In this document: positions 1 through 64,000 of the stretch, one piece after another | Position numbering within the stretch: position 1 is the stretch's first letter | Layout of the letters: each line of letters starts with the position of its first letter | Notes under the pieces: model-generated | What the model was told of the DNA's origin: nothing | Databases searched by the model: none | The model's input: the letters and a program-made list of their open reading frames with translations, nothing else | Origin: a virus | Lineage: Duplodnaviria; Caudoviricetes | Direction: 5' to 3' (one strand) | Length of the DNA stretch: 64,000 nucleotides | Virus record (IMG/VR): IMGVR_UViG_3300031867_000021 | Coordinates: 43,603 to 107,602 of that record | Translations under genes and position numbers: made by a program

Positions 1-496
1 TGGAAAGCACATCATCATTTGTGATCATTCCAGACTGAGAAATCATCACGGTAATGTTCGCAGAACCATTGAACACATACGGAATATCGTAAACCCGCTG
101 CACCGTTGCGGTCGCCTCTGACAGAATCAGGTCCGGTGTGCCCCCGAAAGTCATATAACTGAACAGGCACTCTGAATTCGCGATATCGTTCCCCTGCGCG
201 TCCACGAGCTTTGCAAAAACACCAATTTCGTCCACATAAGTCGCGGCCTCCAGATTGGAATTCAGATACTGCACCGTCACAATCATGACTCCGTTGCTCC
301 GGGTTATTTTTCGGGCAATCACAGCATCCCTGAACTTCGCGATCAATTGAGTATAGTTCTCCAGGATCGCCGCATCGGCAGCAACTCCGGTTCCGAGTTC
401 CGCCCGGGTAAAAACAACCCTGGCATCCGTGCCAAGCGCAGTGGCCAGAAGGTTTCGACCCACAGCCGTAATAACGTTTTCAACCGCTCTACTCAT
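1..496 (-). CDS. Tail fibre/tail-collar protein, N-terminal part (runs off window)
   Basis: ATG at 496 reads MSRAVENVITAVGRNLLATALGTDARVVFTRAELGTG, a typical tail-fibre N-terminus. Follows baseplate genes. Absent from the ORF track because it is truncated. Confidence 0.65.
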   Translation of the reverse strand, partial: MSRAVENVITAVGRNLLATALGTDARVVFTRAELGTGVAADAAILENYTQLIAKFRDAVIARKITRSNGVMIVTVQYLNSNLEAATYVDEIGVFAKLVDAQGNDIANSECLFSYMTFGGTPDLILSEATATVQRVYDIPYVFNGSANITVMISQSGMITNDDVLS

Positions 497-499
497 CGC

Positions 500-1468
500 T
501 TATTCCTCCTGTTCTGCAGCTCCCTGAAGCCCGACCTGCATAAAGTCGGATCCAAGCCGTGTATCTGTCGTAATATTTGTATTAGCCACAGTATCAATGA
601 TTTCATAAACGACATCAACTCCGGCGGGCCGTGGCGCAATCAGGTCGCCACGAACCATCTGCTTCTGAATATCTGACAACTTTCCACGAATCTGGTATTT
701 CATGGTCATCAGTCCTGTTTCCGGATCAACGCCGCCATCTGTAAAAGAAAAACCGTAGTTGGAGAAAACTGCTCTCAAGATGTTCGTAAGCCCTTGGTTG
801 GTTCCGTCCCACATGTTTGAGGCGATCCGCGCCTGAATCAGCAGCCTGAAATCGTCATCGTTCAAAAGTCCGTCCGAGCCTTCTATTGCAAACGGAAGCT
901 GACGTTCCGCTCCGACAATGGCGCCAATGAAATCAAGCTGCCTGCCGACAGCAGAAGTCAGGTCAAAATCCAGGAGCGTCTGTTCGAGCATGTTTCCGAT
1001 TTCGATCCCCTGCACGCAGCACAAAAGCACGAACTCCGCGAACCGGCTCCGCTCAGGCGTGTAGGATTCTACGATGTAGAAATATGTAAAAGGCAGGGCT
1101 GAATCTTCAACCCCGCTGACCACAATTCTGCTAAATCTGCTGAAATTCTGCCCGGAAGCGGTTTCCTCCGGAAGGTCGAACGTTTTGCCGTTCAATCCTT
1201 CATTGCCGGCGGCCACTGTGGCAATGAGCCTTTCCTCTTCCTGTCCTCCGGTTCTGACCCTGTAATAAACCCGAAGTTCCGCATTTGAATTCTTGCTTGT
1301 TGTGCTGATGTAAACTTCGTTTCCAATCAACTGATTCAGATAGGCGATACTGGCTGTTTTTTCCGGCCCTTCGCCTGAATATGTGACATCAAAAATCGTC
1401 CAGATTTCGCCCTCTCTCGGAATCCGATGCGCCGGCGGAATCATTTCCTCGTATCTCTGATAATCCAT
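500..1468 (-). CDS. Baseplate protein, DUF2612-like, with N-terminal extension
   Basis: FDLTSAVGRQLDFIGAIVG...DDDFRLLIQARIASNMWDGT...PRPAGV motifs; next to baseplate J. Confidence 0.8.
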   Translation of the reverse strand: MDYQRYEEMIPPAHRIPREGEIWTIFDVTYSGEGPEKTASIAYLNQLIGNEVYISTTSKNSNAELRVYYRVRTGGQEEERLIATVAAGNEGLNGKTFDLPEETASGQNFSRFSRIVVSGVEDSALPFTYFYIVESYTPERSRFAEFVLLCCVQGIEIGNMLEQTLLDFDLTSAVGRQLDFIGAIVGAERQLPFAIEGSDGLLNDDDFRLLIQARIASNMWDGTNQGLTNILRAVFSNYGFSFTDGGVDPETGLMTMKYQIRGKLSDIQKQMVRGDLIAPRPAGVDVVYEIIDTVANTNITTDTRLGSDFMQVGLQGAAEQEE

Positions 1469-1470
1469 TC

Positions 1471-2673
1471 TTATTCCACCTCAATTACCCAGACATTCGG
1501 TGAAGTCTCCGTCAGCGTTGTCACGGTTCCGGCATTTTTCCACATATAATCATAAGGCGCCACAAGCGTATCGCTCTGGACGCTTTCGCCATGCCCCGCC
1601 ACATACAGGTTTGAGATAGAGAAAATCGGATAAGCGGCCTTATTTGCGCTGAATATAATCCCATGCAGCAGACCGACAATCAGGTTTTCCCCGACACCCA
1701 GCGAATTGATATACTCGGAAACGACCCGTGGAATATCTTCTGAAAGCAGCGTAGGCTCAAACTCCGCAAATATTCGCAGCGTCATCGATACTTTGACGTT
1801 TTCCTTTGTCGGCCGGCTGAATCGAATCTCATTCTCGTGATTGTATTCATCTACATAAATCACGGCTTCTGTTCCGCTAAGCCCACACCCAGGAGCTTTT
1901 TTTAACCACAAAACCTCCGCAATATCAGCATCTTCTCCGCCATCTACAACAGCGCAGATGGAATGGGCCGGAATATCCCCCGGCGTGGATGTCCTGTTTT
2001 CGACCACATTGACCGAGTTGACTCCGCTCACATTTACCAGGGCACCCACAATCCCGCTCATGATGGATCTTGACGGAAGCGAAACACTTGCACTCCTGCG
2101 CTTGCGCAACTGCGCGTCCGTCTCAATCTCGTTACCAAGAATCGCCGGTGCTTCGTTTGTCACGCCGTACCAGTGAACAACAGCCGTATTGATCTCATTG
2201 ATTGCACCAATACCTGCGGCAATGGCCCCTGTCTCTGTGCAGTATGCGGTCGCTGTGGCTTTACCTTCATTGTTAAAAGTCACAGGCTCCTGAATCTGCC
2301 AGACATGAGAATCTATGTCAATTGCCTGTAGTCCAGCCGGAAGGGTTACGCCCGCCGTCCCGGTCAGCGTGAGAACCGCAGAGGAGCTTGTGGCCTGTTT
2401 GCGGACAATACCGTTGAGTGGCACCAGAAGGTCAAGGGCTGAATCCGTCGCATAATTCGGATTTCTGGAGTTGTAGTTATCCAGGAGCACCGAACCCAGA
2501 TCATCCCAGCACTTCGCCACAATCGAAAGCAGCTGATAATCCATGGTATCCGGCTCAATATACACATCTGAGCCGAAAATCTTCCGATATCCGGCAATCA
2601 GATCCTCCAGTCTCTCCGCATAACTCGGAAGGTGGATCCCACCCTCATCGAGATAAGGCGCGAAGTAGCTCAT
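1471..2673 (-). CDS. Baseplate J/gp47-like wedge protein
   Basis: GIVRKQAT, ETDAQLRKRR and PAHSICAVVDGG motifs; 400 aa. Confidence 0.9.
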   Translation of the reverse strand: MSYFAPYLDEGGIHLPSYAERLEDLIAGYRKIFGSDVYIEPDTMDYQLLSIVAKCWDDLGSVLLDNYNSRNPNYATDSALDLLVPLNGIVRKQATSSSAVLTLTGTAGVTLPAGLQAIDIDSHVWQIQEPVTFNNEGKATATAYCTETGAIAAGIGAINEINTAVVHWYGVTNEAPAILGNEIETDAQLRKRRSASVSLPSRSIMSGIVGALVNVSGVNSVNVVENRTSTPGDIPAHSICAVVDGGEDADIAEVLWLKKAPGCGLSGTEAVIYVDEYNHENEIRFSRPTKENVKVSMTLRIFAEFEPTLLSEDIPRVVSEYINSLGVGENLIVGLLHGIIFSANKAAYPIFSISNLYVAGHGESVQSDTLVAPYDYMWKNAGTVTTLTETSPNVWVIEVE

Positions 2674-3031
2674 TCATGTCCACGCTCCTCTCTACATTTT
2701 CTCCAAATTCCGATCTGACGGTGATATCCGCCCGAATGCTGTGCTTATACCTTGTGGTGGAGGTCGAAACCAGTTCCTTTACCCCTCTCGTCTGCTTGAT
2801 ATAGGCTGCTACATAGCCGATCATGGTATCAACGCCCTTTTCCGATCTCAGGCCGTTCACGAGGAACTGCGGAATTTCAAGCCCTATATCTCTGTCTTCC
2901 CACCAGTCCCCGCGGTGCAAGTCCATCCGGCTCTGCACCGCGGCCGCCACAGCATCCGTATCCACGAGCATCTGTGAGGAATTCTGAACCGGCCTCATAT
3001 CTCCGTCTTCATCCACAGGTCTGTATCTCAT
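2645..3031 (-). CDS. Baseplate protein (Mu gp46/gpW-like)
   Basis: MRYRPVDEDGD...AVQSRMDLHRGDWWEDRDIG pattern; synteny. Confidence 0.7.
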   Translation of the reverse strand: MRYRPVDEDGDMRPVQNSSQMLVDTDAVAAAVQSRMDLHRGDWWEDRDIGLEIPQFLVNGLRSEKGVDTMIGYVAAYIKQTRGVKELVSTSTTRYKHSIRADITVRSEFGENVERSVDMNELLRALSR

Positions 3032-3037
3032 TCCATA

Positions 3038-5353
3038 TCACGCTCCCGAAATCAGATTGCGAATCGCATTGATAACCGCCGCTGAAGGATACTGCGAAGA
3101 AACAGTCACCCGCGGCACTTCCTCACCAACTACGGTATAGCAGGCGCGAATCGCGGCAGCGAACCGTTCCATAATCGTTTTCCACTTCGCGAAGTACCCG
3201 TTTTCAGTCTCCTGATTCAGAACAATCTCCGCAAGGCCGTAGGCGGCCCTTTTCGCATTGATCATCTGCCACATCTCCGTGATATCCGCCTTGTGAGAAA
3301 TGCTTTCGTTCGAAATGATATCTCCCGAAGCGATTTCTCTGAAAAACTCTGTCTCAGACAGAGTGATCGTCCAGGACGCATCCGCAAGGCAGTGTGCCAG
3401 CTCGTCACTGACCCGCGCGAAGAACTCATAGGTTCCGGCGGCCTGCAGCTCAGCCCTGAAATAGGCAATTCCGGCTGCAGAAGAAACGCTCTTTGAACTG
3501 CTCCATACGGTTTGACCATCTTTGACCGCCCACATGGACACGGTCTGCGCCATTCCGTCCGGCTCCGCTGAATAACTCACCTTAAAGGCCGGAGTTAATG
3601 TCGCCATGGTGTTCACAACCGGAAGCTGAATCACCGGAGTTTCCGGCAGCCGGTTTTTCCTGACCGTTGTCGTTTCTGCATAGGCGCTCATCGCGCCGAT
3701 GGTATCTCTGGCCGCCACCCGATACTTGATAAAGCTTCCGCGAGGCAGAACCATCAGCGTCGGCGCATGGTTGTAGCTGGTTCCGATGACCGTTGCAAGA
3801 CTTGTCCAGCTGCCCCATGAGGATCCGTCGGATGAAACTGCGTACTGCAGAACATAATCGCTCAGATTTCCATCCGCATCCGTAGAAGCCTCCCATGAGA
3901 GAACGATATTTCCGCTCTCATATCTTGCCGGCGTCACTTCAAAGCTTCCCGGAACAGTCGGCAGCGAGTTTCTGGTTACGACGCTTGAGGCAATCCAGTC
4001 GGAAGCAACACCCAGAGCATCGATCGCCCGAACGTAGTATTTTATTTTCGCTCCACGAGAGAAAGACGGAGCATCGAATTGATAACTGGTTACATTTCCA
4101 ACGTTCGTAGCCGTTCCGCGCGTCCCGTTGTTGCTTGCATCAAGCGCAACCTCATAATAACTGATGTTTGAGGTCGTTTTTGCCGCAGCGGTCCATGAAA
4201 CGGTGATTTTCCCATTCTCCCAAACCGCCGGGCTTGCCGAGATCCCGGAAGGCGCTCCTGGAACAATATTCTTCTGCAGCGAAGAGAACTCCACATATCC
4301 GCTTGCTACACCGAAGGCGTCCACCGCCCTGACCCGGTACTGGATTTGGTATCCTCTCGTCAGAGAAGGCGAGGCGGTATAGGTTCTGTTTGTGCCGTTG
4401 CTCCACTCGCTCGACCACGCACTCCAGCTCGACCCGTTGTACGTTCTGTAGCTCAGGTTGTACTGGCTTATGCTTGATGTTGAGGAAGAGGAAGCATTCC
4501 ACGAAAGAGTAATCGCACCTTCAAAGACTGCAGGCGTAGCGCTCAGCCCGCTCGGATTTGTCGGTGCAATATCCCTCCGCAGGGTACCGCTCGCGACATA
4601 GCCGGAATAATAGCTCTCTCCGGCGCTGCCCTCTGTTCTGACCCGGAACTGCCGATAATAGCCCCTCGTGCCAGAAGGCGCAACCGCGACACTGGTAGCG
4701 GTTGTTGTGGTGTAATCAGCCCACGCGCCCCATGAGCTTCCGTCGGAGGATTCTCGGTACTGTATACGATATCTCTGAATTGAGTTGCTGCTTCCGGCAG
4801 AGCCCGCGTTCCAGCTCAGCGTCACATTCCCTTCAGAAATGGCACTGCTCAGCCTGACATTGCTCGGCGCTCCGCAGGCGGTATACACAAGGGCTGTCGT
4901 GATTACGACGGTCGCCTGTTCCCACCAGCCGACACCGTAATCCGCGTAACCCGTTCCGCCGTACCCCTTCTTCAGGGCAATGGTCTTCCCCCGAAGATTT
5001 GTCCACGACTGGCCTGACTTATTGAAGTTTCCGGCCCCGTAGGATTCGCCAGGAGAAAACGAATGCTTCCCAAGTGAATAGGCGTTTCCGCCGGAAGAAT
5101 CGCAGATGAATAATTCGATGGACTGATCCGTGTCATCATAATTGTAAAACGTTCCATTAATCGAAATGCCGGTCGGGTATTCATCCGGCCCAAGAGCGAT
5201 CGTTCCGCCGCTGTTAGGCCAAACAGAATCCGGCTGTGCGTATATACATCCCTTTGTCGCGCCAAGGCAAGAATAGCTGTTAAACCGATACCGCCACAAA
5301 TCTTCATAGGTATGGCGCTCCGGGTTTCCGATATAGCCAGTCCTTGAACCCAT
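3038..5353 (-). CDS. Fibronectin type III repeat virion protein
   Basis: Repeated P..PS.lsasP..vtlSWna......Y...y...W...YRVRA units. Confidence 0.8.
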   Translation of the reverse strand: MGSRTGYIGNPERHTYEDLWRYRFNSYSCLGATKGCIYAQPDSVWPNSGGTIALGPDEYPTGISINGTFYNYDDTDQSIELFICDSSGGNAYSLGKHSFSPGESYGAGNFNKSGQSWTNLRGKTIALKKGYGGTGYADYGVGWWEQATVVITTALVYTACGAPSNVRLSSAISEGNVTLSWNAGSAGSSNSIQRYRIQYRESSDGSSWGAWADYTTTTATSVAVAPSGTRGYYRQFRVRTEGSAGESYYSGYVASGTLRRDIAPTNPSGLSATPAVFEGAITLSWNASSSSTSSISQYNLSYRTYNGSSWSAWSSEWSNGTNRTYTASPSLTRGYQIQYRVRAVDAFGVASGYVEFSSLQKNIVPGAPSGISASPAVWENGKITVSWTAAAKTTSNISYYEVALDASNNGTRGTATNVGNVTSYQFDAPSFSRGAKIKYYVRAIDALGVASDWIASSVVTRNSLPTVPGSFEVTPARYESGNIVLSWEASTDADGNLSDYVLQYAVSSDGSSWGSWTSLATVIGTSYNHAPTLMVLPRGSFIKYRVAARDTIGAMSAYAETTTVRKNRLPETPVIQLPVVNTMATLTPAFKVSYSAEPDGMAQTVSMWAVKDGQTVWSSSKSVSSAAGIAYFRAELQAAGTYEFFARVSDELAHCLADASWTITLSETEFFREIASGDIISNESISHKADITEMWQMINAKRAAYGLAEIVLNQETENGYFAKWKTIMERFAAAIRACYTVVGEEVPRVTVSSQYPSAAVINAIRNLISGA

Positions 5354-5382
5354 TAAACCACCCCTTTCTCCCCGGTGGGCAC

Positions 5383-5967
5383 TCAGCTAACCCTTGTCCA
5401 GCAGTACATCAGCATTTCCGGCATTTCTTCCCACACTCCGCCGAACAGCGTACCAGGATTGGTCTCAACTGTGCTGAAATAAACGGCGCCGACCGGATAA
5501 ATGAGATCCAGAACGACATTTTTGCTCAGCATTTCCGTCCCATTAAGGTTCTGGATCCTGTTTGGCTTGCTTCGGAATCCGACAAAGGCAAAACCGTCCG
5601 AAATATCATGTTTTCTTACAGAGATCGGCGAACTGGATCCCCCATTCTGGAACCATGCATCGATACAGCAGTCCGAGAAAACCACAAGGCACTCATCGCC
5701 CTGCGAAATCGGAAAGGTGAATCCGGCTCCCTTTCCTCCGGGAAAGAATACCGGCACATCAGAGAGAAGCGGCGGCCGCACGTTCTTGCCGTTCATCAAG
5801 CTTCGGATAGCCAGTTCCACGGTGACTGTCTGTTCCGCCTCGTTATATGATCGGACAATCCCCGGCTGCGCGCAGTGAATCTCCTGTTTAATCAGCTCTT
5901 TCAGCCTGTCAAACTCCGCGCCGGGTGCCTGTACAATTTCATCGACAGAAACCTTACTCATCAGCAC
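5383..5967 (-). CDS. Baseplate spike N-terminal (Gp138-like) protein
   Basis: PGIVRSYN...DVPVFFPGG..FTFPISQGDECLVVFSDCCIDAW...RKHDISDGFA. Confidence 0.85.
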   Translation of the reverse strand: MLMSKVSVDEIVQAPGAEFDRLKELIKQEIHCAQPGIVRSYNEAEQTVTVELAIRSLMNGKNVRPPLLSDVPVFFPGGKGAGFTFPISQGDECLVVFSDCCIDAWFQNGGSSSPISVRKHDISDGFAFVGFRSKPNRIQNLNGTEMLSKNVVLDLIYPVGAVYFSTVETNPGTLFGGVWEEMPEMLMYCWTRVS

Positions 5968-6755
5968 CCGCCTCCCCAGTCATTCCAGTTGTCGATCTGC
6001 GTTTCATCGACCAGAATCAGCTCGGTTTTCCAGAGTCCCTTCATGCTGTCCGCGTCAATCGTCTGACAGAGAAGCCTGTAGCTCGCCGCGGAATCCGGCA
6101 GTTTAATCGTCTGTCCGACAGGAAAACCCCGCATCCCGACAATCTGCACGATATACGCCCCTTCGGCCTGAGCAACCCGGTTCATGATATCCTGCGAGCC
6201 GAAGGTGATGGTGTCTGTTGATCTTCCCTTCTGGAAAATGAACAGGCCCCCGCGGGTGAAGTACGCGCGGGACTGCATGGATTTTGCCAGCTCGCTGATA
6301 TAAACGGCCGTTCTGCCATGAAAAGCCTGACCCCGGAACAGCGTGGCGTCATCCGCTCGAATCGCCACAATCGGGACCGGGCGGGAGCACTGCTCCACCA
6401 GCGTCCGAATCGTCTTCTGAATGGAGTTTCCGGCTCGCAGGCTCAAAGAAACCGAGGACATCCAGAAATCCATCCCGTCCGAAATGACGATGGTCGTCAT
6501 ATCCTTGTTGTTGTCCGTATGGGTGTAAATCTCTTCCACCTGACCGCGAACCAGCAGGCTTTCCTCCTGTCCCTTGACGTCCAGAACCTTCGCGTCATGG
6601 ATCCTTCCGGCGGCATCCTCCGGCAGCAGGTGAACCGTCAGCTCCCATAGGTCCGGCCGGAGACTCATCGTCGCCCTGCCCCGCAGCCGCATCCGGCACC
6701 CTTCCGCGATCCGTACCCCATCCGCGAACAGGCTTAGTTCTCTCAGCTCGTCCAT
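5961..6755 (-). CDS. Baseplate hub protein
   Basis: Position between plug and spike genes; size. Confidence 0.55.
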   Translation of the reverse strand: MDELRELSLFADGVRIAEGCRMRLRGRATMSLRPDLWELTVHLLPEDAAGRIHDAKVLDVKGQEESLLVRGQVEEIYTHTDNNKDMTTIVISDGMDFWMSSVSLSLRAGNSIQKTIRTLVEQCSRPVPIVAIRADDATLFRGQAFHGRTAVYISELAKSMQSRAYFTRGGLFIFQKGRSTDTITFGSQDIMNRVAQAEGAYIVQIVGMRGFPVGQTIKLPDSAASYRLLCQTIDADSMKGLWKTELILVDETQIDNWNDWGGGC

Positions 6756-7096
6756 GGACTATCCCCCCAGACAAGCTCATACTCTTGGATGTTCGTCACC
6801 ATATTCGGCGTTTCGATCTTGTTAATCACAGGGAAACAGACAACCGCCCCACAGAGCTTGTAAGAAACCTGCTTCAGCAGGTCATTAAGCGAACCGTCTT
6901 CGGACGGCACAAGCGGGAAATTCCGCAGCACATCCTCGCCAGTGCTCACATCAATCACCGTGGCGAAATACTTCCCGACAAATTCCCGGTAATCCAGAAT
7001 CAGCCGGTATGTTCTGGCCTTCTCATTCGGCTGCACGTCCATCGTTTGAGACTGACTGACATAGTCAGGATTGATCTGCAGCATGATCTGTTCCAT
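6743..7096 (-). CDS. Small baseplate (plug-like) protein
   Basis: Synteny and 117-aa size. Confidence 0.5.
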   Translation of the reverse strand: MEQIMLQINPDYVSQSQTMDVQPNEKARTYRLILDYREFVGKYFATVIDVSTGEDVLRNFPLVPSEDGSLNDLLKQVSYKLCGAVVCFPVINKIETPNMVTNIQEYELVWGDSPWTS

Positions 7097-7114
7097 TGCC
7101 CGTCACCCTCTTTC

Positions 7115-8059
7115 TCAGATGAAGTTCGCACCGACCCAGTTGACCCAGACCGAAGGAGTGCATCCGCTTGACTTTCCGGTATGCTTTGTGACTTCGGTGG
7201 ATCTCTCTTCTCCGCCGCCGCCTCCACCGCCGCCTTCCGGCTTTTCCTGGAACGTAAGCTGCCCATACCAGCCGAAATGCGTGGTATCCGCATCCTGCGA
7301 CAGGGAAAGCCCGGCCAGAAGCATATCCTTGTAGGTCATGAGGTTCGTGATCACATCCACAAGAACCCGGCTTCTTTTGATCTCATTCAGAACAATCAGA
7401 GCCGAAACCGACCGGGTTTTGTCCTTGTTGGTCAGGGCATTCCGGTCGGTGTAGACATCCGACATAATGACATCGAAAGTCACCTTGTTCGGCTCATTCA
7501 GGGCATTGTTGACATAGTCCGCGCCCTCTTTTGACGGCTCTTCCTCCAGCTTCAGCGTCATGGTGTGAGCAACTTTCAGAACGCCGTCCATCATGTAGGT
7601 TTCATTATTACTTTTGTTGTAGATATAGAAGGCCTGAGGAGTGATTGGGAATTCATTTGTGCCGGTGTAAGTGGAGGCCGGCATATTGCTTCCGCCGCCG
7701 CCTCCACCTCCGCCGCCACCTTCTCCACCGCCTCCGCCGCCTCCGCCTGAGCCGCCAGAACCGCCAGAGTTTCCATTCCAAATGCAGTTCATTCTCCGGC
7801 CACAGATACTACAGGTGGCATATTTCTTGTTTTCGGAGGCAACATGCACTGGCGTCCCGCTCGAATTGTGATCGCCAAATGCAGTTTGGGTGAATCTGCC
7901 ATTCGTATAAGTGATCACTTTCCAATGTCTCGACGCATCATGCTGCCATGTTTCGCTGGAAACTTTAGCAACTACGTTTGCCGCAACCCTTTTGGCTGTA
8001 GTCACTGCCCTGCTCGCAGCATTTGCTGCAGCATTCACAATGTTCTGAATGGTTACCAT
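7115..8059 (-). CDS. Dit-like/tail-tube initiator baseplate protein with poly-Gly linkers
   Basis: Directly after tape measure; ...EGADYVNNALNEPNKVTFDVIMSD...VITNLMTYKDMLL pattern. Confidence 0.6.
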   Translation of the reverse strand: MVTIQNIVNAAANAASRAVTTAKRVAANVVAKVSSETWQHDASRHWKVITYTNGRFTQTAFGDHNSSGTPVHVASENKKYATCSICGRRMNCIWNGNSGGSGGSGGGGGGGGEGGGGGGGGGGSNMPASTYTGTNEFPITPQAFYIYNKSNNETYMMDGVLKVAHTMTLKLEEEPSKEGADYVNNALNEPNKVTFDVIMSDVYTDRNALTNKDKTRSVSALIVLNEIKRSRVLVDVITNLMTYKDMLLAGLSLSQDADTTHFGWYGQLTFQEKPEGGGGGGGGEERSTEVTKHTGKSSGCTPSVWVNWVGANFI

Positions 8060-11000
8060 TACGCAAACACCCCCCTCAAAGTCCGAAGCAGATGGCGCTG
8101 CGCCGCATCATAAGCCCTTTCGCCGACATCCTCGGCTCCAACTCCGCTGGCCTGCACGTTGATATTGATCGGAGCGGTTACGGTATTGTTGTTGGTCACA
8201 GAAGCGGAAGAACCCATCGCACTGGCAATGGAAGCATAATCCGCGCCAATCGTGTTTCCTCCGGCGCCGATTCCAAGGTCGCCGATGATTTTGCTTACCG
8301 CAGAAGTGCCCATTTCACCGAACATCTGCTTGATGAGCTCCGCAGCCCGGCTCGGCTTCGTGATAGGAATGAGGTATTCAGGACCATCTTCGCCTGCTGT
8401 CAGGTTGTTAATTTCACGGCCGATACGACCGCCAAAGGCTCCGCGCGGTCCCGATTTCTTATATCCACTGCCGCCAGAGCCTTTGTCGCCATTTGGGAGC
8501 GAGCCTACGATGTTCCCCATTCGCATGTTGACCAAAATATTTATCTCGCCGGGGATCTCCTCCAGAGCGGGTGTAACCTCATCGTTTCCGACAAGAAGAG
8601 ATGCTCTTGTTTCCGGCGTTCTGGATTCAAGCTCGTTGATCTTTTCCTCGGCTTCAGAGGTATCCATGGTCAGCTTGCCGACATTGGCTCCGGCCCCACC
8701 TGGAGAGCCGCTGCTGCCAGAACCGGCAGGCGCGCTCGGCTGCGCATATTGACTATACGGTGAGAGCGGATCGTTTTTGAAATTGTACAGTCTGTTGTTT
8801 TGTACGTTTTCTGTACCCAATGGGGTCCAACCCCAAGGATCTCCACTGTAATCCCAATTATGTTCGATCCCTGTGTTCAAATATGGAATAAAGAATTCAT
8901 CAAACTTTTGGTTCCCGGTAAGTTCTCCAGAGGACATGAATTTGCCGTTTCGTATTGTAGTGTATTTAAAGAACGGTTCAAACTCATCATAAACACTTTT
9001 GGGAACAGTTGCTGTTTCCCCGCTGGATGATACGATTTCTACGGTCTGATTTCCTTTATCGTCTGTTCCTACGATTACATTCCCTTGCGCATCTTTTTTA
9101 GCGGAAGAGGAGCTTGGATCATCGCCAAAGAGTCTCAGAAAATCCTGGAAAACAGGGCTGGCTGCACTGAACAGATTCTGCATGATTGTTTGACTCCACT
9201 CGGAAGCCAGTTGGGCTATTTTCCCAAAGATATCTCCAAAAATGGAATCTATGTCCAAATCTTCAAAGAGGAAATTCTTAAGTCCTCCGGTCTTTCCCCC
9301 ATGTCCATCATCAACGCCGTTCAAGAACTCATCAAGCTTGTTGCTGAGCCGATTTTTAAATCCATCCTGCCCATTGGCTCCGTTCCACCACTCATCAAGC
9401 CCCTGCGTCAGACTCTGCCAGAGCGGTTCAAGAGCTTTGCGCAGACCATTATCACTCCGCATGGTGTGAGCTTCGTCGGCCCATGTTCCCATCCAGATGG
9501 TTTCAAAAGCATCTCGAATGGTATTTATGTCATCCTGAAGGGTCTGCATTCCCTCTGCCGAGCTGTAATACTTGAACGCCTCAGCAAGTCCGGCAAAGAT
9601 TCCGAGAGCATCGCTCCCGGTGGCGGTTTTAACCGTCATGCCAGTAAAAAACGATTTCCAGAAACCGGTCTTTGTGATTTCCTCAGATACAGTTCTTGCT
9701 ATCTGGTCTTCATTGCTTCCTTCAGAGAAAATCTTTGAAATAATACTCTGAAGCAATCCGCCGACAAGGTCACTGCCCGCCTCCAGAGCGTTGAATGCTG
9801 CCTTTAAACCTTCAAAAATGAGAGTTGCGATTGAGGTAAAGTCAACTCCCATGTTGGTTAGCATCTGCTCCGTTACTTTTTGACCATATTCATCGTCCGT
9901 CCAGTTCGGATCTCTTATGACCTGTTTCATCGCGTCTTCCCGCGCTTCGGTGAACATGGTCACAATGCCGCCGATGATCGAACCGACATCAGACACGCCG
10001 AGGAGCTTGAGTATCAGCCCGGCGCCAATACCAGAACTTACGCTGTTCCCGTGAGCAGCTTCTTCAATCGCCTGAGTCAGGGCTGGATTGTTTCCGGCAA
10101 ACATCGTCGCAATCAACCCGCCGAGTTCTGCGGTAAGCCGGCCTCCGGCGCCAAGCGCGCCCGTCAGGGTTCCGATGATGTTCCTTGCAAGATCGATGAT
10201 TTTACTCTGTCCATCAGTTGAACCAATATATGATGTTACGGCACCGAAAATGCCTCCTACGCCCTCTGCGTCACCGATGAACAGATCCCAAATACTGAAA
10301 TCGCTGAGTGTCTGTCTGATTTCCCCAAGCTTATTATTGACAGCCTCAAGCACCATCTCGAAAACGCCGGATACCCGCTCGCTGACGCTTCGGCCTTCGT
10401 TTTGCGGTCCCAGCAGGAAATCCCACATTCCAGTGAAGGCTGTTTCGGTATACTGATAGGTCTGTCCATTGACCACAGTGGTCGGATTATCAGGGGTCAG
10501 CCCGAGCCGCTGATTCCTCTGATAGTTGTTCATATCGTCGATGACGCCGCCGATAGCCGTAATCAGGAACAGGATCTGCCCTATCGGCCCGGATTTTATC
10601 AGCCCCATAACGAATATAATGGCTTCACCGATCTTCCGAATCGCCGGGTCAATCTCATTCACGGTTTCCAGGATCCCGGTAAAGCCCTCCACGATTCCCT
10701 CCACGCCCTTGATGAATCCGGTGATGTAAGAGGAGATTTTCATCGTGATAGAATCCAGATTGTTCTGCAGCCACTTGGCAACGCCTCTGAGCTTGTCCGT
10801 AATCCTCTTGACCGGTTCCTCAATCTGCGTCAGAACCCTCGCACCGATCCAGTCCAGGACATTCTTGGCAGTCGCCCGAAGCTCCCAGAATGCACCACGC
10901 AGACTTTTGAGTCCTTCAATGGTGTTGTTGATGTTGGGCATCGCCATCTGCTCGTTGATTTTGACAAGTTCCTGATAAGTCTTGTTCAGCTCTTTATCCG

Positions 11001-11406
11001 CTTTGACTTCCTTCAGGGTTTTGCCCATGGCCTGCAGCGCGTTTTCGGAAGCCCGAACCGCCTCCGTGGTCTTTTTCTGCTGCTTTGCCATCTTCTGGAG
11101 ACTGAGCTCCGTATCGAAAATGCCCTTCGCGAACTTATAAATCGCGGTCGTCGCGGCGGCAAAAATACCCGCCAGAAGCATCGCGCGCTGTCTGGCGGCC
11201 TCGCTTGAATTCCCGAGCTTCTGCAGTTGGGATTCCGCGCCCTCAACGCTGTTCGCGAAACCCTCAACCGCAGCAGCGGATTCGGACACGGAAGAGGCCA
11301 TTTCCATGGCTTTCGACTTCATCGAATCCATGAGTCCGAGCATCGAATTGAAACTTTGATCAATCTGCGCGGACAGCTTTATGGTTTGTTCGTTCTCGTT
11401 CGCCAC
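8059..11406 (-). CDS. Tail tape measure protein
   Basis: 1115 aa, helical/Gly-Ala rich with hydrophobic segments, follows chaperones; C-terminal AFGG...AGEDGPEYLIP motif. Confidence 0.85.
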   Translation of the reverse strand: MANENEQTIKLSAQIDQSFNSMLGLMDSMKSKAMEMASSVSESAAAVEGFANSVEGAESQLQKLGNSSEAARQRAMLLAGIFAAATTAIYKFAKGIFDTELSLQKMAKQQKKTTEAVRASENALQAMGKTLKEVKADKELNKTYQELVKINEQMAMPNINNTIEGLKSLRGAFWELRATAKNVLDWIGARVLTQIEEPVKRITDKLRGVAKWLQNNLDSITMKISSYITGFIKGVEGIVEGFTGILETVNEIDPAIRKIGEAIIFVMGLIKSGPIGQILFLITAIGGVIDDMNNYQRNQRLGLTPDNPTTVVNGQTYQYTETAFTGMWDFLLGPQNEGRSVSERVSGVFEMVLEAVNNKLGEIRQTLSDFSIWDLFIGDAEGVGGIFGAVTSYIGSTDGQSKIIDLARNIIGTLTGALGAGGRLTAELGGLIATMFAGNNPALTQAIEEAAHGNSVSSGIGAGLILKLLGVSDVGSIIGGIVTMFTEAREDAMKQVIRDPNWTDDEYGQKVTEQMLTNMGVDFTSIATLIFEGLKAAFNALEAGSDLVGGLLQSIISKIFSEGSNEDQIARTVSEEITKTGFWKSFFTGMTVKTATGSDALGIFAGLAEAFKYYSSAEGMQTLQDDINTIRDAFETIWMGTWADEAHTMRSDNGLRKALEPLWQSLTQGLDEWWNGANGQDGFKNRLSNKLDEFLNGVDDGHGGKTGGLKNFLFEDLDIDSIFGDIFGKIAQLASEWSQTIMQNLFSAASPVFQDFLRLFGDDPSSSSAKKDAQGNVIVGTDDKGNQTVEIVSSSGETATVPKSVYDEFEPFFKYTTIRNGKFMSSGELTGNQKFDEFFIPYLNTGIEHNWDYSGDPWGWTPLGTENVQNNRLYNFKNDPLSPYSQYAQPSAPAGSGSSGSPGGAGANVGKLTMDTSEAEEKINELESRTPETRASLLVGNDEVTPALEEIPGEINILVNMRMGNIVGSLPNGDKGSGGSGYKKSGPRGAFGGRIGREINNLTAGEDGPEYLIPITKPSRAAELIKQMFGEMGTSAVSKIIGDLGIGAGGNTIGADYASIASAMGSSASVTNNNTVTAPININVQASGVGAEDVGERAYDAAQRHLLRTLRGVFA

Positions 11407-11417
11407 TTCAATTCACC

Positions 11418-11654
11418 TCAATTCTTTGCCGCGTCCATACTCCGCTTTTCGTTCTCATGCTGGACGTTTAATAGTTCAATCGCGTCCCACAGGTCATCCA
11501 GATTGTAGGTTCCGTCCCACAGCTCATGCTGCTTCCACATTCCGGCGGCTACGGGAGCGAAAAGTGTCTCATCTATGTTTTCGGCTCTTGCCGGGAGCCA
11601 ATTTTGCGGCCGAGGAGAGAAGTCAAGCCGCTTTCTTCGAAAAAATCGGAACAA
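11418..11654 (-). CDS. Tail assembly chaperone second ORF (probably reached by -1 frameshift)
   Basis: LWDGTYNLDDLWDAIELL motif; overlaps the upstream chaperone in the -1 frame across a T TTT TTC heptamer (11639-11645). Confidence 0.65.
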   Translation of the reverse strand: MFRFFRRKRLDFSPRPQNWLPARAENIDETLFAPVAAGMWKQHELWDGTYNLDDLWDAIELLNVQHENEKRSMDAAKN

Positions 11655-12064
11655 TTCAGCGCGACAACCTCATAAACCAGCCGCAGGCAGGCCATGACGT
11701 TATACTCCAGCTCCTCCACCCCGAAATTTCCCCTCTCGTCCACAACCTGCTGATACCCGGCCGGAAGAGACATCTGCACCGTCTTCAGGCACAGGATGGT
11801 CAGCTTTTTCAGCTCTTCCTGCGACAGAGAAGCGAACATTTCAGGCAGCTGATTCGCAATCATATTGATATTGACAGTGAAGTTGTCTTTTTCCTCGTCC
11901 TCATTCTCAACGTTGAACTTGACCGCCGCCTGCAGCAGCGGCATCACCTTTTCCGAAACGACCTTCAGCAGGTACATTCCGTCATAGGCATTCATTTTCT
12001 TGATGTAGAACTTCCTAAGTTCCCCATCCACTTCAAACTCCACGTTTTTGGTGATTTCACGCAT
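11573..12064 (-). CDS. Tail assembly chaperone
   Basis: Between tube and tape measure genes; GGAGG RBS. Confidence 0.75.
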   Translation of the reverse strand: MREITKNVEFEVDGELRKFYIKKMNAYDGMYLLKVVSEKVMPLLQAAVKFNVENEDEEKDNFTVNINMIANQLPEMFASLSQEELKKLTILCLKTVQMSLPAGYQQVVDERGNFGVEELEYNVMACLRLVYEVVALNCSDFFEESGLTSLLGRKIGSRQEPKT

Positions 12065-12096
12065 GGTTTTGCCTCCTGTTTGATGGATCTCGACAG

Positions 12097-12135
12097 AAAA
12101 GCATCCGGCCGGGAGTTTGATTCCCGGCCGGATAC
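12097..12135 (-). terminator. Intrinsic terminator after tail tube gene
   Basis: atccggccggga/tcccggccggat inverted repeat with T-tract on minus strand. Confidence 0.7.
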
Positions 12136-12153
12136 TGGTGTGGTGATAAAAAT

Positions 12154-12588
12154 TTAGGTCTCGCTGATTTCCGCTGCCAGGAACGTATAGTTCCGGGTGG
12201 AGGAAGTCTGGTCGTAGTTCTCATCGGGCCACTTCTGCGGGGTCAGACCAACCAGAGTTGTGACTTTGCCACCCGCCGGGTCATTCAGCGTCATCTTGGT
12301 CAGCGCGAAACGATCCGTCGCCGCCGTGGTCAGATACTTGATGAGCTTGCGCAGATACTTATCCGCGGGAGAATTCTGCGGCAGCTCCAGAGCCACAGAG
12401 CCGTTCACGCTCCGCAGCTTATTCACGACTACATAGCCCGTGGCCGTCACAGTGTGGGAAGACAGGTCGCCCTGACGGGTAATCACCACCCGGCCGCCGC
12501 CTTCCTCGGAAATGACACACTGACCCACGTTGGGGTTGTTGATGGTCACTACGACATCCGCAAGGGAATATACAGAGAATTTATCCAT
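12154..12588 (-). CDS. Tail tube protein (DUF3277-like)
   Basis: YSLADVVVTI...ATGYVVVNK...GSVALELPQNSP; follows sheath. Confidence 0.75.
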   Translation of the reverse strand: MDKFSVYSLADVVVTINNPNVGQCVISEEGGGRVVITRQGDLSSHTVTATGYVVVNKLRSVNGSVALELPQNSPADKYLRKLIKYLTTAATDRFALTKMTLNDPAGGKVTTLVGLTPQKWPDENYDQTSSTRNYTFLAAEISET

Positions 12589-12602
12589 CCTGTCTCACCT
12601 CC

Positions 12603-13697
12603 TTATTCCTGAACAGTCACATTGATCTCAATGGACTCGACAGAACCGCAGAAGCAGATCGCAACCTGAATCGGCATACCCTTCCGGGCGCGGCGGTTCG
12701 TTTCAGACTGATTGTCGAAGCTGTCCGCATACAGCGAATAACCCTTTTCCAGGGCATCCCCGGTCGCGATATTGCCGAAGGAGGCTCCACGCCAGATCCC
12801 GGGCTGAATATACCCGGCAGCCACGAAATTTTCCAGAACGCCGGTGATGACAGACATGAACCGGGTGGAGGTTGTGTCATTCTGCGGCAGTTTCCGCTCG
12901 CTGCTGCGCATAAGTGCCAGACAGGCTTCCTGAATTTCGGCGCTGAGCCGGTCCAGAGCGATGACTTCGTCCACGCGCAGAGAGCTTGCGGTCGCACCGA
13001 ACTCCAGCATCGTGTGAGAATACCCGCGCACGACATAGACGCTGCAGTTGGCCCCGTGAAGGGTATCCACTTCGGCCTGCGTCAGCGTCGCGGGAGTCAG
13101 TCCGTTGACTTCCTTATACGCGAGCTGCCATGTGGTATCCGCATACTGAGAAGCACAGCCCATGGCCTCGCCCATGACCGCAGCAGCCTCGTTCGCGGCC
13201 GCGCTGTAATGGACATGAGTCCGGCGGCTGAGCCTGGAATCCAGCGTAGACAGAAGCCCGGAGGAAACCACGGTCGCCACGGCTCCGGTCACAGTCGCGA
13301 ACTGCATACCGCGATTGATGGTATTCAGATACTCATCGATATCGCCCTGCTGCGCGGCGCTCGCGCCGTCCCAGTAAACGCCATACCACTCATTGCGAAC
13401 ATTCCGAATCGCATCCAGAGCGGCGGAAACGCTTTCGCCCTCGCCGGCAGCACCGATAACCAGCATCGCCGGAGTGGGAGTCACGCCGAAATACTTCTGA
13501 GCCGCCAGATAAACACTGCTCGTTGCCGCAAAGTCTTCAGCGACCTTGGCCAGACTTTCATAAGCTTTGGCCCGAATTGCCGTCGTAAACGTCTCCGTCG
13601 CGGCGGTCACAATCAGTCCCACATCATAGTTGGAAGAAGAAGCTGTGGCCGCGGTAACGGATACGTTTACCTTTACTACAGGATCAAGTGTAAGCAT
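12603..13697 (-). CDS. Tail sheath protein (DUF3383-like)
   Basis: VVKVNVSV start, YLAAQKYF, KLPQND, RRARKGMPIQVAI...GSVESIEINV end. Confidence 0.85.
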   Translation of the reverse strand: MLTLDPVVKVNVSVTAATASSSNYDVGLIVTAATETFTTAIRAKAYESLAKVAEDFAATSSVYLAAQKYFGVTPTPAMLVIGAAGEGESVSAALDAIRNVRNEWYGVYWDGASAAQQGDIDEYLNTINRGMQFATVTGAVATVVSSGLLSTLDSRLSRRTHVHYSAAANEAAAVMGEAMGCASQYADTTWQLAYKEVNGLTPATLTQAEVDTLHGANCSVYVVRGYSHTMLEFGATASSLRVDEVIALDRLSAEIQEACLALMRSSERKLPQNDTTSTRFMSVITGVLENFVAAGYIQPGIWRGASFGNIATGDALEKGYSLYADSFDNQSETNRRARKGMPIQVAICFCGSVESIEINVTVQE

Positions 13698-13720
13698 TGA
13701 TTCTTATCCTTTCCGGCGGT

Positions 13721-14281
13721 TTATTCCGCCACGTTAATTCCGACCTCCGGCACCTCTTCCACCGGGGTCATGCCCATCGTCTCGACAGACAGATAGGACA
13801 TTGAGAGCCTGAGATCACACCGCCTGCGCCACAAAGTTCCTTCCAGCTCCGGAACGGAAACTGGCCGGGGCGGCATCATACCGAGCCCATAATTGAGCAC
13901 GATCTTGTTTCTCCTGAGAATCTCTCTCGGGCATCCGTACCCGGTATCGATCATCAGGCGCGACCTGAAATCTTCCACCCGGTCCTCCGCGTTCGGCCCG
14001 TAAAAGGTGAACAGAACGGATACAGGAATCACCTTGGTCACCTCCAGCGCCTCTTCTGCCCCTTTTATAAAAACGCTGTTCAGATCCTCGCTGGTTTCTT
14101 CCTCGACCGCAAAAAAGATTACATCATCGTCGCTGTTGTACTGAGGCGTGGTTACGTCCGGCTCATAGGCAGGCACAATCCGATCCGCTGTGGACTGCGC
14201 ATCAGGATCCATGCCAAACGCCGCTGCAGTCGCTTCGTAAACCGCATCCTTAACAACCTTAATCCATCCCAAAGGTACCAC
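13721..14281 (-). CDS. Neck/tail terminator protein
   Basis: FTFYGPNA and VPELEGTLWRRRCDL motifs; synteny. Confidence 0.7.
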   Translation of the reverse strand: MVPLGWIKVVKDAVYEATAAAFGMDPDAQSTADRIVPAYEPDVTTPQYNSDDDVIFFAVEEETSEDLNSVFIKGAEEALEVTKVIPVSVLFTFYGPNAEDRVEDFRSRLMIDTGYGCPREILRRNKIVLNYGLGMMPPRPVSVPELEGTLWRRRCDLRLSMSYLSVETMGMTPVEEVPEVGINVAE

Positions 14282-14645
14282 TCCTCACTCTGGTCGCGTA
14301 GGCCACAACGAAGCCCCAGTCTTCCCAATTGTCAACCCGCGTCACACGCCACCAGGAATTCTTGTAGAACACTTCATCCGCTCCGGTCGCTCCGGTTTCG
14401 TCTCTTGTGCCGGCCTGAAGCGTCGTCGTGGTTCGAATCACGATCTGCTCCGAAAGCTTGTCCTCGCTGGAATCCTGACTGGCTGATTTATCCACCGGCT
14501 GAATGTTGCCTGTGGCCTCGATGGGCACGAAACTCTTCTCGACAGTGGCGCGGCTTCGCACCAGTCTGGGCCTGCGAATCGTGAAAGATACGCCTCCACC
14601 CAGCTCCGGGTCGTCCAGGATTTCGGTTACATCCGGGTTCAGCAT
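14259..14645 (-). CDS. Head-closure/head-tail adaptor
   Basis: DVTEILDDPELG...GNIQP...WRVTRVDNWEDWGF. Confidence 0.65.
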   Translation of the reverse strand: MLNPDVTEILDDPELGGGVSFTIRRPRLVRSRATVEKSFVPIEATGNIQPVDKSASQDSSEDKLSEQIVIRTTTTLQAGTRDETGATGADEVFYKNSWWRVTRVDNWEDWGFVVAYATRVRSGTFGMD

Positions 14646-14663
14646 GGGAACACCTCCCCTCCG

Positions 14664-15134
14664 TTATTTTCTCCGCACCTCATAGGAAATGGAGTTCATC
14701 AGGGATCCGGTTTCAATCAGCGGCGAATTGAAACCCTTCTTTCTGACCGTTGACGGCGCGTTGGGCGGCGGGATCTTCCCGAACTGCTCTTTGACGGCCG
14801 CCACGCCGATCATTCCAGCCTTTTCGTAATACGGCTGAGCCGCTTCCGGCCCGCTGAGCAGGGCTTTCATCATGCCCTTCCGAATCAGCTGGTTCATCTG
14901 CTTTTTTGTTTCCTTCTCTTCAAGCCCGGCTTTCAGCACATTCCGGGGAGGAATGTTCCGGGCCGGACAGCCATTGCAGTGAAGGTACAGCAGATTCGCA
15001 TTCTTGCCGCTGCCTCCGCCTCCGTCAAAAACGCCGATCGCAACTTCCGTGTTCGCGATGAAATCAACCTTTTTCGCGATGTTCAGGAACTCTTTCATCT
15101 TGTCAAAGGTCATTTTCAGGGTCAGCAGAGTCAT
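14664..15134 (-). CDS. Neck/tail completion protein
   Basis: IPPRN...PPNAPSTVRKKGFNSPLIETGSLMNSISYEV motif. Confidence 0.75.
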   Translation of the reverse strand: MTLLTLKMTFDKMKEFLNIAKKVDFIANTEVAIGVFDGGGGSGKNANLLYLHCNGCPARNIPPRNVLKAGLEEKETKKQMNQLIRKGMMKALLSGPEAAQPYYEKAGMIGVAAVKEQFGKIPPPNAPSTVRKKGFNSPLIETGSLMNSISYEVRRK

Positions 15135-15145
15135 CGGGCTTCACC

Positions 15146-15427
15146 TCATTTTTTACGAGTGGTTGTTTTCTTCACAACCGGCACTTCCTCGGCCTCTTCA
15201 GAGACTGTCGGAACAGGCCCTTCCCCGGCAGGTTTCAGATAGGGATCTTCCTCCGGCTGCACCTTAACCTCTACCAGCGCACCGGAACTGAGCGCCAGCC
15301 TGAAATACGGGTCTCTCTGGAACTCTTCCGGCACATCCTCCGTCTGCCAAGGATAGATATACATGAACTGACGGTCGTTCCGAAGCTTGATGGCATTCGG
15401 CGTTGTGTTCTTTACGAGCATGGTCAC
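15146..15427 (-). CDS. Hypothetical virion protein
   Basis: ORF with RBS inside the head-tail operon. Confidence 0.5.
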   Translation of the reverse strand: MTMLVKNTTPNAIKLRNDRQFMYIYPWQTEDVPEEFQRDPYFRLALSSGALVEVKVQPEEDPYLKPAGEGPVPTVSEEAEEVPVVKKTTTRKK

Positions 15428-15436
15428 ACCTCTTCC

Positions 15437-15841
15437 TTACGGTACATATCTGCCGCCGGCAGTCGCGATCTTCAGGAGCTGAATGAGCTGCAACCCGAAA
15501 GCGGTCTGTTTCAGATCCCCGTATCCGGTGATAGAACCGACCGCAGAACCTTCGGATTTGGAAACGCTGACCCCGCCGACAGACTTGCTGAGCGCCTGCG
15601 CCGCAACTCCAGCCCCGGAAAGCTTCTTCATCGCCACGCCATCGGCAAGCCCACTCGGCACTTCCACGAACGTCTGCGCCCACAGCGTGAGCTTATGAGC
15701 CGTGTACAGCCTCCGGGCCTCCTCGGCCGCATCCAGACAATCCATAAAGCGCAGATTAGACTGGTCAATGTACTCATTGATCACCACATCGCTCACGGTG
15801 CTGAACTGCGGATAGAAGGCGAGAAAGTTTTCAAGCGTCAT
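15437..15841 (-). CDS. Head-tail connector (DUF4054-like)
   Basis: FLAFYPQF...LYTAHKL...SKSVGGVSVS...QTAFGLQL. Confidence 0.8.
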   Translation of the reverse strand: MTLENFLAFYPQFSTVSDVVINEYIDQSNLRFMDCLDAAEEARRLYTAHKLTLWAQTFVEVPSGLADGVAMKKLSGAGVAAQALSKSVGGVSVSKSEGSAVGSITGYGDLKQTAFGLQLIQLLKIATAGGRYVP

Positions 15842-16203
15842 GCTTCATCTTTCCCCTCTGTTTTAGGCTCTGTGGCCTCTTCAGCGTTCTGGACGGGCTC
15901 CGCTTCATTCTTCTTCCGGGAAGCACGTTTGGGGGCATTCTGAGCCTTTTTCTCGGCAGTGTGGATTTCCTTGCCGTCCGCACCCAGCCCGAGCAGCGGC
16001 TCATTCTCCGCCTGGATCTTGTTATGCGGGGTCACAAACTTCAGCGAGCCATCAGCGGCCAGAAGATCGAACATTCTGGTTTTCTGGATCCACGCGGGCG
16101 CAGAGAGAACGCACCCGAGTTCTTTGGGCTTCACAGCATACACTTCCCCGCCATTTCCCTTGAACTCAGCGGCCACGGCGCAAATGATTGTGATAGTTTC
16201 CAT
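15838..16203 (-). CDS. Hypothetical protein downstream of capsid
   Basis: ORF with GGAGG RBS. Confidence 0.55.
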   Translation of the reverse strand: METITIICAVAAEFKGNGGEVYAVKPKELGCVLSAPAWIQKTRMFDLLAADGSLKFVTPHNKIQAENEPLLGLGADGKEIHTAEKKAQNAPKRASRKKNEAEPVQNAEEATEPKTEGKDEA

Positions 16204-16228
16204 TTTTTGCCTCCTGTTTTCTGATAAG

Positions 16229-16264
16229 CCACGGGGCGCAGAGGAAAGCCCCTGCGCCCCATGG
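16229..16264 (-). terminator. Hairpin/terminator after capsid gene
   Basis: ggggcgcag/ctgcgcccc inverted repeat. Confidence 0.6.
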
Positions 16265-16276
16265 AAAGTCCGGTGA

Positions 16277-17239
16277 TTAGATACCGTCGGCGTAACGGAC
16301 GGTCGTGGGATAAACGAACTGAACCTCGGAGAACTGAGACACGAAGGGCGTATGGAAGCCCATGTTGTGGATCTCAGTCTGCAGGCGCTGCAGCGGGACA
16401 GACTGGGTGAACCGCACCCGGTCTTCCTCGTTGATATAGCCGACCATGCGGTCGGTATTGCCGGCGCCGATACCCTTGCACCACTTGCTGGGCGAAATCA
16501 CCAGATTGCCGCCCTGCTGATTGGTCAGGTTGTTCTCAAGGATATAGGTCAGGATAGACCGCTCGGAGTCGCTGGAAACCTTCCGGGTCACCAGAGCGCC
16601 GAACTGCTCAACGGGAACCAGAATATGGTTCGGCAGAGCATCGGAAGCGCAGTCGTTGGCCGTCCAGATGGCCGCCAGCAGATCGTTGACATCCGCCAGG
16701 ATTTCATCAGCGGTCTTGGTCGCCCAGGTCGCGGTGCCGCCGGCGCCATTCGCCACGGTGCTGCGAACGATCGCGGCATTGTTCAGCAGACCGGTCGTGT
16801 TCGCCTTGCCGAAGCCGACATACACGTTGCGGTCGATGGTCTTATCCAGATGAAGCCGGATACCCTTGTTCATGGTGTCCTCAAGGTTCAGGGCCAGCTT
16901 GCGGAACTTCTGCTGCTCGACATAGCCGATCCGCATGTATTCCTGGAAGTTGAACACCTTGCTGACATCCTTATTGAAGTCAGCCTGCATGACCGGGATA
17001 TCATTGCCGTTCTCCACGAACAGGGCATCATCCTCGCCGCCAGTGGAGGCATAGCTGACATCGATCACAGATACATTCTCGACAAAGCCGCCGCCGGTGC
17101 GGACAGGCATGTCACGGGGCCAGTCTACGCCGGCCAGAGGCTCCATAATCTTGGGATCCAGAAGCTCAAGCTGTTTCTGGAGGAAGGCATAGGAGTCAGA
17201 AACAAAGCGCTTGGAGCGCAGGTTTGCAGTTTTCGTCAT
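16277..17239 (-). CDS. Major capsid protein (DUF2184 family)
   Basis: FLQKQLELLDPKI, GLLNN, WATKTADEILADVN, DRMVGY, YPTTVRYADGI motifs; strongly biased codon usage. Confidence 0.9.
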   Translation of the reverse strand: MTKTANLRSKRFVSDSYAFLQKQLELLDPKIMEPLAGVDWPRDMPVRTGGGFVENVSVIDVSYASTGGEDDALFVENGNDIPVMQADFNKDVSKVFNFQEYMRIGYVEQQKFRKLALNLEDTMNKGIRLHLDKTIDRNVYVGFGKANTTGLLNNAAIVRSTVANGAGGTATWATKTADEILADVNDLLAAIWTANDCASDALPNHILVPVEQFGALVTRKVSSDSERSILTYILENNLTNQQGGNLVISPSKWCKGIGAGNTDRMVGYINEEDRVRFTQSVPLQRLQTEIHNMGFHTPFVSQFSEVQFVYPTTVRYADGI

Positions 17240-17259
17240 TGCTCAATCACCCTCTCTTA

Positions 17260-17730
17260 TTACTGAATGTTCCGGTTAGTGATAACGATTTCAGCGACGC
17301 CATTCGCGCCAACAGCCGCGCGGAACTTGCAGTTGGTCAGCTCGGTGTTGTCCGTGGAAACCGCGGAGAACTTGCCGTTGGAATCCAGATACACCTTGCC
17401 GCCGACCACGGGAGTGCCGCTCTCGACCTTCACGCAGACAGACCCGCGAACGATGATGGACATGATTTCGCTGTTGCCGTACGCGGCTTCACTTGAGCCA
17501 TAGGTTTCGGGGGTCTTGACGCCGATCCGGGTCGCCACACCAAGGAAGGTCGCCATTCCGGCGCCAGAGGCGTATCCGACAGCGCCCTTGTTGGCCGCAT
17601 CCAGGAAAACAGGCGCGCCGAACGGGATGGCATTATTTCCGACATTGGTCATGGAGATGACAATGTCGTCAACGCTCCGGGAAATCGCACCGGGGAAGGT
17701 GTTGATGAAAGTAGACTGTACTTTACCCAT
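17260..17730 (-). CDS. Capsid cement/decoration protein
   Basis: FPGAISR, IPFGAPV, FLGVATR, RGSVCV; between protease and capsid. Confidence 0.75.
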   Translation of the reverse strand: MGKVQSTFINTFPGAISRSVDDIVISMTNVGNNAIPFGAPVFLDAANKGAVGYASGAGMATFLGVATRIGVKTPETYGSSEAAYGNSEIMSIIVRGSVCVKVESGTPVVGGKVYLDSNGKFSAVSTDNTELTNCKFRAAVGANGVAEIVITNRNIQ

Positions 17731-17763
17731 TTAGATCACTACTCCTTCTTAATCGTCGTCGAA

Positions 17764-19173
17764 TTACTTCTTGTAATTCGCATTGCGGGCAGCCATGATC
17801 CGCTTGCCCAGATCGGCTTCAGCCTTCCGCTGAGCAGCAGCCTTGTCAGAAGCCTTCTTGCGCTGCTTCAGGGCCAGATAATCATTCCGCTTGGCCTTAG
17901 CGGTCATGCCGCAGCTCTTCCGAATGGAAGCGGCAGCAGCATCGGCAGCAGCCTTGCGCTCGGAGGGAGGCAGCTTGGCAATCAGAGGTTTCACCGCCTT
18001 GACGGCAGCACGCATCGCATCACGGGCACGCTTGTCGGTCACGGGGGCGGTTTTGTTCTCGGCCGCCAGAGCCTCTTCCTCGTCCTCATCCTCTTCGTTG
18101 ATTTCTTCGGGATCAACGAAATGGGATTCGGGCTCTTCGGGATCCTCGTCGGGAGCAACCAGCTCTTCCTCGTCGGGATCGGCTTCCTCGTCGGCGTCGG
18201 TTTCGGCCTCTTCGGTCTTTTCCTCGCCCTCGGCCAGTTCGTCCTCCAGCTTCTGCAGAGGATCCTCTTCTGGAGCTTCGTCCAGCAGCTGCTTCGCCAC
18301 CAGCTTCTCCAGCAGACTGATCACCTTGTCCAGCTTGTCCTCATCCACAGCGGGCTTCGCGGCGGGATCCTGAGCTTCCTCTTCATCCTCATCCTCATCC
18401 TCTTCGGTAGCCGCCTTCTGGGTGGGCATCTTCTGCAGCAGATCGGTGATGGTGTCCAGCTTCTCGGTCACTTCCGCGTCCATCGCCTTCGGCTCTTCCT
18501 TCTCGGGCTCAGAAACGATCTCATCAATCGCCTCTACCGCCTCGGCAACTTCTTCGGGCTCAGCGTCCTTCGCAAAGGAAGCCAGCATCTTAGCCAGGAT
18601 TCCATGTTTGTTCTTGCGCATTCTGTGATTTCTCCTTTCGTTGTTTGGGGCAGAGTCTTTTATGCAAACGCGGTGACCGGCTCGCCCTTTGTCCACAATG
18701 GCGATATGGTTACCACGGATTTGCCGTTGAACCAGCTTTCCGTCTTCCTCGCAAAGCTCGTAGTTGTATCCGCAGGAAATCTCCCGCTTTCCGTCCAGAA
18801 CCTTCTGGATGGTGTCAGGGTCGGTGATGAACAGATCGGCAATCAGCATGTTCTTTTCATCCCCGGTTCCCCGGTGAACATTCTGCACATGCCCGCGAGA
18901 AAGCCATTTGGCATTCTCGGCGGTTACACCCTCATCACCGTCCGGGTGGTCATCCGTGACCGGCAGTCCCTCGAATGAGGCCATCGTCGTTTCAGAGAAA
19001 ACCTCTTCCTCCGGGCGATATACGGTGACCATCTCGTCCCCGTCCTGATCCACCTCTTCCGGCAGATACTTTTGCGTTCCTGACCGCGCAATCGGAACAT
19101 TCACGCAGATGAGATAGCCTTCCGGCTCTCGCTTGCGGATGTTGTCAGATATCCGAGTCGCGTAGTACAGCAT
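17764..19173 (-). CDS. DUF2213 prohead protease fused to acidic scaffold; internal scaffold start at 18621
   Basis: PEGYLICVNVPIARSG, PVTDDHP, EISCGY, NHIAIVDKGRAG; internal AAGGAG RBS plus in-frame ATG (MRKNKHG). Confidence 0.9.
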   Translation of the reverse strand: MLYYATRISDNIRKREPEGYLICVNVPIARSGTQKYLPEEVDQDGDEMVTVYRPEEEVFSETTMASFEGLPVTDDHPDGDEGVTAENAKWLSRGHVQNVHRGTGDEKNMLIADLFITDPDTIQKVLDGKREISCGYNYELCEEDGKLVQRQIRGNHIAIVDKGRAGHRVCIKDSAPNNERRNHRMRKNKHGILAKMLASFAKDAEPEEVAEAVEAIDEIVSEPEKEEPKAMDAEVTEKLDTITDLLQKMPTQKAATEEDEDEDEEEAQDPAAKPAVDEDKLDKVISLLEKLVAKQLLDEAPEEDPLQKLEDELAEGEEKTEEAETDADEEADPDEEELVAPDEDPEEPESHFVDPEEINEEDEDEEEALAAENKTAPVTDKRARDAMRAAVKAVKPLIAKLPPSERKAAADAAAASIRKSCGMTAKAKRNDYLALKQRKKASDKAAAQRKAEADLGKRIMAARNANYKK

Positions 19174-19198
19174 TTGCATCACCTTCCTTTCTGGCCAC

Positions 19199-19236
19199 AA
19201 TAAAAGCGCGCCGGTTAAATTCCGGTGCGCTTTATT
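19199..19236. terminator. Bidirectional terminator closing the effector array
   Basis: aataaaagcgcgccgg-ttaaatt-ccggtgcgctttatt. Confidence 0.7.
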
Positions 19237-19271
19237 CCTGTGTATAATCTTAATGGAGTCCTGTTTTTGCT

Positions 19272-19709
19272 TTATTCGCCATCTACATCCATCAGGAAGT
19301 ACAACGCCCTGTTGTACTTTGCCTGACGTCTCACGTCCCGCTCCGTGACTTCAGCAAAGCGGGCCAGATTGCTGTTATCAATCAGGTCGGATATCTTGAC
19401 CGCCCGAGCGATCGGATTCCTTTTGACCCGACACAGATAATCAGACCACATTTCACCCTTCCGATGCGTCAAAGCATCAACCGCATCTGCTATTTCGGCC
19501 CCGAATCCATCTCTGATTTCGTCAAGAGATACTTCCGTGTCCTCGACAACATCGTGCAGCCACCCGACAATCTTTTCCTCAGGATTTTTCAGCCTCTCCG
19601 CAACCCTTGCCGGATGGTTGATATACGGTTTCCCGGCCTTGTCGACCGCCCCGGCGTGAACCTTCCTTGCCAAAGCCTCGGCACCATCCAGAAGCTCAAC
19701 GCAGCCCAT
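19272..19709 (-). CDS. HD-domain small alarmone hydrolase (Aph1/Mesh1-like)
   Basis: HAGAVDKAGKPYINHP, LHDVVEDT, VKISDLIDN. Confidence 0.9.
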   Translation of the reverse strand: MGCVELLDGAEALARKVHAGAVDKAGKPYINHPARVAERLKNPEEKIVGWLHDVVEDTEVSLDEIRDGFGAEIADAVDALTHRKGEMWSDYLCRVKRNPIARAVKISDLIDNSNLARFAEVTERDVRRQAKYNRALYFLMDVDGE

Positions 19710-19715
19710 CCTGCA

Positions 19716-19967
19716 TCAACCTTTCTTTTCGGCCTTTTTGTAGACATCCCGGATCTTTTCCATCCAGTATTCCACATCTTCCTCTGGAACGTCGTCGTAC
19801 CACGTCCAGTCTCCGTTCCCTTCAGCAATACTGTCCTTTACCGGAGTGCGTTCCCATTCTCCCGGAACATCCGGCCGGAAAGTATAGCATTTTCCGCCGT
19901 CAAACCGGATCAACGTCATAAATCCATTGCTTTTGTTGATCATGTAGACATAATCAGTCTTTGCCAT
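19716..19967 (-). CDS. Candidate immunity protein for the alarmone synthetase (IapK position)
   Basis: Small acidic/aromatic ORF between synthetase and hydrolase; GGAGG RBS before MAKTDY. Confidence 0.65.
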   Translation of the reverse strand: MAKTDYVYMINKSNGFMTLIRFDGGKCYTFRPDVPGEWERTPVKDSIAEGNGDWTWYDDVPEEDVEYWMEKIRDVYKKAEKKG

Positions 19968-20010
19968 CGATTCCGCCCTCCTCTCCGGGCCCTCTTCCGG
20001 GCCCATATAC

Positions 20011-20039
20011 ATTATAACCTATTTTATAATTCCTGTCAC
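20011..20039 (-). promoter_or_regulatory. Promoter for immunity plus hydrolase genes
   Basis: GTGACA-17 bp-TATAAT on minus strand. Confidence 0.65.
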
Positions 20040-20047
20040 CTGCTTTT

Positions 20048-21652
20048 TCAGGGGAAATTCTTAATTCTTTCAATGTTTCTGGGCCTTTTTAAACCTGACA
20101 TATTATTATACATAATATTGCCAAGCTCGTCCTTCCGCTTCTGTGCCGTTTCCGGCTTTCTCTGCTCTTCGTACTGAGGATGCTGCACTTCCTTGCCGAC
20201 CAAGCTCTCCGGCGTATGGAACTGAAGCTCGAATCTCGTGCCGGTCGGTGATTCGAATACGCAGTTAACACCACGATAAGCTTTTTTGATGGAATAACTG
20301 TCCCACGTATTCTTGACTTTTACGGTTTTGTACCCCTTGGCTTCGAGCGCCTTTTGAGTCTTCTCGAAATGCTCCACCAGATTGTCAGTCGTACATGCCT
20401 GCGTGTAACGAACCAGATCGCTCAGATTGTCCGCAGCTTCTTCGTATGTCGGATAAGTTCCATCCGCCCTTCTTTCGGACATTGTTTCAGCGATCTTATC
20501 CGCCACACGGCAACCGCCATCGCTGCTGTCGGAAGCTTTCTTCAGCCGATATTCAAGTCCGAACATTTCAGTGCCAAGATCATCGGCAATATCACACAGA
20601 TCATTTGTGATTTTCGGCTCGTTGGCAAGATCCTTTTTGTATTTTTCAACGGCGTAAGGTTTCAGCTTGGATGAGATATTTCCCAGGAACTTTTTGGTCA
20701 ATGCCTTGCTTTCGGCTTCGGTCGGCCGCCCGGCCTGCGGTTTGCTCATGATTCCTTCATATCTCTCATAGATTTCGCGTTCCTCAGAGCCGGCAGGCCA
20801 CTGCTTCGCTTTTTCCTTGCACATCACGGACGCTTCACGACACGCACTGGCAACTTTATCAAGATTCTGCTTTGCGGCCTTGCTCAGCTTGCGCGGCGTC
20901 TCGGAACCAGTTCTCTGCGGATCGTAGGCCACTGAAGCCGGTTCCTTCATTGTTTCGGCATTCTTGGTTTTGGTTCCTTTTTCAAGCAGCCACGGGCCGT
21001 CGTGCTGCTCGACAAGCAGGTCACTGCTGATTCCGTTCTGTTTTGCGAACTTTTCGATGATCTTGCTTTCGCTGTACGTCTTTGAATAAGGCATCGTAAC
21101 AGATTCGCGCCCAGGAGCGGATATTGTGCAATACGGCTTTGACCTGCCAGACTTTCCGCGGCTTTCCCAATTGAGCCGGATCTTCGCTTCCTCTACATCA
21201 AAATTGGAAACATCCGGCTTCGTGCCACCCCATCTGCCATACCAATTTTCTGGAACACCGGTTTTTGTCGGCTTTGAACTTTTTCCGTTTCCCACGAAAA
21301 AAGTGGTGTAATTTCCAAACTCACTCTTGGCCGGTTTCACTGCAGCAGGCTTTGCGGCCGCTTTCGCCGCTCTTCTCGCAGCAGTCTGGGCTTTTCCTTC
21401 GGCCTTGACCTCGCCCATGGTCTTGCCCTTCATGTTGGAGGGTCCTTTGTCGATCTTTCCCTTGGTTCCTCCACCGCCGCCTTCGGAAAAATGAACCTTG
21501 GTTCCGCCCTCCAGCGTCCGCCAGCCGCTGTCCTCGTCATCTTTGGCGATTTTCTGCATGCAGGCATCGGCTTCCATCAGGCTTTCGATTTCCTCAGCTT
21601 TCAGCGAATCCAGGGCTTTCATTTTAGCCACGAGCTTCAGCAGTTTTCCCAT
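20048..21652 (-). CDS. Tagged effector 5: C-terminal RelA/SpoT-family alarmone synthetase (Apk2-like toxSAS)
   Basis: RLK...SDLVRYT...KVKNTW...YRGVN...FELQFHT; divergent N-terminal tag DDEDSGWRTLEGGTKVHF...GKIDKG. Confidence 0.85.
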   Translation of the reverse strand: MGKLLKLVAKMKALDSLKAEEIESLMEADACMQKIAKDDEDSGWRTLEGGTKVHFSEGGGGGTKGKIDKGPSNMKGKTMGEVKAEGKAQTAARRAAKAAAKPAAVKPAKSEFGNYTTFFVGNGKSSKPTKTGVPENWYGRWGGTKPDVSNFDVEEAKIRLNWESRGKSGRSKPYCTISAPGRESVTMPYSKTYSESKIIEKFAKQNGISSDLLVEQHDGPWLLEKGTKTKNAETMKEPASVAYDPQRTGSETPRKLSKAAKQNLDKVASACREASVMCKEKAKQWPAGSEEREIYERYEGIMSKPQAGRPTEAESKALTKKFLGNISSKLKPYAVEKYKKDLANEPKITNDLCDIADDLGTEMFGLEYRLKKASDSSDGGCRVADKIAETMSERRADGTYPTYEEAADNLSDLVRYTQACTTDNLVEHFEKTQKALEAKGYKTVKVKNTWDSYSIKKAYRGVNCVFESPTGTRFELQFHTPESLVGKEVQHPQYEEQRKPETAQKRKDELGNIMYNNMSGLKRPRNIERIKNFP

Positions 21653-21676
21653 GATCTCATCTCCTCGTTTTTTCGC

Positions 21677-21709
21677 ATAATAAAAGCCCGGCGCTTTTCG
21701 CGTCAGGCT
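21677..21709 (-). terminator. Cassette-boundary terminator copy 1
   Basis: ataataaaagcccggcgc-ttttc-gcgtcaggct. Confidence 0.6.
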
Positions 21710-21815
21710 GTGGAGTTATATATAAATCCCTGATATAATAATCAGGTCGTATTTGACATGGGCTAAAACGCCCGGAGCTGCCTGCTGGAATGACTCAGCA
21801 GGAGGTGATGCACAA

Positions 21816-21893
21816 ATGACGAACTATGAGTTATTCATGGCCATCATTGCTGTTGCAAGCCTCGTCTTGGCCGCTTTTGCGCTAAGACGCTAA
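21816..21893 (+). CDS. Type I toxin-like hydrophobic peptide MTNYELFMAIIAVASLVLAAFALRR
   Basis: GGAGGTG RBS partly occluded by a cctgctg/cagcagg hairpin; single TM helix plus basic tail. Confidence 0.7.
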   Translation: MTNYELFMAIIAVASLVLAAFALRR

Positions 21894-21894
21894 C

Positions 21895-21969
21895 AAAAAG
21901 CACCGGGTAGTAGCAGCTACTCGGTGCCAGGTCTTCCCGGTTACACCATAACCAGCAAGTCTCCATCGC
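21895..21969 (-). ncRNA. Candidate antisense antitoxin RNA
   Basis: TTGACA-18-TATAAT at 22005-21976 (minus); terminator hairpin 21900-21927 plus U-tract; convergent on the peptide gene. Confidence 0.6.
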
Positions 21970-22024
21970 AGTGTCATTATACGGCGCCGGGCGGTTCTGT
22001 GTCAAGCAGGGCCACCCTTTCTTA

Positions 22025-22303
22025 CTACACCATGATCGGTTCAAACTCTTCGTCGTTTTCCTCTTCTTCGCTGTTTTGCGCATTGACATAATCCATATAC
22101 GCAAAAGACAGGTTTTCGTCTGTCACAACAGGCTTGCCTCCCATGAAAACGATGAACACAGGAATGCCTATGCAAAGAGGCGGTTCGTCAGGATTCTGGA
22201 AATACATTCCATAAACCACGCATCCTTTCCAATCCGGCTTGCGCAGCAGATAAACGGCACCATTTTGTTTTCCGATCTTTATCGCTTCTTTTTCATAATC
22301 CAT
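22025..22303 (-). CDS. Candidate immunity protein for papain-fold effector
   Basis: Small ORF with acidic tail directly downstream of the effector. Confidence 0.55.
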   Translation of the reverse strand: MDYEKEAIKIGKQNGAVYLLRKPDWKGCVVYGMYFQNPDEPPLCIGIPVFIVFMGGKPVVTDENLSFAYMDYVNAQNSEEEENDEEFEPIMV

Positions 22304-22348
22304 TTTACCCCCCCCTCTCTCTTGCTTCTGCATGAGGAAACCGTTCTG

Positions 22349-24730
22349 TTAAGTCCAGGACAGACGTATCTCCGGGAACTGAACATTCATTCCGTTAAGC
22401 TCGGAATTGTCGTTCCGATTTACCGGAGCTTGTGCTTTATCCAGAATTTTATCGCAATATTCGAGATTTGGCAACGCGTTGTCTATGCGAAGAAGCTTTG
22501 GCCTCCAGTTTCCTCCAGTCTCGGAATTAAGAGAGATTCTATCTAAGTATTTCTCAATCTCTTCCCCTCTGTGTTCCACAGCCATCTTCGTCGGATTTGG
22601 CTGAGGATCGAACAGGACAAGCTCATCTCCACGCTTTTCGGCAATAATGACATGAGCACCAGCTCTGCGGCCTTTCCAGCAGAATGAGAATGTGAACATC
22701 TGCCCCGGCTTTATACTGTCATTCAGCCATTCTTTGGCACTCTTTGCGTTTAGTTTCTTTTCTGGAACAACATATTCAGGCATCTCACCGGTATCTGGAT
22801 CCATCCACGCGACAGCCTGATTGGCCGCGATTGCGAGCTGGGTTTGATCTGCATCTCCAGCTCTCAATTTGGCACTTACATCATAACCGCGTCGTCTTAA
22901 TGCATACGCAATTACGCAAGTCTGACAATTTCCTCTTTGCTTCTTTGTGGCCACATCCCTAAGCGGATTGGCTTTCCCCTGATCCGCTTCTTCATGAGAC
23001 ATATCTCCGCTTGCTCTTCTTGCAACCCCTGCCACCTCTCTCGGATGATACATCTCCTCAATTTCTTCGGGAGTATGAGTCTCATGCCATGCCTCAATCA
23101 GGTTTCTTCTGGCTTCCGCATGCATTTGACGCTCTTCTTCAGCTCGGGCTTTTTCGGCGGCTTTTTTCTGCTTTTCGAGTTCTTTTGCTTCTTTATTTTT
23201 TTGCTCCTGAGCTTCCGCGCTGCTTGGCTCTGCACCAACCATCATTTTTTCCTGCAACAAAATATAATCGCGAAGCGGTTTCTGAGCGTCCTTTCCGCGA
23301 ATCAGGTTTCCATTGAGGCTTTGCATGATATCTTCCGCAGCATAAAAGTGATCATGAGTGAGCTCGGAAACGCTTGAAGGCTTCTGAAGCATGGCATAAT
23401 CGCGATTCCACAAATAAGCGTTCCTGCTTCTGCGGCCTATATCAATATACTTATTGACTGTATCCAGCAAAAGCTCTTTTTCCTGGTCTGTGAGCCTGTC
23501 AAGCTCTTCCTGCCTGACAGGCCCTCCCATCATCGACCCGGCATCGCCATAGATCCTGCTTCTGAGCTGCCAGACAGCCCTCATTCCGTAATAGCTGAGT
23601 TCGTTCGGATTCATCTTGTCGTAGGCAACCTTGTCGATGAAATCCTGATTCAGCTTGGCAAACTTCTCTGCTGTATACGCAGATGTATTCTCTGGCTGCC
23701 TTCCAAGCGCACTGGAAAGATAGCTTTCCATCATGCCGCGTCTGGTCGGCTGATACCAGCTGTAATCTCCGTTTTTCGGAGTTTCAGGAGCAACAGGCTC
23801 CGGCGGCGGCGCTGGCCGTTCCTTAGCTCCGGCATTGTACAATATTTCATCTGGAACTTCGTTTCCTGAAGTCGGACAATTCAGCGCCTTGGCCTTTATG
23901 TCCATCCAGACAAAAGCATCATCTTTCTCCCATCTGGTGAACCCTTCTCCGTCATCTGGAACTTCAGAGCCGTTCGCCTCAATCATGCCATATTTGTTTT
24001 TCAGATAATCGACAACCTTCTTGTCGGAATCCGAAAGCTTTTCATCCATGTACTCCTTGGCATTTTCCGGCCACCCACGCCCTTCGGCTATGAAGTCGGT
24101 AAGCTCTTTTCGTTTTTCGAGCGGCTGGCACTTCATGACGAAGTCTTCCGGGGTCATATCTTCCGTGAACTTCTCGAGCCCGGAATCCCGCAGCACATCG
24201 TCACGCTCTGTGGCGGTCAGCATTCCACTTGTCCACAGTTTATTCAGCCTGTTCACAACTTCCTTGCTGTGGTTCATGTCTCTTTTAATGTCGCCGATCG
24301 CCTTTACCGCTTCGATCTGCCGTTCCCCGGAAAGGTTCTGAAGCCAGTCCTTTTTCTTCGCTCCGGAAGCCCCACCGGAACCGGAAGAACCGCCAGAAGA
24401 ACTCCACGGGCTGCCAGACGTACCGCCCGAGCCCGGTAGAGCAACCTTCGGATGCTTCGGCCGCATAGGTTCTCCACTCTTTTTGACGCCCCAGGATTCT
24501 CCGATCCGCTTCCCATTGAATCTTCCGCCGAATCCAGCCTTGATCTCCCCTGTAGAAGTCTCAAGCCGGAAATGCTTTCCCTCTTCAGAAGTCCGCCAAA
24601 CCTCTTCGTCGCTGGCAACCTCTTCAATGGCTTCCGCATCCAGTCCAAGCAATTTGAGGGCGAAAGGCAGATACTCACTCTTCGGATTAGCCTCTGCAAA
24701 ACCCAGGAACATCTTTCCGATTGCACTCAC
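22349..24730 (-). CDS. Tagged effector 4: C-terminal papain-fold (glutamine deamidase-like) toxin domain
   Basis: NCQTCVIAYALRRRGYDV...GAHV...FDPQ Cys-His-Asp triad; tag WRTSEEGKHFRLETSTGEIKAGFGGRFNG; GGAGGTG RBS plus GTG at 24730. Confidence 0.8.
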   Translation of the reverse strand: MSAIGKMFLGFAEANPKSEYLPFALKLLGLDAEAIEEVASDEEVWRTSEEGKHFRLETSTGEIKAGFGGRFNGKRIGESWGVKKSGEPMRPKHPKVALPGSGGTSGSPWSSSGGSSGSGGASGAKKKDWLQNLSGERQIEAVKAIGDIKRDMNHSKEVVNRLNKLWTSGMLTATERDDVLRDSGLEKFTEDMTPEDFVMKCQPLEKRKELTDFIAEGRGWPENAKEYMDEKLSDSDKKVVDYLKNKYGMIEANGSEVPDDGEGFTRWEKDDAFVWMDIKAKALNCPTSGNEVPDEILYNAGAKERPAPPPEPVAPETPKNGDYSWYQPTRRGMMESYLSSALGRQPENTSAYTAEKFAKLNQDFIDKVAYDKMNPNELSYYGMRAVWQLRSRIYGDAGSMMGGPVRQEELDRLTDQEKELLLDTVNKYIDIGRRSRNAYLWNRDYAMLQKPSSVSELTHDHFYAAEDIMQSLNGNLIRGKDAQKPLRDYILLQEKMMVGAEPSSAEAQEQKNKEAKELEKQKKAAEKARAEEERQMHAEARRNLIEAWHETHTPEEIEEMYHPREVAGVARRASGDMSHEEADQGKANPLRDVATKKQRGNCQTCVIAYALRRRGYDVSAKLRAGDADQTQLAIAANQAVAWMDPDTGEMPEYVVPEKKLNAKSAKEWLNDSIKPGQMFTFSFCWKGRRAGAHVIIAEKRGDELVLFDPQPNPTKMAVEHRGEEIEKYLDRISLNSETGGNWRPKLLRIDNALPNLEYCDKILDKAQAPVNRNDNSELNGMNVQFPEIRLSWT

Positions 24731-24751
24731 TGCTTTCACCTCCGTTTTGCC

Positions 24752-24783
24752 ATAAGAAAAGCCCGGCACTCTCGTGTCGAGCT
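24752..24783 (-). terminator. Cassette-boundary terminator copy 2
   Basis: ataagaaaagcccggcac-tctc-gtgtcgagct. Confidence 0.6.
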
Positions 24784-24801
24784 ATGGTTAAATTCCTCTG
24801 C

Positions 24802-25017
24802 TTAAGCGTTTTTCTCTATCCAGTCTTTTGCAGCATCTGGAACTTCAACATTTTGGTCTTCAACATAGTCCATATATGGATCAAAACGAAGAAACTGGTT
24901 CGGTGCAACACCGAAGCCACCAAATGTTTTTCCGTTCCCGTAATAATATCTTCCATCTGGCAATGATACAAGCACTACGCCACGGTCGTCTTTGTAGAGC
25001 ACCTTTAATCCTTCCAT
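24802..25017 (-). CDS. Candidate immunity protein for effector 3
   Basis: 71 aa; start overlaps the effector 3' end. Confidence 0.55.
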   Translation of the reverse strand: MEGLKVLYKDDRGVVLVSLPDGRYYYGNGKTFGGFGVAPNQFLRFDPYMDYVEDQNVEVPDAAKDWIEKNA

Positions 25018-27188
25018 CTGATTTCGACCCCCCGTTGCTTTGCTAAACTCTCAATTTGTGCCCTGTCTTGGGAATTCTTGGGAATTTCTAAATATTCGAT
25101 ATCAGATGTTTGGATTCCTCCGTGAAACTGCAACTCTACATAATCCGTTGCGGTTTTTCCACTCTGGGCTATTTCGCTAAAAGTCCTTTCTGTGCGCTCA
25201 AGAACCTCTTTTGGTAGGCTTGCTCCAGAAAACGGATTCATTCCAAGAGAGTATATCTTTGGATCCGTCACAAGTGTTGGGACTTGCGAATTTCCAAGCT
25301 GCTTCTGCTGCAGGCTATCCCCAACGGTGAATGTCGTCCGGGTTTTTACATTGTCTTTTTTAAAGACTATTCTACAGTCGCCGTACATCTTGGCGCGTTC
25401 TGCGTGATCAAGAAAACCATATAGCTCATATTGATCATCGCCGATTTCGAGAGCATCCCCGCCATTGAAGAGATCCACGGCCAACGATTTCCGCATTTGA
25501 ATATCTTTGTGCCCATTCGATTCTCCGGTTTCAATCTGTGACTTCATTCTCCCATCTTGAAGGATCCCTAAAATGGCATTCGACTTTGTTCTGGCAGAAA
25601 AATCATGCTTATCCAGGGCATCCTTCAGGATTCGCTCATACTCCGGCGTCCGCTTTGAGTATGTATCGATTGCTGCTGCCTGTTCAGGGCTCGTTGAGGA
25701 ATATCCTCGTTTCACTTCATCGATATAATTATCATACGATTCTTTGTAAATGGGCATCAGCTCATCGTAAGCCTTCATCGTTGGAGTTTCCCGATAGCTT
25801 GGAGCCGTAACAGCAGTTTCACTGGCGCTTGCACTTTCTGTTCCCGCCGATTCATTTTGGCTTTCAGTCTCAGATTCCAACTTTGGCTGCTCTGCCTGCG
25901 TCTCTTTTTTCCCTTTGGAATTTTCCGGCGTGAAAGTATACTCAAACCCATACTCAGCGGCATGCTGCTTATAAAACTCATGGAACGGCTCGGTTTCCAG
26001 CCTTCGGATCTCGTCTTTCCGCTCCTGCGCAGCCTTTTTAGAAAGCTCATCATAACCAGATTTATCGAAATATGCCTGCAGGATCTCATTTGAGGCTCCG
26101 GCGTCCTTCATCTTGACCCATGTTTGAGCAATTTCTTCAAGCTTTCGGCGAGTTTCGTTCCCCTTCAGGTTTGCATCTGCTTGTTTCATCAGATCCAGGA
26201 CTGAAACCTCGGCGGGAACGGCTTTCTCCAAAGCATCCCTCATCCCGAGCCATCCACCGTTCACTTCTCCCCTGCCATACCTCTGATTCCTCAGCGTATA
26301 AGTCCCTTCAGGCGTGCTGACACGAATTTCAGTCGCTCCGTAGCCGAAATCATCCAGATCGTCATAGGAGAATGTCCCTCCGGCCGGATGATTGTGAAGC
26401 GAAATCGCTCCCGGCAGATGTTCTCGATTGGTTCCAACCGTCATGCCGACAGAATGCTTATCGCCCTTGGCCTGCGCCCTGATTTCACCATCTGGGCCAA
26501 CGATGAAAGACTGCTCGTTCTTGAGATTGGCGATCCTCTTTTCAATCTTCCTGAGCGCCTTGTCCTGCTGCGGGGTATTAGTGGGAAAAGGCTTTGCGTC
26601 CTGATGCTCTTCATCCCACAAACCGCGCTTTTTAAGCTCTTCCCGGCAAGCTTCCATCTTGGCCTGCGTCTCCGCCATCGAATCAAGATAGCTCTTTCTC
26701 ACGCCAGCATATTCCTGCTTTTTGGTCTCAGGAAAGGTTTCGTATTCCTTCAGAAATTTTTTGGCCTTTTGCAGGTCTTCGTTGTGTCTTCCGAACGCTC
26801 TGCCAACACCCGTATCTCCAAAGCCTTGAACCTTTTGCCGCAATGATTCCACGTTAGCTTTCTGACTTTCGGTCAGCGCCGGAGCCTTCGGCGTTTCCAC
26901 GGTTTTTGGAGCCGCTGCAGCCTGTTTTCTGCCGGCGGCGCTATTTTTGAAGACTGAACCAAGCTTTTCACCGTTGAACTTTCCACCGAACCCGGCTTTA
27001 ATCTCTCCGGTCGTGGTTTCCAACTTAAAATGGCGCCCCTCTTCTGAAGTGCGCCATACTTCCTCGTCGGCAGTTGTTTCTTTTTGACTATTGGCATCAA
27101 AGCCAAGCATTTTTAAGGCAAGATGTAGCGATGCGGTTCTGGGGCTTGTCTTTGAATACTCATAAAACAATCGTCCAATGGTTTTCAT
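25005..27188 (-). CDS. Tagged effector 3: JAB/MPN-like domain plus C-terminal DUF3626-like (putative ADP-ribosyltransferase fold) domain
   Basis: EQSF...HNHPAGGTFSYDD JAMM-like motif; KSQIETG..YG..TTFTVGDS..YVELQFHGG; tag WRTSEEGRHFKLETTTGEIKAGFGGKFNG. Confidence 0.7.
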   Translation of the reverse strand: MKTIGRLFYEYSKTSPRTASLHLALKMLGFDANSQKETTADEEVWRTSEEGRHFKLETTTGEIKAGFGGKFNGEKLGSVFKNSAAGRKQAAAAPKTVETPKAPALTESQKANVESLRQKVQGFGDTGVGRAFGRHNEDLQKAKKFLKEYETFPETKKQEYAGVRKSYLDSMAETQAKMEACREELKKRGLWDEEHQDAKPFPTNTPQQDKALRKIEKRIANLKNEQSFIVGPDGEIRAQAKGDKHSVGMTVGTNREHLPGAISLHNHPAGGTFSYDDLDDFGYGATEIRVSTPEGTYTLRNQRYGRGEVNGGWLGMRDALEKAVPAEVSVLDLMKQADANLKGNETRRKLEEIAQTWVKMKDAGASNEILQAYFDKSGYDELSKKAAQERKDEIRRLETEPFHEFYKQHAAEYGFEYTFTPENSKGKKETQAEQPKLESETESQNESAGTESASASETAVTAPSYRETPTMKAYDELMPIYKESYDNYIDEVKRGYSSTSPEQAAAIDTYSKRTPEYERILKDALDKHDFSARTKSNAILGILQDGRMKSQIETGESNGHKDIQMRKSLAVDLFNGGDALEIGDDQYELYGFLDHAERAKMYGDCRIVFKKDNVKTRTTFTVGDSLQQKQLGNSQVPTLVTDPKIYSLGMNPFSGASLPKEVLERTERTFSEIAQSGKTATDYVELQFHGGIQTSDIEYLEIPKNSQDRAQIESLAKQRGVEIRWKD

Positions 27189-27213
27189 CGTTATCACCTC
27201 CCCACAAAAACGC

Positions 27214-27242
27214 TTTACGCAATTTTGTCTATGTGCTATACT
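27214..27242 (+). promoter_or_regulatory. Antisense-oriented promoter
   Basis: TTTACG-17-TATACT with extended -10 TG. Confidence 0.6.
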
Positions 27243-27244
27243 TT

Positions 27245-27353
27245 AGGCATCAAGGGGAAACCCTGCAGGCCGTAACAGGCCCCCGACCAAACGGCACGGT
27301 CGAGGGAACGAGTTACGGCTGAAGCTGACGCCATGCCTCTTGCCAAGGATGGC
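27245..27353 (+). ncRNA. Candidate structured small RNA downstream of the CdiA-like nuclease gene
   Basis: Nested stems aggcat/atgcct, ggg-gaaa-ccc, ggccgtaac/gttacggct, cgacc/ggtcg directly after a promoter. Confidence 0.5.
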
Positions 27354-28919
27354 TCAGCGTGAAAGCTCCGATTGTTTCGGAGCTTTTCTTGCTTTATATT
27401 CAAGGCATTTATATGCCCCGTCTTTGTCGATTATTAAAACGCTCAAGTCCTGTTTTGAGCGTTTCGTGAGAGCCTTTTCGATTTTATTTTCTGCTTCTTC
27501 GATAGTGGCGCCACACGCACTTATATCAAAAATCAAGCCTCTGCTGTTTGGGGCAATTTGATTTAAGCCACTCCGAATCCTCAAGTCGAACGCATTTTGT
27601 GAATTGCTTTCCGGCGTTTTCAGATCCCAAAGTCCACCGCGCCAGAAATAATCAGGGTTGCTTTCATCTCTCAAAAAGTTTTCAGACAGAACAATCAAAT
27701 TCCCGCCGAATAGCTGATGCAATCTTTTCCCCATTTTTATCTCTGCGGCACTATGTTTTTTATCAACCCTGGTCATAACATAGAATGCGCCGGAACCTGG
27801 TTCTGCTTCCTTCTCGAACTCTTCCGTTTTGTCTCTTATTTGTTTTTCGGCTTTTGTGCCAGATTCTTTTCCCTGAGTATCGTATGTGGTTTCCGTCTCC
27901 CGCATGGTTGCATCAGCCGGCGCAACCTGCCGGCCTATAATCGCGACTGGAATAGTCTCGACCCCGTTCATCATGGCAGCCAGAGCCCTGTGCCGACCTT
28001 CCTGATTTTCTGTCGCATAGTCCAGATAAGGAATCGGGAATTTCTCCCCGTTTTCCATCAGATCGGCGTATTTATTGACCTTATAGGCTTCGGTTCCCGC
28101 AACAGTGTTTTCCAAGGTGCTGTTCGTGAAAATCTCGAAAGCGCATCTTTCCAGATATTCTTTCGGGCTCATCTCGACAACCTTGGCGCTTCCGTTCTTC
28201 AATTTTTCCCGCAGAGCCGGAACATCCGATTCCAGCGTGAAGCCCTCGAAATCTTTCCTTGTCGTTTCCTTAAGCTCCGGGTTGCCCCACTCGGCGATTT
28301 CATCAGAACGCTTCTGACGCTTCAGCTCATCCATTTTCCCGCCGTACTCTTCGGCCTCCTGCCCGGCCTTCTGAGACTCAGCAAAGCAGTCATCATATTC
28401 CTTCTTGAGCTGTTTGCCCTTCTCGGTATACCAGCCGAAGAGCCCGGCATATTGCGGCCCCATTGACTTCGCGTCGTCATCCGGGTACTCGATTTCATTC
28501 TTCAGCTCTCTGCTGATTTCCAGGAACCTCTTTGAGGCAGCGTCTTTCCTCTTCGTGGCATCAGCCCACTTGGTTCTTGCCGCTTCAAAATCCGGGTCAT
28601 TGATGAGGTTCTTCTCTCCCACGACAGAGGAAATCATTTTCGCTGTGCTTTCAGGCCGGATCCTCTTCGGCTTAGCTGCAGCTGGTTTCTTCGCAGACTG
28701 GCCGCCGCTGAAAGCTTCCTTCAGCGTCTCGCCGTTGTGCTTCCCTCCAAAACCAGCCTTGATCTCACCGGTACCAGATTCGAGCTTTATATGATGGCCT
28801 TCCTCGGTTGTTCTCCAGACTTCTGCATCATGTCCGAAAAGCTTCACCAGGAACTGAAGGGCCTTGTTCTTCCCTTCCCTATGCGCATAGGCTTTGTACA
28901 GCTCAGCTCTGATTCCCAT
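27354..28919 (-). CDS. Tagged effector 2: ParB/Srx-like domain plus C-terminal CdiA_C-like PD-(D/E)xK tRNase domain
   Basis: QEGRHRALAA; NPDYFWRGGLWDLKTP...IRSGLNQ; tag WRTTEEGHHIKLESGTGEIKAGFGGKHNG. Confidence 0.72.
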   Translation of the reverse strand: MGIRAELYKAYAHREGKNKALQFLVKLFGHDAEVWRTTEEGHHIKLESGTGEIKAGFGGKHNGETLKEAFSGGQSAKKPAAAKPKRIRPESTAKMISSVVGEKNLINDPDFEAARTKWADATKRKDAASKRFLEISRELKNEIEYPDDDAKSMGPQYAGLFGWYTEKGKQLKKEYDDCFAESQKAGQEAEEYGGKMDELKRQKRSDEIAEWGNPELKETTRKDFEGFTLESDVPALREKLKNGSAKVVEMSPKEYLERCAFEIFTNSTLENTVAGTEAYKVNKYADLMENGEKFPIPYLDYATENQEGRHRALAAMMNGVETIPVAIIGRQVAPADATMRETETTYDTQGKESGTKAEKQIRDKTEEFEKEAEPGSGAFYVMTRVDKKHSAAEIKMGKRLHQLFGGNLIVLSENFLRDESNPDYFWRGGLWDLKTPESNSQNAFDLRIRSGLNQIAPNSRGLIFDISACGATIEEAENKIEKALTKRSKQDLSVLIIDKDGAYKCLEYKARKAPKQSELSR

Positions 28920-28932
28920 GCGCATCACCCCT

Positions 28933-29772
28933 TTACGAAATCTTCCCGAACTTCTTTTTAATCTGGTTCTTCGTCCAGTAACCTACTTTTCCGTGATAAT
29001 GCAGCCTGACCGAATCCGGCAGGTTCCTGATATCAACAACCGGCTCCTGATAGCACCGGCAGTTGAAGGTATTTCCCGCGTGATACCGTCCATAAGAACT
29101 CTGACCCGCACCCGGAAACAGAGCTTCAGGGTTTGGCGGATCATCATAGAACACGAGAATTCCATCCATTGAGCCGTGGGAATGTCTCGTGCGCTCATCA
29201 TGGCAGGAATGCCAGATATAAGCCTTGATTCCAAGGTTCTCGGCTCTGGCCTGCGTGAGTGCCGCATTTGCTTTGCCGCACTCTGTCCGCGCGATGCACT
29301 TCAGATTTCTGGCAATCTTCTCCGGCATGATCTTCCGAAGCTCTTCCTCAATCTCTTCCGGCCGCCGGCCCTTCTGCGTCTCCCGCTCGGTGTAGGCGGT
29401 TATATAAGCGGCCCATTCCATCGGGACTGTCTTGATGTACTTTGAGTTTTCGGCAATCAGCTCTTCAACCCGCCTGCCGACAGGCCCTTTCATCTCTTCC
29501 ATCAGGGCTTTGTACATCTCCCGGCCGTAGGTGTTGCGGAGAACGGCTTCCCGCCAGGAATGAACAGACTCATCTCTCTCCCGCTTGACCATGTTTCCGA
29601 CAACCTCATCCACCCGCTGCCCAAGGGTCAGCCGATGAACCCACTCTTTCATCTTCTGGGTAACGTTGCCTGAATTGATGGCCCCGGATCTTGTCTGCTG
29701 CGAGATCCCGGAAAAGATTTTGCACAGGTTCTTCCAGAATGATCGTTCCGTCGAACGTTTCACGGCAATCAT
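28933..29772 (-). CDS. MuF/SPP1 gp7-like minor head protein without toxin extension
   Basis: IARTE, YIWHSCHDERTRHSH, HAGNTFNCRCY. Confidence 0.9.
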   Translation of the reverse strand: MIAVKRSTERSFWKNLCKIFSGISQQTRSGAINSGNVTQKMKEWVHRLTLGQRVDEVVGNMVKRERDESVHSWREAVLRNTYGREMYKALMEEMKGPVGRRVEELIAENSKYIKTVPMEWAAYITAYTERETQKGRRPEEIEEELRKIMPEKIARNLKCIARTECGKANAALTQARAENLGIKAYIWHSCHDERTRHSHGSMDGILVFYDDPPNPEALFPGAGQSSYGRYHAGNTFNCRCYQEPVVDIRNLPDSVRLHYHGKVGYWTKNQIKKKFGKIS

Positions 29773-30067
29773 CTTTCATCACCTGCCATCTGAAGGTAAA
29801 ATTAAGCGGCTGGCGGCATCGACGGAATGCCGCCATTTAAGCGAATCTATATTCAGGAGGGAAATCCGGAATGAAGAAAAGGAGATTACTTCATGAAAAA
29901 GAAGAGTGAGGGGATTCCGTCTATCGCACCGCTTTGAGATCCGGACAGGCGAACCGGACTCGCGGACGTCCGGCCACCACCCCTTTCGTCCGCTTCCCCC
30001 GCTAACGCATCAGAACCCTCCAGCTGGAGGCCCTTCTGGAGGAAACGGATTGGGGCTGTTTTAAGGT

Positions 30068-30100
30068 ATAAGAAAAGCCCGGCGGCAATCCGTCAGGCTT
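30068..30100 (-). terminator. Cassette-boundary terminator copy 3
   Basis: ataagaaaagcccggcgg-caat-ccgtcaggctt. Confidence 0.6.
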
Positions 30101-30126
30101 CTCCCTGGAACTCTATTTATACTTTT

Positions 30127-30358
30127 TAAGCGGGTGAGGATTTGCACCTCACATGATCCATTCGTTATTGCTCTATAGTGCCAACTTAAGGTTTGTTTTG
30201 CTCTTCAGCTTGCCGCCCTTGCCTCTTTTAGTTTATAAAACTATACCAGTCTCATTGGTTCTGGAAGGTCTTATCAGTTGGATCACATCACGCAACTCCA
30301 TGCAGGGAGCGACCCTTGAATGTCTTTACACTACGTCTACCTGTTCCGCCACCGCTCA
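30127..30358 (-). ncRNA. tRNA-like RNA (acceptor, D and T arms) with a large insert in place of anticodon/variable arms
   Basis: 5' TGAGCGG TG GCGGAACAGGTAGACG ... GTGAGG TGCAAAT CCTCAC CCGCTTA 3'. Confidence 0.6.
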
Positions 30359-30375
30359 ATAAAGTATTATTGAAT

Positions 30376-30607
30376 TTAAAGAAGCATGTCCACCGATGAA
30401 CATGCTTTTTCGACCGGGTCAAATAATTCTCCCCGGCTCTGGCATAGCTTTTCAACCCTGCACAGGTCTTCGTAGCCGCTTCGGCCTATTGCAAGATCGA
30501 ACTCCCTGCGGAGTTCTTCCAAACTCATATTGCGCCCGCAGCCGAATTCATCCTGATACTTATGAACCACTTCATCCCTGAACTCTGCGTATGATTTCGT
30601 GGCTCAT
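30376..30607 (-). pseudogene. Possible frameshifted paralog of the upstream candidate immunity gene
   Basis: RBS-linked ATG at 30607 is one base out of frame with the ORF ATKSYAEFRDEVVHKY...KACSSVDMLL. Confidence 0.35.
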
Positions 30608-30632
30608 CACCCCCCCCATGACCGGCAGCCGC

Positions 30633-30878
30633 TTATTCGAAACACATCTCAAGGCAATAAGAAGTGCTGGCCACGCAGGCTTTATAGAAGGCTTCGTCGC
30701 TCAGATCATCATCTTTTCCCTTGCCTTCTTCGTAGCCTTTATATCGCCCATCGATCGTTTCCATCTCTGAGTTGATATAAGCTTCAAAATCCTCTTCGGA
30801 CAGGTCATAACAGGCAAGCGCTTTTTTCAGATCGGCCTTTACATCATTGACGAACTGGTCTCGACTGATTTTTCCCAC
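30633..30878 (-). CDS. Candidate immunity protein for the portal-fused domain
   Basis: 81 aa, acidic, 3 bp after the portal stop, GGAGG RBS. Confidence 0.55.
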   Translation of the reverse strand: MGKISRDQFVNDVKADLKKALACYDLSEEDFEAYINSEMETIDGRYKGYEEGKGKDDDLSDEAFYKACVASTSYCLEMCFE

Positions 30879-30881
30879 CGC

Positions 30882-33800
30882 TTACACCTCCATGCTGTCG
30901 TCCCGAATCTTTTTCGCCTTGGAATAATCTTCCTCAGGTTTGTGAGAAGCCACATATTCATCACAGTTCTTTCCGTGCGCTTTCCATATTTCTTCCCTGC
31001 TGCGCCCGGTATACTTGAAGAATACAACCGGCTCTTTCTGGTCTCTGGTTCTGTCCCAATCCGGCGGCCTTATCCCTTCGATATCAGCAAACTCGCAATA
31101 GCTTGTCGGCTCGAATCCGTTCTTTGTGTAAAACTCGTACAAACCGCCAAACGCATCAAGTTTATTTCCGCCCTTCATTCTTGCGAACTCAAGGAGCTGA
31201 CTTCCTGTGACTCCACGATCTCCGGGATGTTTGCACACGCTCACGATATCGCCATCGTGAACCGCAACAGCAGAACCGCCCTTTGTCGTGAAGCACTGCA
31301 TTTTCGCATAATCCTCCACGGAATAGGTTCCATCCACACGCCAGGATTTATCTGGCTGCACGTCCTGCACCGCTTTCTTTGCCGCATGGAAAGTATCGTA
31401 AAACTTCTGCGGCTCAGTTTGCTGGAAATTATCCGGGTTCAGCGGGGCTTTCGTTCGTCCGCTCCCGGTTCCACTTCCATTATACGCCGAATTATTCTGA
31501 TTTACAATACTTTCGGACGTATTTTCTCCACCCGCATTATACTGCGTTTCCGGCTCTCTGGCAACGGGCGCCATCGGAACGTTTTCGCCCCAGAACATGG
31601 ACTGCTGTCCAGGAACCTCCACCCGTTTCTCGACTCCCGCATACTTTTCAAGCAGATCGTCCGAGAAGTTCGTTTCAATCTCCGCGCCCAGGAGCTTTGC
31701 CTGGAGCTGAATTCTGGCGATTACCGCTTCCGGGTGATCGCTTTCCCATTTTTCTTCCTGAGCGAACGGGACATCACTGTACTCTTCAGTGATGTTTGCC
31801 AGAATGTCCTGTTCTCTCGGAGTCAGACGCTCTGCCCACTGGGCAGGTACTGACTTAAGCCCGAACTCATTCGTAGCTCGAATTTCACCATTTCTGGCCT
31901 GATTCCATTCATCGGAATACTGAACTGAATTGGCCAGATTGTTGAGCGCATTATCCGCTTCGTCCAGATCAACAGCAGGATTCTCAAGAACCTTTTTGGC
32001 ATTTTTTCGGGCATTTTCATAATCCCGAAGCTCCGTCTTTATGGTTGCTGCCTTTTTCTCGCTTCCATCTGAATACTTGCTGAAACTTACGGGAATATCC
32101 GGCATCTTTGCCTTGGGAGGCGTGACCTTCGGCGGAGCGGCGACCTTTGTCCCCTTCGCTCTGGCCTTGGATCCGCTGCCGGATCCCCACTGCTCACCAA
32201 GCTTCTTACCATTGAACTTGCCGCCGAAACCAGCTTTGATTTCGCCGGTTGAAGTTTCCAGCTTGAAGTGCCGGCCTTCCTCGCTCGTCCTCCACGCTTC
32301 AGCATCAATGCTGAACAGATTCTGAACAAACTTGGCCGTCTGCTCCCGGCTGTGGTCGGCAGCGTACTGCTTAATCAGCCTGACCCTCTGGTCCGAAAAA
32401 CCGGAATAATCCGGCTTATCCCGACCGATGAGAGACTTGACCTTTTTGCGCACCCAATCAATGACCCCACTGTTGGGCTCTTTGCCCTCTCTGGCCTCTT
32501 CGGGCTTTCGGGCGGGAGTTTGGTCATTCTCCTGCTCTGCCTGCTCTTTGGGCTCATTCTGGGCTTCCGCAGGCACGCTCTTCTGCGTGGCCTTCGGCTC
32601 CTCTTCCGGCTTCTCCGCTGGCTCGGCTTCAGGTTTTGAGACTGGCTTCTGTTCCGGCTTCATTTCCGGTTTTTCCGGCCTTTCCTCCGGCTTTACTTCC
32701 GGCTTTTCCTCCGTGGCTTCAGGCTTCTCTTCCTCTGGCCCTTCTTCAGGCGGCATCATACCGCCCATGGCGGCCATCGGATCCATTCCTCCGCCGGGAC
32801 CACCATCTGGCCCCTCAGGTCCTTCAGGACCGCCCGGCCCCATGCCGCCCATCATGCCGCCCATGGGGTCGCCCATGCCTTCGCCTTGATCAACCTCGGT
32901 TTCGGCGCTTTCAACAATTTCATCCGTAATGGATCCCCATGCGCCGACATCCTTGCCGCTCTTCTGCAGTTCTATCAGAGCGGTCTGCTGCGAGATCAAC
33001 CCGGCAGAGAACGCATTAATCACGGTTCCGGTCACCTGCGAGATAATATTCGCCCTTTCGGAAGGCGTAGTCACCTGCAGAGGCTCGAACACGACATGCA
33101 TGCCATCCGGGATCTTCCCCCAAAGACTCATGCACATGACCGGCAGCAGCTTCTCAATCGCCGGGCGCAGGTTGCGCTCCTGCAGCTGAGCCAGCATTTC
33201 ATAATAGTTCTTCATGTCCGATTCTCCGGTGGCATTCATGCCCTGCGGAGAACGTCCATACAGCTTGGTCGCCGGAATTTCGGCGGCACCTGCCATATCC
33301 ATCATGAAGGACTCATAGATTTCAGACAGACCGGAGAAGGAATAGGGATGCTGTTCGTACCCGTCCTGCGATCCCATGATCATCATGCCGAAAGAATTCC
33401 GGTAACGGTTTTCTTCCTCAATGCTCTCAATGATCGCCTGCTTCTGCTTCTCCGTGCCCATGCCCATGATTTCACCAAAATCGGCCATTTTAAGCACGCC
33501 GACATTGGCCTGAAACACGAGCTGAGCAATATTCGCGCTGGTCGCATTTCTCTTCTGAAGCTCTTCATAAACGTGCTCCAGCTCAGATGCTCCCCAGTAG
33601 CTTTCCGAAACCTCTTCCATGATCGGAAGCATCCGTCCCCGGAACATCAGGAGCCGGGAATGATGAATCCGCATGGTCTGGTTTGTCTCGTTATTCAGCC
33701 GGACTGTGTAATATTTCGGATATCCGAACTCGATATCGTCCATATCCTCTTCCAGCTCAACAGAAGGATCCAGTCCGCTCGTCCGATCTACGACAATCAG

Positions 33801-34292
33801 GCCCCGGAAGCAACCCGGCACCAGATCGTCATAATCCAGCGGTTCATCCAGCATATCCTCCTGCCCCTTGATCACGATCACGGCAGCAGCACCGCCATAA
33901 AGCCTCGCCCAGCGCAGCGCATTGGTGATTTCCTGCTTCACGCTGTGCTTGGATTCCAGCTCAGCCAGCTCATCCAGCTTATCCTGATCAAGATTGGAGG
34001 AAATCGTATACCAGGAGCGGGTCATATCTTCACAGGGGGTGTCAATAATCCGCTTCGCGATCCAGTTTTCACGGTAAGCCACGGTCAGCGTCTCGTAATC
34101 CCGGCTGATATAATTCCGCTCGAAATCGTTCGCCTGACTTAGTAATGAAGCTTCACCGAGATAGGCCAACCTGTTAATGAACCCGTCATTGGCAGACAGG
34201 ATTTTCAGAGGCAACGCGCCACGCTTGGTCGCATCCGCGCCCTGATTCTGAATCTGTCTCGCACGAATGTTGCGTCTTTTTTTGCTCGACAT
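30882..34292 (-). CDS. Portal protein (DUF1073-like) fused to low-complexity linker, shared tag and GNAT-like domain (effector 1)
   Basis: WIAKRIIDTP, WARLYGG, IHHSRL, AGAAEIPATKLYGRSPQGMNATGESD; internal WRTSEEGRHFKLETSTGEIKAGFGGKFNG; C-terminal GDIVSVC..GSQLL..GGNKLDAF..LYEFYTKNGF. Confidence 0.88.
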   Translation of the reverse strand: MSSKKRRNIRARQIQNQGADATKRGALPLKILSANDGFINRLAYLGEASLLSQANDFERNYISRDYETLTVAYRENWIAKRIIDTPCEDMTRSWYTISSNLDQDKLDELAELESKHSVKQEITNALRWARLYGGAAAVIVIKGQEDMLDEPLDYDDLVPGCFRGLIVVDRTSGLDPSVELEEDMDDIEFGYPKYYTVRLNNETNQTMRIHHSRLLMFRGRMLPIMEEVSESYWGASELEHVYEELQKRNATSANIAQLVFQANVGVLKMADFGEIMGMGTEKQKQAIIESIEEENRYRNSFGMMIMGSQDGYEQHPYSFSGLSEIYESFMMDMAGAAEIPATKLYGRSPQGMNATGESDMKNYYEMLAQLQERNLRPAIEKLLPVMCMSLWGKIPDGMHVVFEPLQVTTPSERANIISQVTGTVINAFSAGLISQQTALIELQKSGKDVGAWGSITDEIVESAETEVDQGEGMGDPMGGMMGGMGPGGPEGPEGPDGGPGGGMDPMAAMGGMMPPEEGPEEEKPEATEEKPEVKPEERPEKPEMKPEQKPVSKPEAEPAEKPEEEPKATQKSVPAEAQNEPKEQAEQENDQTPARKPEEAREGKEPNSGVIDWVRKKVKSLIGRDKPDYSGFSDQRVRLIKQYAADHSREQTAKFVQNLFSIDAEAWRTSEEGRHFKLETSTGEIKAGFGGKFNGKKLGEQWGSGSGSKARAKGTKVAAPPKVTPPKAKMPDIPVSFSKYSDGSEKKAATIKTELRDYENARKNAKKVLENPAVDLDEADNALNNLANSVQYSDEWNQARNGEIRATNEFGLKSVPAQWAERLTPREQDILANITEEYSDVPFAQEEKWESDHPEAVIARIQLQAKLLGAEIETNFSDDLLEKYAGVEKRVEVPGQQSMFWGENVPMAPVAREPETQYNAGGENTSESIVNQNNSAYNGSGTGSGRTKAPLNPDNFQQTEPQKFYDTFHAAKKAVQDVQPDKSWRVDGTYSVEDYAKMQCFTTKGGSAVAVHDGDIVSVCKHPGDRGVTGSQLLEFARMKGGNKLDAFGGLYEFYTKNGFEPTSYCEFADIEGIRPPDWDRTRDQKEPVVFFKYTGRSREEIWKAHGKNCDEYVASHKPEEDYSKAKKIRDDSMEV
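31479..31564 (-). promoter_or_regulatory. Two tandem internal promoters in the portal extension
   Basis: TTGCCA-17-TATAAT (31564-31536) and TTGTAA-17-TATAAT (31507-31479). Confidence 0.55.
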
Positions 34293-34310
34293 CGCGCATC
34301 ACCTCCGTTT

Positions 34311-35558
34311 TTACTTGAAATATCCTGCCTTATCCACCAACCGGGCACAACAGGCCGCCGAGTCCGGCGCGTCATCATGCTCCGCATCCTCGGTATAATC
34401 CAGAATCTGCGCCAGATATTCCGGGTCGGTTCCATCCAGCCATTTGATATTCGGCCACCATTTCCGCAGGTAGCTCGAAATCTTCACGTACTTATTGTCG
34501 GACTCATGATATCCATGGGGATATCTCTCTCTCCGGCGAATTTCCTTTCTCAGGAAACCCTTATCGGAGTTATCCTCCACGTGAATCGGGTAACATCTGA
34601 GCCGGTCGCATTCCGCAATGATCGCATCCAGCACGGTGTCCACATGCTTCTGCCAGAGCCGGCCATACATATAAACCGTATCGCCAACTCTTCTGGCACA
34701 GGTCAGCGCTGTGTAGTCCTCGCCGCCGTAGGCCGCATCCACATGGGCAAAGCCATCGAACAGATTCTGCTCATCCTTGAAGAACTCCGGTGACTGAGTG
34801 AACAGAGCGTTCTCGGAAGCGATATGCCGCAGCTCGTAGTTCGCCGCAAACAGAGAAGGGGTCATGTCCCGGCGGAGCTGAGCGATTTTCTCTTCCGTCA
34901 GCATCCCCGTCCGGCGATAATCCCAAATCTCCGGCTTCGGCATGATCGTGAAGGCATCTTCCTTATGCCAGGGCGTTCCGGTATTGATAATCCGGCCGCC
35001 AGGATTCCGCACATTCTGCAGTTCCTGATAAACGGCTTTCGTATGTTCCCGTTCGGCCTTGGAGACTCGGTCTTTCAGGTTGACAATATCGTCCGTGATG
35101 ACGATATCCGCATGCTTACCGGTCAGAGAACCGGAAATACCCATGCCGAGGAGCTGCGAAGCCCCTCTCGGCGCAGAATAGCAGGAAGTCGTGATTTCGT
35201 TCGCGGTCGCCCGCAGGACTACCAGCGGAAATCCGGTCAGAGCCATGTAAATCTGCTGAAAGATATCTGAATTCAGGATCCGGTTCACGTTCTTGATGAC
35301 TTCCGTCACGTCCGTGTCCGTCTTCCTCAAGAAGATGACGTTCCTGTCCCGGTTCCGAATGATAATCAGCGAAATCGCAATGCACAGGCAGGTCGTTTTA
35401 TATGAACCACGGTGCGCCTGCAGCGTGAAATCTTCCTCCCCGGCAACCATATGCCGAATCCATCGGTCATGCATCTCATTCAGGTTGGAATAACCGAGCG
35501 CCTTGCCAAGGGCCATCGGGTGAGCGATAAACCACGCCGCTTTTTCCCTCTGCGTCAC
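34311..35558 (-). CDS. terL: Terminase large subunit
   Basis: HRGSYKT Walker A, IVITDD Walker B, GTPWH, HVDAAYGGEDYTA, HDDAPDS. Confidence 0.92.
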   Translation of the reverse strand: MTQREKAAWFIAHPMALGKALGYSNLNEMHDRWIRHMVAGEEDFTLQAHRGSYKTTCLCIAISLIIIRNRDRNVIFLRKTDTDVTEVIKNVNRILNSDIFQQIYMALTGFPLVVLRATANEITTSCYSAPRGASQLLGMGISGSLTGKHADIVITDDIVNLKDRVSKAEREHTKAVYQELQNVRNPGGRIINTGTPWHKEDAFTIMPKPEIWDYRRTGMLTEEKIAQLRRDMTPSLFAANYELRHIASENALFTQSPEFFKDEQNLFDGFAHVDAAYGGEDYTALTCARRVGDTVYMYGRLWQKHVDTVLDAIIAECDRLRCYPIHVEDNSDKGFLRKEIRRRERYPHGYHESDNKYVKISSYLRKWWPNIKWLDGTDPEYLAQILDYTEDAEHDDAPDSAACCARLVDKAGYFK

Positions 35559-36070
35559 TTGGCATCGCTCCCGTCTTGGCTGCTGAGCTGTGCAAAGGCA
35601 TCATCCAGGGCAGAATAACCGCTGATGCCCTGCTTCAGGCTCTCTTTTTCGACCTCCAGCTTCTGCTGTTCGATGAGCATCTTCGGATCCTGTCCAAGAA
35701 CCTCAAGAACCTTTTCAGCCGCCCGGGTATCCCCTTTCTGCGCCTTCTGCGACAGAGCAACAGCGGTCACTACGGCATTGGTGATGTTGTCCGTCTCCGG
35801 GTTCATTCCGTAATGAATCAACTGGTCTCTGACGGCGTTGGACAGTTGGGGCTTGCTTCCCCAAACCATTTCCAGAATGCTTCGGAAGCTTCTTTCTTCC
35901 CTGCGAACCTGCTGTGACCTTTTGCCACCCTTGGATTGAGCTTTTCTCGCCTCCGGGTCGCCACTCTTGAACTGAGTCTTGACGCCCTTCTTCAGGTTTT
36001 CATTGCTCTTCTTCCGGCTCGCTGCCACCACTTCCGGGGGCTTCTTCTTAGTCGCGCCCACGATGATCAC
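35555..36070 (-). CDS. terS: Terminase small subunit
   Basis: NENLK...KGGKRS...KAQKGDTRAAE; overlaps terL start. Confidence 0.75.
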   Translation of the reverse strand: MIIVGATKKKPPEVVAASRKKSNENLKKGVKTQFKSGDPEARKAQSKGGKRSQQVRREERSFRSILEMVWGSKPQLSNAVRDQLIHYGMNPETDNITNAVVTAVALSQKAQKGDTRAAEKVLEVLGQDPKMLIEQQKLEVEKESLKQGISGYSALDDAFAQLSSQDGSDAK

Positions 36071-37100
36071 CCGGCCTTAACCACTGCCGCTCAACCTCAT
36101 GAGCAACCCTCGCCATCATGAGGGGCGGAACGCTCATTCCGCAGACATACTGAACAGGTTGGTCGATGAAGTCATAATCCTGCGGGAAAGTCTGCACATT
36201 CACAAAATCCTGAGCGCTCAGCCCTTCGCCATCAGCCATCCGGTAATAGCTTCCTCCGCTGGCAATGGTTCCACATACCTGCTCATCATGCCAGATGTAA
36301 TTGGTGAAGCCCTTATTCTTTCCGAACAGCCGTTCGTTGATATCGGACAGCCTGTAGTCCGTTGGCTTTCTCGCATCCAGGAGCGCCTTGATGCGAGATC
36401 CTTCCTTCAGCGGGATCCCATGTTCTGAGCGAACCTCCCTGAACTTAATGGGGCGCTCGTTGAAGGAAAGCTTAATCCTCGGATAATCCAGATCATCCCT
36501 GTGCGCCACAAAGAACACTCTCTCCCGCCTCTGGGGAACTCCCATGGTCGCGCCATTCAGCAGGAACATCTGCGGCTCGTACCCGGCCGCCCGAAACGCC
36601 TTGAAGATTTCGTTGACATAACCCCGGGCATTCCCGGTGGTCAGCCCCTTCACATTCTCGGCGATGACAACCTTCGGCTTCAGCTTCTGAGCGATCTTAA
36701 TGAACCAGAAGAACAGATCGTCAAGCCGCTGCATCTTCTGGCCTTCGCGGAACTGCTTCTCTGTGTTCCAGCCTTTCTCGCGCTCTCCAGCAGAGCTGAA
36801 CACAGAGCAAGGCGGACTTCCATCCAGGATATCCAGATTGAACAGTTCGGGCGGGAGCTTGTCGTCTTCAATCGCTCCGAAATCCCGAACGTCCATGTTG
36901 TAGTTGAACTTCGGATGATGATTTGCGACATAGATTTTGTTCATGGCATGGTCTATCTCGCAATTTCCAATCACCGTGTATCCCGCGAGCTTATATCCCA
37001 TGGAACTACCGCCGCCGCAGGAGAAACACGAAAAAACGTTGAGGCCGTTTTTCTCTACGTCAGGCAGATCCTTGAGATACCATTTCCAGTTAAGCTTCAC
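36048..37100 (-). CDS. DNA (cytosine-5) methyltransferase
   Basis: FSCGGG, GSPPC, ENVKG, QRRERVF, QTFPQDY, GMSVPP; probable GTG start at 37100. Confidence 0.92.
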   Translation of the reverse strand: MKLNWKWYLKDLPDVEKNGLNVFSCFSCGGGSSMGYKLAGYTVIGNCEIDHAMNKIYVANHHPKFNYNMDVRDFGAIEDDKLPPELFNLDILDGSPPCSVFSSAGEREKGWNTEKQFREGQKMQRLDDLFFWFIKIAQKLKPKVVIAENVKGLTTGNARGYVNEIFKAFRAAGYEPQMFLLNGATMGVPQRRERVFFVAHRDDLDYPRIKLSFNERPIKFREVRSEHGIPLKEGSRIKALLDARKPTDYRLSDINERLFGKNKGFTNYIWHDEQVCGTIASGGSYYRMADGEGLSAQDFVNVQTFPQDYDFIDQPVQYVCGMSVPPLMMARVAHEVERQWLRPGDHRGRD

Positions 37101-37572
37101 TGAAATGGAACCCGCATTCCGGACACTCATATTCGAAGGCCTCATCTCCGAAATCGTCCTCGTTGAATTCCATGCTGGTATCAATGCGCTCGTTACGCTC
37201 GGCTTTCTCGTTCTCGAAACCGAACTGCAGCATATCGATATCATCACCGATAAAGTCCATGGCTTCGGTCAGCAGCGGCTCATCCCAGACAGCCATCTCA
37301 GCCACCCGGTTATCAACGAGCCGGAACGCCCTGATTTCGTCCTCCGTGAGATCGTCCGCTGTGACCGTCGGCACTTCCTTGAGTCCCAGCTTCCGGGCCG
37401 CCAGAGCTCTGGTGTGACCCGCCACAATGACGTTGTCCTTATCCAGGATGATCGGATTCAGGAAGCCGAACATCTGAATACTGGCAGCCACCTTATCCAC
37501 AGCCTTCTCCACGTCTCTCGGATTGCGGATATATGGCGTGATTTCATCCAGCGATCTGTAAACGATATTCAT
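37090..37572 (-). CDS. ParB N-terminal domain protein with C-terminal CPECG
   Basis: PYIRNPR, FGFLNPI, AGHTR, LVDNR. Confidence 0.85.
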   Translation of the reverse strand: MNIVYRSLDEITPYIRNPRDVEKAVDKVAASIQMFGFLNPIILDKDNVIVAGHTRALAARKLGLKEVPTVTADDLTEDEIRAFRLVDNRVAEMAVWDEPLLTEAMDFIGDDIDMLQFGFENEKAERNERIDTSMEFNEDDFGDEAFEYECPECGFHFSEA

Positions 37573-38108
37573 TCCAGATCACCTTCCTCTTCATCCTGCC
37601 AGCCGTCTTCCTCAAAATCGGCCACGTTATACTCCACGGCTTTCTTCCGGGGAATTCTGGCGCCGCACTTCGGGCAGATCACCCACTGGGGATCCTTGGT
37701 CTGCTTCTTGTCCTTGTCTTTCTTTGCCTTGACATCAAAGCCGAAAACAGACATATCGAAGGATCCCATGAGGCTGTCCAGCTCGGAAATCAGAAGCCCG
37801 GTATCCCATGAGGCGAACTCGCCCGTCTTGTTATCAGCGAGCTGGAACGCTTTCAGCTGCTTCTCGGTCAGTTGGTCGGCCACCACGCACGGAACTTCAT
37901 CCATGCCCAGCTCAATCGCGGCCATTAAACGGGTATGCCCCGCGGCCACATGCCCTTCCGCATCGATCACAATCGGCACCCTGAACCCGAACGCTTCAAT
38001 AGAAGCCTTGACCCCCGGAACAGCCGCGTCATTTTTTCGCGGATTGTTTGGGTCTGGAATCAGGTCCGTCACGTGCCAGTTCGTGACCTCAATCCTTTCC
38101 TGTCTCAT
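37569..38108 (-). CDS. ParB N-terminal domain protein with CPKCG
   Basis: NNPRKND, FGFRVPI, AGHTR, LADNK. Confidence 0.85.
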   Translation of the reverse strand: MRQERIEVTNWHVTDLIPDPNNPRKNDAAVPGVKASIEAFGFRVPIVIDAEGHVAAGHTRLMAAIELGMDEVPCVVADQLTEKQLKAFQLADNKTGEFASWDTGLLISELDSLMGSFDMSVFGFDVKAKKDKDKKQTKDPQWVICPKCGARIPRKKAVEYNVADFEEDGWQDEEEGDLE

Positions 38109-38193
38109 TTTTGCCTCCTAACAGTCCTTTTGGATAACAAAAAACTCCGCGATTGGTGAATCCGCGGAGTGCGTCGCCGGAAATCCGGCATCA

Positions 38194-39084
38194 TCAGTGA
38201 TTATCGATTGAGATTACGGTCAGAACAGTGTACCCGGCTCCAATCAGCAGCTCGCGCATTGCCTTAACCGTCTGGCCCGTCGTCAGGATATCATCATAAA
38301 GGATGACGTTCTTTTCCTTGGGCCATTTCTGGATGGTGAAAGTTGGATCAATCCGCATCCGGTTTTTGCAGGTCGCCGCATCGGCATAGAATGGAATTCT
38401 AAGCTCCTGCGCTATATATTCACAGACAGCGGTCGCGAAGTGAAAGCCTTCCGCGTGCCGCCGTCTCGGAGAAGTCATCAGACACCAGCCGGATTCTGAC
38501 AGGTTGCCGCCGATTGACGCCCGGATAAAATCCAGGGCGCCTTCCGCAATGAACGGGACGTTGTTCTCAACCTTGATTGCCTCAAGCGGAACACCCTTAT
38601 TGCCTGTCTTCATCAGGCATTGGTAATATTCGCCGTTTGATTTTCTGACCGCCACTCTATCCGACAGGTCGCAGCGCTTTTTGGTTTCGGCCCATTTCTT
38701 TTCCTTCTTGATATCGCCAGAGAAGTCAAAGTCAAAATCAAGCTCTCCCAGATCCAGATCCATCAGCTCTCCAGCCAACAGATCCTTATCCCATGCCGCA
38801 TACTCGGAAGTCTTATTATCAATTAGCCTGTATTCCCGAATCTGTTCTTCCGTCAGGTTCTCCACGACAACACACGGAACTTCTTTCAGGCCAAGCTTTT
38901 TCGCCGCCTGATAACGAGTGTGCCCATTGATGATTGTGCCATCTTTTGTAACCTGAATAGGCGAACGAAACCCATATTCCTTGATTGAGGCCGCTACCGG
39001 GTCAACCGCATCTTTGTTTTTACGAGGATTGTGCTTATAGGGGTGTATCTCATCAATCTTTCTGTAGACGATTTTTTCCGGCAT
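38194..39084 (-). CDS. ParB N-terminal domain fused to phosphoribosyltransferase-like domain
   Basis: NPRKN/NGHTR/LIDNK plus PRPP-binding loop VILYDDILTTGQT. Confidence 0.8.
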   Translation of the reverse strand: MPEKIVYRKIDEIHPYKHNPRKNKDAVDPVAASIKEYGFRSPIQVTKDGTIINGHTRYQAAKKLGLKEVPCVVVENLTEEQIREYRLIDNKTSEYAAWDKDLLAGELMDLDLGELDFDFDFSGDIKKEKKWAETKKRCDLSDRVAVRKSNGEYYQCLMKTGNKGVPLEAIKVENNVPFIAEGALDFIRASIGGNLSESGWCLMTSPRRRHAEGFHFATAVCEYIAQELRIPFYADAATCKNRMRIDPTFTIQKWPKEKNVILYDDILTTGQTVKAMRELLIGAGYTVLTVISIDNH

Positions 39085-39171
39085 TATCAGCCCACCCCCA
39101 CAGAAGAAAACAGACAATGAAAAACCGCAGGAACTTCATCCTGCGGCCTCCCTACACTTCTTGCCGATTAT

Positions 39172-39262
39172 ATTTTAGCACAAGGTTTCCAGCCCGTCAA
39201 TACGCCATTTTCATGCCAAATTCGTGCCAGAATCGTGCCAAAAACGTGCCAAATTTGTGCCA
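39172..39262 (-). promoter_or_regulatory. Late promoter with upstream 11-bp-periodic repeats
   Basis: TTGACG-17-TAAAAT with extended TG; (t/c)gcca at 39203, 39214, 39225, 39236, 39247, 39258. Confidence 0.7.
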
Positions 39263-39265
39263 AGC

Positions 39266-39496
39266 TTATTTTTTTGAAAGTTCTTGAACTAAATCCAGCT
39301 TTTCAAGCCCACCGTTTTTTAAGGTCTCCCGAACCAGAACAATTTTGCCATAGGCGTTCAGCGTGCTCACAATGATCATGTCCAGTGTTACGCCACCTAC
39401 CACGATTGTCATCAGAATCTGCCACCATTCCATTTTTTGTTCCCTCCTGATTTTTGTGGGAAACCAGCGTCCCTTCCCAAGCTCGCTTTCGCTCAC
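39266..39496 (-). CDS. Small membrane protein
   Basis: MEWWQILMTIVVGGVTL hydrophobic segment. Confidence 0.45.
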   Translation of the reverse strand: MSESELGKGRWFPTKIRREQKMEWWQILMTIVVGGVTLDMIIVSTLNAYGKIVLVRETLKNGGLEKLDLVQELSKK

Positions 39497-39555
39497 GCAA
39501 CTACCGCCGATTTTACGTCAGTGCTCGAACAGGCTCACCGCAACCCATGAATTAC

Positions 39556-40059
39556 TTAAGCAGCCATTGCATATATCTTTTCCATGGCCCGATCATAAAT
39601 CCGTTGAACAGACCTCTTGGAACAGGCTTCCTCCCCGTACTGGCTTTTGAACGCAAAAACGATTTTCGCCCAGGGTTGATCATCAAAAACCTTCTGCTCC
39701 ACAGCCAGCTTCTCCCGCTCTGACAGGCCTTCCAGCCACTTGCCCACGCAGGAAACAAGAATCTCCGTCCTCTGCATTTCACCCTGAATTTTGGCGATTT
39801 CCTCTTCCACCTGCTTCACAAAGGGCGTGACCTTGCCCATCGCGATATCCAGCGCGAGATTTCCGACCGGATCCCCGACGGAGGTTCCATGAGGCATCCC
39901 CGTGATGGCCTGACTCATAGACACCCGGTCGCTTATCATCTCCCGCTTGTTTTCATCCAGGGCTTTTTTCAGGATATCAACCTGCGCCTGCAGATACTCA
40001 TGCCTTGCGAGCGTCTGTTTATAATTCTTCAGCATTTCATCAACGGCTTCCCGGGTCAT
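39556..40059 (-). CDS. Late transcriptional activator (RinA/ArpU-like)
   Basis: ITGMPHG..GDP, C-terminal sigma4-like HTH; last early gene before the packaging operon. Confidence 0.7.
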   Translation of the reverse strand: MTREAVDEMLKNYKQTLARHEYLQAQVDILKKALDENKREMISDRVSMSQAITGMPHGTSVGDPVGNLALDIAMGKVTPFVKQVEEEIAKIQGEMQRTEILVSCVGKWLEGLSEREKLAVEQKVFDDQPWAKIVFAFKSQYGEEACSKRSVQRIYDRAMEKIYAMAA

Positions 40060-40081
40060 GCTTGCTTTCCTCCCCTACGCC

Positions 40082-40558
40082 TTAAAAAGGCAGTTCATCA
40101 TCAGGTATCTGAACTTCCTGGAATCCTACCTGTTTCGGCTGAGCAGCCGGCGCAGGATTCTGAGAAGCCGGCATCTGAGTGGTCTGCACAGCTGTGGGAG
40201 CAGCACTCTGAGGAACCGTCTGCGACTGCCCATCCCCCTGATCCCTTGAAGAAAGGAACTCCACCTCATTGGCCAGAACCTCCAAACTTGCCGCTGCCTT
40301 GTGATCCTGAGTCTCATAAGCTCTCGCGCTCACCGGACCAACAACACACACCTTTCTCCCCTTTGACAGATATTTCGCGCAATTTTCACCGAGCTGGCCC
40401 CATGCGGCCACCCGAAAGAAGTCCGCATCATGCGACCCGTCTTGATTGACCTTCCGGCGGCTGACCGCCACAGAGAAGTTGCAAACCGTATCTCCGCTTG
40501 TCAAAGTCCTAACTTCAGGATCTCTCGTAAGATTTCCGATAATCATCAATCGATTCAC
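40082..40558 (-). CDS. ssb: Single-stranded DNA-binding protein
   Basis: MNRLMIIGNLTRDPEVR...DDELPF. Confidence 0.95.
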   Translation of the reverse strand: MNRLMIIGNLTRDPEVRTLTSGDTVCNFSVAVSRRKVNQDGSHDADFFRVAAWGQLGENCAKYLSKGRKVCVVGPVSARAYETQDHKAAASLEVLANEVEFLSSRDQGDGQSQTVPQSAAPTAVQTTQMPASQNPAPAAQPKQVGFQEVQIPDDELPF

Positions 40559-40606
40559 GAATCATTCCTCCGTTTTTCATTGAGTTTTGCCGAAACAACA
40601 AGCTGC

Positions 40607-40918
40607 TTAAATACTGTGCATTTCATCACAATCTTGCTTCATGCCGCAACGGATGCACAGCATTCCGTCAAACGATCCGATTGCCCGACACCTGTTGAAC
40701 AGCACTCTGCATAAATCTTTGAGCTTGTCAGTCTCACTCGGCGCTTCTTTCCGTTCCTCCACCGGCTTCAGAGGACAATTCGGAAAGCGCTTTGTGCTTC
40801 GGTCGAATGAATAACCCCTGTCCTGATGAAGCGCCCAGCAATACGGATAATCCCTACCGTCATCAGAGAACGGGCAATCAAAACAGCTTTGAGGCATCTG
40901 AATGTTTATCTGAATCAT
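40607..40918 (-). CDS. Cys-rich hypothetical protein
   Basis: MPQSCFDCPF...CPL. Confidence 0.5.
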   Translation of the reverse strand: MIQINIQMPQSCFDCPFSDDGRDYPYCWALHQDRGYSFDRSTKRFPNCPLKPVEERKEAPSETDKLKDLCRVLFNRCRAIGSFDGMLCIRCGMKQDCDEMHSI

Positions 40919-40936
40919 TCCGCTTTTCTCCTTCGC

Positions 40937-41221
40937 TTAACCATCGCTTGCCACAGTCTTTGATTCATGGGCTTCACAGTTTTCCCTCTCCGCGCCCTCA
41001 ATGGCCCAGCCCAGATATACAAGAGCCTTTTTCAGATCCTGTATTCCGTCTTTTTTCCGCCACCTGCTGATATACTTGATCACATTCCCGACGCAATATT
41101 CCGTGAAACCTTCCGCCGTGAGTTTATCCCGAATATAGTCAATACATTCAATTTTCCCGGCATAATGTCCAGGATGATTTACTGCATCCATATCAATCTT
41201 CCTCCCTGATGAACTGACCAA
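40937..41221 (-). CDS. DUF3310 protein
   Basis: VNHPGHY..IECIDYI..GNVIKY..QDLKKA. Confidence 0.85.
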   Translation of the reverse strand: MVSSSGRKIDMDAVNHPGHYAGKIECIDYIRDKLTAEGFTEYCVGNVIKYISRWRKKDGIQDLKKALVYLGWAIEGAERENCEAHESKTVASDG

Positions 41222-41630
41222 ACTTTTTACGATAAACCGCGATCATGTTTGGGAACGGCGCGTTGTATTTCGCTCCGCCGAACTTCAACCGTCCCTTGAT
41301 GAACCTGATTTCCGCTTTCCCGATCACATAATCATGAAACCATCTTGTATCTGTTCTGGCCGGAATCAGCATCACAATCACTTCCGCATTGTTCCGCTCT
41401 TCGTAGGCCTTCCTGACCCACTCATCCAAAGCGGGACCATAAGGCGGATTCACGAATACCCGGTACCCTCCCCACGGCTGCTTCAAACCGTCTTCCTTGC
41501 TCGTGTAATGATTCCTGCACAGAGCATTCGAGTCCGTGGAAGCCGGATCCAGATCAAAATGGAATTCCTTATCGAGCTGACTGAACAGTCCAGCCGGAGT
41601 GCTCCACTCAGACGTTTTGCTCGCCGCCAT
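41193..41630 (-). CDS. Phage DNA N6-adenine methyltransferase (Dam-like)
   Basis: WSTP, FDLDPA, NPPYG, PARTDTRWFH. Confidence 0.9.
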   Translation of the reverse strand: MAASKTSEWSTPAGLFSQLDKEFHFDLDPASTDSNALCRNHYTSKEDGLKQPWGGYRVFVNPPYGPALDEWVRKAYEERNNAEVIVMLIPARTDTRWFHDYVIGKAEIRFIKGRLKFGGAKYNAPFPNMIAVYRKKFGQFIREED

Positions 41631-41658
41631 ATAACCGCCGCTCAATCGCTCTTCCCTC

Positions 41659-42072
41659 CTACCGTCCGGTGCTGCCGAACCCTCTGTCCCCTCTGGCAGT
41701 CTCCGTATCGAACTTATCCACGACCTCAACGCCGTCCAGCAGAACCGGAAAAACCACAAGCTGGCTAATTTTGTCCTTTTTCCGAATCAGGTATCCTTCT
41801 TTTCCGTGGTTGTACAGCTTGACCCGAATGCTCCCCTGATATCCGGCATCAATCACGCCCTCGCTGGTAATGCAATGATTCACATTCAGGCCGCTCTTAC
41901 TCTTCAGGAAACCTACAAAACCTTCCGGGATCTCAACATGCACCCCGGTGTCAATCGTCCTGCTGTCCCCGGCCGGAATCAGCAGATCCCTCGGTGACAG
42001 AATATCCAATCCCGCGTCCAATTCATGCGCCCTCACCGGAAGAAATGCGCCCTCATCCAGCACAACTCTCAT
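41659..42072 (-). CDS. dut: dUTPase
   Basis: DAGLD, KSKSGL, GVIDAGYQG, RGDRGFGSTG. Confidence 0.95.
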   Translation of the reverse strand: MRVVLDEGAFLPVRAHELDAGLDILSPRDLLIPAGDSRTIDTGVHVEIPEGFVGFLKSKSGLNVNHCITSEGVIDAGYQGSIRVKLYNHGKEGYLIRKKDKISQLVVFPVLLDGVEVVDKFDTETARGDRGFGSTGR

Positions 42073-42404
42073 TTTGCACTTCCTCCCGTCAATTCATTTA
42101 CGAGCTTCTGCTTCTGCTCTTCCGTCCATCCATCCTTGAGCATCCCAACCGTGTTCAGGAACCTCTGGAACTCTTTGCCAAGATTATCGTCTGTTCCATA
42201 CAGATAATCACTGCAAATTCCAAGCGCTTCCGCAATTTTCTGAATCGCGTCACTTCTCGGAACCCGAACACCCTGCGAGTAACGGCTGACCGTCTGTGAT
42301 GATGTTTCTATGATGTCCGCAAGCTCCCATTGCTTTATGCCGGCCTTCTTCAAGGCTTTCTTGAATCGCGCTCTGTTGATGATCATTTGTCTTTCTTCCT
42401 CCAC
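42069..42404 (-). CDS. XRE HTH regulator
   Basis: QWELADII..TVSRY..IAEALG..SDYLYG. Confidence 0.8.
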   Translation of the reverse strand: MEEERQMIINRARFKKALKKAGIKQWELADIIETSSQTVSRYSQGVRVPRSDAIQKIAEALGICSDYLYGTDDNLGKEFQRFLNTVGMLKDGWTEEQKQKLVNELTGGSAK

Positions 42405-42775
42405 TCACACTTTGGGATCGGCTCATCGGTTATCTGTATCGGCGGATAACTGTCAACGCCTTTTCCTTCAGGATTCTCAGCGAGATGAATCTGATAGCGG
42501 ATTGCCTGATACAGGTTATAAAGCCTGTACCATTCGTCATCCTTCACAATTTGCTCCCTGTACGGGAAGATCGCATTAAAGGCCATTCGCAGGTACCCAT
42601 TGGCAACATCCCGCCGCTTGCAGAACTCGTCGCATCCGATCATCCCATAGATCCCATCCAGGACAGCCCTGCTTATTTCTTCCGGTTGGTCGATTTTCAG
42701 ACGCATCAGCAGCTCGACCGCTTTCAGAACCTCCCTTGCCTGAGCGCTGTTCAGCGTCAACGTATACTCAAACAT
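42383..42775 (-). CDS. Hypothetical protein
   Basis: ORF in the early operon. Confidence 0.5.
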   Translation of the reverse strand: MFEYTLTLNSAQAREVLKAVELLMRLKIDQPEEISRAVLDGIYGMIGCDEFCKRRDVANGYLRMAFNAIFPYREQIVKDDEWYRLYNLYQAIRYQIHLAENPEGKGVDSYPPIQITDEPIPKCEWRKKDK

Positions 42776-42833
42776 AAATGCACTCAGCTTCCTTTCTCTT
42801 CGTCTTCGTCCGGCTTTTTAGCTGTTCTCGCTT

Positions 42834-43490
42834 TCAACTCCACTCTCCAGCCTTTCTCGGCTTTCCGCATGGCTTCAGTTCCGGGCAATGCCCCCTCACG
42901 CATCCAGGGCCCGCATTCTTGAAAATCTCCGGCGCTTTCTTGAGACAGATTTTCAGCATCTTGTCCGCCATCTTCCGAATCTCCCACTGCGCCCGGTTGC
43001 AGGTTCGCAGACTGAAGAAGTGCAGCAGCTCTCTGGCATTCATCGTCATGATCAGCTTTGTCGGCACCGCCTGAGGCGTGACATATCTCGCGTCCTCCGC
43101 GGGAACTCCGGCATCCAGCAGTTTCCGGTAAAGTTCCATGCTTCGGTTCATGCCCTCGATAGCTTCTTCTGCCATTTCTGACTGACGAATGCTTTCAGGA
43201 ATCACAAGCTCGACATTATCCAGCTTTACGTATCTCTGGCTCTGGACATCAAACGAGGCCAGCCTGTGCCGCGTCAGCTGAGCCAATGCGGCTCTGCTGA
43301 GCCCTTCCACCTGAAAACTGAAAACGGCATGTTCCAGAACGCTCGTGTGACCCGCATCAACCGCATGATTCAGAGCCTTCTGCAAGTTCCCGGAATCATA
43401 ACAGATCGCCGCTGCCTGTCCACATAGCTCGGCCGGAAAAGCAGTTGCCCGAATCAGCTCAACCTTCACTCTTCTCCGCCTCCCCGCCAA
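42834..43490 (-). CDS. thyX: FAD-dependent thymidylate synthase
   Basis: GHTSVLEH, RHRLASFDVQSQRY, AEDARY, RAQWEIR. Confidence 0.95.
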   Translation of the reverse strand: MAGRRRRVKVELIRATAFPAELCGQAAAICYDSGNLQKALNHAVDAGHTSVLEHAVFSFQVEGLSRAALAQLTRHRLASFDVQSQRYVKLDNVELVIPESIRQSEMAEEAIEGMNRSMELYRKLLDAGVPAEDARYVTPQAVPTKLIMTMNARELLHFFSLRTCNRAQWEIRKMADKMLKICLKKAPEIFKNAGPGCVRGHCPELKPCGKPRKAGEWS

Positions 43491-43656
43491 GAATTTCGAT
43501 CGCTTCCTCCACGGCCTGCGTTAGGCACTTATATCGCTCTCTTTGCCGCTTGAGGTAATATTCTCTGGCATCGCGCCGAAATTCATCTCTGGCTTCCCCG
43601 AGCCAGTGCAGCATGGTTTCCCGATCCATATCCATCCCTCCCGTTTTAAATTGCAT
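43459..43656 (-). CDS. Hypothetical protein
   Basis: Coupled ORF in the early operon. Confidence 0.45.
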   Translation of the reverse strand: MQFKTGGMDMDRETMLHWLGEARDEFRRDAREYYLKRQRERYKCLTQAVEEAIEILGGEAEKSEG

Positions 43657-43870
43657 AATCCCTTATCTGCCCAACGATTGGATTGAACAGCATCAGCGTC
43701 CCTCCGCATTTTTGCGCGACTTTCTCGGCCTTTTCTCTGTCACGCGTCCGCCATGCGTCATAATAGTCACGGCTCCAGTTCAGATCCCGGATTAAGTAAT
43801 TCCAGCCCACCAGATATTTCCCGTCTTTTGTGACAATCAGGCAGGTTTTCTTCCGCAAATCAACTTGCAT
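43646..43870 (-). CDS. Hypothetical protein
   Basis: Coupled ORF in the early operon. Confidence 0.5.
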   Translation of the reverse strand: MQVDLRKKTCLIVTKDGKYLVGWNYLIRDLNWSRDYYDAWRTRDREKAEKVAQKCGGTLMLFNPIVGQIRDYAI

Positions 43871-43933
43871 CTCTTCCTCTCTTCCTCCAACAGGTCGGAT
43901 AGCGCATCGCCGTGCCGCCTTAATCCGAACCGA

Positions 43934-44290
43934 TCACCCAAAATAAAGCGTATTTTTGACCCCTTTATGGATCTCGATCCTGACCGGCTTATCATCCCCG
44001 GTACAAATCTTTGTGTCGCTGTGAAAATAGCTCAGAAGGTTGGTGACGTCCTCTATCTTCTCCGCGCTCCACTGAGCGTCTTCCTCCCAGAGCTTTTCAT
44101 ATGCAGCAGCCTCTTCCTCCGTCTCCGCGTCCGGGCTGATAATCTGCTGAATTGCCCTCATCAGCTCTCTGACATACTCCTGTGCCACTTCCCGCGTCTC
44201 AGCCTGGACGATGACGGACATATTTTCGATCTGGACCGGATCCTCCTCATTCTCCGGGAGGCTCCTGACCGCAATCCTGAATGGTCTCAT
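43934..44290 (-). CDS. Hypothetical protein
   Basis: ORF with RBS in the early operon. Confidence 0.5.
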   Translation of the reverse strand: MRPFRIAVRSLPENEEDPVQIENMSVIVQAETREVAQEYVRELMRAIQQIISPDAETEEEAAAYEKLWEEDAQWSAEKIEDVTNLLSYFHSDTKICTGDDKPVRIEIHKGVKNTLYFG

Positions 44291-44293
44291 CTC

Positions 44294-44686
44294 TTACACC
44301 TCAATGATCCGAAAACCATACCTGAAAAGCATGAGCTTCCGTTTCAAAACATACTCGCGGGTACAAAATCCTTTCGCGTCTTCAATGACCGTGTCCCCGT
44401 TTTTGTCTTTGTAAACAAAATCGGCAACATACTTCACGGCACACTCGACCACTTTTCCGCGCTCATCTGTCTGCGCCGGAATCAGCTCGAACCCAACCTG
44501 CGTTTTCAGATCGCTGATTTCCCCGGCCCGCTCCAGCCACTTAAGTTCCATATACCGGCGAGCTTCGCGTCTGGAATCAAACACCTGTCCGTCAAGTATC
44601 GTTTTCTTGCTGCCGTACTTTGTCCTCACTCCCGCTGCACCTCCAACAAGTCTGTCTTGATATAACCGACCGAAGTCACACTCCAC
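44294..44686 (-). CDS. DUF1064 PD-(D/E)xK nuclease-like protein
   Basis: KYGSKKT..DG..FDSRREA..YVADFVY..IEDAKG. Confidence 0.88.
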   Translation of the reverse strand: MECDFGRLYQDRLVGGAAGVRTKYGSKKTILDGQVFDSRREARRYMELKWLERAGEISDLKTQVGFELIPAQTDERGKVVECAVKYVADFVYKDKNGDTVIEDAKGFCTREYVLKRKLMLFRYGFRIIEV

Positions 44687-45237
44687 TTCAGATTTTCGGC
44701 GTAAACCGTGACCATGGTTCCTTTCTTCAGCCTCCGCTTGACCTCTCCGTCAATGCATCCTCTGGCCCTCGTCTGCGATTTCAGGATCTTCGCCGGCATA
44801 TTGATCAGCTGCGGCTCGGAATAATCCAGATAACCTTTGCTGACCCACCCGTCACCCTGTTCCGTTGACAGATCAACCAAATGTATCCACTTGCCTTTTG
44901 TCGCTCCGTCTGTCCAGACAGCATCGCCCATGTAGAGATATCCGCCGAGCGTCCCGTTTCTGCTCGGCGTTTCCCGAATCACCACATAGCTTTCCGGGTT
45001 GCAGAGCACCCACATTTGCTCCGGCTCGTCCGCTCTGGCCGCGCCCATCGGCAAAACAGACATCAAGATCGCCAGAATCACCGCAAGCCCCGAAAGGCTC
45101 TTCCTGAGCCTTTTCAGGTACTTCCGATAGTCCCTTTTCAGAAACTCGCTCCCGCTTTTCTGAATCGCTTCCTCAACCCGGCGAATCTCAGCGAGAGTCT
45201 TTGCCCTTTCTTTTGTTTTGTTGACATCAGCGCCCAT
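44626..45237 (-). CDS. Membrane-anchored/secreted SH3-like protein
   Basis: Hydrophobic signal-like segment, then two SH3b-like repeats (GWVSKGYL, GYIKTDLL). Confidence 0.6.
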   Translation of the reverse strand: MGADVNKTKERAKTLAEIRRVEEAIQKSGSEFLKRDYRKYLKRLRKSLSGLAVILAILMSVLPMGAARADEPEQMWVLCNPESYVVIRETPSRNGTLGGYLYMGDAVWTDGATKGKWIHLVDLSTEQGDGWVSKGYLDYSEPQLINMPAKILKSQTRARGCIDGEVKRRLKKGTMVTVYAENLKWSVTSVGYIKTDLLEVQRE

Positions 45238-45240
45238 CTT

Positions 45241-46554
45241 TTACTCCTCTTTCTGTATTGTCGTGAACCTCATATGCGGCTGGTCGAACATCAGAGGCAC
45301 CATGCCGCACCGTCCCTGTCGGTTTTTCTCAATCGTCAGAATCTGAAACTCCGCGTTGCGCTCCTGACATATCTGCCAGAATGCGTGAGCGTCGGTCCCG
45401 GCCTTTGGCTCATCCGGCGCATAAAGCGTGAGGTAAATATTCGCGTCCTGTTCGATAGCTCCAGAATCCCTGGAATCAGCCATGCTCGGCTTTCTTTTTG
45501 CACTTCCGTTTCCTCCCTCACTTCCGCGGTTAAGCTGCGTCAGAGCCAGAATCGGAACTTTCAGTTCCATCGCCAAAAGCTTCAGATCCCGCGATATCTG
45601 CGTGATTTCCTCATACTTGCTGCTCGTCTTCTCATCGGCTTTCAGAAGCTGCAGATAATCGACCACAATCATCTTCAGGCCATCCTCTCTGAGCATAGAG
45701 AGCGCTTCGCGGCGAATCTGCATCGGTGTGCCGAGGCTCGTGGAGATCCTCATCGGAATCTCCGTCATCAAAGGCGCCTGTCCCCAGATTGTCCCAAATT
45801 CCTCCGGCGAAATGCTCCGGTTATCAATCCGCTGCACGTCAATATTGGTGTACTCCGCAACGATTCTGGCAGCGAGCTCTTCGCCCTCCATTTCTCTCGA
45901 CACAACCAGCACCGGCCCGGATTTAGCCGCCACATTGGCCGCCATATAGAGAGCCAGAGCAGATTTGCCAACACCCGGCCTTGCGCCGAGATAAATGAGC
46001 TGGCCCGGTTTGAATCCTCCCGTCAGCCGATCAAGCCCCGCAACCCCGGTCATCACGCCACCTTCGACCTTTTGATCCAGCCTGAGCAGCAGATTCAGAA
46101 TCGCGTCCTTCAGCGTCATGGATTGCGGCTGCTCGACCGTATCATTCACGGCGGCGGCCATTTTGCTGACCTGCTCTTCCGTCTTGACCGACAGATCGCT
46201 GATATGTGAGGCAACATCCACACAGGCTTTCAGGAGCTTTCTGCGTTTCCGCAGATCCATCAGGATCGTCTCATACTGGCCGTAGTTCGCCGCCGTGATA
46301 GCGAGTCGATTCGCTTCCATCAGTTCCGTTCCGACACTGAATCCAAGCTCATGCATCGCCATGGTTACCGTAAGCAGATCGGGTTTCCCCCGCTGCTCAA
46401 TCACCTTGCGAATGCCCTTATAGGCATTAACCGTCTCTTCGTAGGAAAAGACATCCTCCGGGAGGGCGGCAACCTTCTCAGCGGCCTGCTGGTCGATGAA
46501 GGCCATGCCGAGAATCATCAGTTCTGCTTCACGATTTTGTGGAACCTGAAGCAT
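45241..46554 (-). CDS. dnaB: Replicative DNA helicase
   Basis: GARPGVGKS, VDYLQL, TQLNR, RDSGAIEQDA, KNRQG. Confidence 0.95.
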   Translation of the reverse strand: MLQVPQNREAELMILGMAFIDQQAAEKVAALPEDVFSYEETVNAYKGIRKVIEQRGKPDLLTVTMAMHELGFSVGTELMEANRLAITAANYGQYETILMDLRKRRKLLKACVDVASHISDLSVKTEEQVSKMAAAVNDTVEQPQSMTLKDAILNLLLRLDQKVEGGVMTGVAGLDRLTGGFKPGQLIYLGARPGVGKSALALYMAANVAAKSGPVLVVSREMEGEELAARIVAEYTNIDVQRIDNRSISPEEFGTIWGQAPLMTEIPMRISTSLGTPMQIRREALSMLREDGLKMIVVDYLQLLKADEKTSSKYEEITQISRDLKLLAMELKVPILALTQLNRGSEGGNGSAKRKPSMADSRDSGAIEQDANIYLTLYAPDEPKAGTDAHAFWQICQERNAEFQILTIEKNRQGRCGMVPLMFDQPHMRFTTIQKEE

Positions 46555-46569
46555 TTTCCGTCACCTCTC

Positions 46570-47331
46570 TCAGATGAAATTGAACTCTTCCTCGCCCGCT
46601 TTCGGTTTTCCAAGGTTCTGGAGGATCTTGCTCAGATACCGCATCTTGTTGCCGGAAGCTCCGGCACATTCCTCAATCGCGGACAGCAGAACCCCTTTTC
46701 CATGCTCCGCATATAAAGCCACGGCATCATCCATTACCTTCTGGTTTAACGTGAATCCGCAATACCTCATCTTGTCGAAAATCTCATTGTGATCATTGGC
46801 AAGCTTTTCGGCTTCGTCATCAGGAATGAATGATGTTGTCGATGGCGGTGATGAATCCTCGCGCGCGCGCGCGTTCTCCTTCATCGTACTCTTATTCTTA
46901 CTCTTATTCTTATTCGGGAGCATTTGTCCGTCATCTGTCGGACAAATGTCGGACGCTGGTATGTCATCAGTCCGAACTATTCCGCAATCCGCACCTTCGG
47001 CTTCATCGATTCCTGGAAATTTGCTTGTCGCAGCACGAGTCCTCTGATGCTTTGACCACGTCGTGATTTGAAGATACCGTTCGTCGGAAACCCAGTAGCA
47101 CTTGATCAGCGAAACACGTTCAAGAGTTTCAAACGCGTCGTCGATAGACTTGGCTGTCAGATTCCCCTTTCTCGGAAACAGCTCATTTTTCAAAATCACC
47201 GGATCGCGATAAAACCGCCCAAAGTCATCAGCAGTCACAAGCAAACGATAGAAGCAAACTTCCTCGAACCAGTTCAGGCCATCAATCGTCTTGCTGTACT
47301 TGATAGAGTCCTTAATCGTCCTCCACGGCAT
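46570..47331 (-). CDS. Phage replication initiator protein
   Basis: ADDFGR N-domain, low-complexity linker, DnaD-like C-terminus; upstream of helicase. Confidence 0.75.
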   Translation of the reverse strand: MPWRTIKDSIKYSKTIDGLNWFEEVCFYRLLVTADDFGRFYRDPVILKNELFPRKGNLTAKSIDDAFETLERVSLIKCYWVSDERYLQITTWSKHQRTRAATSKFPGIDEAEGADCGIVRTDDIPASDICPTDDGQMLPNKNKSKNKSTMKENARAREDSSPPSTTSFIPDDEAEKLANDHNEIFDKMRYCGFTLNQKVMDDAVALYAEHGKGVLLSAIEECAGASGNKMRYLSKILQNLGKPKAGEEEFNFI

Positions 47332-47555
47332 TACCCCTTCACCGCCCTTTGATTCCAGCAGTTTATTGACCGCTCAGCCGCCGGATTATTCCACTCGTCT
47401 TCACGGTCTCTGACCAAAATCGCCTCGCCCCTCGTTCTCGCGCCACACATGTCACAAGATACGTAGTAATAGAACTTGTCATATCGGCTTGAGTTATAAT
47501 TCAGGGAAACGCTTTCACTGCCGCAAAAAGGACACTCTTTGATTTTTCTTTCCAT
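47331..47555 (-). CDS. Lar-like restriction alleviation Zn-finger protein
   Basis: KECPFCG...CDMCGA...WNQR. Confidence 0.8.
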   Translation of the reverse strand: MERKIKECPFCGSESVSLNYNSSRYDKFYYYVSCDMCGARTRGEAILVRDREDEWNNPAAERSINCWNQRAVKG

Positions 47556-47579
47556 TTTCTTCTCTCTCTTTCTCCGGTC

Positions 47580-47936
47580 TTACAGCCAGCTCTTCTTGAA
47601 AACCCGCATGAAGGTTTTATGATCATACTTGGCTTCAAAAGCTCGCTGACAATCCTGTTTCAACCGCAAATCAATGCTTTTATCGCGATCATGAAGATCC
47701 ATATGAATGCTGTGTTTCAGCCATACCCAGCAGCCCCATTCATCGGACAACTTCCGATTCGCTACACCCCCATACACATGGTGGATATCAAGTTGACTCT
47801 GGCAGCCGGTCAGATAACATTCCGCCGGACCGTCACCCTGCAGCAGACTTGGTGCTCTCATACCTTTTCCCCCACATCTCAACGATCTTTTGCTCTTCCT
47901 GCGGCGTAATGGTCGGAATCCCGAGCGCTTCAGCAT
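47580..47936 (-). CDS. HNH-like small protein (true start probably MRAPSLLQ)
   Basis: CYLTG..HHVYGG..NRKLSD...FMRVFKKSWL. Confidence 0.55.
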   Translation of the reverse strand: MLKRSGFRPLRRRKSKRSLRCGGKGMRAPSLLQGDGPAECYLTGCQSQLDIHHVYGGVANRKLSDEWGCWVWLKHSIHMDLHDRDKSIDLRLKQDCQRAFEAKYDHKTFMRVFKKSWL

Positions 47937-48438
47937 CCTGAATCAAGCTGTTGATGAACCGCGCCATCTGCTCAGAATTAAAATCGCTGCTGCCGTAGTA
48001 AATCTTGACATTTGACCATCCGGGCTTATCGCTGGCCTGATCTCCGTCCAGGACAACAACCTGCCGGCCAACGTGCCCACGCTCCCACTGGCGCTTGAAA
48101 TACTCCACCGCAACAGTCTTCATGCCCAGGAATTCACTGACCCCTCCAATGTCCCGTATCGCGTTCCGGTAAACCATCGTCGGCGTCCACTTGACCCATG
48201 GTTCCTTCTGCTGCATCTTGGCCGTGATCTGGTCTATGAGCTCCCACGCGTACCGATTGGCGCGAAGGCTCCGCGGGCTGCTGAATTTCCTGATTGTCAC
48301 ATCCAGAAAAAACTCTTTCAGCTCATCCAGCAGCTCCCGCGGATCTTCGGTCAGGGCCAGCGAGAGAATCCACTTTCCGTCCATGCTCTTCGTGAGATCA
48401 TGAAACTTCGCTCTCATCCTCTTGCCCTCCCCTGTCAC
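47833..48438 (-). CDS. NinB-like recombination accessory protein
   Basis: RSLRANRYAW...GSSDFNSEQMARFI. Confidence 0.65.
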   Translation of the reverse strand: MTGEGKRMRAKFHDLTKSMDGKWILSLALTEDPRELLDELKEFFLDVTIRKFSSPRSLRANRYAWELIDQITAKMQQKEPWVKWTPTMVYRNAIRDIGGVSEFLGMKTVAVEYFKRQWERGHVGRQVVVLDGDQASDKPGWSNVKIYYGSSDFNSEQMARFINSLIQDAEALGIPTITPQEEQKIVEMWGKRYESTKSAAG

Positions 48439-49066
48439 GGTGCTTATGCATGTAAATCAGCTCACTCGTGGGACCAAGATTCCGGTAAAAGAAGTCGTCA
48501 CACTTCTGCTTGCTCAAATGAGTACCTAAAACCCGGTATTCGTAGGCGTATTGACCATTTGCACGCTTATCCGCGATCCGCTGCTGAATCTCTTGATCCT
48601 CATAATTCGATTCCACCATGTAGAGATCGTAGTTCGGCGCAGAGATCCCATTCAGATTATTGGTGTCTGTCGCGTAAAGCATCTTTCCACCCGGAAGATG
48701 AAGCTTGTATCCGCAATTTGGCACATCGTGCACGAGCGGTACCGGAACAACCTTGGCAATCCCGTAGTCATAGAGGCTTCCAACCTTCAGAAGGTCAATC
48801 TGCCTTGTCCTGACCCCTGCATCCACCAGAGGAGCCATGAGCCACTCACAGGCCGCAAACCGCACCAGCGGCCGCTCGAAAGCAAGCCTGCGAATCGTAG
48901 AAGCCTTGAAATGGTCTCCGTGAATGTGCGTCAGAAGAACCAACCTCAGCTCTTTAATAAAGGGCTCCAGGGCCCTGAAGGAAACCCCGCAGTCGATCAA
49001 TATGGCCCGGTTGATCAAAACCGCATTTCCTTCAGAGCCCGTGGAGATAACCTGATACTCAATCAC
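48398..49066 (-). CDS. Metallo-beta-lactamase-fold hydrolase
   Basis: STGSEGN, THIHGDH, HDVPN, ESNY, HLS. Confidence 0.9.
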   Translation of the reverse strand: MIEYQVISTGSEGNAVLINRAILIDCGVSFRALEPFIKELRLVLLTHIHGDHFKASTIRRLAFERPLVRFAACEWLMAPLVDAGVRTRQIDLLKVGSLYDYGIAKVVPVPLVHDVPNCGYKLHLPGGKMLYATDTNNLNGISAPNYDLYMVESNYEDQEIQQRIADKRANGQYAYEYRVLGTHLSKQKCDDFFYRNLGPTSELIYMHKHRDRGGQEDESEVS

Positions 49067-50064
49067 AGGTCAGCCAGATTCACCTGCTGCCCTGCCGGAG
49101 CTTCAGGTGGGACGGATTCGCCCTGCACCACGCTCGCGGTCTGACCGGGCATCTGACCGCCATCATTATTCGGTTCTGGTTCAGAGTTGAAGTTGCCGTT
49201 ATCAATCCGAATAAAACCATTATCGTTATTGAGTGCACTCTGCATTTGCACGCTTACGGGATTGTCAATGCTCATAATGCCCCACTTTGAAATCAGCTGG
49301 CGGAGCATCGTCTTTTTCGCCATGCCGTCGAAATCCTTGTACCAGTATGAGGAATATTTCCACATCTCGTTATCCGGGATTTCGTGGTTCAGGATCCTTC
49401 TGTAGGCTTCCGCACTGAAGGCCGCAGAATATTGATCGGCGTGAGCCATCATCTTTTCGCGGCTCCAGTACATCACCTTACGGAAGCCGTTCAGATACTC
49501 GAAATAAGCCACATAACCAATCACGGGAAGCTTTTCCCGAGCATCGTCATCCTCAACAAACTGGAATTTCGGCTGACCCGTCTGTGAGTCCTTGCCGAGA
49601 TACTCACCCTCTCGCAGTTCAAAGGAATCAATGTCACGATACTGACCACTTCTGATCGCGAGCTGCAGGTACCCTTTATAACCAAGCACGAACTGCGCCC
49701 GCTTCTCGCAAACTGGAATCCAGCGGCCGTTTTCACCTTTTAGGGGCTTTCCGTCAGGCCCTGTCTGCCAGATGTTTTTGCCATTGGCATCCTTGAGTTG
49801 GCAACTGAAAGGCACGAGATAATACTGACCGAGCTGCGGCGAAGGAGAAAGATTCAGGCTTTCTCCCAGGAGCGCGCCAGACAGAATTGTTCCGGGTGTA
49901 CATTCCTGCAGAGCCGGATTGACCGCCACAGCAGAGGAGATTGCACTGGTGAACCGCTGCACCCGCTGTGGATCCTGAAGAGTGTTATTGATCAACTTGC
50001 GATAAACATCCGTTGTAATGGCAACAGAAAACTTCTGCTTCTGCGGAATAACATTAGCACTCAT
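49063..50064 (-). CDS. recT: RecT-family annealing recombinase
   Basis: LSPSPQLGQYYLVPF, GYKGYLQLAIRSGQY, MAKKTMLRQL. Confidence 0.92.
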   Translation of the reverse strand: MSANVIPQKQKFSVAITTDVYRKLINNTLQDPQRVQRFTSAISSAVAVNPALQECTPGTILSGALLGESLNLSPSPQLGQYYLVPFSCQLKDANGKNIWQTGPDGKPLKGENGRWIPVCEKRAQFVLGYKGYLQLAIRSGQYRDIDSFELREGEYLGKDSQTGQPKFQFVEDDDAREKLPVIGYVAYFEYLNGFRKVMYWSREKMMAHADQYSAAFSAEAYRRILNHEIPDNEMWKYSSYWYKDFDGMAKKTMLRQLISKWGIMSIDNPVSVQMQSALNNDNGFIRIDNGNFNSEPEPNNDGGQMPGQTASVVQGESVPPEAPAGQQVNLADL

Positions 50065-50947
50065 ACTTATATCCTCCCTCTACCAGAAATTTCTTCAGAG
50101 CCCTGAGCTGGTCCAGAGTCCCAGTCACGGTGAATGTTGTGGTGTAGAACTGCGGGGCTTCCTGAGCCACTTCAGCAGCCGGAGTTTCCACCGGCGCAGC
50201 CATTTCCACCGGAGCCGCCAGAGCGCCATTCTGCGCTTCCTGCGGGGCCGTCTCGACCACTACGGAAGCAATCTCAGCTTCCCGAGCCTTCTCAGCCGCC
50301 CGCCGGGCTTCAGCCTCTTCCCTCGCCTTTCTTGCGGCCTCAATCTCCGCATGCCGCCGGTTCACAATGTTCATGGCTTCAGCCAAGTTGTAGCTCTTCC
50401 GGTACTCCGTCAGAATCTCGTCCTTATCCTCGCTCGCACTGATTGTTTCGAGCTCAGAATGAATCCGGTCAAGGAACTCGGCCGCTTTTTTCTTGAGCCC
50501 GGTCAGGCTGTCAGAGAGCCCGACCCTGATTCCCATATTGGAAAGATCCACGAACCCAGGAACAAGCCCAAGGCTGTCCCGATATTCGTTGAAGTAAGTC
50601 TGCAGAGCTTCAGCTTTCTTACCCTTCATGCCATCCTCAACCTCTGCAATCTTCTGCTTCAGAGCAGCATCCGCTTTGGTGTACATATCGCCGGCGTATT
50701 CCTTGTAAACCCGTTCTAAATGCTCATAAGGAGCCATAATTTCGGATTTGACTTCCTTGCGCCGCCTCTCAAGCTCCTGATATTCCTTATTCAGGTCACT
50801 CCTGACCTTTTTGACATCTTTGTAATTCTCTTCGGTGCAAGCAAGAGACATTGCTTCCGATACACGCTTTTCGATGCTCGCTTTCACGGCCTGAAGCTGG
50901 TCTTCAATGACCGGAAGCTGTTTTATGACAATCAGTTCCTGTTCCAT
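50054..50947 (-). CDS. DUF1351-like coiled-coil protein
   Basis: KKVRSDLNK..LERRRKEVK..PY; adjacent to recT. Confidence 0.75.
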   Translation of the reverse strand: MEQELIVIKQLPVIEDQLQAVKASIEKRVSEAMSLACTEENYKDVKKVRSDLNKEYQELERRRKEVKSEIMAPYEHLERVYKEYAGDMYTKADAALKQKIAEVEDGMKGKKAEALQTYFNEYRDSLGLVPGFVDLSNMGIRVGLSDSLTGLKKKAAEFLDRIHSELETISASEDKDEILTEYRKSYNLAEAMNIVNRRHAEIEAARKAREEAEARRAAEKAREAEIASVVVETAPQEAQNGALAAPVEMAAPVETPAAEVAQEAPQFYTTTFTVTGTLDQLRALKKFLVEGGYKYEC

Positions 50948-51245
50948 AATGTTACCTCCGTTTTTGTTTGCATATTCCAGAAGAACATGCTATAATCACC
51001 CTGTTGATTGACATCAGCACCTGTTTTGCCTGTGAGCACGCCCATGCTTGCAGGCATCTTTTTTGTCTTCGCCCATCCACCACTGGAGCTGCGGCGCCCG
51101 GCTGAAATCGGCCTTATCCTTTTTCTGCTGAATCGGAACATACTTGGGATAATATCCGACCGCATTCACCGCAGGCACAAACTGCGTCTTTTCGTTGATT
51201 CCACCCTGGGGAGCCTCCCACCGTCCGAGCCAGTCCCAAATCGCT

Positions 51246-51566
51246 TTAAGCATCTTTCCTGACCTTCCTTTCCAGCAGTTTTCCTTTTGCTTTCAGATCG
51301 CGGTTGAGGTCTTCACTAAGATCCTCATTCCACTCACTTTTTCCGGTCTTTTTGTTCACGCTCAGCAGATATCTCAGAATCTTTCTGTCCGCCCGGCCGT
51401 TCTTATCGATCCCGAATTCCACCAGTGAAACGTGAGATCCATTCGGATCAATGAGAATGCCAATTTCCATTGCGTCCGGCACCAAATGCATGATTGATTT
51501 CTCAAGCATCTCGACCTGCTGTTCAACCCGCCGAAGCACCATCTCGCTGCACTCCACTTTTCGCAC
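51246..51566 (-). CDS. Hypothetical protein
   Basis: ORF with GGAGG RBS. Confidence 0.5.
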   Translation of the reverse strand: MRKVECSEMVLRRVEQQVEMLEKSIMHLVPDAMEIGILIDPNGSHVSLVEFGIDKNGRADRKILRYLLSVNKKTGKSEWNEDLSEDLNRDLKAKGKLLERKVRKDA

Positions 51567-51574
51567 CTCCCTTC

Positions 51575-51802
51575 TCAGTCATATTGCAGTTCGAACCAGC
51601 CGTGCCGGTCGGCATAGTCGAAAGCATCCACACTCTTGAGGCAGCAGTCGCAGGCGAACACTTCGCCGTCCGGTCCTTTGTAGAAGGTATCCGCTGCCTG
51701 TCCACAGATGGGGCAATGAACTTCAGGAGCTTCAGGTACCCCGAACATTTCAGCCTCCCGAATCCTCGGGTCATCCATGATCTCAAACAGCGACATCTGC
51801 AA
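51575..51802 (-). CDS. Zn-finger hypothetical protein
   Basis: CPICG...CDCC. Confidence 0.55.
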   Translation of the reverse strand: MQMSLFEIMDDPRIREAEMFGVPEAPEVHCPICGQAADTFYKGPDGEVFACDCCLKSVDAFDYADRHGWFELQYD

Positions 51803-52043
51803 CCCTCCTCTTCTGTGCTTTTGCTCTGACCTTCAGTCTCGCTTCTCTCGCGGCATCCATCCTCTTCCTGACCACATCCGGCGAATCAACCGTCCGCCTG
51901 TTTTCCCACTCTCGCAGATCCTCTTCCCGAACTCTCAGAGGGCTTTCCATATGCCGCATCTTCCGCATGTACCGCCGGGCAGTGCATTCGCTCGTCCCGT
52001 ACCGCTCAGCGATCTCGGCCGCGCAATATAGCTTCTGCAGCAT
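51783..52043 (-). CDS. Excisionase-like HTH protein
   Basis: LYCAAEIAERYG..TARRYM..LRVREEDLREW. Confidence 0.6.
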   Translation of the reverse strand: MLQKLYCAAEIAERYGTSECTARRYMRKMRHMESPLRVREEDLREWENRRTVDSPDVVRKRMDAAREARLKVRAKAQKRRVADVAV

Positions 52044-52067
52044 CCCATTCCCTCCAATCTGCCATTA

Positions 52068-52286
52068 TTAGCCAACTTCTGTTTCCTTCTCCAACTCGGA
52101 TTCGCTGAACAAATCGTTCACAGAACAGTTGAGTGCTTCTGCGATTTTCAAGGCCGTTCTCAAGCTCGGCTGTTTGCGCCCAGTTTCAATTTCGCAAACA
52201 AACGCTTGAGACAAAGAAACTTTCTGAGCGAGCATCGCTTGGCTCATGCCGAGCTTTTCCCTTACTCCCTTTATTCTCACGGGCAT
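52068..52286 (-). CDS. Cro-like repressor
   Basis: XRE HTH, divergent from cI. Confidence 0.85.
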   Translation of the reverse strand: MPVRIKGVREKLGMSQAMLAQKVSLSQAFVCEIETGRKQPSLRTALKIAEALNCSVNDLFSESELEKETEVG

Positions 52287-52306
52287 CGACCTCCTTTCCG
52301 TAGCTA

Positions 52307-52382
52307 ATTATAGCTTTCTGCTATTCTTTTGTCAATAGCTTACTGCTAATTATTTGTCCTTGATTTTATTCGCTAATAGCTA
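52307..52382. promoter_or_regulatory. Lysis/lysogeny switch: consensus leftward promoter and three operators
   Basis: TTGACA-17-TATAAT (52335-52307, minus); T(A/C)GC-N5-GCTA at 52311, 52336, 52370. Confidence 0.75.
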
Positions 52383-52411
52383 TATTTTAAATTCAAGGAG
52401 GGCAACTGAAT

Positions 52412-53035
52412 ATGAATATCGTAAAGGAGCTTATAGAGCGAAAAGGCATAAATCAAAAAATATTATCCTATGAACTTGGTGTATCCCAACCAACAGTCAG
52501 TGATTGGTGTTCTGGCAAAAAAAGGCCAAAGGGCCCGAATGTTGACAAGCTTTCTGAATACTTCGGTGTTTCAAAAGGTGTTATCATGGGGTTTGATAAA
52601 CTTCCAGAAGACGCTATTCTTGCACTTGACAATTCATTTATAAGTATCAATAGACATTCTGTTCCTATCGTCGGTGAAATCGCCTGCGGAACTCCTATAA
52701 CAGCAGATGAGAACATAGAGGGTTATGCTGATGTTCCACAGGGTATTCACGCCGATTTCGCGCTTCGGTGTAAAGGCGATAGCATGGCGCCGACCTTTTT
52801 GGATGGGGACCTTGTTTTAATCCGAAAGCAGACAGATGTTGATGATGGAAAGATAGCCGCCGTGCTTATCGATGGCGAGGCCACATTAAAACATGTTTAT
52901 CACCAGCAAAACGGCTTGCTTCTTGTAGCTGACAACGCCGAGTATGCCCCCATTCACCTGCAAGAAACTGAATGTGAATATGTTTCTGTTCAGGGACAGG
53001 CCGTAGGCTTTGTTCGCATGTTTTCCAAAGAATAG
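52412..53035 (+). CDS. CI/LexA-type repressor (HTH plus S24 peptidase)
   Basis: VGEIACG cleavage site, GDSM, ATLK. Confidence 0.92.
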   Translation: MNIVKELIERKGINQKILSYELGVSQPTVSDWCSGKKRPKGPNVDKLSEYFGVSKGVIMGFDKLPEDAILALDNSFISINRHSVPIVGEIACGTPITADENIEGYADVPQGIHADFALRCKGDSMAPTFLDGDLVLIRKQTDVDDGKIAAVLIDGEATLKHVYHQQNGLLLVADNAEYAPIHLQETECEYVSVQGQAVGFVRMFSKE

Positions 53036-53053
53036 ACAAAGAGGAACATCGTC

Positions 53054-53563
53054 ATGGGATTGCGATATCGAAAGCGAGTCAAAGTCGCCCCTGGAGTCCA
53101 TCTGAACATCAGCAAATCCGGGATAAGCACTTCTGTCGGAAAGCGAGGATCCACTGTCAATTTTTCCAGCAAGGGCACAAGAGTTACCACGGGCATTCCC
53201 GGAACAGGCATCAGCCACTCTCAGATGGTCGGCAAGCGAAAGCGCCGCCCCTCTCAGGCTCAGCTCGAAAAGGCGCAGCGCGAAGTTCAGGAGGGCCTTG
53301 GTCTGACTGACAAAGAAATGAAATGGCTGACCAAGCAGATAAACAGACATCCCAGAAGGTTCCGAGGAAAATCAGCGGAAGAGGTTCTTACGATCATCAA
53401 AAAGCGCCGCAGGAACTTCAGATTTCTGAAGTACCTTTTATATGCCGTTCTCGCCGGATATGGTGGCTCTATATTCACCCAGAACAATGTTCCGATGATG
53501 ATTGCCATCGGTGGATGGTTCGCGGTCTACGTTTTCAATATTCTTTTCATAAAGGCCAAGTAG
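53054..53563 (+). CDS. DUF4236 membrane protein
   Basis: MGLRYRKRVKVAPGVHLNISKSG..GIPGTGIS; C-terminal TM segments. Confidence 0.85.
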   Translation: MGLRYRKRVKVAPGVHLNISKSGISTSVGKRGSTVNFSSKGTRVTTGIPGTGISHSQMVGKRKRRPSQAQLEKAQREVQEGLGLTDKEMKWLTKQINRHPRRFRGKSAEEVLTIIKKRRRNFRFLKYLLYAVLAGYGGSIFTQNNVPMMIAIGGWFAVYVFNILFIKAK

Positions 53564-53575
53564 AGAGGTATAGAA

Positions 53576-54718
53576 ATGGGCCGCCAGAAAAAACAGCACC
53601 TGAAGCAGCGAAAAGATGGACGTTATGTTGCCGTCTATCACGGGATCCAGTTTATGGGCAATACGGAAGAGGAAGCCCTGGAGGCCAGACAGGCATATAA
53701 GGACGCAGAAGCCGAAGAACTGCAAAGCACCATGACCGTGGCTGAATATGCCGAAACATGGCTGCCAATCGCTCATCCGAAATCCACAATCACCCCCGGC
53801 ACTTACAGAGGGCTTGAAGGACATATCAAAAAGATAAACCGTGTTATCGGGGATGAATTTCTCTGCGACCTGACACCTGTTCACATTAAGAAAATCTATT
53901 CAACAGAATATGCCGGTCTATCCGCATCTTATATCAGATCCGGCAAGCAGCTTATCAGCACCATGCTCGACGCCGCCGTATCGGAAGGATATCTCCGCTC
54001 GAATCCTGCAAAAGATTCAACCGCCAAACCCCACAAGGGCACATTTCACGGGCATAGATCAATCACACAGCAGGAGCGCACATGGATCGAAACCCTTTGC
54101 ACCGATCACCGGGCACATGCGGCCGTTATGACCATGCTCTACGCCGGCATCCGGCCACAGGAAATGAAAGCCCTTCAGATTGAACGATCGGTCGATTTTG
54201 AGAATGATACGATCACCTTGGTCGATTTCGCTCACATGGATACGCCCCAAACCTACAAAATAACGGACAAAGGGAAAACAGAGCACGCAAAACGGACCAT
54301 TCCGCTTCTTCCTCCCTTGAAAAAGGCCCTGACCGGAAAGAAAGGTTATTTGATCACTGACGCCAAAGGGAAAAGAGTGAACGTTCAAGCCTGGAAGTGT
54401 GTTTGGAAATCCTACGTTTTTCACATGGAAACCGCCATCAACGGCTGCGAGAAAAGATGGTATGGAAAAACCAGAGAACACAAAGCCATTTTGGCTCAAG
54501 GCGGCAAGCTCCCGCCCTGGATTGACTTCACGGTTGTCCCATACGACCTCCGGCACTCTTTTTGCACCATGTGCAGAGACAACGGGGTCGAGCTGAACAC
54601 CTGCGTCCACTGGATGGGACACGCTGACGCCAACATGATCATGAAGATTTACGATGAGTATTCTGCAGACAGAGGCAAGAATGAAGCTCAGAAGCTGATT
54701 TCCTTGTTTGCTGATTAA
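53576..54718 (+). CDS. int: Tyrosine integrase
   Basis: YAGIRPQE, YDLRHSF, WMGHAD..IY. Confidence 0.92.
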   Translation: MGRQKKQHLKQRKDGRYVAVYHGIQFMGNTEEEALEARQAYKDAEAEELQSTMTVAEYAETWLPIAHPKSTITPGTYRGLEGHIKKINRVIGDEFLCDLTPVHIKKIYSTEYAGLSASYIRSGKQLISTMLDAAVSEGYLRSNPAKDSTAKPHKGTFHGHRSITQQERTWIETLCTDHRAHAAVMTMLYAGIRPQEMKALQIERSVDFENDTITLVDFAHMDTPQTYKITDKGKTEHAKRTIPLLPPLKKALTGKKGYLITDAKGKRVNVQAWKCVWKSYVFHMETAINGCEKRWYGKTREHKAILAQGGKLPPWIDFTVVPYDLRHSFCTMCRDNGVELNTCVHWMGHADANMIMKIYDEYSADRGKNEAQKLISLFAD

Positions 54719-54799
54719 AATTATATTATTTAATACTGGACACCCGAATTTAAATTGATATATAATTATGCCATCAATTAAAGAAGGCGGTTGAAAGGC

Positions 54800-57592
54800 A
54801 TGGATAACGTACAGCAAAGGCAAGCCGCAAAGCAGTTCGTTCAAGACTGGACAGGTCACGGAGATGAGAAGCAGGACGCTCAGAATTTCTGGCGCCAGCT
54901 TCTGCAGCAGGTTTTTGGAGTATCCGAACCTGAAAAGGCCATATCATTTGAATACAAGGTCAAAAATGATCAAACGAACACCACAATCTTTATTGATGGC
55001 TACATCCACGACACGCAGGTTCTGATTGAGCAGAAGAGCGCAGACATCGATCTTTCCAAGGGATACCGGCAAAGTGACGGCAGTATGCTGACCCCTTTTC
55101 AGCAGGCCAGAAGATACGCCGGTCTCCTGCCCCATAACATGAACCCACGGTGGATTGTTGTTTCGAACTTTCAGGAATTCCGCATTCACAACATGAACCA
55201 GCCAAACAGCGAGCCAGAAATCGTGAAGCTTGCTGATCTGGAAAAAGAATTCCATCGGCTCGGTTTTCTTATCGACACCGGCAATGAGAATCTGAAACGG
55301 GAAATGGAATTGTCCCTGAAGGCCGGAGAGCTCGTCGGAAAGATCCACGACCGCTTTCTCGAACAATACAACGACCCCATGGCGAAGCACACTCAGCGGT
55401 CGCTGAATATCCTCTGCGTCCGTCTGGTTTTCTGCCTTTACGCTGAAGACGCCGGTCTGTTTGGTGCTTCTGACGCTTTCAGCAGCTATATCGCGCAATA
55501 TGAACCGAAGGACATTCGCCGGGCACTGATTGACCTTTTTAAGGTTCTGGATACCCCCCTTGATCAACGGGAGGATCTTTATCTCTCAGATGATCTGGCA
55601 GCGTTCCCTTATGTGAACGGTGGTCTGTTTAAGGATGAGAATATCGTAATTCCACGAATCACAGACGATATTAAGGAAACCCTGATTCAGTCTTCTGAAT
55701 TCAATTGGAGCGAAATCAGCCCCACCATTTTCGGCGCGGTTTTCGAATCCACCCTAAACCCGGAAACCCGCCGTGCCGGAGGAATGCATTACACTTCCAT
55801 AGAGAACATTCACAAAGTTATTGATCCCCTCTTCCTGGACGATCTGAAGCAGGAGTTTGCTGAGCTGAAAAAGAACGTTTCAAAAATCCAGACAGAACGG
55901 GAACGGAAGAAGCACCTGGATCCATTCCACGACAAGCTCGCTTCTCTCGTTTTTCTCGACCCGGCTGCCGGCTCAGGGAATTTCCTGACAGAAACCTACC
56001 TCTGCCTGCGCCGCCTGGAAAACGAACTGATTGCACTTCAGACCGGTGGACAGATTTCCTTCGGCGAAGCCCTCAACCCCATAAAGGTATCCATCTCGCA
56101 GTTTTACGGCATCGAAATCAATGACTTTGCCGTGACAGTTGCCAAAACCGCCCTCTGGATCGCAGAAAGCCAGATGCTCAAGGAAACAGAGGATATCGTT
56201 CACATGGCTCTGAACTTCCTTCCGCTGAAGACAAATGCAACTATTATTGAAGGAAACGCCTTACAGATTGATTGGAACAAAGTAGTTCCGAAATCCGAAC
56301 TATCCTACATTATGGGCAATCCGCCATTTGTGGGCTATGACTTTATGCAGCCATCACAAAAAGAAGATATGCAATCATTTTTTGGCCCTAAAACAGGCAG
56401 GTTGGACTATGTAACAGCTTGGTACATAAAGGCAGGTGCGTACATACAAGGAACTTCCGTTCATTGTGCGTTCGTATCAACTAATTCAGTAACGCAAGGG
56501 GTACAGGTTCCTGATTTATGGATACCGATGACAAAGAAATACAATATCACGATAGATTTCGCATATAGAACTTTTATATGGGACAGCGAAGCGTCATTAA
56601 AGGCCCATGTTCACTGCGTCATAATAGGATTCAGTGCAGTAAGAAGTAATATTCATGTCCTGTATAACGAAGCCGGACAAGCATATCATGTTTCAAATAT
56701 AAGTCCATACTTAATAGAATCTGAAAATATAATTGTTGAAAAGAGAAGCAATGCAATATGCGATGTGCCGAACCTGATATTGGGCAACATGCCCAAAGAC
56801 GGTGGTGGATTCATTTTGACGCCAGAGGAAAAAGAACGATTTATAAGTCAAAATCCTCTGTCGGAACAATGGATAAAATTGTACATTGGAGCAGATGAAT
56901 TCATAAACAACAAAAAGCGTTATTGCCTATGGCTCGTGAATGCTGCACCGTCAGATTTGAGAAAATGCCCTTTGGTTATGGAGCGTGTGCAAAAAGTACA
57001 GGAATTCAGATTCGCGAGCAAGGCAGAATCGACTCGCAAGTTCGGGCAAACGCCTACTCTCTTCTGCCAAATCGCACAACCAGATTCTGATTTTATCATT
57101 GTGCCAAAAACAACTTCGGGACGTCGCCGCTATGTTCCGCTGGGATTTGCATCAAGAGATACTATTGTGAGCGACCTTGTTTTTATTGTGCCTAATGCTG
57201 ATTTGTTTGAATTTGGCGTATTGTCTTCTAATGTTCACAATGCATGGTTGCGCATAATTGGAGGCAGATTGAAAAGCGATTATCGATATTCGCGAGACAT
57301 TGTTTATAATACTTTTCCGTGGCCAATACCCAATGACACGCAAAAGCAGAAGATCCAACAAACGGCACGGGCCATCCTGGACGCCCGCGCACTCTATCCT
57401 GACTGCAGCCTTGCAGACCTCTACGATGAGCGAACAATGCCGCCAGAACTCCGTACAGCCCATCAGAAGAACGACAAAGCCGTCATGGAAGCATATGGCT
57501 TCTGGGGAAGGCTGAACTCGGAACCGGAATGCGTAGCAGAGCTGATGAAGATGTACCAAGCGCTGACCGAAAAAGAAAAGGGGCAAGCCTGA
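54800..57592 (+). CDS. MmeI-like Type IIG/IIL restriction-modification fusion
   Basis: IDGY..LIEQK nuclease; DPAAGSGNFL and GNPPF MTase motifs; FVSTNS, GGRLKSDYRYS..YNTFPWP TRD. Confidence 0.9.
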   Translation: MDNVQQRQAAKQFVQDWTGHGDEKQDAQNFWRQLLQQVFGVSEPEKAISFEYKVKNDQTNTTIFIDGYIHDTQVLIEQKSADIDLSKGYRQSDGSMLTPFQQARRYAGLLPHNMNPRWIVVSNFQEFRIHNMNQPNSEPEIVKLADLEKEFHRLGFLIDTGNENLKREMELSLKAGELVGKIHDRFLEQYNDPMAKHTQRSLNILCVRLVFCLYAEDAGLFGASDAFSSYIAQYEPKDIRRALIDLFKVLDTPLDQREDLYLSDDLAAFPYVNGGLFKDENIVIPRITDDIKETLIQSSEFNWSEISPTIFGAVFESTLNPETRRAGGMHYTSIENIHKVIDPLFLDDLKQEFAELKKNVSKIQTERERKKHLDPFHDKLASLVFLDPAAGSGNFLTETYLCLRRLENELIALQTGGQISFGEALNPIKVSISQFYGIEINDFAVTVAKTALWIAESQMLKETEDIVHMALNFLPLKTNATIIEGNALQIDWNKVVPKSELSYIMGNPPFVGYDFMQPSQKEDMQSFFGPKTGRLDYVTAWYIKAGAYIQGTSVHCAFVSTNSVTQGVQVPDLWIPMTKKYNITIDFAYRTFIWDSEASLKAHVHCVIIGFSAVRSNIHVLYNEAGQAYHVSNISPYLIESENIIVEKRSNAICDVPNLILGNMPKDGGGFILTPEEKERFISQNPLSEQWIKLYIGADEFINNKKRYCLWLVNAAPSDLRKCPLVMERVQKVQEFRFASKAESTRKFGQTPTLFCQIAQPDSDFIIVPKTTSGRRRYVPLGFASRDTIVSDLVFIVPNADLFEFGVLSSNVHNAWLRIIGGRLKSDYRYSRDIVYNTFPWPIPNDTQKQKIQQTARAILDARALYPDCSLADLYDERTMPPELRTAHQKNDKAVMEAYGFWGRLNSEPECVAELMKMYQALTEKEKGQA

Positions 57593-57610
57593 ACGGCCTG
57601 CCCCTTTTCC
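57577..57610. terminator. Terminator after the MmeI-like gene
   Basis: aaaaggggca...tgcccctttt. Confidence 0.7.
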
Positions 57611-57619
57611 CTACTCTTC

Positions 57620-57872
57620 CTGCATATCATTTTGCATATTTAGAATGATTTTTTCGCACTTTTTTGAGCCTTTTTTACCCTGAATTCCAGCCTGTTTTCG
57701 GCAAAAGAAAATCCCGGAAGCCTTTATCTCAAGGCCTCCGGGAAAGTGGCTCAGATAGGACTTGAACCTATGACACTCCGGGTATGAACCGCCTTGCCCG
57801 AAGCCTCTAACTCCTTGGCTTGCAATGGTTTCAGGCGGCAACCACGAAAGCTGCATATCGTTTTGCACATTT
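57620..57872 (-). other. attP-like site: core = 3' 45 nt of a tRNA(CAU) (57747-57791) flanked by arm-type repeats
   Basis: CGGTTCATACCCGGAGTGTCATAGGTTCAAGTCCTATCTGAGCCA without a 5' half; 20/22 direct repeats at 57620-57641 and 57851-57872. Confidence 0.8.
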
Positions 57873-57976
57873 TCGACCGTTTTTTCGGCTTTTGTGCCCC
57901 CTTCAACGGGGCAATTATAACATCTTATCCGATTTCTTGCAACGAACCTTCTGAGCACCTGCCCTCTTCTTACTCT

Positions 57977-58213
57977 TCATCGGCTACCCACCATCTTCTT
58001 ATATCTCTTAATTTTTGCATCCTGATACAAAAGCATGCGCGCTGCATCATACAAGAGTAAATTTGAAACACACCAATTTCCGTATTGCGGATCATTGTTG
58101 TTGTAAGGGCAAGTAGTTTTCTGACATCTTTCTGCAGAATCTGGAAACTTCATTCTGTAGCACTCAAGACATTCGGCAATCTTTTTAGGGCTTCTGACCT
58201 TCTTCATATTCAT
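57977..58213 (-). CDS. Cys-rich hypothetical phage protein
   Basis: CLEC..CQKTTCPY. Confidence 0.5.
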   Translation of the reverse strand: MNMKKVRSPKKIAECLECYRMKFPDSAERCQKTTCPYNNNDPQYGNWCVSNLLLYDAARMLLYQDAKIKRYKKMVGSR

Positions 58214-58270
58214 TCACACCAATCAGTCCTTGCTTTGTGAACACAATCCATCAGATCATAATCAGCAATA

Positions 58271-58525
58271 TTAAGCATGATCCATCATCTCCTGCTTACC
58301 ATCACTGTCAATATCAAGCAGCATGTCCTGCATAATGGCCATGATGCAGGGAACGATCTTTCTTACATCCATTCCGTAATCAGCAAGAATACGGGCAAGA
58401 CGCTCCATTCTGCCGGACTGGTCTGCTTTACACAACATTATCAACGTCATCTCACGTGACCATTCCGGCGTTTCTTTCACTGTTTGCATTGACTGATAAG
58501 CCATCGTCTTTTCCAGTTCAGTCAT
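58271..58525 (-). CDS. Hypothetical protein
   Basis: AGGAG RBS plus ORF. Confidence 0.5.
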   Translation of the reverse strand: MTELEKTMAYQSMQTVKETPEWSREMTLIMLCKADQSGRMERLARILADYGMDVRKIVPCIMAIMQDMLLDIDSDGKQEMMDHA

Positions 58526-58550
58526 AATTTTATCTCCTTATACAGCAATT

Positions 58551-58763
58551 TTATATCTGGATTTCATTAAGAATTTCAGGTGTGCTTTTGTCTATCAGGA
58601 TACTGAGTATTCGCAGATATTCTCCTGCGTCGGCCATCTTAATTCTGTCTTCTTCTGGTAAGGTTTCAGCATATTCATTAACCCAATTTGACAATTCAGT
58701 AATGTCTCCCGTTAATTCTTTTAATCTCATCTTATCTCCTTTCGGCTCTTCGCAATACAGCAA
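58551..58763 (-). CDS. Hypothetical protein
   Basis: AGGAG RBS before MRLKEL. Confidence 0.5.
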   Translation of the reverse strand: MLYCEEPKGDKMRLKELTGDITELSNWVNEYAETLPEEDRIKMADAGEYLRILSILIDKSTPEILNEIQI

Positions 58764-58951
58764 TTTATTCTATAACTTCTGTTTCGATGCTGATTACCTC
58801 ATACCAATTAGACGCACAGCTAATCTCCTGTTCTAAATCGTGTTTGATAAACTTATCGTCCATGTTAAATTCGTCGTCCGACTCAACGTCAAGAACAACT
58901 GTTACTCGCTTTTTCATTTTTCACTCCTCCTCGATTCGCAAAACAGCAAAT

Positions 58952-59179
58952 TTAACGCATATCCACATGTACTTTGTCACCTTCGTGAACCATATCCGGT
59001 ATCGGCGTACCAAACAGGAAATATTCCATATACGCACAGAACAATTCAGCCTTTTCAAAACTGCCGAAGCTCGCCATCTTGAACGCTTCATTCCCTTTGT
59101 GAACCCACAACCCCGGATTCTTGCCGAACTCTTTTATATGCTCCACGGAAATCTTGTAATCACCCTTGCCGTATGTCAT
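58952..59179 (-). CDS. Hypothetical protein
   Basis: GAGGT RBS next to the IS end. Confidence 0.5.
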   Translation of the reverse strand: MTYGKGDYKISVEHIKEFGKNPGLWVHKGNEAFKMASFGSFEKAELFCAYMEYFLFGTPIPDMVHEGDKVHVDMR

Positions 59180-59208
59180 ACTGCATACCTCACTGTTATG
59201 AAGTGACC

Positions 59209-59785
59209 TTTGTCAAGGGGGCCTGAGAAATTTTCTCAGAAACTTGACGGGCCAAGCAATTTCAATCCCGACAGCACTTGGAAAGAGCTCTGATTTAACA
59301 GTCTCCGGCATTGGCCACTCTGTTATTCGTGGGTTGGTTACCAACAGGCTAATGGTCCGCCGAGAGCCCTGCGATCTAATCGCGTGGATCATGGTTGCCC
59401 ATGCCAACATAGTGAGAACGCAGTTGGCTCGAACCTTACAGTGATCACAGCTCCTTCCAGATGCTGTCTGGAATGAATTCGGTAATAAGTAAGTGACTGG
59501 CTGGGGACACAACTCCAATCCTGTTCGTCCCGGAGCCGTAAAACGTTGGATTGCGCTCAAGCCTGCCGTTCGGACAAGGGGTGGAGATTTTTTCCGCTAT
59601 ACGGATGCGGGAAAAATACTACCGCTTGTCCGATTGCCTGGACGGGTTATGTTCGGCCGGCTACAATCAATCAGGCGATGGGCGGGGAAGTTGTCTTCTT
59701 CTCCTCCAATCCCATCCCGCCCGTCGCCGTGGCTGCGGACTTGCTGGCCGAACATGTTCTGTCCAGGTCGGCAGGGTCGAAGGAC
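59209..59785 (-). ncRNA. Candidate seek/bridge RNA region
   Basis: Long non-coding 3' end with hairpins and short matches to target and donor junctions. Confidence 0.55.
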
Positions 59786-60922
59786 TCAAGCTGCATGACC
59801 GTGGATATCATCTACCATCATCCCCCATACAAAGCAGGCGAGCTCTCTGGCAACTGCAGCTACAGCTACATTTCGCTTTTTACCACGGTGAATCAGCTTA
59901 TAGTATTTTCTGCGAAGCCGAACATTTGCCTTGTCGGCATAGGCTATGACTTCAGCAGTGTTTCCTGACTGTCGAGCCTTCAGTGCTTTCGATTTCTGTC
60001 CGATCACCCCTTTGCAGATACCGCCGCTGGCTTCGATCAGCAACCGTCTCAGATGAGAGTTTCCTGCCTTGGTGATTCCCAGCCTGTTGGTATCATCACT
60101 GCTGGAATGTTCTCCAGGAGCCAGACCAAGATAAGCCGCGTAAACATTTCCTTTACTGAACCGCGCAAAGTCTCCGGTTTCCACGATCAACGAAAGTGCC
60201 GTATGTGTCTTGATCCCGAGTAAGCATTCCAGCTTCTTCACCTTTTCCTGATACTGAGTCTGATCAGCAAGTTCCTGAATCCGCTTGTCGAACCTCTCAA
60301 TCTTAGCTGTCAGCTCATCGTAGGTCGCCAGGTATTCATTCAGGGTTTCCCGGACCAATTCCGGGAGTTCCAGCTTGCGCATCCACTTCAGATGGGCCTG
60401 CGTCCAGTTGTTTCCTTCATAGATGCATCCGTGGCGGATACACAGCGCATTCATCTGCTGCTTCTTCTGCTTCAGCGTAATCTTGTGATCATCACGCATC
60501 CGAATGTATTCCTTTACCGCATTGTCATCCGCTGTTGGAACATGCACGGCATGATATCCGCCATAACACAGGCATTTTGCGATCAAGTGCGCGTCACGCT
60601 TGTCTGTTTTGATCCGCTTTCCTTTTTCGGATATTATGGTTGTCGGAGCCAGGATGACGCATTTGATTCCGGCATCCGTCAGCTGATGATACAGGCTGTA
60701 TCCGAGACATCCTGCTTCGTAGCCGCAGAGGATATCACAGTCTTTATCGGAAACTCCCAACCTCTCTTTTAGGCGTTTGATGAACTGAATGACCAACCTG
60801 TAGTCCGGTTCAATTTGAATCTGGGCTAGAACATTCTCTTCTGCCCCGAGAATCGGTTCGACTGCACACAAAGTGTAATTTGTGGTATGGACATCCATCC
60901 CGATTTTGAGTATCCTATACAT
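59786..60922 (-). CDS. IS110 family DEDD recombinase/transposase
   Basis: GMDVH, YEAG, KTDKRDA, GLAPGEHSS, GITKAGN, VAVAAVAREL; GGAGG RBS before ATG 60922. Confidence 0.95.
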   Translation of the reverse strand: MYRILKIGMDVHTTNYTLCAVEPILGAEENVLAQIQIEPDYRLVIQFIKRLKERLGVSDKDCDILCGYEAGCLGYSLYHQLTDAGIKCVILAPTTIISEKGKRIKTDKRDAHLIAKCLCYGGYHAVHVPTADDNAVKEYIRMRDDHKITLKQKKQQMNALCIRHGCIYEGNNWTQAHLKWMRKLELPELVRETLNEYLATYDELTAKIERFDKRIQELADQTQYQEKVKKLECLLGIKTHTALSLIVETGDFARFSKGNVYAAYLGLAPGEHSSSDDTNRLGITKAGNSHLRRLLIEASGGICKGVIGQKSKALKARQSGNTAEVIAYADKANVRLRRKYYKLIHRGKKRNVAVAAVARELACFVWGMMVDDIHGHAA

Positions 60923-61231
60923 GAAGTGACCTCCTTTGCATGCGGTAAGCCCCGCAACTGGCGTGATTTTGCATCTGACAGTATACGGGTAAATCCACGT
61001 TGCTGCAAATGCTGGGGTCACTTCATATTATCTAAAATGTTGCCTTTAAGTTATTACCGTTCCCATCCGTTGCGGATAATCGCAACAGGCACTTCTGCCA
61101 AATAGTCCGCAAAATCAGACGGACTTTCTCCCCGTTTTTCTTCTGTCCTGCCGTCATCATAAACAACAATCCATTTATAAACCGTTGCACTCATTCCAAC
61201 TTCACCTTCTTTTACTGTTATTGTGTTAATG

Positions 61232-61441
61232 TCACTCCTGCCGCTCCTCCCATTTTCGCCACGGGAACATCAGCCAGAACCCCTTCCTGACCAGTTCCCA
61301 TCCGATCCATTGCCGAAGCCAGCGAATCCGTACACTGACCTTGCTTTCAGCCTTTTCATCTGCCGTAATTTCCAATGTCCCAAGCTCAACGGTCTTCCCG
61401 TTGCTCCACTTCAGGATTACCTTGGCATTGTTGATTCGCAT
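61232..61441 (-). CDS. Hypothetical protein
   Basis: Coupled ORF in the small-gene array. Confidence 0.45.
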   Translation of the reverse strand: MRINNAKVILKWSNGKTVELGTLEITADEKAESKVSVRIRWLRQWIGWELVRKGFWLMFPWRKWEERQE

Positions 61442-61712
61442 TCCATTTCACCGCCTGTCCGCATCGTCTGCAAAACCTGTCTCCATAGTCTATCGGCATT
61501 TTGCATTTGCCACACTGATACCACCAACTACCATGTCCGTCATGCTCTTCTATGCCACTAACAGTCGGCTCAACCGCTTCCTGCTCTTTCAGCAAGGCAA
61601 GGACGGCTTTTGCCGTCTCTTGTACCTCGCTGTCGCTGTACCACTGCTGCCAGTCATCCTGCGTCAGCCCTTCCAAGCAGCCCATTACTGTCAATCTATC
61701 CATCATTCCCAC
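61386..61712 (-). CDS. Zn-ribbon small protein (LKEQ family)
   Basis: LLKEQEAVEP..CGKC..FCRRCGQAVKW. Confidence 0.6.
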   Translation of the reverse strand: MGMMDRLTVMGCLEGLTQDDWQQWYSDSEVQETAKAVLALLKEQEAVEPTVSGIEEHDGHGSWWYQCGKCKMPIDYGDRFCRRCGQAVKWNANQQCQGNPEVEQREDR

Positions 61713-61999
61713 TTCACCTCATGACCGCAATAACCGCAGTAATTGATTTCCTTGTCTGCCCTCTTTCTCGGCAATCTTTGACCACATTTTCCGCAATACA
61801 CTTTTCCTTGGCTCCATGTTGGCTTCACGGGTTCCTGCTCTTTCAGCAGTATTTCTACTTCTGTCTTTATCTGGTCTATGTAATCGCATAAACTGGAATA
61901 CACATCCCAGTTGCCTGGGCTAACTACAGGATGAACGGTCACATCTGCGAACAAGCGCAAATCATCCAGATGAGTTATAACCACTTCTCTATCAGTCAT
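61703..61999 (-). CDS. Zn-ribbon small protein (LKEQ family)
   Basis: LLKEQEPVKP..CGKC..YCGYCGHEVKW. Confidence 0.6.
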   Translation of the reverse strand: MTDREVVITHLDDLRLFADVTVHPVVSPGNWDVYSSLCDYIDQIKTEVEILLKEQEPVKPTWSQGKVYCGKCGQRLPRKRADKEINYCGYCGHEVKWE

Positions 62000-62255
62000 C
62001 CCACTTTACCGCCTTCCCACAATATGGGCAGAACCGTGTGCCAAGGTGCAATCTCTGCGCTCCCATTTCGATGCTTCTGTCCGTAGAGCACCACGGACAA
62101 TAAGCATTTCCATACATGTCCGTTTTAACTTGCATCGGTTTCTGCTCTTTCAGCATGGAAAGCACATACTCTGCGTCTTCCTTTGAAAGACGAACATCCT
62201 TAAATTCTCCAGCCTCGTTTATGGCTGTTTCCAAAGTTAATTCTAAAAGAGTCAC
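61992..62255 (-). CDS. Zn-ribbon small protein (LKEQ family)
   Basis: MLKEQKP..CPWC..FCPYCGKAVKW. Confidence 0.6.
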   Translation of the reverse strand: MTLLELTLETAINEAGEFKDVRLSKEDAEYVLSMLKEQKPMQVKTDMYGNAYCPWCSTDRSIEMGAQRLHLGTRFCPYCGKAVKWDD

Positions 62256-62261
62256 CCTACT

Positions 62262-62624
62262 TCACCGCCTGTCCAGCTTCGGCAATTCTGGCCTATACAT
62301 CCATGCCGTTATTTCTCTTATGTCTCGTCCGCTGTCGAGCATGATTCCATCGTCAACACCGTCCACATAATCGTCAATCCAGATATCTTTCCCGTCTGTC
62401 ATGAGATACTGCCCATCATCTCCCGGTAAGCCGTGAATAATACCGTCATCGTCCTCTGTGAGCAGATTCCACTCCTGCTCTTTCAGCAGTTCCAGCGCAT
62501 CATCTATATATTTTATGCCGCTCTTACATCCAAGATTCCCGACAACGCCATCAGCTCGATTGCTTCCCATCTCAAAAAACAACCTTGCGGCTTTCAGTTC
62601 CATGATAACCTTCTCTCTGTCCAT
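62262..62624 (-). CDS. DUF551-like small protein (LKEQ family)
   Basis: LLKEQEW..LPGDDGQYL..ITAWMYRPE. Confidence 0.55.
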   Translation of the reverse strand: MDREKVIMELKAARLFFEMGSNRADGVVGNLGCKSGIKYIDDALELLKEQEWNLLTEDDDGIIHGLPGDDGQYLMTDGKDIWIDDYVDGVDDGIMLDSGRDIREITAWMYRPELPKLDRR

Positions 62625-62947
62625 TCACTTCATCGACCTTCCGTTATATCTTTTGATACACATTCCCATCCAATGAGTTCTACCTCGCTAATCGGTTCAA
62701 AATCGAATAATTCTTCCATTCTTTTTTCTGCTTCTTCTTCTGTTTCGCCCTCAACCCATAAATCAATATTGAATTTGAAATGTGCCATTCACTTCACCGA
62801 CCTTCCTTCATTCTTTGTCCACAAGAACACAAAGAAATTCTTTTGTGTTATCAAAGCCTACCGCTATATAACCAGTTCCTTCCAACGCATCGTTGATCTT
62901 GTTGAGGATTTCAGCTATGTCTTCTTGCCTTATGTCACTCATTGCTC

Positions 62948-63289
62948 TCACCGACCTTCCGACATATCTGCGCCACAGTTTGGACAGAACGAATAGCAAG
63001 CTGTTTGTCCATCCTGTGAAACACCGCATTGGCTGCATTTCATCCAACTGTGTCCATTTGTGTTTCCGAAAATCCAATGCCCTTTTTCGCGCTGATGTTC
63101 AAGAAAACGAATTTGTGCTTCATGCTCTTTCATCGTTCTCACTGCGTTGTAAAACCCGCGATCATAAGCGTTATGTACAGCCTCACAGATTTCATCACTT
63201 ACAGCATCCATGCAGAAACCGCCGACCGGAGAGCAGTTCCCAAGATTCCCACGCATTGGGCAATCTTTTCTCATATCTGGATCATACAT
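62948..63289 (-). CDS. Zn-ribbon hypothetical protein
   Basis: KGHWI..KCSQCG..FCPNCGADM. Confidence 0.6.
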   Translation of the reverse strand: MYDPDMRKDCPMRGNLGNCSPVGGFCMDAVSDEICEAVHNAYDRGFYNAVRTMKEHEAQIRFLEHQREKGHWIFGNTNGHSWMKCSQCGVSQDGQTACYSFCPNCGADMSEGR

Positions 63290-63431
63290 CCCATTTCACC
63301 GTCTTTTACCAACATTTACAGAAACTGCAGACATCTGACATGTTCTCTGTCTTTCGCCCATTAATCGCTTTTTTGACGTTTTATCCTCTGATTTTGCATT
63401 TTTTCTGCAAAAAGCGGGGTTAAACCGTGTT

Positions 63432-63740
63432 CTAAACAGCCTTTTCTGTTTTGCTGGCCTGATTTGTCATTCCCGGACCTTCCTTTTCCACGATCGCGGT
63501 TGCATACTCGTCATTCACGAGCTTCTCCAACGTGTACAGAGCTTTCATATCCTGATACATCATGTTCCATGTGTCATGCACCTGACCAAGCCCAACCATT
63601 TCAGGGTATTTTTCCGCGCTGAATGCCTTTTCCCATTTTGACCAAACCGCACCAGCTAAATGCTGAAGCGCAATTCCGCATTCCATTTCCTGTTCCTGAC
63701 TCCACGCCATGCCCCAATTTTCATCAGCCTTTTTGCTCAT
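63432..63740 (-). CDS. Hypothetical protein
   Basis: GAGG RBS plus ORF. Confidence 0.5.
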   Translation of the reverse strand: MSKKADENWGMAWSQEQEMECGIALQHLAGAVWSKWEKAFSAEKYPEMVGLGQVHDTWNMMYQDMKALYTLEKLVNDEYATAIVEKEGPGMTNQASKTEKAV

Positions 63741-63743
63741 CCG

Positions 63744-63998
63744 TCAATCCTCCTCTGGATAGATCGTTATATCCAAATGTCTGCCAAGAAAACGGAGCCC
63801 ATAATCCGTCAAGCTATACCACGCTTGCTTTCCTTCCTCTTCCGGCTCGTGTTTCCTGATGATTCCGAGTGCCCCGCTGAAGTAGTCCAGATATTTGTTG
63901 TTTCCTGCCCAATAGTTCCGATACGGCTTATAAAAAATCTTTCCGTGCCGCTTATAGGCATGGCGCACGCCTTCCGGCCACATTCCGATCATGTGCAT
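63744..63998 (-). CDS. Hypothetical phage protein (5' truncated)
   Basis: YKRHGKIFYKPYRNYW; runs to the window edge. Confidence 0.5.
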   Translation of the reverse strand: MHMIGMWPEGVRHAYKRHGKIFYKPYRNYWAGNNKYLDYFSGALGIIRKHEPEEEGKQAWYSLTDYGLRFLGRHLDITIYPEED

Positions 63999-64000
63999 CA

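Follow-up and report, generated by a model that had tools for sequence, protein, structure and literature searches.

Why does a tailed phage carry one short module both in its portal and in four free genes of the same interval? The question is raised by a window of 64,000 nucleotides, the whole stretch analysed here, from a virus of the Caudoviricetes (IMG/VR record IMGVR_UViG_3300031867_000021, positions 43,603 to 107,602). The five proteins that carry this module, hereafter the header, are all encoded on the minus strand between terminase and prohead protease. The reading we somewhat favour is that they are packaged into the head as cargo, where the prohead protease would cut them and leave the header at the start of each enzyme. 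It is based on conserved sequence, a predicted fold, linkage in the genome, the swapping of modules, co-variation of the site with head type and the fold of the protease.

The header module

The header is about 30 aa long, with the consensus W-R-T..G-x-H..G-E-I-K-A-G. Its Trp codons lie at 32294 in the portal (aa 667) and at 28817 (aa 38), 27056 (aa 48) and 24598 (aa 58) in three of the free genes. An earlier, sequence-only reading of this DNA had claimed five copies, and all were found on the minus strand; the fifth, divergent one is present as claimed, but its Trp codon is at 21523 (aa 44) and not at about 21507. Likewise borne out is the claim that conservation is of the protein and not of the DNA, as the close copies agree at 21-28 of 29 residues yet at only 64-74% of bases, with different codons at 12-19 of the identical residues. 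A header profile scored the close copies at 43-47 bits and the divergent one at 16.7 bits, while the ORF ranking next on the contig reached 2.9 bits and 20 shuffled ORF sets did not exceed 5.2 bits.

The header is predicted to fold as a three-stranded beta-meander. It matches no family in Pfam, PHROG, NCBIfam, PDB sequences or the ESM Atlas, and in the part of the literature covered no published description was found. Scans of GenBank phage and GTDB genomes, which detect near-exact words only, did not return the window-type header. Similarity to choline-binding repeats came from one protein, P0107, which was removed as a false positive.

Leader and candidate cut site

The four close headers follow a leader of 31 aa that aligns across them without gaps and has Asp as its final residue. 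In the portal the leader helix, with this Asp at its end, was placed at 32304..32396 (minus strand) by alignment and codon comparison, and the header at 32208..32294 (minus strand) by profile match. The leader of the fifth protein is shorter and of different sequence. Among 280 unique headers, 269 have an Asp 3-8 residues ahead of the Trp where 37% would be expected, a count inflated by search profiles that included upstream columns and by a region that is acidic anyway. The module, placed behind a short candidate protease site, is a header and not simply a leader. Of the tag proposed earlier the shared module stands, but what was taken for one tag is made of two parts that can separate, and a protease site probably lies between them. 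Origin of the leader from a scaffold helix was considered and rejected, as a leader profile matched no DUF2213 protein.

Head proteins and the prohead protease

A candidate for the protease is the DUF2213 prohead protease-scaffold (17764..19200, minus strand; Pfam and structure model). Its His and Ser are invariant, and its protease domain stops at an Asp site (codon at 18657). The model superimposes on T4 gp21 with a Z of 12.9 and an rmsd of 2.7 over 139 aligned residues; as modelled, DUF2213 folds like the gp21 protease. The major capsid protein (PF09950; 16277..17239, minus strand) has an N-terminal Asp site at D15 (codon at 17197). In the portal (30882..34292, minus strand), PF06381 at aa 69-421 is followed by an acidic linker, leader and header (aa 633-696), a helical unit and a C-terminal domain that has no family match and is GNAT-like by inspection only. 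The MuF protein (PF04233; 28933..29772, minus strand; Pfam and profile) is indeed bare, as had been claimed: at 279 aa it has neither a C-terminal extension nor a header.

Among PF06381/DUF2213 heads, the Asp site opens the portal domain in 9/9 loci, ends the protease domain in 10/10 and occurs in the capsid N-terminus as well. The site ahead of the header varies with head type, being x-D with DUF2213 heads, Y-S/A-A with Mu-portal heads and h-x-K with others. In the L019/L021/L023 clade, R-x-D is common to head proteins and cargo. The scaffold-position protein of phages with Mu-type portals is enriched in Y-S/A-A (5 against 0.5 expected, p 0.002), and h-x-K-A/S precedes the header in PHB04, Mecenats66 and L029 and is also found in the protease and capsid genes of the first two; these non-Asp classes, which comprise two and three loci, are tentative. 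In E217, whose protease family is that of the window, the capsid protein has the sequence A-M-D64-S65 and becomes visible at residue 66, a single residue away from where the cut is predicted; this boundary is the limit of cryo-EM visibility, and its authors leave cleavage versus disorder undecided. The portal boundaries of Pa193 and E217 do not coincide with the Asp site.

Proposed cargo enzymes and candidate immunity genes

None of the four free cargo proteins matches MuF, and the first three have two units each. Cargo 1 (27354..28919, minus strand; Pfam and profile) has a leader (28827-28919), header (28731-28817), ParB/Srx-like unit with an EGRHRA motif at aa 310, and a CdiA_C nuclease of the PD-(D/E)xK type. 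Cargo 2 (25005..27188, minus strand; Pfam and profile) has a leader (27096-27188), header (26970-27056), a unit with an HxH..D metal motif that is JAB-like by inspection, and a C-terminal DUF3626. Cargo 3 (22349..24730, minus strand; Pfam and profile) has a leader (24638-24730), header (24512-24598), a middle unit and Tox-PL1 with the papain-fold residues C615, H706 and D721. Cargo 1 and 2 form one fused protein in L009, with both headers kept.

Cargo 4 (20048..21652, minus strand; PDB match and motifs) joins the divergent leader and header (21434-21523) to an Apk2-like alarmone synthetase (8vx3, E 4e-9) in which DLVRYT, YRGVN and ELQFH, with F for Y, correspond to RYT, GxN and ExQ(Y)H of Apk2. 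Gene order places an ORF of ~85-98 aa in the iapK position (19716..20012, minus strand) with its own promoter-like site (20039-20011, 11/12), and gene order and Pfam place an HD-domain alarmone hydrolase in the aph1 position (19272..19709, minus strand). The order of toxin, small ORF and hydrolase matches apk2-iapK-aph1 (PMC12226406), and the cassette likely comprises an Apk2-like (p)ppApp synthetase together with two candidate immunity genes. That every tagged protein ends in a different enzyme holds for CdiA_C, DUF3626 and Tox-PL1, all by Pfam, and for the synthetase, but the portal end has no family match.

A small downstream ORF is present for four of the five tagged proteins and travels with the toxin domain. 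Besides that of cargo 4, these are an 81-aa acidic ORF (30633..30878, minus strand), by position a candidate immunity gene for the portal extension, with a 95% identical counterpart at the equal position in L009; a 71-aa ORF (24802..25017, minus strand) that travels with DUF3626 in L009; and a 93-aa ORF (22025..22306, minus strand), with a promoter-like site at 22474-22446 and a homologue 3' of the Tox-PL1 gene in L009 and L002. The latter two are also candidate immunity genes, and no small ORF beside cargo has a credible family or PDB match. The CdiA_C gene has no such ORF; in its place RNA folding indicates a structured intergenic stretch (27225..27360, minus strand), so the earlier count of four small ORFs and one structured RNA agrees with ours. 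In L010 a structured stretch reaches a z of -4.4, while three distant homologues have one short hairpin (z -0.4 to -2.0), and a conserved RNA antitoxin is only partly supported.

The header family in other phages

A profile built from the tag and searched as the sequence-only reading had suggested returned 1,112 protein clusters, tied to head genes and with many conflict domains. By their C-terminal parts, the 91 proteins with an N-terminal tag form 53 clusters. In tagged polyproteins the header recurs at each internal unit, up to 6 per protein, and a free-standing tagged homologue exists for 78/150 units. The header is fused to the portal in 6/88 and to DUF2213 in 2/88, and in phiAC-1 it precedes, in the same frame, the gene that occupies the protease-scaffold position. 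The asserted independence from MuF also holds, as tagged genes are separate and in DUF2213 phages may lie 25-40 kb away from the genes for the head. Among tagged homologues, LPD1, LPD13, PBECR1/3, InPase and ART-PolyVal occur. Polyvalent core domains such as MPTase, InPase or methylase-helicase are present in those of L030, L033 and PHB04; no such Pfam domain was found in the window's proteins. The head regions of E217 and CL131, closely related phages with the same head, have no header, and assembly therefore does not depend on it.

Proposed role of the header

The cargo would be produced together with the head proteins and enter the prohead during its assembly, recruited by the basic leader helix, the header or a portal tether. 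The DUF2213 protease would then cut behind the Asp found also at the boundaries of portal, protease and capsid protein, and each unit, whether from a free gene, portal tail or polyprotein, would be released with the beta-meander header as its new N-terminus. The resulting architecture is leader, protease site, header and enzyme, as cargo of the head interior. The header's action most likely coincides with the cut or follows it, through marking of the site, retention in the DNA-filled head or exit with the DNA. Once delivered, the nuclease, (p)ppApp synthetase, papain-fold amidase and other enzymes would act on the newly infected cell, and the neighbouring small genes, two with their own promoter-like sites, may protect the producer or lysogen. 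The phage is probably temperate: an ORF at 53576-54718 looks integrase-like by inspection only, and a tagged relative carries PF00589.

The header could instead itself be the loading address, binding scaffold, portal or MuF and sufficing for packaging like the T4 capsid-targeting sequence, which we regard as a minority possibility. It is the most conserved part, tagged genes distant from the head module retain it, P0122 and P0103 have almost no leader ahead of it, and the portal copy could nucleate recruitment. Against this, the header lies behind the probable cut site and is retained by internal units that are already tethered. Moreover, the leader stays constant while headers swap, with the unrelated motifs HPR, GSGNF and RLxYG on orthologous cargo (the synthetase in L019 versus L021; the Tox-PL1 gene in L002). 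As the header heads internal polyprotein units and is swapped behind the leader, it is probably not the only signal for loading; of the earlier loading or ejection tag, a real, widespread, head-linked module with diverse conflict domains remains. Being internal and replaceable, the header fits better with a role at or after cleavage.

Such a role need not involve addressing or ejection, and the header might do no more than aid protease recognition or folding where domains join, or might be a small domain that binds nucleic acid, with its DNA doubling as homology for the shuffling of cassettes. This is rather improbable. The header is always behind a site and close relatives exchange cassettes at it, but sites in portal, capsid and scaffold occur without a header, so that cleavage should not need one, and the protein is conserved while synonymous change is saturated. 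A weak similarity to a cold-shock protein (E 0.0016) found no further support; the fold search, whose best Z of 3.3 is uninformative at 38 aa, brought out neither a cold-shock nor an OB fold. Least probable is that the proteins are toxin-antitoxin systems or lysis-released effectors merely clustered in a late operon. In favour of this, the literature searched shows no MuF toxin in particles and states the role of MuF toxins as unknown (PMC11699363), and immunity-position genes have promoter-like sites of their own. Against it, headers fused directly to the portal and to the prohead protease, and the co-variation of site and head type, are hard to explain outside the prohead.

Beyond the cargo reading preferred here, we tentatively suggest, as a less likely extension, that many tailed phages share a cargo grammar. 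A head-protease site and a folded header, N-terminal on each released enzyme, would be read by the ejection machinery, and a domain behind them, encoded anywhere in the genome, would be packaged and injected. The site would be re-tuned for each protease (Asp, Tyr-x-Ala or Lys), with the header shared across head types.

Comparison with known systems

If the header is sufficient, it would be a portable tag for phage protein delivery. It offers a sequence marker with which effectors that may be injected can be sought among more than a thousand protein families lacking annotation, and DUF2213 gains a protease fold assignment and a predicted Asp specificity. With the header and a candidate cut site defined, the way MuF toxins and polyvalent proteins enter and leave the capsid becomes directly testable.

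The cargo logic appears to be a new variant on the theme of T4 internal proteins, MuF toxins and polyvalent proteins, with the header-behind-site arrangement as its new part. T4 packages internal proteins IPI-III and Alt by a capsid-targeting sequence processed by gp21 (PMC3012670). As in T4, diverse free genes have only an N-terminal signal in common, with predicted packaging and trimming by a prohead protease of gp21 fold. The T4 signal, however, is ~10 aa and removed, whereas the header is ~30 aa, folded, and would stay on the mature protein; it is also found internally and in the portal, and the cargo is toxin-like with candidate immunity genes. No sequence similarity was seen between the T4 signal and the header.

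MuF polymorphic toxins, including Apk2-IapK-Aph1 and Bxa (PMC5576092, PMC12226406, PMC11699363), share with this locus the site in the head module (portal to DUF2213), CdiA_C, Tox-PL1 and Apk2-like domains, candidate toxin-immunity pairs and the apk2-iapK-aph1 order. [quoted passage not shown] In P1, DarB has an N-terminal packaging signal of 30 residues that targets cargo to the head (PMC9024508), comparable to the ~30-aa N-terminal stretch that would do so here; Dar proteins have no consensus signal, and the header profile did not match P1 DarA, DarB, DdrA/B or Hdf. Phage-type polyvalent proteins are strings of conflict domains whose genes lie with those for virion proteins, and packaging with processing has been proposed for them (Iyer et al. 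2017, PMC5512222). Cargo 1 to 3 likewise join two or more conflict domains in one virion-linked polypeptide, and tagged homologues carry typical polyvalent domains. The passages on these proteins propose internal metallopeptidases for processing and name no shared header at unit boundaries; here the evidence points to the head protease, and for most units a free gene exists too.

The header and its putative cargo

The window spans positions 43603-107602 within a virus record of 107.6 kb. On its minus strand, terminase is followed by a 1136-aa portal of family PF06381, a bare MuF (no toxin is fused to it, as the sequence-only reading had stated) and four long ORFs interspersed with small ORFs, then by an HD protein, DUF2213, a decoration protein, a PF09950 capsid protein and contractile-tail-like genes. 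By inspection, two ORFs near 52400-54700 resemble integrase and repressor genes, which hints at a temperate phage. Directly upstream of terminase (36048-39117) lie a DNA cytosine methylase and three ParB-N-like genes, a block common to the loci L010 and L002. Outside the window, bases 1-37000 of the contig hold a second terminase-, portal- and capsid-like gene set without headers, and 17.8-19.1 kb is repeated at 106.0-107.3 kb; the contig is possibly two phages fused during assembly.

The header, a module of about 30 residues (W-R-T..G-x-H..G-E-I-K-A-G), lies where that reading had placed it, at portal residue 667 and in the ORFs at 27354-28928, 25005-27197 and 22349-24769, with a divergent fifth copy in the ORF at 20048-21652. 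Profile scores of all five far exceed shuffled controls. Conservation is indeed at the protein level: the four close copies have 21-28 of 29 residues in common at 64-74% nucleotide identity, and the majority of common residues are encoded by different codons. The 31-aa leader before them, with its terminal Asp, aligns ungapped across the four. AlphaFold2 gives the header three antiparallel strands (pLDDT 89), and a fold search with this model, the module being too small, returned no meaningful match.

The differing C-terminal enzyme domains that had been claimed were recognized by Pfam as CdiA_C, DUF3626 and Tox-PL1 in three tagged ORFs, the last retaining its Cys, His and Asp. The fourth encodes an alarmone synthetase (8vx3, E 4e-9; XopAD-type model). 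It carries the RYT and GxN motifs of the Apk type, and downstream of it come a small ORF and then an HD hydrolase gene, the order seen in apk2-iapK-aph1 (PMC12226406), but the window version is without MuF. The portal C-terminal domain matched no family and looks GNAT-like. In relatives the small ORFs remain paired with their upstream domain, and promoter-like sites precede two of them, as expected of immunity genes, for which they are candidates. No downstream immunity ORF follows the CdiA_C-type nuclease genes of the window, L010 or three gut phages including Faecalibacterium phage Aster. A multi-hairpin stretch, a candidate RNA antitoxin or regulatory element, spans the CdiA_C stop codon in the window (27225-27380, minus) and L010 (15420-15600).

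Other non-coding elements were also observed. After a perfect sigma-70-type promoter (12/12; 22005-21976, minus) come about 320 non-coding bases with hairpins (region 21660-22005, minus; 97% identity to the close relative L009), possibly a small RNA or the leader of the synthetase operon. The acceptor stem, D-arm and T-arm of an element at 30129-30352 (minus; L009 ~5135-5290) resemble tRNA-Leu/Ser ends; stem and arms are kept in L009, the anticodon region is occupied by unrelated inserts (~170 versus ~95 nt), and neither ARAGORN nor Rfam called the window element. A second GC-rich stretch upstream of muF (29800-30100, minus) is partially conserved in L009.

Distribution of the header and the site before it

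Iterated profiles first gathered 103 header proteins, and a cluster search (50% identity, E up to 0.001) then retrieved 1,112 clusters; none of the family libraries searched names the header. The 91 proteins with a single N-terminal header form 53 C-terminal clusters, and domains among 88 representatives include ADP-ribosyltransferases (10 and 3), portals (6), DUF2213 (2), Tox-PL1 (2), PBECR1, LPD13, topoisomerase IB and a phosphatase. The majority of retrieved loci lie at head modules, to which the header had been predicted to be tied; in two lineages a tagged gene sits close to lysis genes, at a distance of 25-40 kb from the DUF2213 gene of the same phage. L009 shares the window's skeleton but carries two further tagged genes, is missing the CdiA_C unit, and joins cargo 1 and 2 into one protein with both headers retained; the array is thus polymorphic.

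An Asp stands 3-8 residues upstream of the Trp in 269 of 280 header copies, a count inflated by the search profile. An Asp site also occurs in PF06381/DUF2213 phages at the portal domain start, protease domain end and capsid N-terminus. Head proteins and cargo agree in its flavour: the L019/L021/L023 clade has R-x-D, and the clade of the window has mostly hydrophobic-x-D. Mu-portal phages carry Y-S/A-A before header copies and, enriched, in the scaffold-position protein; PHB04, Mecenats66 and the locus L029 carry h-x-K-A/S before theirs, and in the cultured PHB04 and Mecenats66 this motif is also present in the genes for protease and capsid protein. The E217 capsid protein reads A-M-D64-S65 and its cryo-EM model begins at residue 66 (PMC10329688), as the Pa193 model likewise does, a boundary consistent with cleavage after Asp, short of proof. 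Repeated A-M-D-S-like sites occur in Pbunavirus capsid and scaffold (E217, 8133-11363). In phiAC-1 (3935-5614), an unannotated in-frame upstream extension of the gene at the protease-scaffold position holds a header (E 5e-9). DUF2213 (17764-19200; Pa193 gp24), published as a putative scaffold, has an invariant His and Ser, and its predicted fold matches that of the T4 gp21 protease (Foldseek probability 0.99; Z 12.9).

Proposed mechanism

Behind the same leaders and sites, the header is replaced by at least three other motifs (HPR, GSGNF and RLxYG types) in L002, L003, L019, L021, L023, L030 and L033; the synthetase is headed by WxT in L019 but by HPR in L021, and HPR also heads the Tox-PL1 orthologue of L002. 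What had been proposed earlier as one capsid-loading or ejection tag thus consists of two parts, leader and header, that can be separated. As many as six headers occur in one protein; of 150 units in multi-copy proteins, 78 have a counterpart among free-standing tagged proteins, and internal copies are frequently without a leader. Because internal units, which would be packaged via their first unit, still keep a header, we infer that it acts at or after cleavage.

From sequence, fold prediction and genomic linkage, we lean slightly towards a scheme in which tagged proteins would co-assemble into the prohead and be cut by DUF2213; the freed enzyme units, each starting with a header, would stay in the head and be ejected with the DNA, adjacent genes supplying immunity. 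The header alone may instead be the loading address, but with the header kept in internal units and the same leaders standing before other motifs we consider this unlikely. Rather more doubtful is a header serving as a mere joint or recognition element. That tagged proteins are not virion cargo is least probable.

Comparison with known systems

The header module is real, widespread and unnamed, and is described nowhere in the literature searched, coverage of which was partial. Under the favoured co-assembly and cleavage scheme, header and site yield a concrete, testable cut-site rule. The working principle would be like that of T4 internal proteins with a capsid-targeting sequence (PMC3012670) and of P1 DarB (PMC9024508). 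The putative toxin-immunity pairs of the window are of the MuF toxin kind (PMC5576092) but without MuF fusion, and there is overlap with polyvalent proteins (PMC5512222). Effectors fused to portal, MuF and head protease are already known (PMC9503650). The overall strategy appears to be a known one, and the header arrangement a variation on it.

Follow-up and report, generated by a model that had tools for sequence, protein, structure and literature searches.

The 64,000-nt stretch of viral DNA that we analyzed (referred to below as the window) contains on its minus strand the gene for a 232-nt RNA, and it seems secure that this RNA belongs to a large family of phage and prophage RNAs that is derived from tRNA-Leu and lacks the anticodon. 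The RNA cannot read codons. We regard the element, with somewhat more confidence than doubt, as the gene for a non-decoding, stable RNA that would be processed in the manner of a tRNA, would act in trans, and is carried as an accessory gene. The alternatives, in decreasing order of the weight we assign to them, are a processing signal acting in cis, a decoy based on the upper body of a tRNA, a carrier of leucine, a tRNA interrupted by an intron, a pseudogene, and an analog of tmRNA.

The anatomy of the RNA and the landmarks around it are collected in Table 1. All of the features listed in an initial annotation of this DNA (acceptor stem, D arm, T arm, insert, the stem TGATCCA/TGGATCA, and a short reading frame) are indeed present on the minus strand. 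One of the seven pairs of the acceptor stem is a wobble (G2-U71), position 3-70 is A3-U70, and the D stem contains a G10-U25 wobble. The insert, whose closing stem is UGAUCCA/UGGAUCA, ends in the junction UCAU. The mini-hairpin that follows the D arm consists of a 5-bp stem with an AAAG cap, and comparable mini-hairpins or linkers of about 10 nt are seen in other members of the family. The trailer that follows the RNA is AAAAAG, and CCA is not encoded. The folding energy of the entire RNA is at the level of shuffled sequences (z = -0.21) and so could not, by itself, have drawn attention to the gene.

Table 1. Features of the RNA gene and of its surroundings, in window coordinates
Feature	Position	Strand	Basis
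Whole RNA gene on a tRNA-Leu chassis, 232 nt	30127..30358	-	Sequence read; both halves match covariance model R1; family architecture
Acceptor stem, 5' strand UGAGCGG (DNA TGAGCGG)	30352..30358	-	7/7 pairs with 30127-30133
Acceptor stem, 3' strand CCGCUUA (DNA CCGCTTA), then A73, CCA absent	30127..30133	-	Sequence
U8 G9	30351-30350	-	Sequence
D arm GCGG-AACAGGTAGA-CGT	30349-30333	-	Sequence
U8-G9 plus tRNA-Leu-type D arm (GCGG / AACAGGUAGA / CGU)	30333..30351	-	20-mer common to phage tRNA-Leu genes and ~40 family members
Hypervariable insert, 180 nt, replacing anticodon and variable arms	30153..30332 (30332-30153)	-	Sequence, fold
Stem TGATCCA / TGGATCA	30285-30279 / 30160-30154	-	Present in MFE fold
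Short capped hairpin AGUGU-AAAG-ACAUU, where the anticodon stem would be expected to start	30319..30332	-	MFE and centroid fold
T arm GUGAGG-UGCAAAU-CCUCAC, 6-bp stem, G at position 55	30134..30152	-	Sequence
Start-less frame TKRGKGGKLKSKTNLKLAL, then stop	30232-30173	-	Sequence
Block of ~520 nt (64-aa ORF at 30376-30570, hairpin, tRNA-like gene), absent in kin phages	30113..30632	-	tblastx synteny, DNA alignment
Terminator-like hairpin ending the upstream 64-aa ORF	30382..30407	-	
Hairpin and U-tract, ~25 nt downstream of the RNA, retained in kin phages, where it terminates the 81-aa ORF	30069..30103	-	Sequence; alignment with L187, L195, L199
Promoter-like site TGGACA-18 nt-AATACT, ending 5 nt before the RNA 5' end	30363..30392	-	Consensus scan

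The gene escapes the standard tools for finding RNA genes. ARAGORN called neither a tRNA nor a tmRNA in the window or anywhere else in the 107.6-kb record, and Rfam 15 returned nothing at gathering score for the window, with matches to tRNA, tmRNA, and introns absent even at E ≤ 10. What Rfam did return at E ≤ 10 was noise, including a 19.7-bit antisense match to Listeria rli48; the mirror image of that match loosely resembles an acceptor stem and a T arm. Rfam 15 and ARAGORN likewise failed to detect any of the other members of the family (0/116 for ARAGORN). The family is absent from Rfam 15, and a full-text literature search that included its motif strings did not retrieve a description of it.

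Members of the family were recognized by their D and T arms. An exact copy of the D-arm 20-mer is present in 53 viral contigs; in about 8 of these it is part of an ordinary tRNA-Leu gene, and in about 40 it is part of an element with the architecture of the window RNA and a total length of 89-232 nt. A pattern for the T arm was found in at least 120 bacterial genome contigs representing at least 120 species. The matches listed were mostly from Bacillota, including Lachnospiraceae, Oscillospiraceae, Paenibacillus, Bacillus, and Leuconostoc, with some from Bacteroidota, Planctomycetota, Acidobacteriota, and others. In all, about 115 distinct members were collected. The window RNA exhibits each of the features by which membership is defined, namely, a 7-bp acceptor stem, U8-G9 followed by the D arm, YYAU followed by the T arm, and an insert between the two arms, with no CCA.

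We also built a covariance model (R1) from a MAFFT alignment (A2) of 27 short members in which the window RNA was not included. When applied to the 64 kb of the window, R1 matched both halves of the window RNA (35 bits and E = 8.4e-8 for the 3' half; 30.9 bits and E = 1.3e-6 for the 5' half) and nothing else, which is more than would be expected by chance. An RNA related to tRNA but devoid of an anticodon arm and of CCA, as had been proposed in the initial annotation, is thus borne out as a real RNA gene. The model also matched Leuconostoc phage LN34 (80.3 bits), Bacillus phage SPP1 (77.9 bits, at 6647-6755 of NC_004166), Listeria phage B054 (62.9 bits), Bacillus phage phi3T (61.7 bits, at 50198-50323 of its record), Listeria phage LM 4-11-1 (55.1 bits), and Bacillus phage SPbetaL1 (52.5 bits). 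Real class II tRNAs cross-match at 35-45 bits, and because of this cross-matching, a survey with R1 of the prevalence of the family in 151 Bacillota genomes was uninformative, only matches above 60 bits being clear members.

Is the tRNA-like structure maintained by selection for pairing? Covariation among homologs, which had been suggested as a check on the original proposal, was found in the acceptor, D, and T stems. Membership was defined for this analysis by two sequence motifs alone, with pairing not required, and 114 distinct members were obtained. At acceptor positions 1-5, pairing is seen in 86-98% of these members, as compared to 43-67% after shuffling of partners, and each of the four Watson-Crick pair types is represented at every one of the five positions. 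The three variable pairs of the T stem are 98-100% paired and exhibit compensatory changes, and the D stem covaries as well. Similarly, 98.1% of the cells in alignment A2 are paired (76.8% after shuffling, and 35-49% in slid controls), both sides have changed in 11 of the 16 pairs, and the covariation score is 0.624, a value that was reached by none of 500 shuffles (shuffled score, 0.181).

These results bear on the possibility that the element is a decayed tRNA-Leu pseudogene that suffered a random insertion and has no function. Some members do have an eroded look: the D loop of the SPbetaL1 member has lost its GG, and a B. subtilis 168-like SPbeta prophage is without the element altogether. 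Against this stand more than 100 distinct members from several phyla that have the same derived features (G55, the 6-bp T stem, and YYAU) and that show compensatory changes. The homologs thus contradict decay and random insertion, for they keep a conserved, covarying scaffold, and we consider a pseudogene extremely improbable.

The constant parts of the family are those of a leucine tRNA with specific alterations. They comprise, on the 5' side, the last two acceptor pairs (GG/CC), U8-G9, and a tRNA-Leu D arm (consensus GCGG-AAYAGGUAGA-CGY) with A14, A15, G18, G19, and A21. On the 3' side, they comprise the YYAU junction, the U of which fits position U48, a 6-bp T stem with an invariant closing G-C pair, and the loop UGCAAAU, in which U54, C56, and A58 are retained and position 55 is G. 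The retention of U8, A14, A15, G18, G19, A21, U48, U54, C56, and A58 therefore indicates that the tertiary core of a class II tRNA has been kept. Together with this core, the family has in common with class II tRNA-Leu (RF00005) the 7-bp acceptor stem and an identical D arm, the 20-mer being shared with real phage tRNA-Leu genes. It differs from tRNA-Leu in that the anticodon arm is absent, U55 is replaced by G55, the T stem is 6 rather than 5 bp in length, the discriminator base varies (A, U, C, and G in 58, 37, 13, and 8 of the 116 members, respectively), the insert ranges from 24 to 225 nt (median of about 75 nt), and neither ARAGORN nor the Rfam tRNA model recognizes it. The identification of the window RNA as a canonical tRNA was rejected in view of its UGCAAAU loop and 6-bp T stem and because neither Rfam at E ≤ 10 nor ARAGORN, with or without introns permitted, identified a tRNA with an anticodon stem and a 7-nt loop. 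CCA is encoded in 0 of the 116 members, and position 1 is U or A in 77% of them, which is unusual among RNase P substrates. Coaxial stacking of the acceptor and T stems would produce a helix of 7 + 6 = 13 bp, one pair longer than in tRNA, and processing sites may therefore differ from those of tRNA.

Could the RNA carry an amino acid outside of translation? It would in that case receive CCA, be charged by leucyl-tRNA synthetase, avoid EF-Tu because of its 13-bp stack, and deliver leucine to a non-ribosomal reaction. Leucyl-tRNA synthetase requires neither the anticodon nor the variable arm of tRNA-Leu, the nucleotides of the tRNA-Leu tertiary core are conserved, the 7 + 6-bp stack is invariant, and the window RNA has A73. 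But A73 is present in only 50% of the members, no conserved aminoacyl-transferase is located nearby, and CCA is never encoded. We judge a role as a leucine carrier to be improbable.

The insert presents a different picture from the scaffold. Of the 116 inserts, 106 are non-redundant, and no motif is common to them except for the YYAU at their end. As a population, however, the inserts fold better than dinucleotide shuffles (mean z = -0.82; p ~ 1e-13). Minimum free energy folds typically exhibit a linker of about 10 nt or a mini-hairpin after the D arm followed by a long arm, the basal stem of which is the last helix of the insert; in 62 of 116 folds, 2 nt separate this basal stem from the T stem. 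A 24-nt stretch of the window insert had no exact match in viral contigs. No significant complementarity was detected between the window insert and the phage's own genome or between the phi3T insert and a B. subtilis genome. The inserts, with no motif in common, could represent a tolerated expansion instead of cargo.

The structure of the insert also speaks to whether it is an intron, which would be removed from an interrupted tRNA-Leu, either by self-splicing or by a nuclease and RtcB, to create a decoding tRNA. A gene for RtcB is indeed located about 2 kb upstream of the element in one subgroup. Nevertheless, exon sequence could not be accommodated between the last helix of the insert and the T stem where these are 2 nt apart, as in 62 of the 116 folds, and the anticodon arm is absent even in the shortest members (79-85 nt), whose inserts are 24-31 nt in length. 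Moreover, no match to a group I intron (Intron_gpI) was obtained at E ≤ 10, and a group I intron-containing tRNA-Leu was rejected on this ground and because no consistent tRNA emerged when introns were permitted. In such searches ARAGORN made one off-register call, and lowering its threshold resulted in 24 calls with unrelated or random anticodons. Splicing to a working tRNA, as contemplated in the initial annotation, is therefore not supported, and an intron-interrupted tRNA is in our view very improbable.

We assign even less weight to the suggestion, also made at the outset, that the RNA is a miniature analog of tmRNA whose insert encodes a tag peptide. The order of D arm, insert, and T arm is reminiscent of tmRNA, which likewise combines a tRNA-like acceptor stem and T arm with a large insert that separates the D region from the T arm. 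The insert of the window RNA also contains a start-less frame of 19 codons that ends in LKLAL before its stop codon. But the window RNA and its family differ from tmRNA in having a complete D arm of the Leu type and in lacking a conserved tag frame, and some of the inserts, which are as short as 24 nt, are too short to encode a tag. In addition, G3:U70 is found in only 2 of the 116 members, ARAGORN in its -m mode recognized 0/116, and Rfam gave no tmRNA match. A tmRNA analog is hardly credible on this evidence.

What are the genomic surroundings of members of the family? Twenty-five of the 116 members (22%) are located in tRNA arrays, at a distance of 600 nt or less from real tRNA genes and nearly all on the same strand, and several of the spacers are only 1-10 nt in length. 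On account of this placement, maturation by RNase P and RNase Z is likely, and the tRNA-type processing of the ends that had been claimed for the window RNA is plausible. Also, in phage records that start at the terminase gene, the element is found near the end of the record, which is the usual place of phage tRNA genes. Members are co-oriented with their neighbors and often adjoin genes for terminase, portal, or head proteins; a terminase homolog was present within the examined locus in at least 18 of 77 bacterial and at least 13 of 29 viral loci. At six loci two different copies of the element are present side by side. Neither all-against-all clustering of flanking ORFs nor a Pfam search of the immediate upstream ORFs revealed a conserved protein partner; the upstream ORFs were heterogeneous (HU, HTH, DUF3850, and unknowns). 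Finally, no promoter was found at a fixed offset across the family, and some members are directly preceded by a terminator-like hairpin.

It is conceivable from this distribution that the element acts in cis as punctuation or as a stabilizer, such that cleavage by RNase P and RNase Z would cut the late portal-MuF mRNA, or the structure would shield mRNA ends, with the excised RNA itself having no role. That many members belong to late or packaging operons and run in the same direction as the terminase, portal, or head genes is in keeping with a cis-acting signal, as are the absence of a family-wide promoter at a fixed distance and the presence of some members right after a terminator-like hairpin. 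However, a fifth of the members are in tRNA arrays, in which real tRNAs already supply cleavage sites, and two different copies stand side by side at the six loci mentioned above. Nor does a mere cleavage signal explain the strict conservation of the D/T elbow and of G55 or the existence of inserts that are both structured and hypervariable. Finally, kin phages express the same operon without the element. We therefore look upon a cis-acting signal as unlikely, although we place it ahead of the other alternatives.

The SPbeta-like phages provide an example of how the element behaves among close relatives. The slot that follows the HU-like gene yonN differs in content from phage to phage: it is occupied by a 126-nt member in phi3T, by a 79-nt member in another Bacillus prophage, and by a 136-nt member with the eroded D loop in SPbetaL1, whereas the slot in the B. 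subtilis 168-like SPbeta prophage, from which the element has been lost, contains nothing recognizable. The acceptor stem is identical among the members in SPbeta-like phages, and yet their inserts are unrelated and cannot be aligned. Thus, the element behaves as an accessory gene that is gained, lost, and altered by swapping of its insert between close relatives.

We also considered a link to YonO in SPbeta, whose start site has been mapped to genome position 2225998 (PMC5467207). We rejected such a link: the start site is about 380 nt downstream of the yonN stop codon and downstream of the slot that is occupied by the element in phi3T. Given this position and the absence of the element from the 168-like SPbeta prophage, the "unannotated non-coding RNA" of that study (PMC5467207) is probably something other than a member of the family.

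The gain or loss of the element is also evident in the window. The gene is part of a block of about 520 nt that separates a conserved 81-aa ORF, at its stop codon, from the conserved terminator of that ORF. We identified kin phages with the portal protein as query (the MuF protein as query gave none), and the element was absent from all 13 of the kin loci (0/13), in which the portals are 47-76% identical to that of the window. The promoter-like site just upstream of the RNA has 9 of 12 matches to the consensus; about one such site would be expected by chance in the region, and it is thus weak evidence for a promoter.

Downstream of the RNA are a MuF-like gene and three large ORFs whose products end in CdiA_C, DUF3626, and glutamine-deamidase toxin domains, together with genes for a small HD-domain protein, the major capsid protein, a cement protein, and a DUF2213 protein, in our view the prohead protease. 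The initial annotation had linked the RNA to neighboring effector genes of the tRNase and GNAT types. No GNAT protein was identified by Pfam among the ORFs tested near the RNA. Because the RNA is missing from kin phages that have the same portal-MuF module, and because members elsewhere are found in unrelated contexts with other neighbors, the toxin context does not explain the element, and the proposed link is not supported.

A related idea is that the acceptor/D/T body titrates a host defense protein or toxin that binds tRNA, perhaps a tRNase, and that the insert is merely tolerated. A decoy of this kind would be consistent with the extreme conservation of the constant part and with inserts that have nothing in common. 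It would also be consistent with the sporadic, accessory distribution of the element, which is typical of counter-defense genes, and with the presence in the window of a protein with a CdiA_C-type domain 1.2 kb downstream of the RNA. On the other hand, the association with toxin genes is not conserved, a decoy acting stoichiometrically would presumably have to compete with the entire cellular pool of tRNA, and the occurrence of tandem copies with different inserts suggests that the insert is of relevance. We consider a decoy based on the upper body alone to be rather unlikely.

We return to our favored interpretation of a trans-acting RNA that is processed as a tRNA. According to this interpretation, the gene would be transcribed from a weak promoter of its own or by read-through, and the transcript would be cut in tRNA-like fashion at the ends of the acceptor stem by RNase P together with RNase Z or exonucleases, after which CCA may be added. 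The excised RNA would then accumulate in stable form and exert its effect in trans. Its constant chassis would provide for processing and stability and possibly for docking to a host factor that binds tRNA, and the variable arm would serve as cargo or confer specificity, such as a decoy or an aptamer directed against a component of the host or of a defense system. Counting against this interpretation are the folding score of the window RNA (its z value being near zero), the non-conserved discriminator, the U or A at position 1, and the 13-bp stack. To these may be added that the complementarity searches yielded no target for the inserts and that no motif is common to them.

A more specific version is that the tRNA-Leu chassis is a plug-in platform, excised and stabilized by the tRNA enzymes of the host, in which the swappable arm serves as a specificity module (an aptamer, a decoy, or a sponge) directed against host defense or physiology and in which modules are exchanged among phages through recombination at the conserved sequences of the D and T arms. 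We put this version forward tentatively, as possible but doubtful.

How does the family compare to RNAs that have been described previously? The closest described RNA is RNA1 of phage T5. Both rna1 (NC_005859, 30501-30644) and RNA2 of T5 are annotated as "tRNA-like stable RNA with unknown functions." Like members of the family, RNA1 has an acceptor stem formed from both of its ends and a tRNA-Leu-type D arm (CCGGAAUUGGUAGACGG), followed by an insert of about 75 nt in place of the anticodon and variable arms and then by a T arm, and its gene lies in a phage tRNA cluster. It differs in that its T loop is the canonical UUCAACU (with U55), its T stem is shorter, and its junction is CGUG instead of YAUG, and the host of T5 is Gram-negative. 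Indeed, R1 scored RNA1 no better than a real tRNA-Leu of T5 (20.6 versus 20.4 bits).

Species 1 and 2 of phage T4 (rnaC and rnaD) are small stable RNAs from the T4 tRNA cluster, the role of which is still not known (PMC3014915, PMC9697503). RNAC resembles the family in ending in a tRNA-like T arm, but the Leu-type D arm is absent from both RNAs, and R1 found nothing in the tRNA region of T4. The T4 RNAs are therefore comparable in kind but are not members of the family.

The element thus shows that a sharply defined family, related in kind to phage tRNA-like stable RNAs of the kind exemplified by T5 RNA1 and RNA2 and T4 RNAC and RNAD, is common, extending as it does over at least 120 bacterial species and dozens of viral contigs. 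The family is represented in phages that are tractable as models, namely, SPP1, phi3T, and dairy Leuconostoc phages. The gene is overlooked by annotation pipelines, and ORFs have been called across it, as in the cases of SPP1 gene 10 and phi3T_57. If the variable arm is functional, then the family would represent a new route by which phages deliver RNAs via the tRNA-processing pathway of the host. If, further, the chassis is a plug-in platform, then the family would constitute an RNA-based accessory or counter-defense system of a type not yet described, and RNAs of the T5 RNA1 type would be explained.

Finally, we considered two other kinds of small RNA. Bacterial Y RNAs (YrlA) contain a tRNA-like module that is closed at its acceptor, and their ends form a Ro-binding stem. 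An identity of the window RNA with Y RNA was rejected, as the ends of the window RNA form the acceptor stem and no Rfam match was obtained. The Listeria prophage small RNA rliG (RF02415) is expressed during lysogeny, and virions can be produced without it (PMC7397523). In Listeria phages it shares its genomic slot, between the late activator and terminase genes, with members of the family. There is no tRNA-chassis element inside the rliG of phage A118, and in Listeria phage LM 4-11-1 a member of the family comes immediately after the 5' domain of rliG. Thus, rliG is a neighbor of the element or an alternative occupant of its slot and is not a homolog.

The slot before terminase in the Listeria phages compared here seems to exchange RNA modules, because its rliG differs between two of them. 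In LM 4-11-1 (locus positions 1264-1536) the 5' domain of rliG, a Listeria prophage sRNA found in this slot, scores 80 bits and is fused directly upstream of a member of the tRNA-chassis RNA family, whereas the rliG of A118 (locus positions 7655-8026) has a small three-way junction and a terminator in place of the family member. A second Listeria sRNA, rli48, gave a match to positions 30110-30232 of the window, on the plus strand and hence opposite the RNA gene, which at 19.7 bits is weak against a gathering score of 100. Seen in mirror image, the rli48 consensus has a stem resembling an acceptor, a hairpin of 6 bp whose loop reads UGAAACU, and a long insert. Possibly, rli48 is a diverged relative that was annotated on the other strand.

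Annotated open reading frames overlap family members in two other phages. In SPP1 (NC_004166) the annotated minus-strand "gene 10" (6525-6755) carries a flag for a conflict with its conceptual translation. Because of its overlap with the tRNA-chassis RNA gene on the plus strand (6647-6755), "gene 10" is probably a mis-called open reading frame. In phi3T (KY030782) the overlap is between the hypothetical coding sequence phi3T_57 (locus positions 4104-4256) and the 3' end of the RNA gene. Some 1.2 kb downstream is a match to the Rfam DUF3800-VIII RNA (locus positions 5361-5426; 44.7 bits, above the gathering score), which may correspond to what has been described, near the start site of YonO, as an "unannotated non-coding RNA".

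The genes that accompany the RNA genes are listed in the table. One subgroup of carrier phages has a gene for the RNA ligase RtcB ahead of terminase, some 2 kb upstream of the RNA gene; only 3 of the 106 loci showed an RtcB homolog. In the window, the MuF-like gene is followed by three large open reading frames with toxin domains (together 22349-28928, minus strand), an arrangement that resembles a polymorphic toxin array of the MuF type. The portal protein is unusually long, and its portal domain is confined to residues 69-421. The gene for the HD_4 protein has the toxin array on one side and the prohead protease on the other, and that for the C5 cytosine DNA methylase is situated upstream of terminase.

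Features near the RNA genes, in window coordinates unless a locus is named
Feature	Position	Strand	Length
HD_4 (RelA/SpoT-type HD) protein	19272-19709	minus	145 aa
Large ORF, C-terminal glutamine deamidase domain	22349-24769	minus	
Large ORF, C-terminal DUF3626 domain	25005-27197	minus	
Large ORF, C-terminal CdiA_C domain	27354-28928	minus	
MuF-like gene	28933-29772		
Portal gene	30882-34292		1136 aa
C5 cytosine DNA methylase	36048-37247	minus	
RtcB RNA ligase gene (carrier-phage locus L029; also in L026, L028, L031)	4559-5761		

Finally, we note that the virus record ends in 2,435 bp (window 61566-64000, genome 105168-107602) that repeat genome positions 16908-19342 exactly and in direct orientation, at a distance of 88,260 bp. 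The repeat may be the terminal repeat of a genome of about 88 kb to which extra sequence is joined, or it may be an assembly artefact; the initial 16.9 kb of the record is unique sequence.

Follow-up and report, generated by a model that had tools for sequence, protein, structure and literature searches.

A phage portal gene fused to a header-tagged unit with a GNAT-fold domain, a probable virion-delivered effector

An uncultured 108-kb phage, represented by one metagenomic contig, exhibits a portal gene that carries a complete cargo unit on its C-terminus, the end predicted to face the interior of the head. We consider it fairly probable that this unit is delivered as an effector. The gene lies in a 64,000-nt stretch of the phage DNA (hereafter the window) and reads as one uninterrupted frame in the ORF listing (1136 aa, 126.6 kDa, ATG start). 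The portal domain is followed, in this order, by an acidic, possibly spring-like linker, leader helices, a disordered WRT header (the "tag"), a basic linker, then a helical domain and finally a GNAT-fold putative acyltransferase (Table 1). An initial annotation of the window had described a portal with an in-frame extension of about 660 aa. This extension is real, and every element then described was found in its place.

Table 1. Features of the fusion gene and of neighbouring genes of the head module (positions in the 64,000-nt window).
Feature	Position	Strand	Basis
Portal-effector fusion gene, complete	30882..34292	-	single ORF; homologous fusions elsewhere
Portal domain, aa 1-471	32880..34292	-	PF06381, phrog_146, TIGR01555
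Low-complexity acidic linker, aa 472-625	32418..32879	-	composition: G/M/P-rich, then K/P/E-rich; pI 4.5
Leader helices and WRT header tag, aa 626-707	32172..32417	-	common to four downstream genes; profile search
Basic P/A/K-rich linker, aa 708-733	32094..32171	-	pI 10.7
Helical domain, fold family unassigned, aa 734-889	31626..32093	-	AlphaFold pLDDT ~90
Disordered linker, aa 890-954	31431..31625	-	pLDDT <50
GNAT-fold domain, putative acyltransferase, aa 955-1136	30885..31430	-	AlphaFold model and structure searches
81-aa acidic GNAT partner, candidate inhibitor/immunity protein	30633..30878	-	RBS in portal gene end; conserved downstream
MuF / SPP1 gp7-type head protein, no tag, no toxin domain	28933..29772	-	PF04233 E 2e-17; phrog_324
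Tagged effector, CdiA_C nuclease-type toxin domain	27354..28928	-	tag aa 33-78; PF18451 E 6e-10
Tagged effector, DUF3626 domain	25005..27197	-	tag aa 43-88; PF12294 E 7e-9
Tagged effector, papain-fold glutamine deamidase toxin domain	22349..24769	-	tag aa 53-98; PF15644 E 2e-8
Effector with divergent header	20048..21652	-	header DSGWRTLEGGTKVHF; C-terminus NF041399 E 1e-21
DUF2213 (Pa193 gp24-type) head maturation protease/scaffold	17764..19200	-	PF09979 E 2e-49

A frame of this length could be produced by a chimeric assembly or a sequencing frameshift joining a portal gene and a downstream effector gene, a doubt already raised in the initial annotation. The evidence comes from a single metagenomic contig, and one related protein (P0033) has the appearance of an internally deleted or chimeric form. 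However, the same C-terminal GNAT domain is borne by about 24 portals from independent contigs, and for this reason the fusion is not taken for an assembly artefact, an explanation that we regard as extremely improbable. These portals, 840 to 1254 aa long with their extensions, each represent a cluster and come from various samples (ENA, JGI, NCBI and Logan assemblies); they share the architecture at portal identities of 52-79%. The start of the linker is in frame and invariant throughout the fusion portals, the motif GEGM.DPM being invariant in 12 of them. Three relatives (P0005, P0016 and P0024) keep the portal, the tag and the helical domain and are devoid of the GNAT domain. Two related loci (L005 and L007) exhibit the same order of terminase, portal and MuF genes as the window. 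Some relatives reside within prophages, and an integrase gene is found near L005. The portal of the nearest cultured relative, Agathobaculum phage AB434P2, has no extension, which indicates that a portal can function without one.

The portal domain exhibits high scoring matches to Pfam PF06381 (aa 69-421, E-value = 5e-108, 361 bits against a cutoff of 33.8) and to TIGR01555, the HI1409 family (260 bits against a cutoff of 196). The match to phrog_146 covers aa 31-473, in agreement with the end near aa 470 proposed in the initial annotation. A terminase large subunit-like gene (34311..35558) precedes the portal gene, and the MuF gene lies downstream. The acidic linker begins with GMGDPMGGMMGG (aa 472-483), continues into a KPE-rich stretch (aa ~515-600) and exhibits a weak 12-nt tandem periodicity. 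Portals of a homologous family, those of Pa193 and E217, have been solved and form a dodecameric ring, and the C-terminal 237 residues of the Pa193 portal, beyond the barrel, are invisible by cryo-EM (PMC11456595). From the portal architecture and this Pa193 tail we infer that about 12 copies of the extension lie in the head interior.

In the leader and tag segment, the tag reads WRT...GEIKAGFGGKFNGK, and LFSIDAEAWRTSEEG lies at aa 659-673 (nt 32318-32274). A search within the genome detected the tag also near the N-termini of the CdiA_C, DUF3626 and glutamine deamidase proteins of Table 1 (E-values from 2e-21 to 4e-20), and a divergent form heads a fourth gene. Within the genome it is confined to this array of the head module. 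The copies exhibit 64-94% identity as proteins and only 61-74% as DNA, so that their sharing reflects neither chance nor recent gene conversion; judging from these sequences, the tag is under selection at the protein level. A profile search retrieved 158 clusters among 1.84 billion. Among the 77 best matches, 70 have the tag at the N-terminus; in the remainder it is internal, within portal fusions or multi-header polyproteins. Domains carried by tagged proteins include ADPrib_exo_Tox, Gln_amidase, CdiA_C, InPase and ddrB-ParB, as well as LPD1, LPD3, PBECR3 and ART-PolyVal. The tag, recognised at first as common to the toxin-type neighbours, is thus found elsewhere at the head of polyvalent-type effector domains.

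In the leader and tag segment, 22 residues out of about 40 are invariant across eight relatives. AlphaFold assigns a pLDDT of ~65 to the leader and <50 to the tag, with a weak hairpin. In the models, such disorder combined with near-invariance is as expected for a motif recognised by a partner. Even in fusions, where a covalent bond joins the cargo to the portal, no other part of the extension is as well conserved as the tag, which is therefore unlikely to serve as an address alone. The initial annotation had proposed cleavage at an ID-A position before the WRT motif. We rejected it as a conserved feature because the residues preceding the tryptophan vary between copies (DAEA, DAEV, DEEV, DEDV, EDSG); a comparison of the tag copies revealed no conserved site for cleavage. 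In orthologous portal fusions an HPRG motif occupies the position of the tag, with the GGKF..KG half in common; a profile-profile comparison of the two (hhalign) was not significant (probability 0.5%, 9 columns). Choline-binding or cell-wall-binding repeats (PF01473, PF19127) were also rejected. Those repeats form tandem arrays of 20-residue hairpins, whereas each header contains a single copy and no Pfam model matches the tag of the tagged phage proteins. Part of the tag profile picks up only genuine choline-binding proteins, P0086 among them. Searches of Pfam, NCBIfam and PHROGs gave no family for the helical domain, for the 81-aa partner or for the tag, and a limited literature search found no description of the tag, its motifs or a packaging tag on polyvalent proteins.

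The basic linker is in keeping with tagged proteins at large: in 137 of them, the median net charge over the 40 residues following the tag is +3. For the helical domain, fold searches returned generic helical matches only (best Z 5.3; E-value = 0.07 against BFVD). A match of aa 742-810 to P22_gp7 was set aside, with 17 bits against a cutoff of 28 bits.

The C-terminal domain was modelled by AlphaFold with a pLDDT of 93.7. The 50 best matches of the model among PDB representatives are all GNATs, including RimI (Z 7.9-10.1, rmsd ~3 Å over ~125 aligned residues), and Foldseek against the PDB also returned GNATs (probability 0.98-1.0). A BFVD search ranked large polyvalent proteins of phages highest (E-value = 4e-10). 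The GNAT fold follows the order b1-a1-a2-b2-b3-b4-a3-b5-a4-b6-b7, and the model agrees with it. The earlier guess of a GNAT, made from the segments GSQLL (aa 1030), KLDAF (aa 1044) and LYEFYTKNGF (aa 1051-1060), is thus confirmed at the level of fold. GNAT motif B has the form Y-x-K-x-G-F, in which the conserved tyrosine acts as the general acid in many members; here it reads Y-T-K-N-G-F-E-P, with Tyr, Asn, Gly, Phe, Glu and Pro invariant in 17 sequences. Motif A is a pyrophosphate-binding loop, R/Q-x-x-G-x-G/A, between b4 and a3. This loop is present in a non-canonical form, R-G-V-T-G-S, the family consensus being R-G-S at the start of a3. No curated GNAT model matched the sequence (no Pfam family at E-values up to 1, no NCBIfam family), and a search of PDB sequences with the GNAT profile gave no match. 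The sole PHROG match is phrog_2563, of unknown function (E-value = 2e-5). Because of the unusual motif A loop and the absence of a Pfam GNAT match, we call the domain a putative acyl-CoA-dependent transferase, both its activity and its acyl donor being presumed.

In Microbacterium phages, Treponema vincentii and a Methanobrevibacter virus, minor capsid proteins of the MuF type bear the same GNAT domain as their C-terminal part. In addition, P0055 is a free-standing gene composed of leader, tag, helical and GNAT segments, with 51% identity to aa 633-1034 of the fusion protein. The extension being the same unit as that of free-standing tagged effectors, it probably arose by fusion of such a gene to the portal gene, which would have placed the cargo unit on the portal C-terminus.

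The 81-aa acidic ORF that the initial annotation had noted after the portal gene (pI 4.3) turned out to be a conserved companion of the GNAT domain. It begins with GTG 3 nt past the stop of the fusion, with a GGAGG 7 nt upstream of this start, within the end of the portal gene. Its translation would thus start from a site coupled to the portal stop. Homologues or look-alikes directly follow the GNAT domain in nine of the ten complete loci examined; at L016 no partner-like small ORF was found. P0055 is followed by an ORF of 78 aa. Small ORFs with a shared N- and C-terminal pattern follow the GNAT on portal, MuF and free-standing carriers, including that of the archaeal virus. A match of the 81-aa protein to HTH_60 (E-value = 0.019, below the cutoff) was set aside, a search of the protein atlas gave no match, and a limited literature search found no published description of the pair. 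We take the 81-aa protein for the cognate partner of the GNAT and, most likely, its inhibitor or immunity protein.

Several neighbouring genes bear on the function of the unit. Four more header-tagged, toxin-type proteins are encoded in the array that separates the portal gene from the head protease gene. Small ORFs are located downstream of the tagged toxins, one of them being an HD hydrolase. The DUF2213 gene matches PHROG families with a head maturation protease annotation, and its product is a candidate enzyme for any processing. An Rfam search over the 29700-30900 gap returned a sub-threshold snoRNA match only.

These observations suggest the following scheme. About 12 effector copies would be held in each virion, inside the head at the portal vertex. 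The 81-aa partner would most likely keep the GNAT inactive in the producing (or lysogenic) cell, and the effector would pass into the newly infected cell along with the DNA. Since a folded GNAT of 21 kDa that is tethered to the portal has to be cut before it can exit, release would depend on cleavage, for which the header, the linkers or their vicinity are the most plausible sites and the head maturation protease the most plausible enzyme. We also put forward, tentatively, a broader reading that is possible rather than probable. The WRT header may be a disordered cargo header of a new type, recognised by the machinery of head assembly or maturation, with the HPRG..GKF and GPGSGN headers as its equivalents in sister phages. 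Its strict retention in portal-welded copies would mean that it signals release or processing and is not an address, and injected effectors could then be spotted by their sequence. The GNAT and its partner of ~80 aa would then constitute a new virion-delivered toxin-immunity family of bacterial and archaeal viruses.

The extension might instead stay tethered, with 12 linker-helical-GNAT arms assembling at the portal into a body or plug within the particle and nothing being delivered to the host. Such arms could organise or retain the DNA end, or acetylate virion components, and the tag would dock them to another head protein. The extension is covalently attached to the portal, its acidic linker is followed by a basic one, and the tag kept in fused copies may be a docking element. 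The helical part retained in the three relatives devoid of the GNAT domain suggests a role of its own, and the tail of the Pa193 portal is likewise retained, yet disordered (PMC11456595). We regard this explanation as unlikely, however, since the GNAT and partner cassette moves among portal, MuF and free-standing carriers, amid toxins with immunity-like ORFs. Such mobility, in the company of classical toxins, fits an effector and hardly a structural part, and a structural role needs no translationally coupled small partner.

It is also conceivable, though quite improbable in our view, that the GNAT and the 81-aa protein form an ordinary toxin-antitoxin or interbacterial toxin-immunity pair acting in the producing or lysogenic cell, for addiction, abortive infection or the killing of competitors at lysis. 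The portal fusion would then ensure late co-expression only, and the tag would have another role, such as secretion or regulation. The toxin-like neighbours with small downstream ORFs and the prophage setting of some relatives agree with this possibility, and a role in competition has been discussed for MuF toxins (Jamet et al. 2017, PMC5576092). Nevertheless, the tag and the GNAT are repeatedly joined to proteins built into the head (portal, MuF) and encoded in head modules, the tag is restricted, within the genome, to the head-module array, and no antitoxin of the RHH/DUF1778 type was matched here in Pfam, PHROGs or NCBIfam. Delivery of the unit as an effector thus remains our preferred reading.

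A weapon carried in the capsid is in itself of a known kind, and it is the tag and the small GNAT partner that are apparently undescribed. Iyer et al. (2017, PMC5512222) reported portal-effector fusions in the head module, predicted to be packed and injected, and listed GNATs of a RimI-like clade among the domains. As here, effector and head-incorporated domain form one polypeptide in a virion module. The portal fusions named there carry PBECR, 2H or InPase rather than GNAT domains, and a search of that text (PMC5512222) found neither a header peptide before the modules nor a conserved small GNAT partner, both of which are present here. Hallmark domains of that study (LPD1, LPD3, ddrB-ParB, PBECR3, ART-PolyVal and InPase) are also found on the tagged relatives. 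The portal gp19 of Pa193/E217 belongs to the same portal family, within the same order of portal, MuF, DUF2213 protein, cement protein and DUF2184 capsid genes, and the Pa193 portal likewise extends past the barrel in a long C-terminal tail (PMC11456595). These portals exhibit only ~22% identity to ours in the core, and their tail of ~240 residues includes an InPase-like domain, without WRT tag or GNAT; Pbunavirus portals, too, have an InPase-like tail. MuF polymorphic toxins (Jamet et al. 2017, PMC5576092) resemble the present system in their variable C-terminal toxin on a head-incorporated carrier, their small downstream immunity-like ORF and their portal-adjacent location. GNAT is absent among the toxin domains mentioned in that work (PMC5576092), and GNAT-MuF fusions were seen here in other viruses. 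In MuF toxins the toxin resides on the MuF protein, whereas here the MuF protein is short and toxin-free and the fusion protein has no MuF domain. The carrier is, unlike theirs, the portal itself or a header of ~45 residues.

The capsid-targeting sequence of T4 is found on the internal proteins and Alt and is removed by the gp21 prohead protease. Like the tag, it is a short N-terminal peptide on unrelated proteins, and in T4 these are loaded into the prohead and injected. Iyer et al. also mention the T4 sequence (PMC5512222). The tag exhibits no sequence similarity to it, is longer (~45 residues plus the leader) and also occurs internally; the candidate protease for the tag is of the DUF2213 type, differing from the family of the T4 enzyme. 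In the GNAT toxin-antitoxin systems TacT/TacA, AtaT/AtaR and KacT/KacA, the antitoxin is encoded upstream and is of the RHH/DUF1778 type. These systems, as here, combine a GNAT-fold enzyme with a small adjacent protein. The present partner is, however, encoded downstream and exhibits no RHH or DUF1778 match, and no specific structural likeness to the TacT, AtaT and KacT toxins stood out among the GNAT matches.

Proteins packed in the head and co-injected with DNA act before phage gene expression, so that they are prime candidates for anti-defence and host takeover, and injected phage effectors are hard to spot from sequence. The locus reported here joins a carrier of known place in the virion, the portal, with a short header under strong selection, present on about 150 clusters of toxin- and polyvalent-type proteins, and a portable cassette of GNAT and partner that ranges from phages of Clostridia to a virus of a methanogen. 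If the header is a loading or release signal, it would allow injected effectors to be identified by a rule at the sequence level and could serve to bring foreign proteins into heads. The portal fusion would then constitute a natural test case, separating entry into the head from exit.

The source record (107,602 bases, an IMG/VR virus complete according to CheckV), of which the window is the second part, exhibits a single open frame that begins with ATG and runs for 1136 codons without interruption, corresponding to a portal protein with a C-terminal extension of about 660 aa (the "portal fusion"). Its portal part matches PF06381 (Phage_portal_3; aa 69-421, E-value = 5e-108), phrog_146 (aa 31-473) and, above cutoff, TIGR01555. 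The strings quoted from this protein in the initial annotation are all found where it placed them. The downstream genes include a short MuF gene, four large genes, a DUF2213 gene and those for a cement protein and a DUF2184-type capsid protein, the same head-module order as in Pseudomonas phages Pa193 and E217. The 860-nt stretch before the MuF gene matches no Rfam family; an equivalent gap is kept in relatives (about 760 nt at locus L007, about 300 nt at L005). The methylase gene of the window has a counterpart in the same place in L007.

Features of the head module and of the portal fusion (nucleotide positions in the window; aa positions in the portal fusion)
Feature	Position	Remark
Cytosine-C5 DNA methylase	36048-37247 (-)	just upstream of terminase genes
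Terminase large subunit	34311..35558	just upstream of portal fusion
Portal fusion	30882..34292 (-)	1136 codons
Acidic low-complexity linker	aa 472-625	G/M/P-rich, then K/P/E-rich; pI 4.5
Two leader helices and tag	aa 626-707	tag W-R-T-S-E-E-G-R-H-F-K-L-E-T-S-T-G-E-I-K-A-G-F-G-G-K-F-N-G-K
Basic P/A/K-rich stretch	aa 708-733	pI 10.7
Helical domain	aa 734-889	confidently predicted
Disordered linker	aa 890-954
C-terminal globular domain	aa 955-1136
81-aa partner	30633..30878 (-)	acidic
Stretch without convincing ORF	29773-30632	between 81-aa gene and MuF
MuF, short gene	28933..29772	downstream of portal fusion
Tagged effector, CdiA_C	27354..28928	alone among the five in lacking a small ORF directly behind it (27214-27354)
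Tagged effector, DUF3626	25005..27197 (-)	730 aa
Tagged effector, Gln_amidase	22349..24769
Fifth effector, tag in divergent form	20048..21652 (-)	534 aa; within 19272-21652
DUF2213 protease/scaffold	17764..19200	downstream of portal fusion

For aa 625-940, AlphaFold modelling with eight relatives gives the leader a pLDDT of about 65, the tag below 50 with a weak hairpin at HFKL / GEIK as its sole structure, and the helical domain about 90. Structure searches returned no meaningful relative of the helical domain (best Z 5.3; BFVD E-value 0.07), and a sub-threshold P22_gp7 match was not counted as evidence. Three portals (P0005, P0016 and P0024) retain the linker, the tag and this domain but stop short of the GNAT, so this domain may serve a separate function.

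The C-terminal domain matches no curated sequence model. Its AlphaFold model (17 sequences, mean pLDDT 93.7) exhibits the secondary-structure order of the GNAT acetyltransferase fold. Foldseek against the PDB returned GNATs only (E-values from 1.6e-3, probability 0.98-1.0), and in an exhaustive alignment against 48,161 PDB representatives the top 50 of 50 were GNATs, RimI among them (Z 7.9-10.1, rmsd about 3 A, about 125 residues aligned). Motif B is intact, with an invariant tyrosine; the b4-a3 loop is non-canonical (consensus R-G-S), and b4 ends with an invariant cysteine. The GNAT resemblance suspected in the initial annotation holds at the level of the predicted fold, and we regard the architecture and fold of this protein as near certain.

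A search with aa 610-1136 identified 24 further PF06381-bearing proteins (673-1254 aa) in ENA, JGI, NCBI and Logan assemblies. In pairwise BLAST, the relatives exhibit 52-79% identity in the portal core and 37-69% in the same C-terminal domain. Two of their loci, one near an integrase on a Clostridiales contig of 338 kb, the other on a 44-kb contig, have the same gene order, and genome matches place the closest relatives in rumen Clostridiales and Christensenellales MAGs. Since fusion and gene order recur across independent assemblies, an assembly artefact appears very unlikely. The leader, tag, helical domain and GNAT also occur together in a free-standing 518-aa gene (P0055; 51% identical to aa 633-1034) that has no portal nearby and has a 78-aa ORF behind it. 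The existence of this gene makes the portal fusion look as if a complete tagged effector gene had been appended to a portal.

Within this genome the WRT tag is confined to the head-module array. Its copies share 64-94% of amino acids and only 61-74% of nucleotides, and identical residues use the same codon in less than half of the cases, so selection, not a recent conversion event, keeps the peptide. By word index, 43 clusters were retrieved; an exhaustive profile search, covering 1.84 billion representatives, returned 158 matches at E-value <=0.001 (46 at 1e-10). Of the 77 best matches, 70 have the start of the tag among their first 110 residues, the exceptions being portal fusions, a few proteins with at least two headers (several headers occur in some of P0122, P0129 and P0168) and some false positives. 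Part of the profile also matches choline-binding repeat proteins such as P0086, probably by hairpin analogy. The Pfam domains on tagged proteins (ADPrib_exo_Tox, Gln_amidase, DUF3626, CdiA_C, InPase, ddrB-ParB, LPD1, LPD3, PBECR3, ART-PolyVal, topoisomerase IB) are those typical of polyvalent proteins and polymorphic toxins. The first 40 residues behind the tag are as a rule basic and rich in P/A/K (median net charge +3). In a comparison of eight relatives, of which six are portal fusions, no part of the extension is as conserved as the tag, where 22 of about 40 residues are invariant. Such conservation in mostly portal-fused sequences argues that the tag does more than bring cargo to the head.

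Most portal-GNAT relatives exhibit D-x-W-x-E-S-x-H-P-R-G-K-G-G-K-F-x-x-K-G (the HPRG motif) in place of the WRT tag. Effectors of the sister phage L005 open with a leader followed by either the HPRG motif or G-G-P-G-S-G-N-F-G-H-K-G-R-P-G; these different headers in the same head module indicate that the header type is swapped between close relatives. In that module (L005:14176-19794, Clostridiales contig), two effectors bear the header GGPGSGNFGHKGRPGKVGGSG and a zeta-toxin protein bears DAEFVESEHPRGKGGKFVKKG. The closest relative's portal (P0002) has both the G-P-G-S-G-N motif and the WRT tag, and P0168 combines one WRT header and two HPRG..GKF motifs. Inserting a 14-residue hairpin before G-G-K-F in the HPRG motif would give something like the WRT tag. 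A profile-profile comparison of the two was not significant, and we treat them as positional equivalents rather than proven homologues.

Among the neighbouring effectors, the DUF3626 protein contains, between header and DUF3626, a stretch that resembles a JAB/RadC-type metalloprotease, bears the motif L-H-N-H-P-A-G-G and also follows the tag in P0027, P0070 and P0085. The fifth effector ends in a match to the XopAD/skwp C-terminal region (NF041399, E-value = 1e-21) and phrog_7625. Behind it come a 98-aa ORF and an HD phosphohydrolase (phrog_990, E-value = 1e-49). This arrangement resembles alarmone-type MuF toxins with hydrolase immunity.

The GTG start of the 81-aa ORF lies 3 nt after the portal stop and has GGAGG 7 nt upstream of it. 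Homologues or clear look-alikes directly follow the GNAT in the portal fusions of L007 and L005/L009, and free-standing GNATs at L008, L010, L012, L013 and L015; at L010 and L012 the pair lies just before terminase, SPP1-type portal and MuF2-toxin genes. Such homologues or look-alikes also directly follow, in Methanobrevibacter gottschalkii virus vir075, a MuF-GNAT "minor capsid protein" and, elsewhere, a Treponema vincentii carrier-GNAT gene, whose N-terminal half is MuF-like by eye and matches neither Pfam nor the MuF of the window. The look-alikes at all these loci share T-Y-E-E-F...V near the N-terminus and S-Y-C-L-E-M-C-F or Y-C-L-x-M-x-Y-E near the C-terminus. In Microbacterium phages, too, the GNAT sits on a MuF-type minor capsid protein. 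From gene order and sequence, the ORF appears to be a conserved partner of the GNAT; being small, acidic, translationally coupled and co-inherited, it looks like a candidate immunity or inhibitor protein.

Portal-fused effectors are an already known kind. Iyer et al. (2017; PMC5512222) described polyvalent proteins, predicted their packaging and injection, and reported fusions of portal or MuF with PBECR, 2H and InPase domains, as well as two GNAT families present in polyvalent proteins. Jamet et al. (2017; PMC5576092) defined MuF toxins with downstream immunity ORFs and make no mention of GNATs. Pbunavirus portals have an InPase-like tail, and the Pa193 portal structure exhibits no density for residues 529-765 of 765 (PMC11456595). 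In text searches of a limited literature collection, neither a portal-GNAT fusion nor the WRT header nor the GNAT-partner cassette turned up.

Our best overall reading, held with moderate confidence, is that of head-borne effector copies silenced in the producer by the partner and released into the next host. Twelve copies of the effector unit would be built into the head on the inner end of the portal, the partner would keep the enzyme quiet in the producer cell, and the released unit would enter the next host along with the DNA. Judging from portal structure, a location of the extension inside the head is quite probable. Delivery to the next host is an evenly balanced proposition, and release through the DUF2213 protease, acting at the header or close to it, a tentative, rather doubtful one; the ID-A site, where cleavage had been proposed, is not conserved. 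In the main rival reading the arms remain attached to the portal and act inside the particle; it is supported by relatives that keep tag and helical domain without a GNAT. The observation made in the initial annotation is confirmed, and its interpretation as releasable virion cargo is partly supported. The value of the locus lies in the header peptide and in the portal fusion as a natural experiment to tell an "address" from a "release signal".
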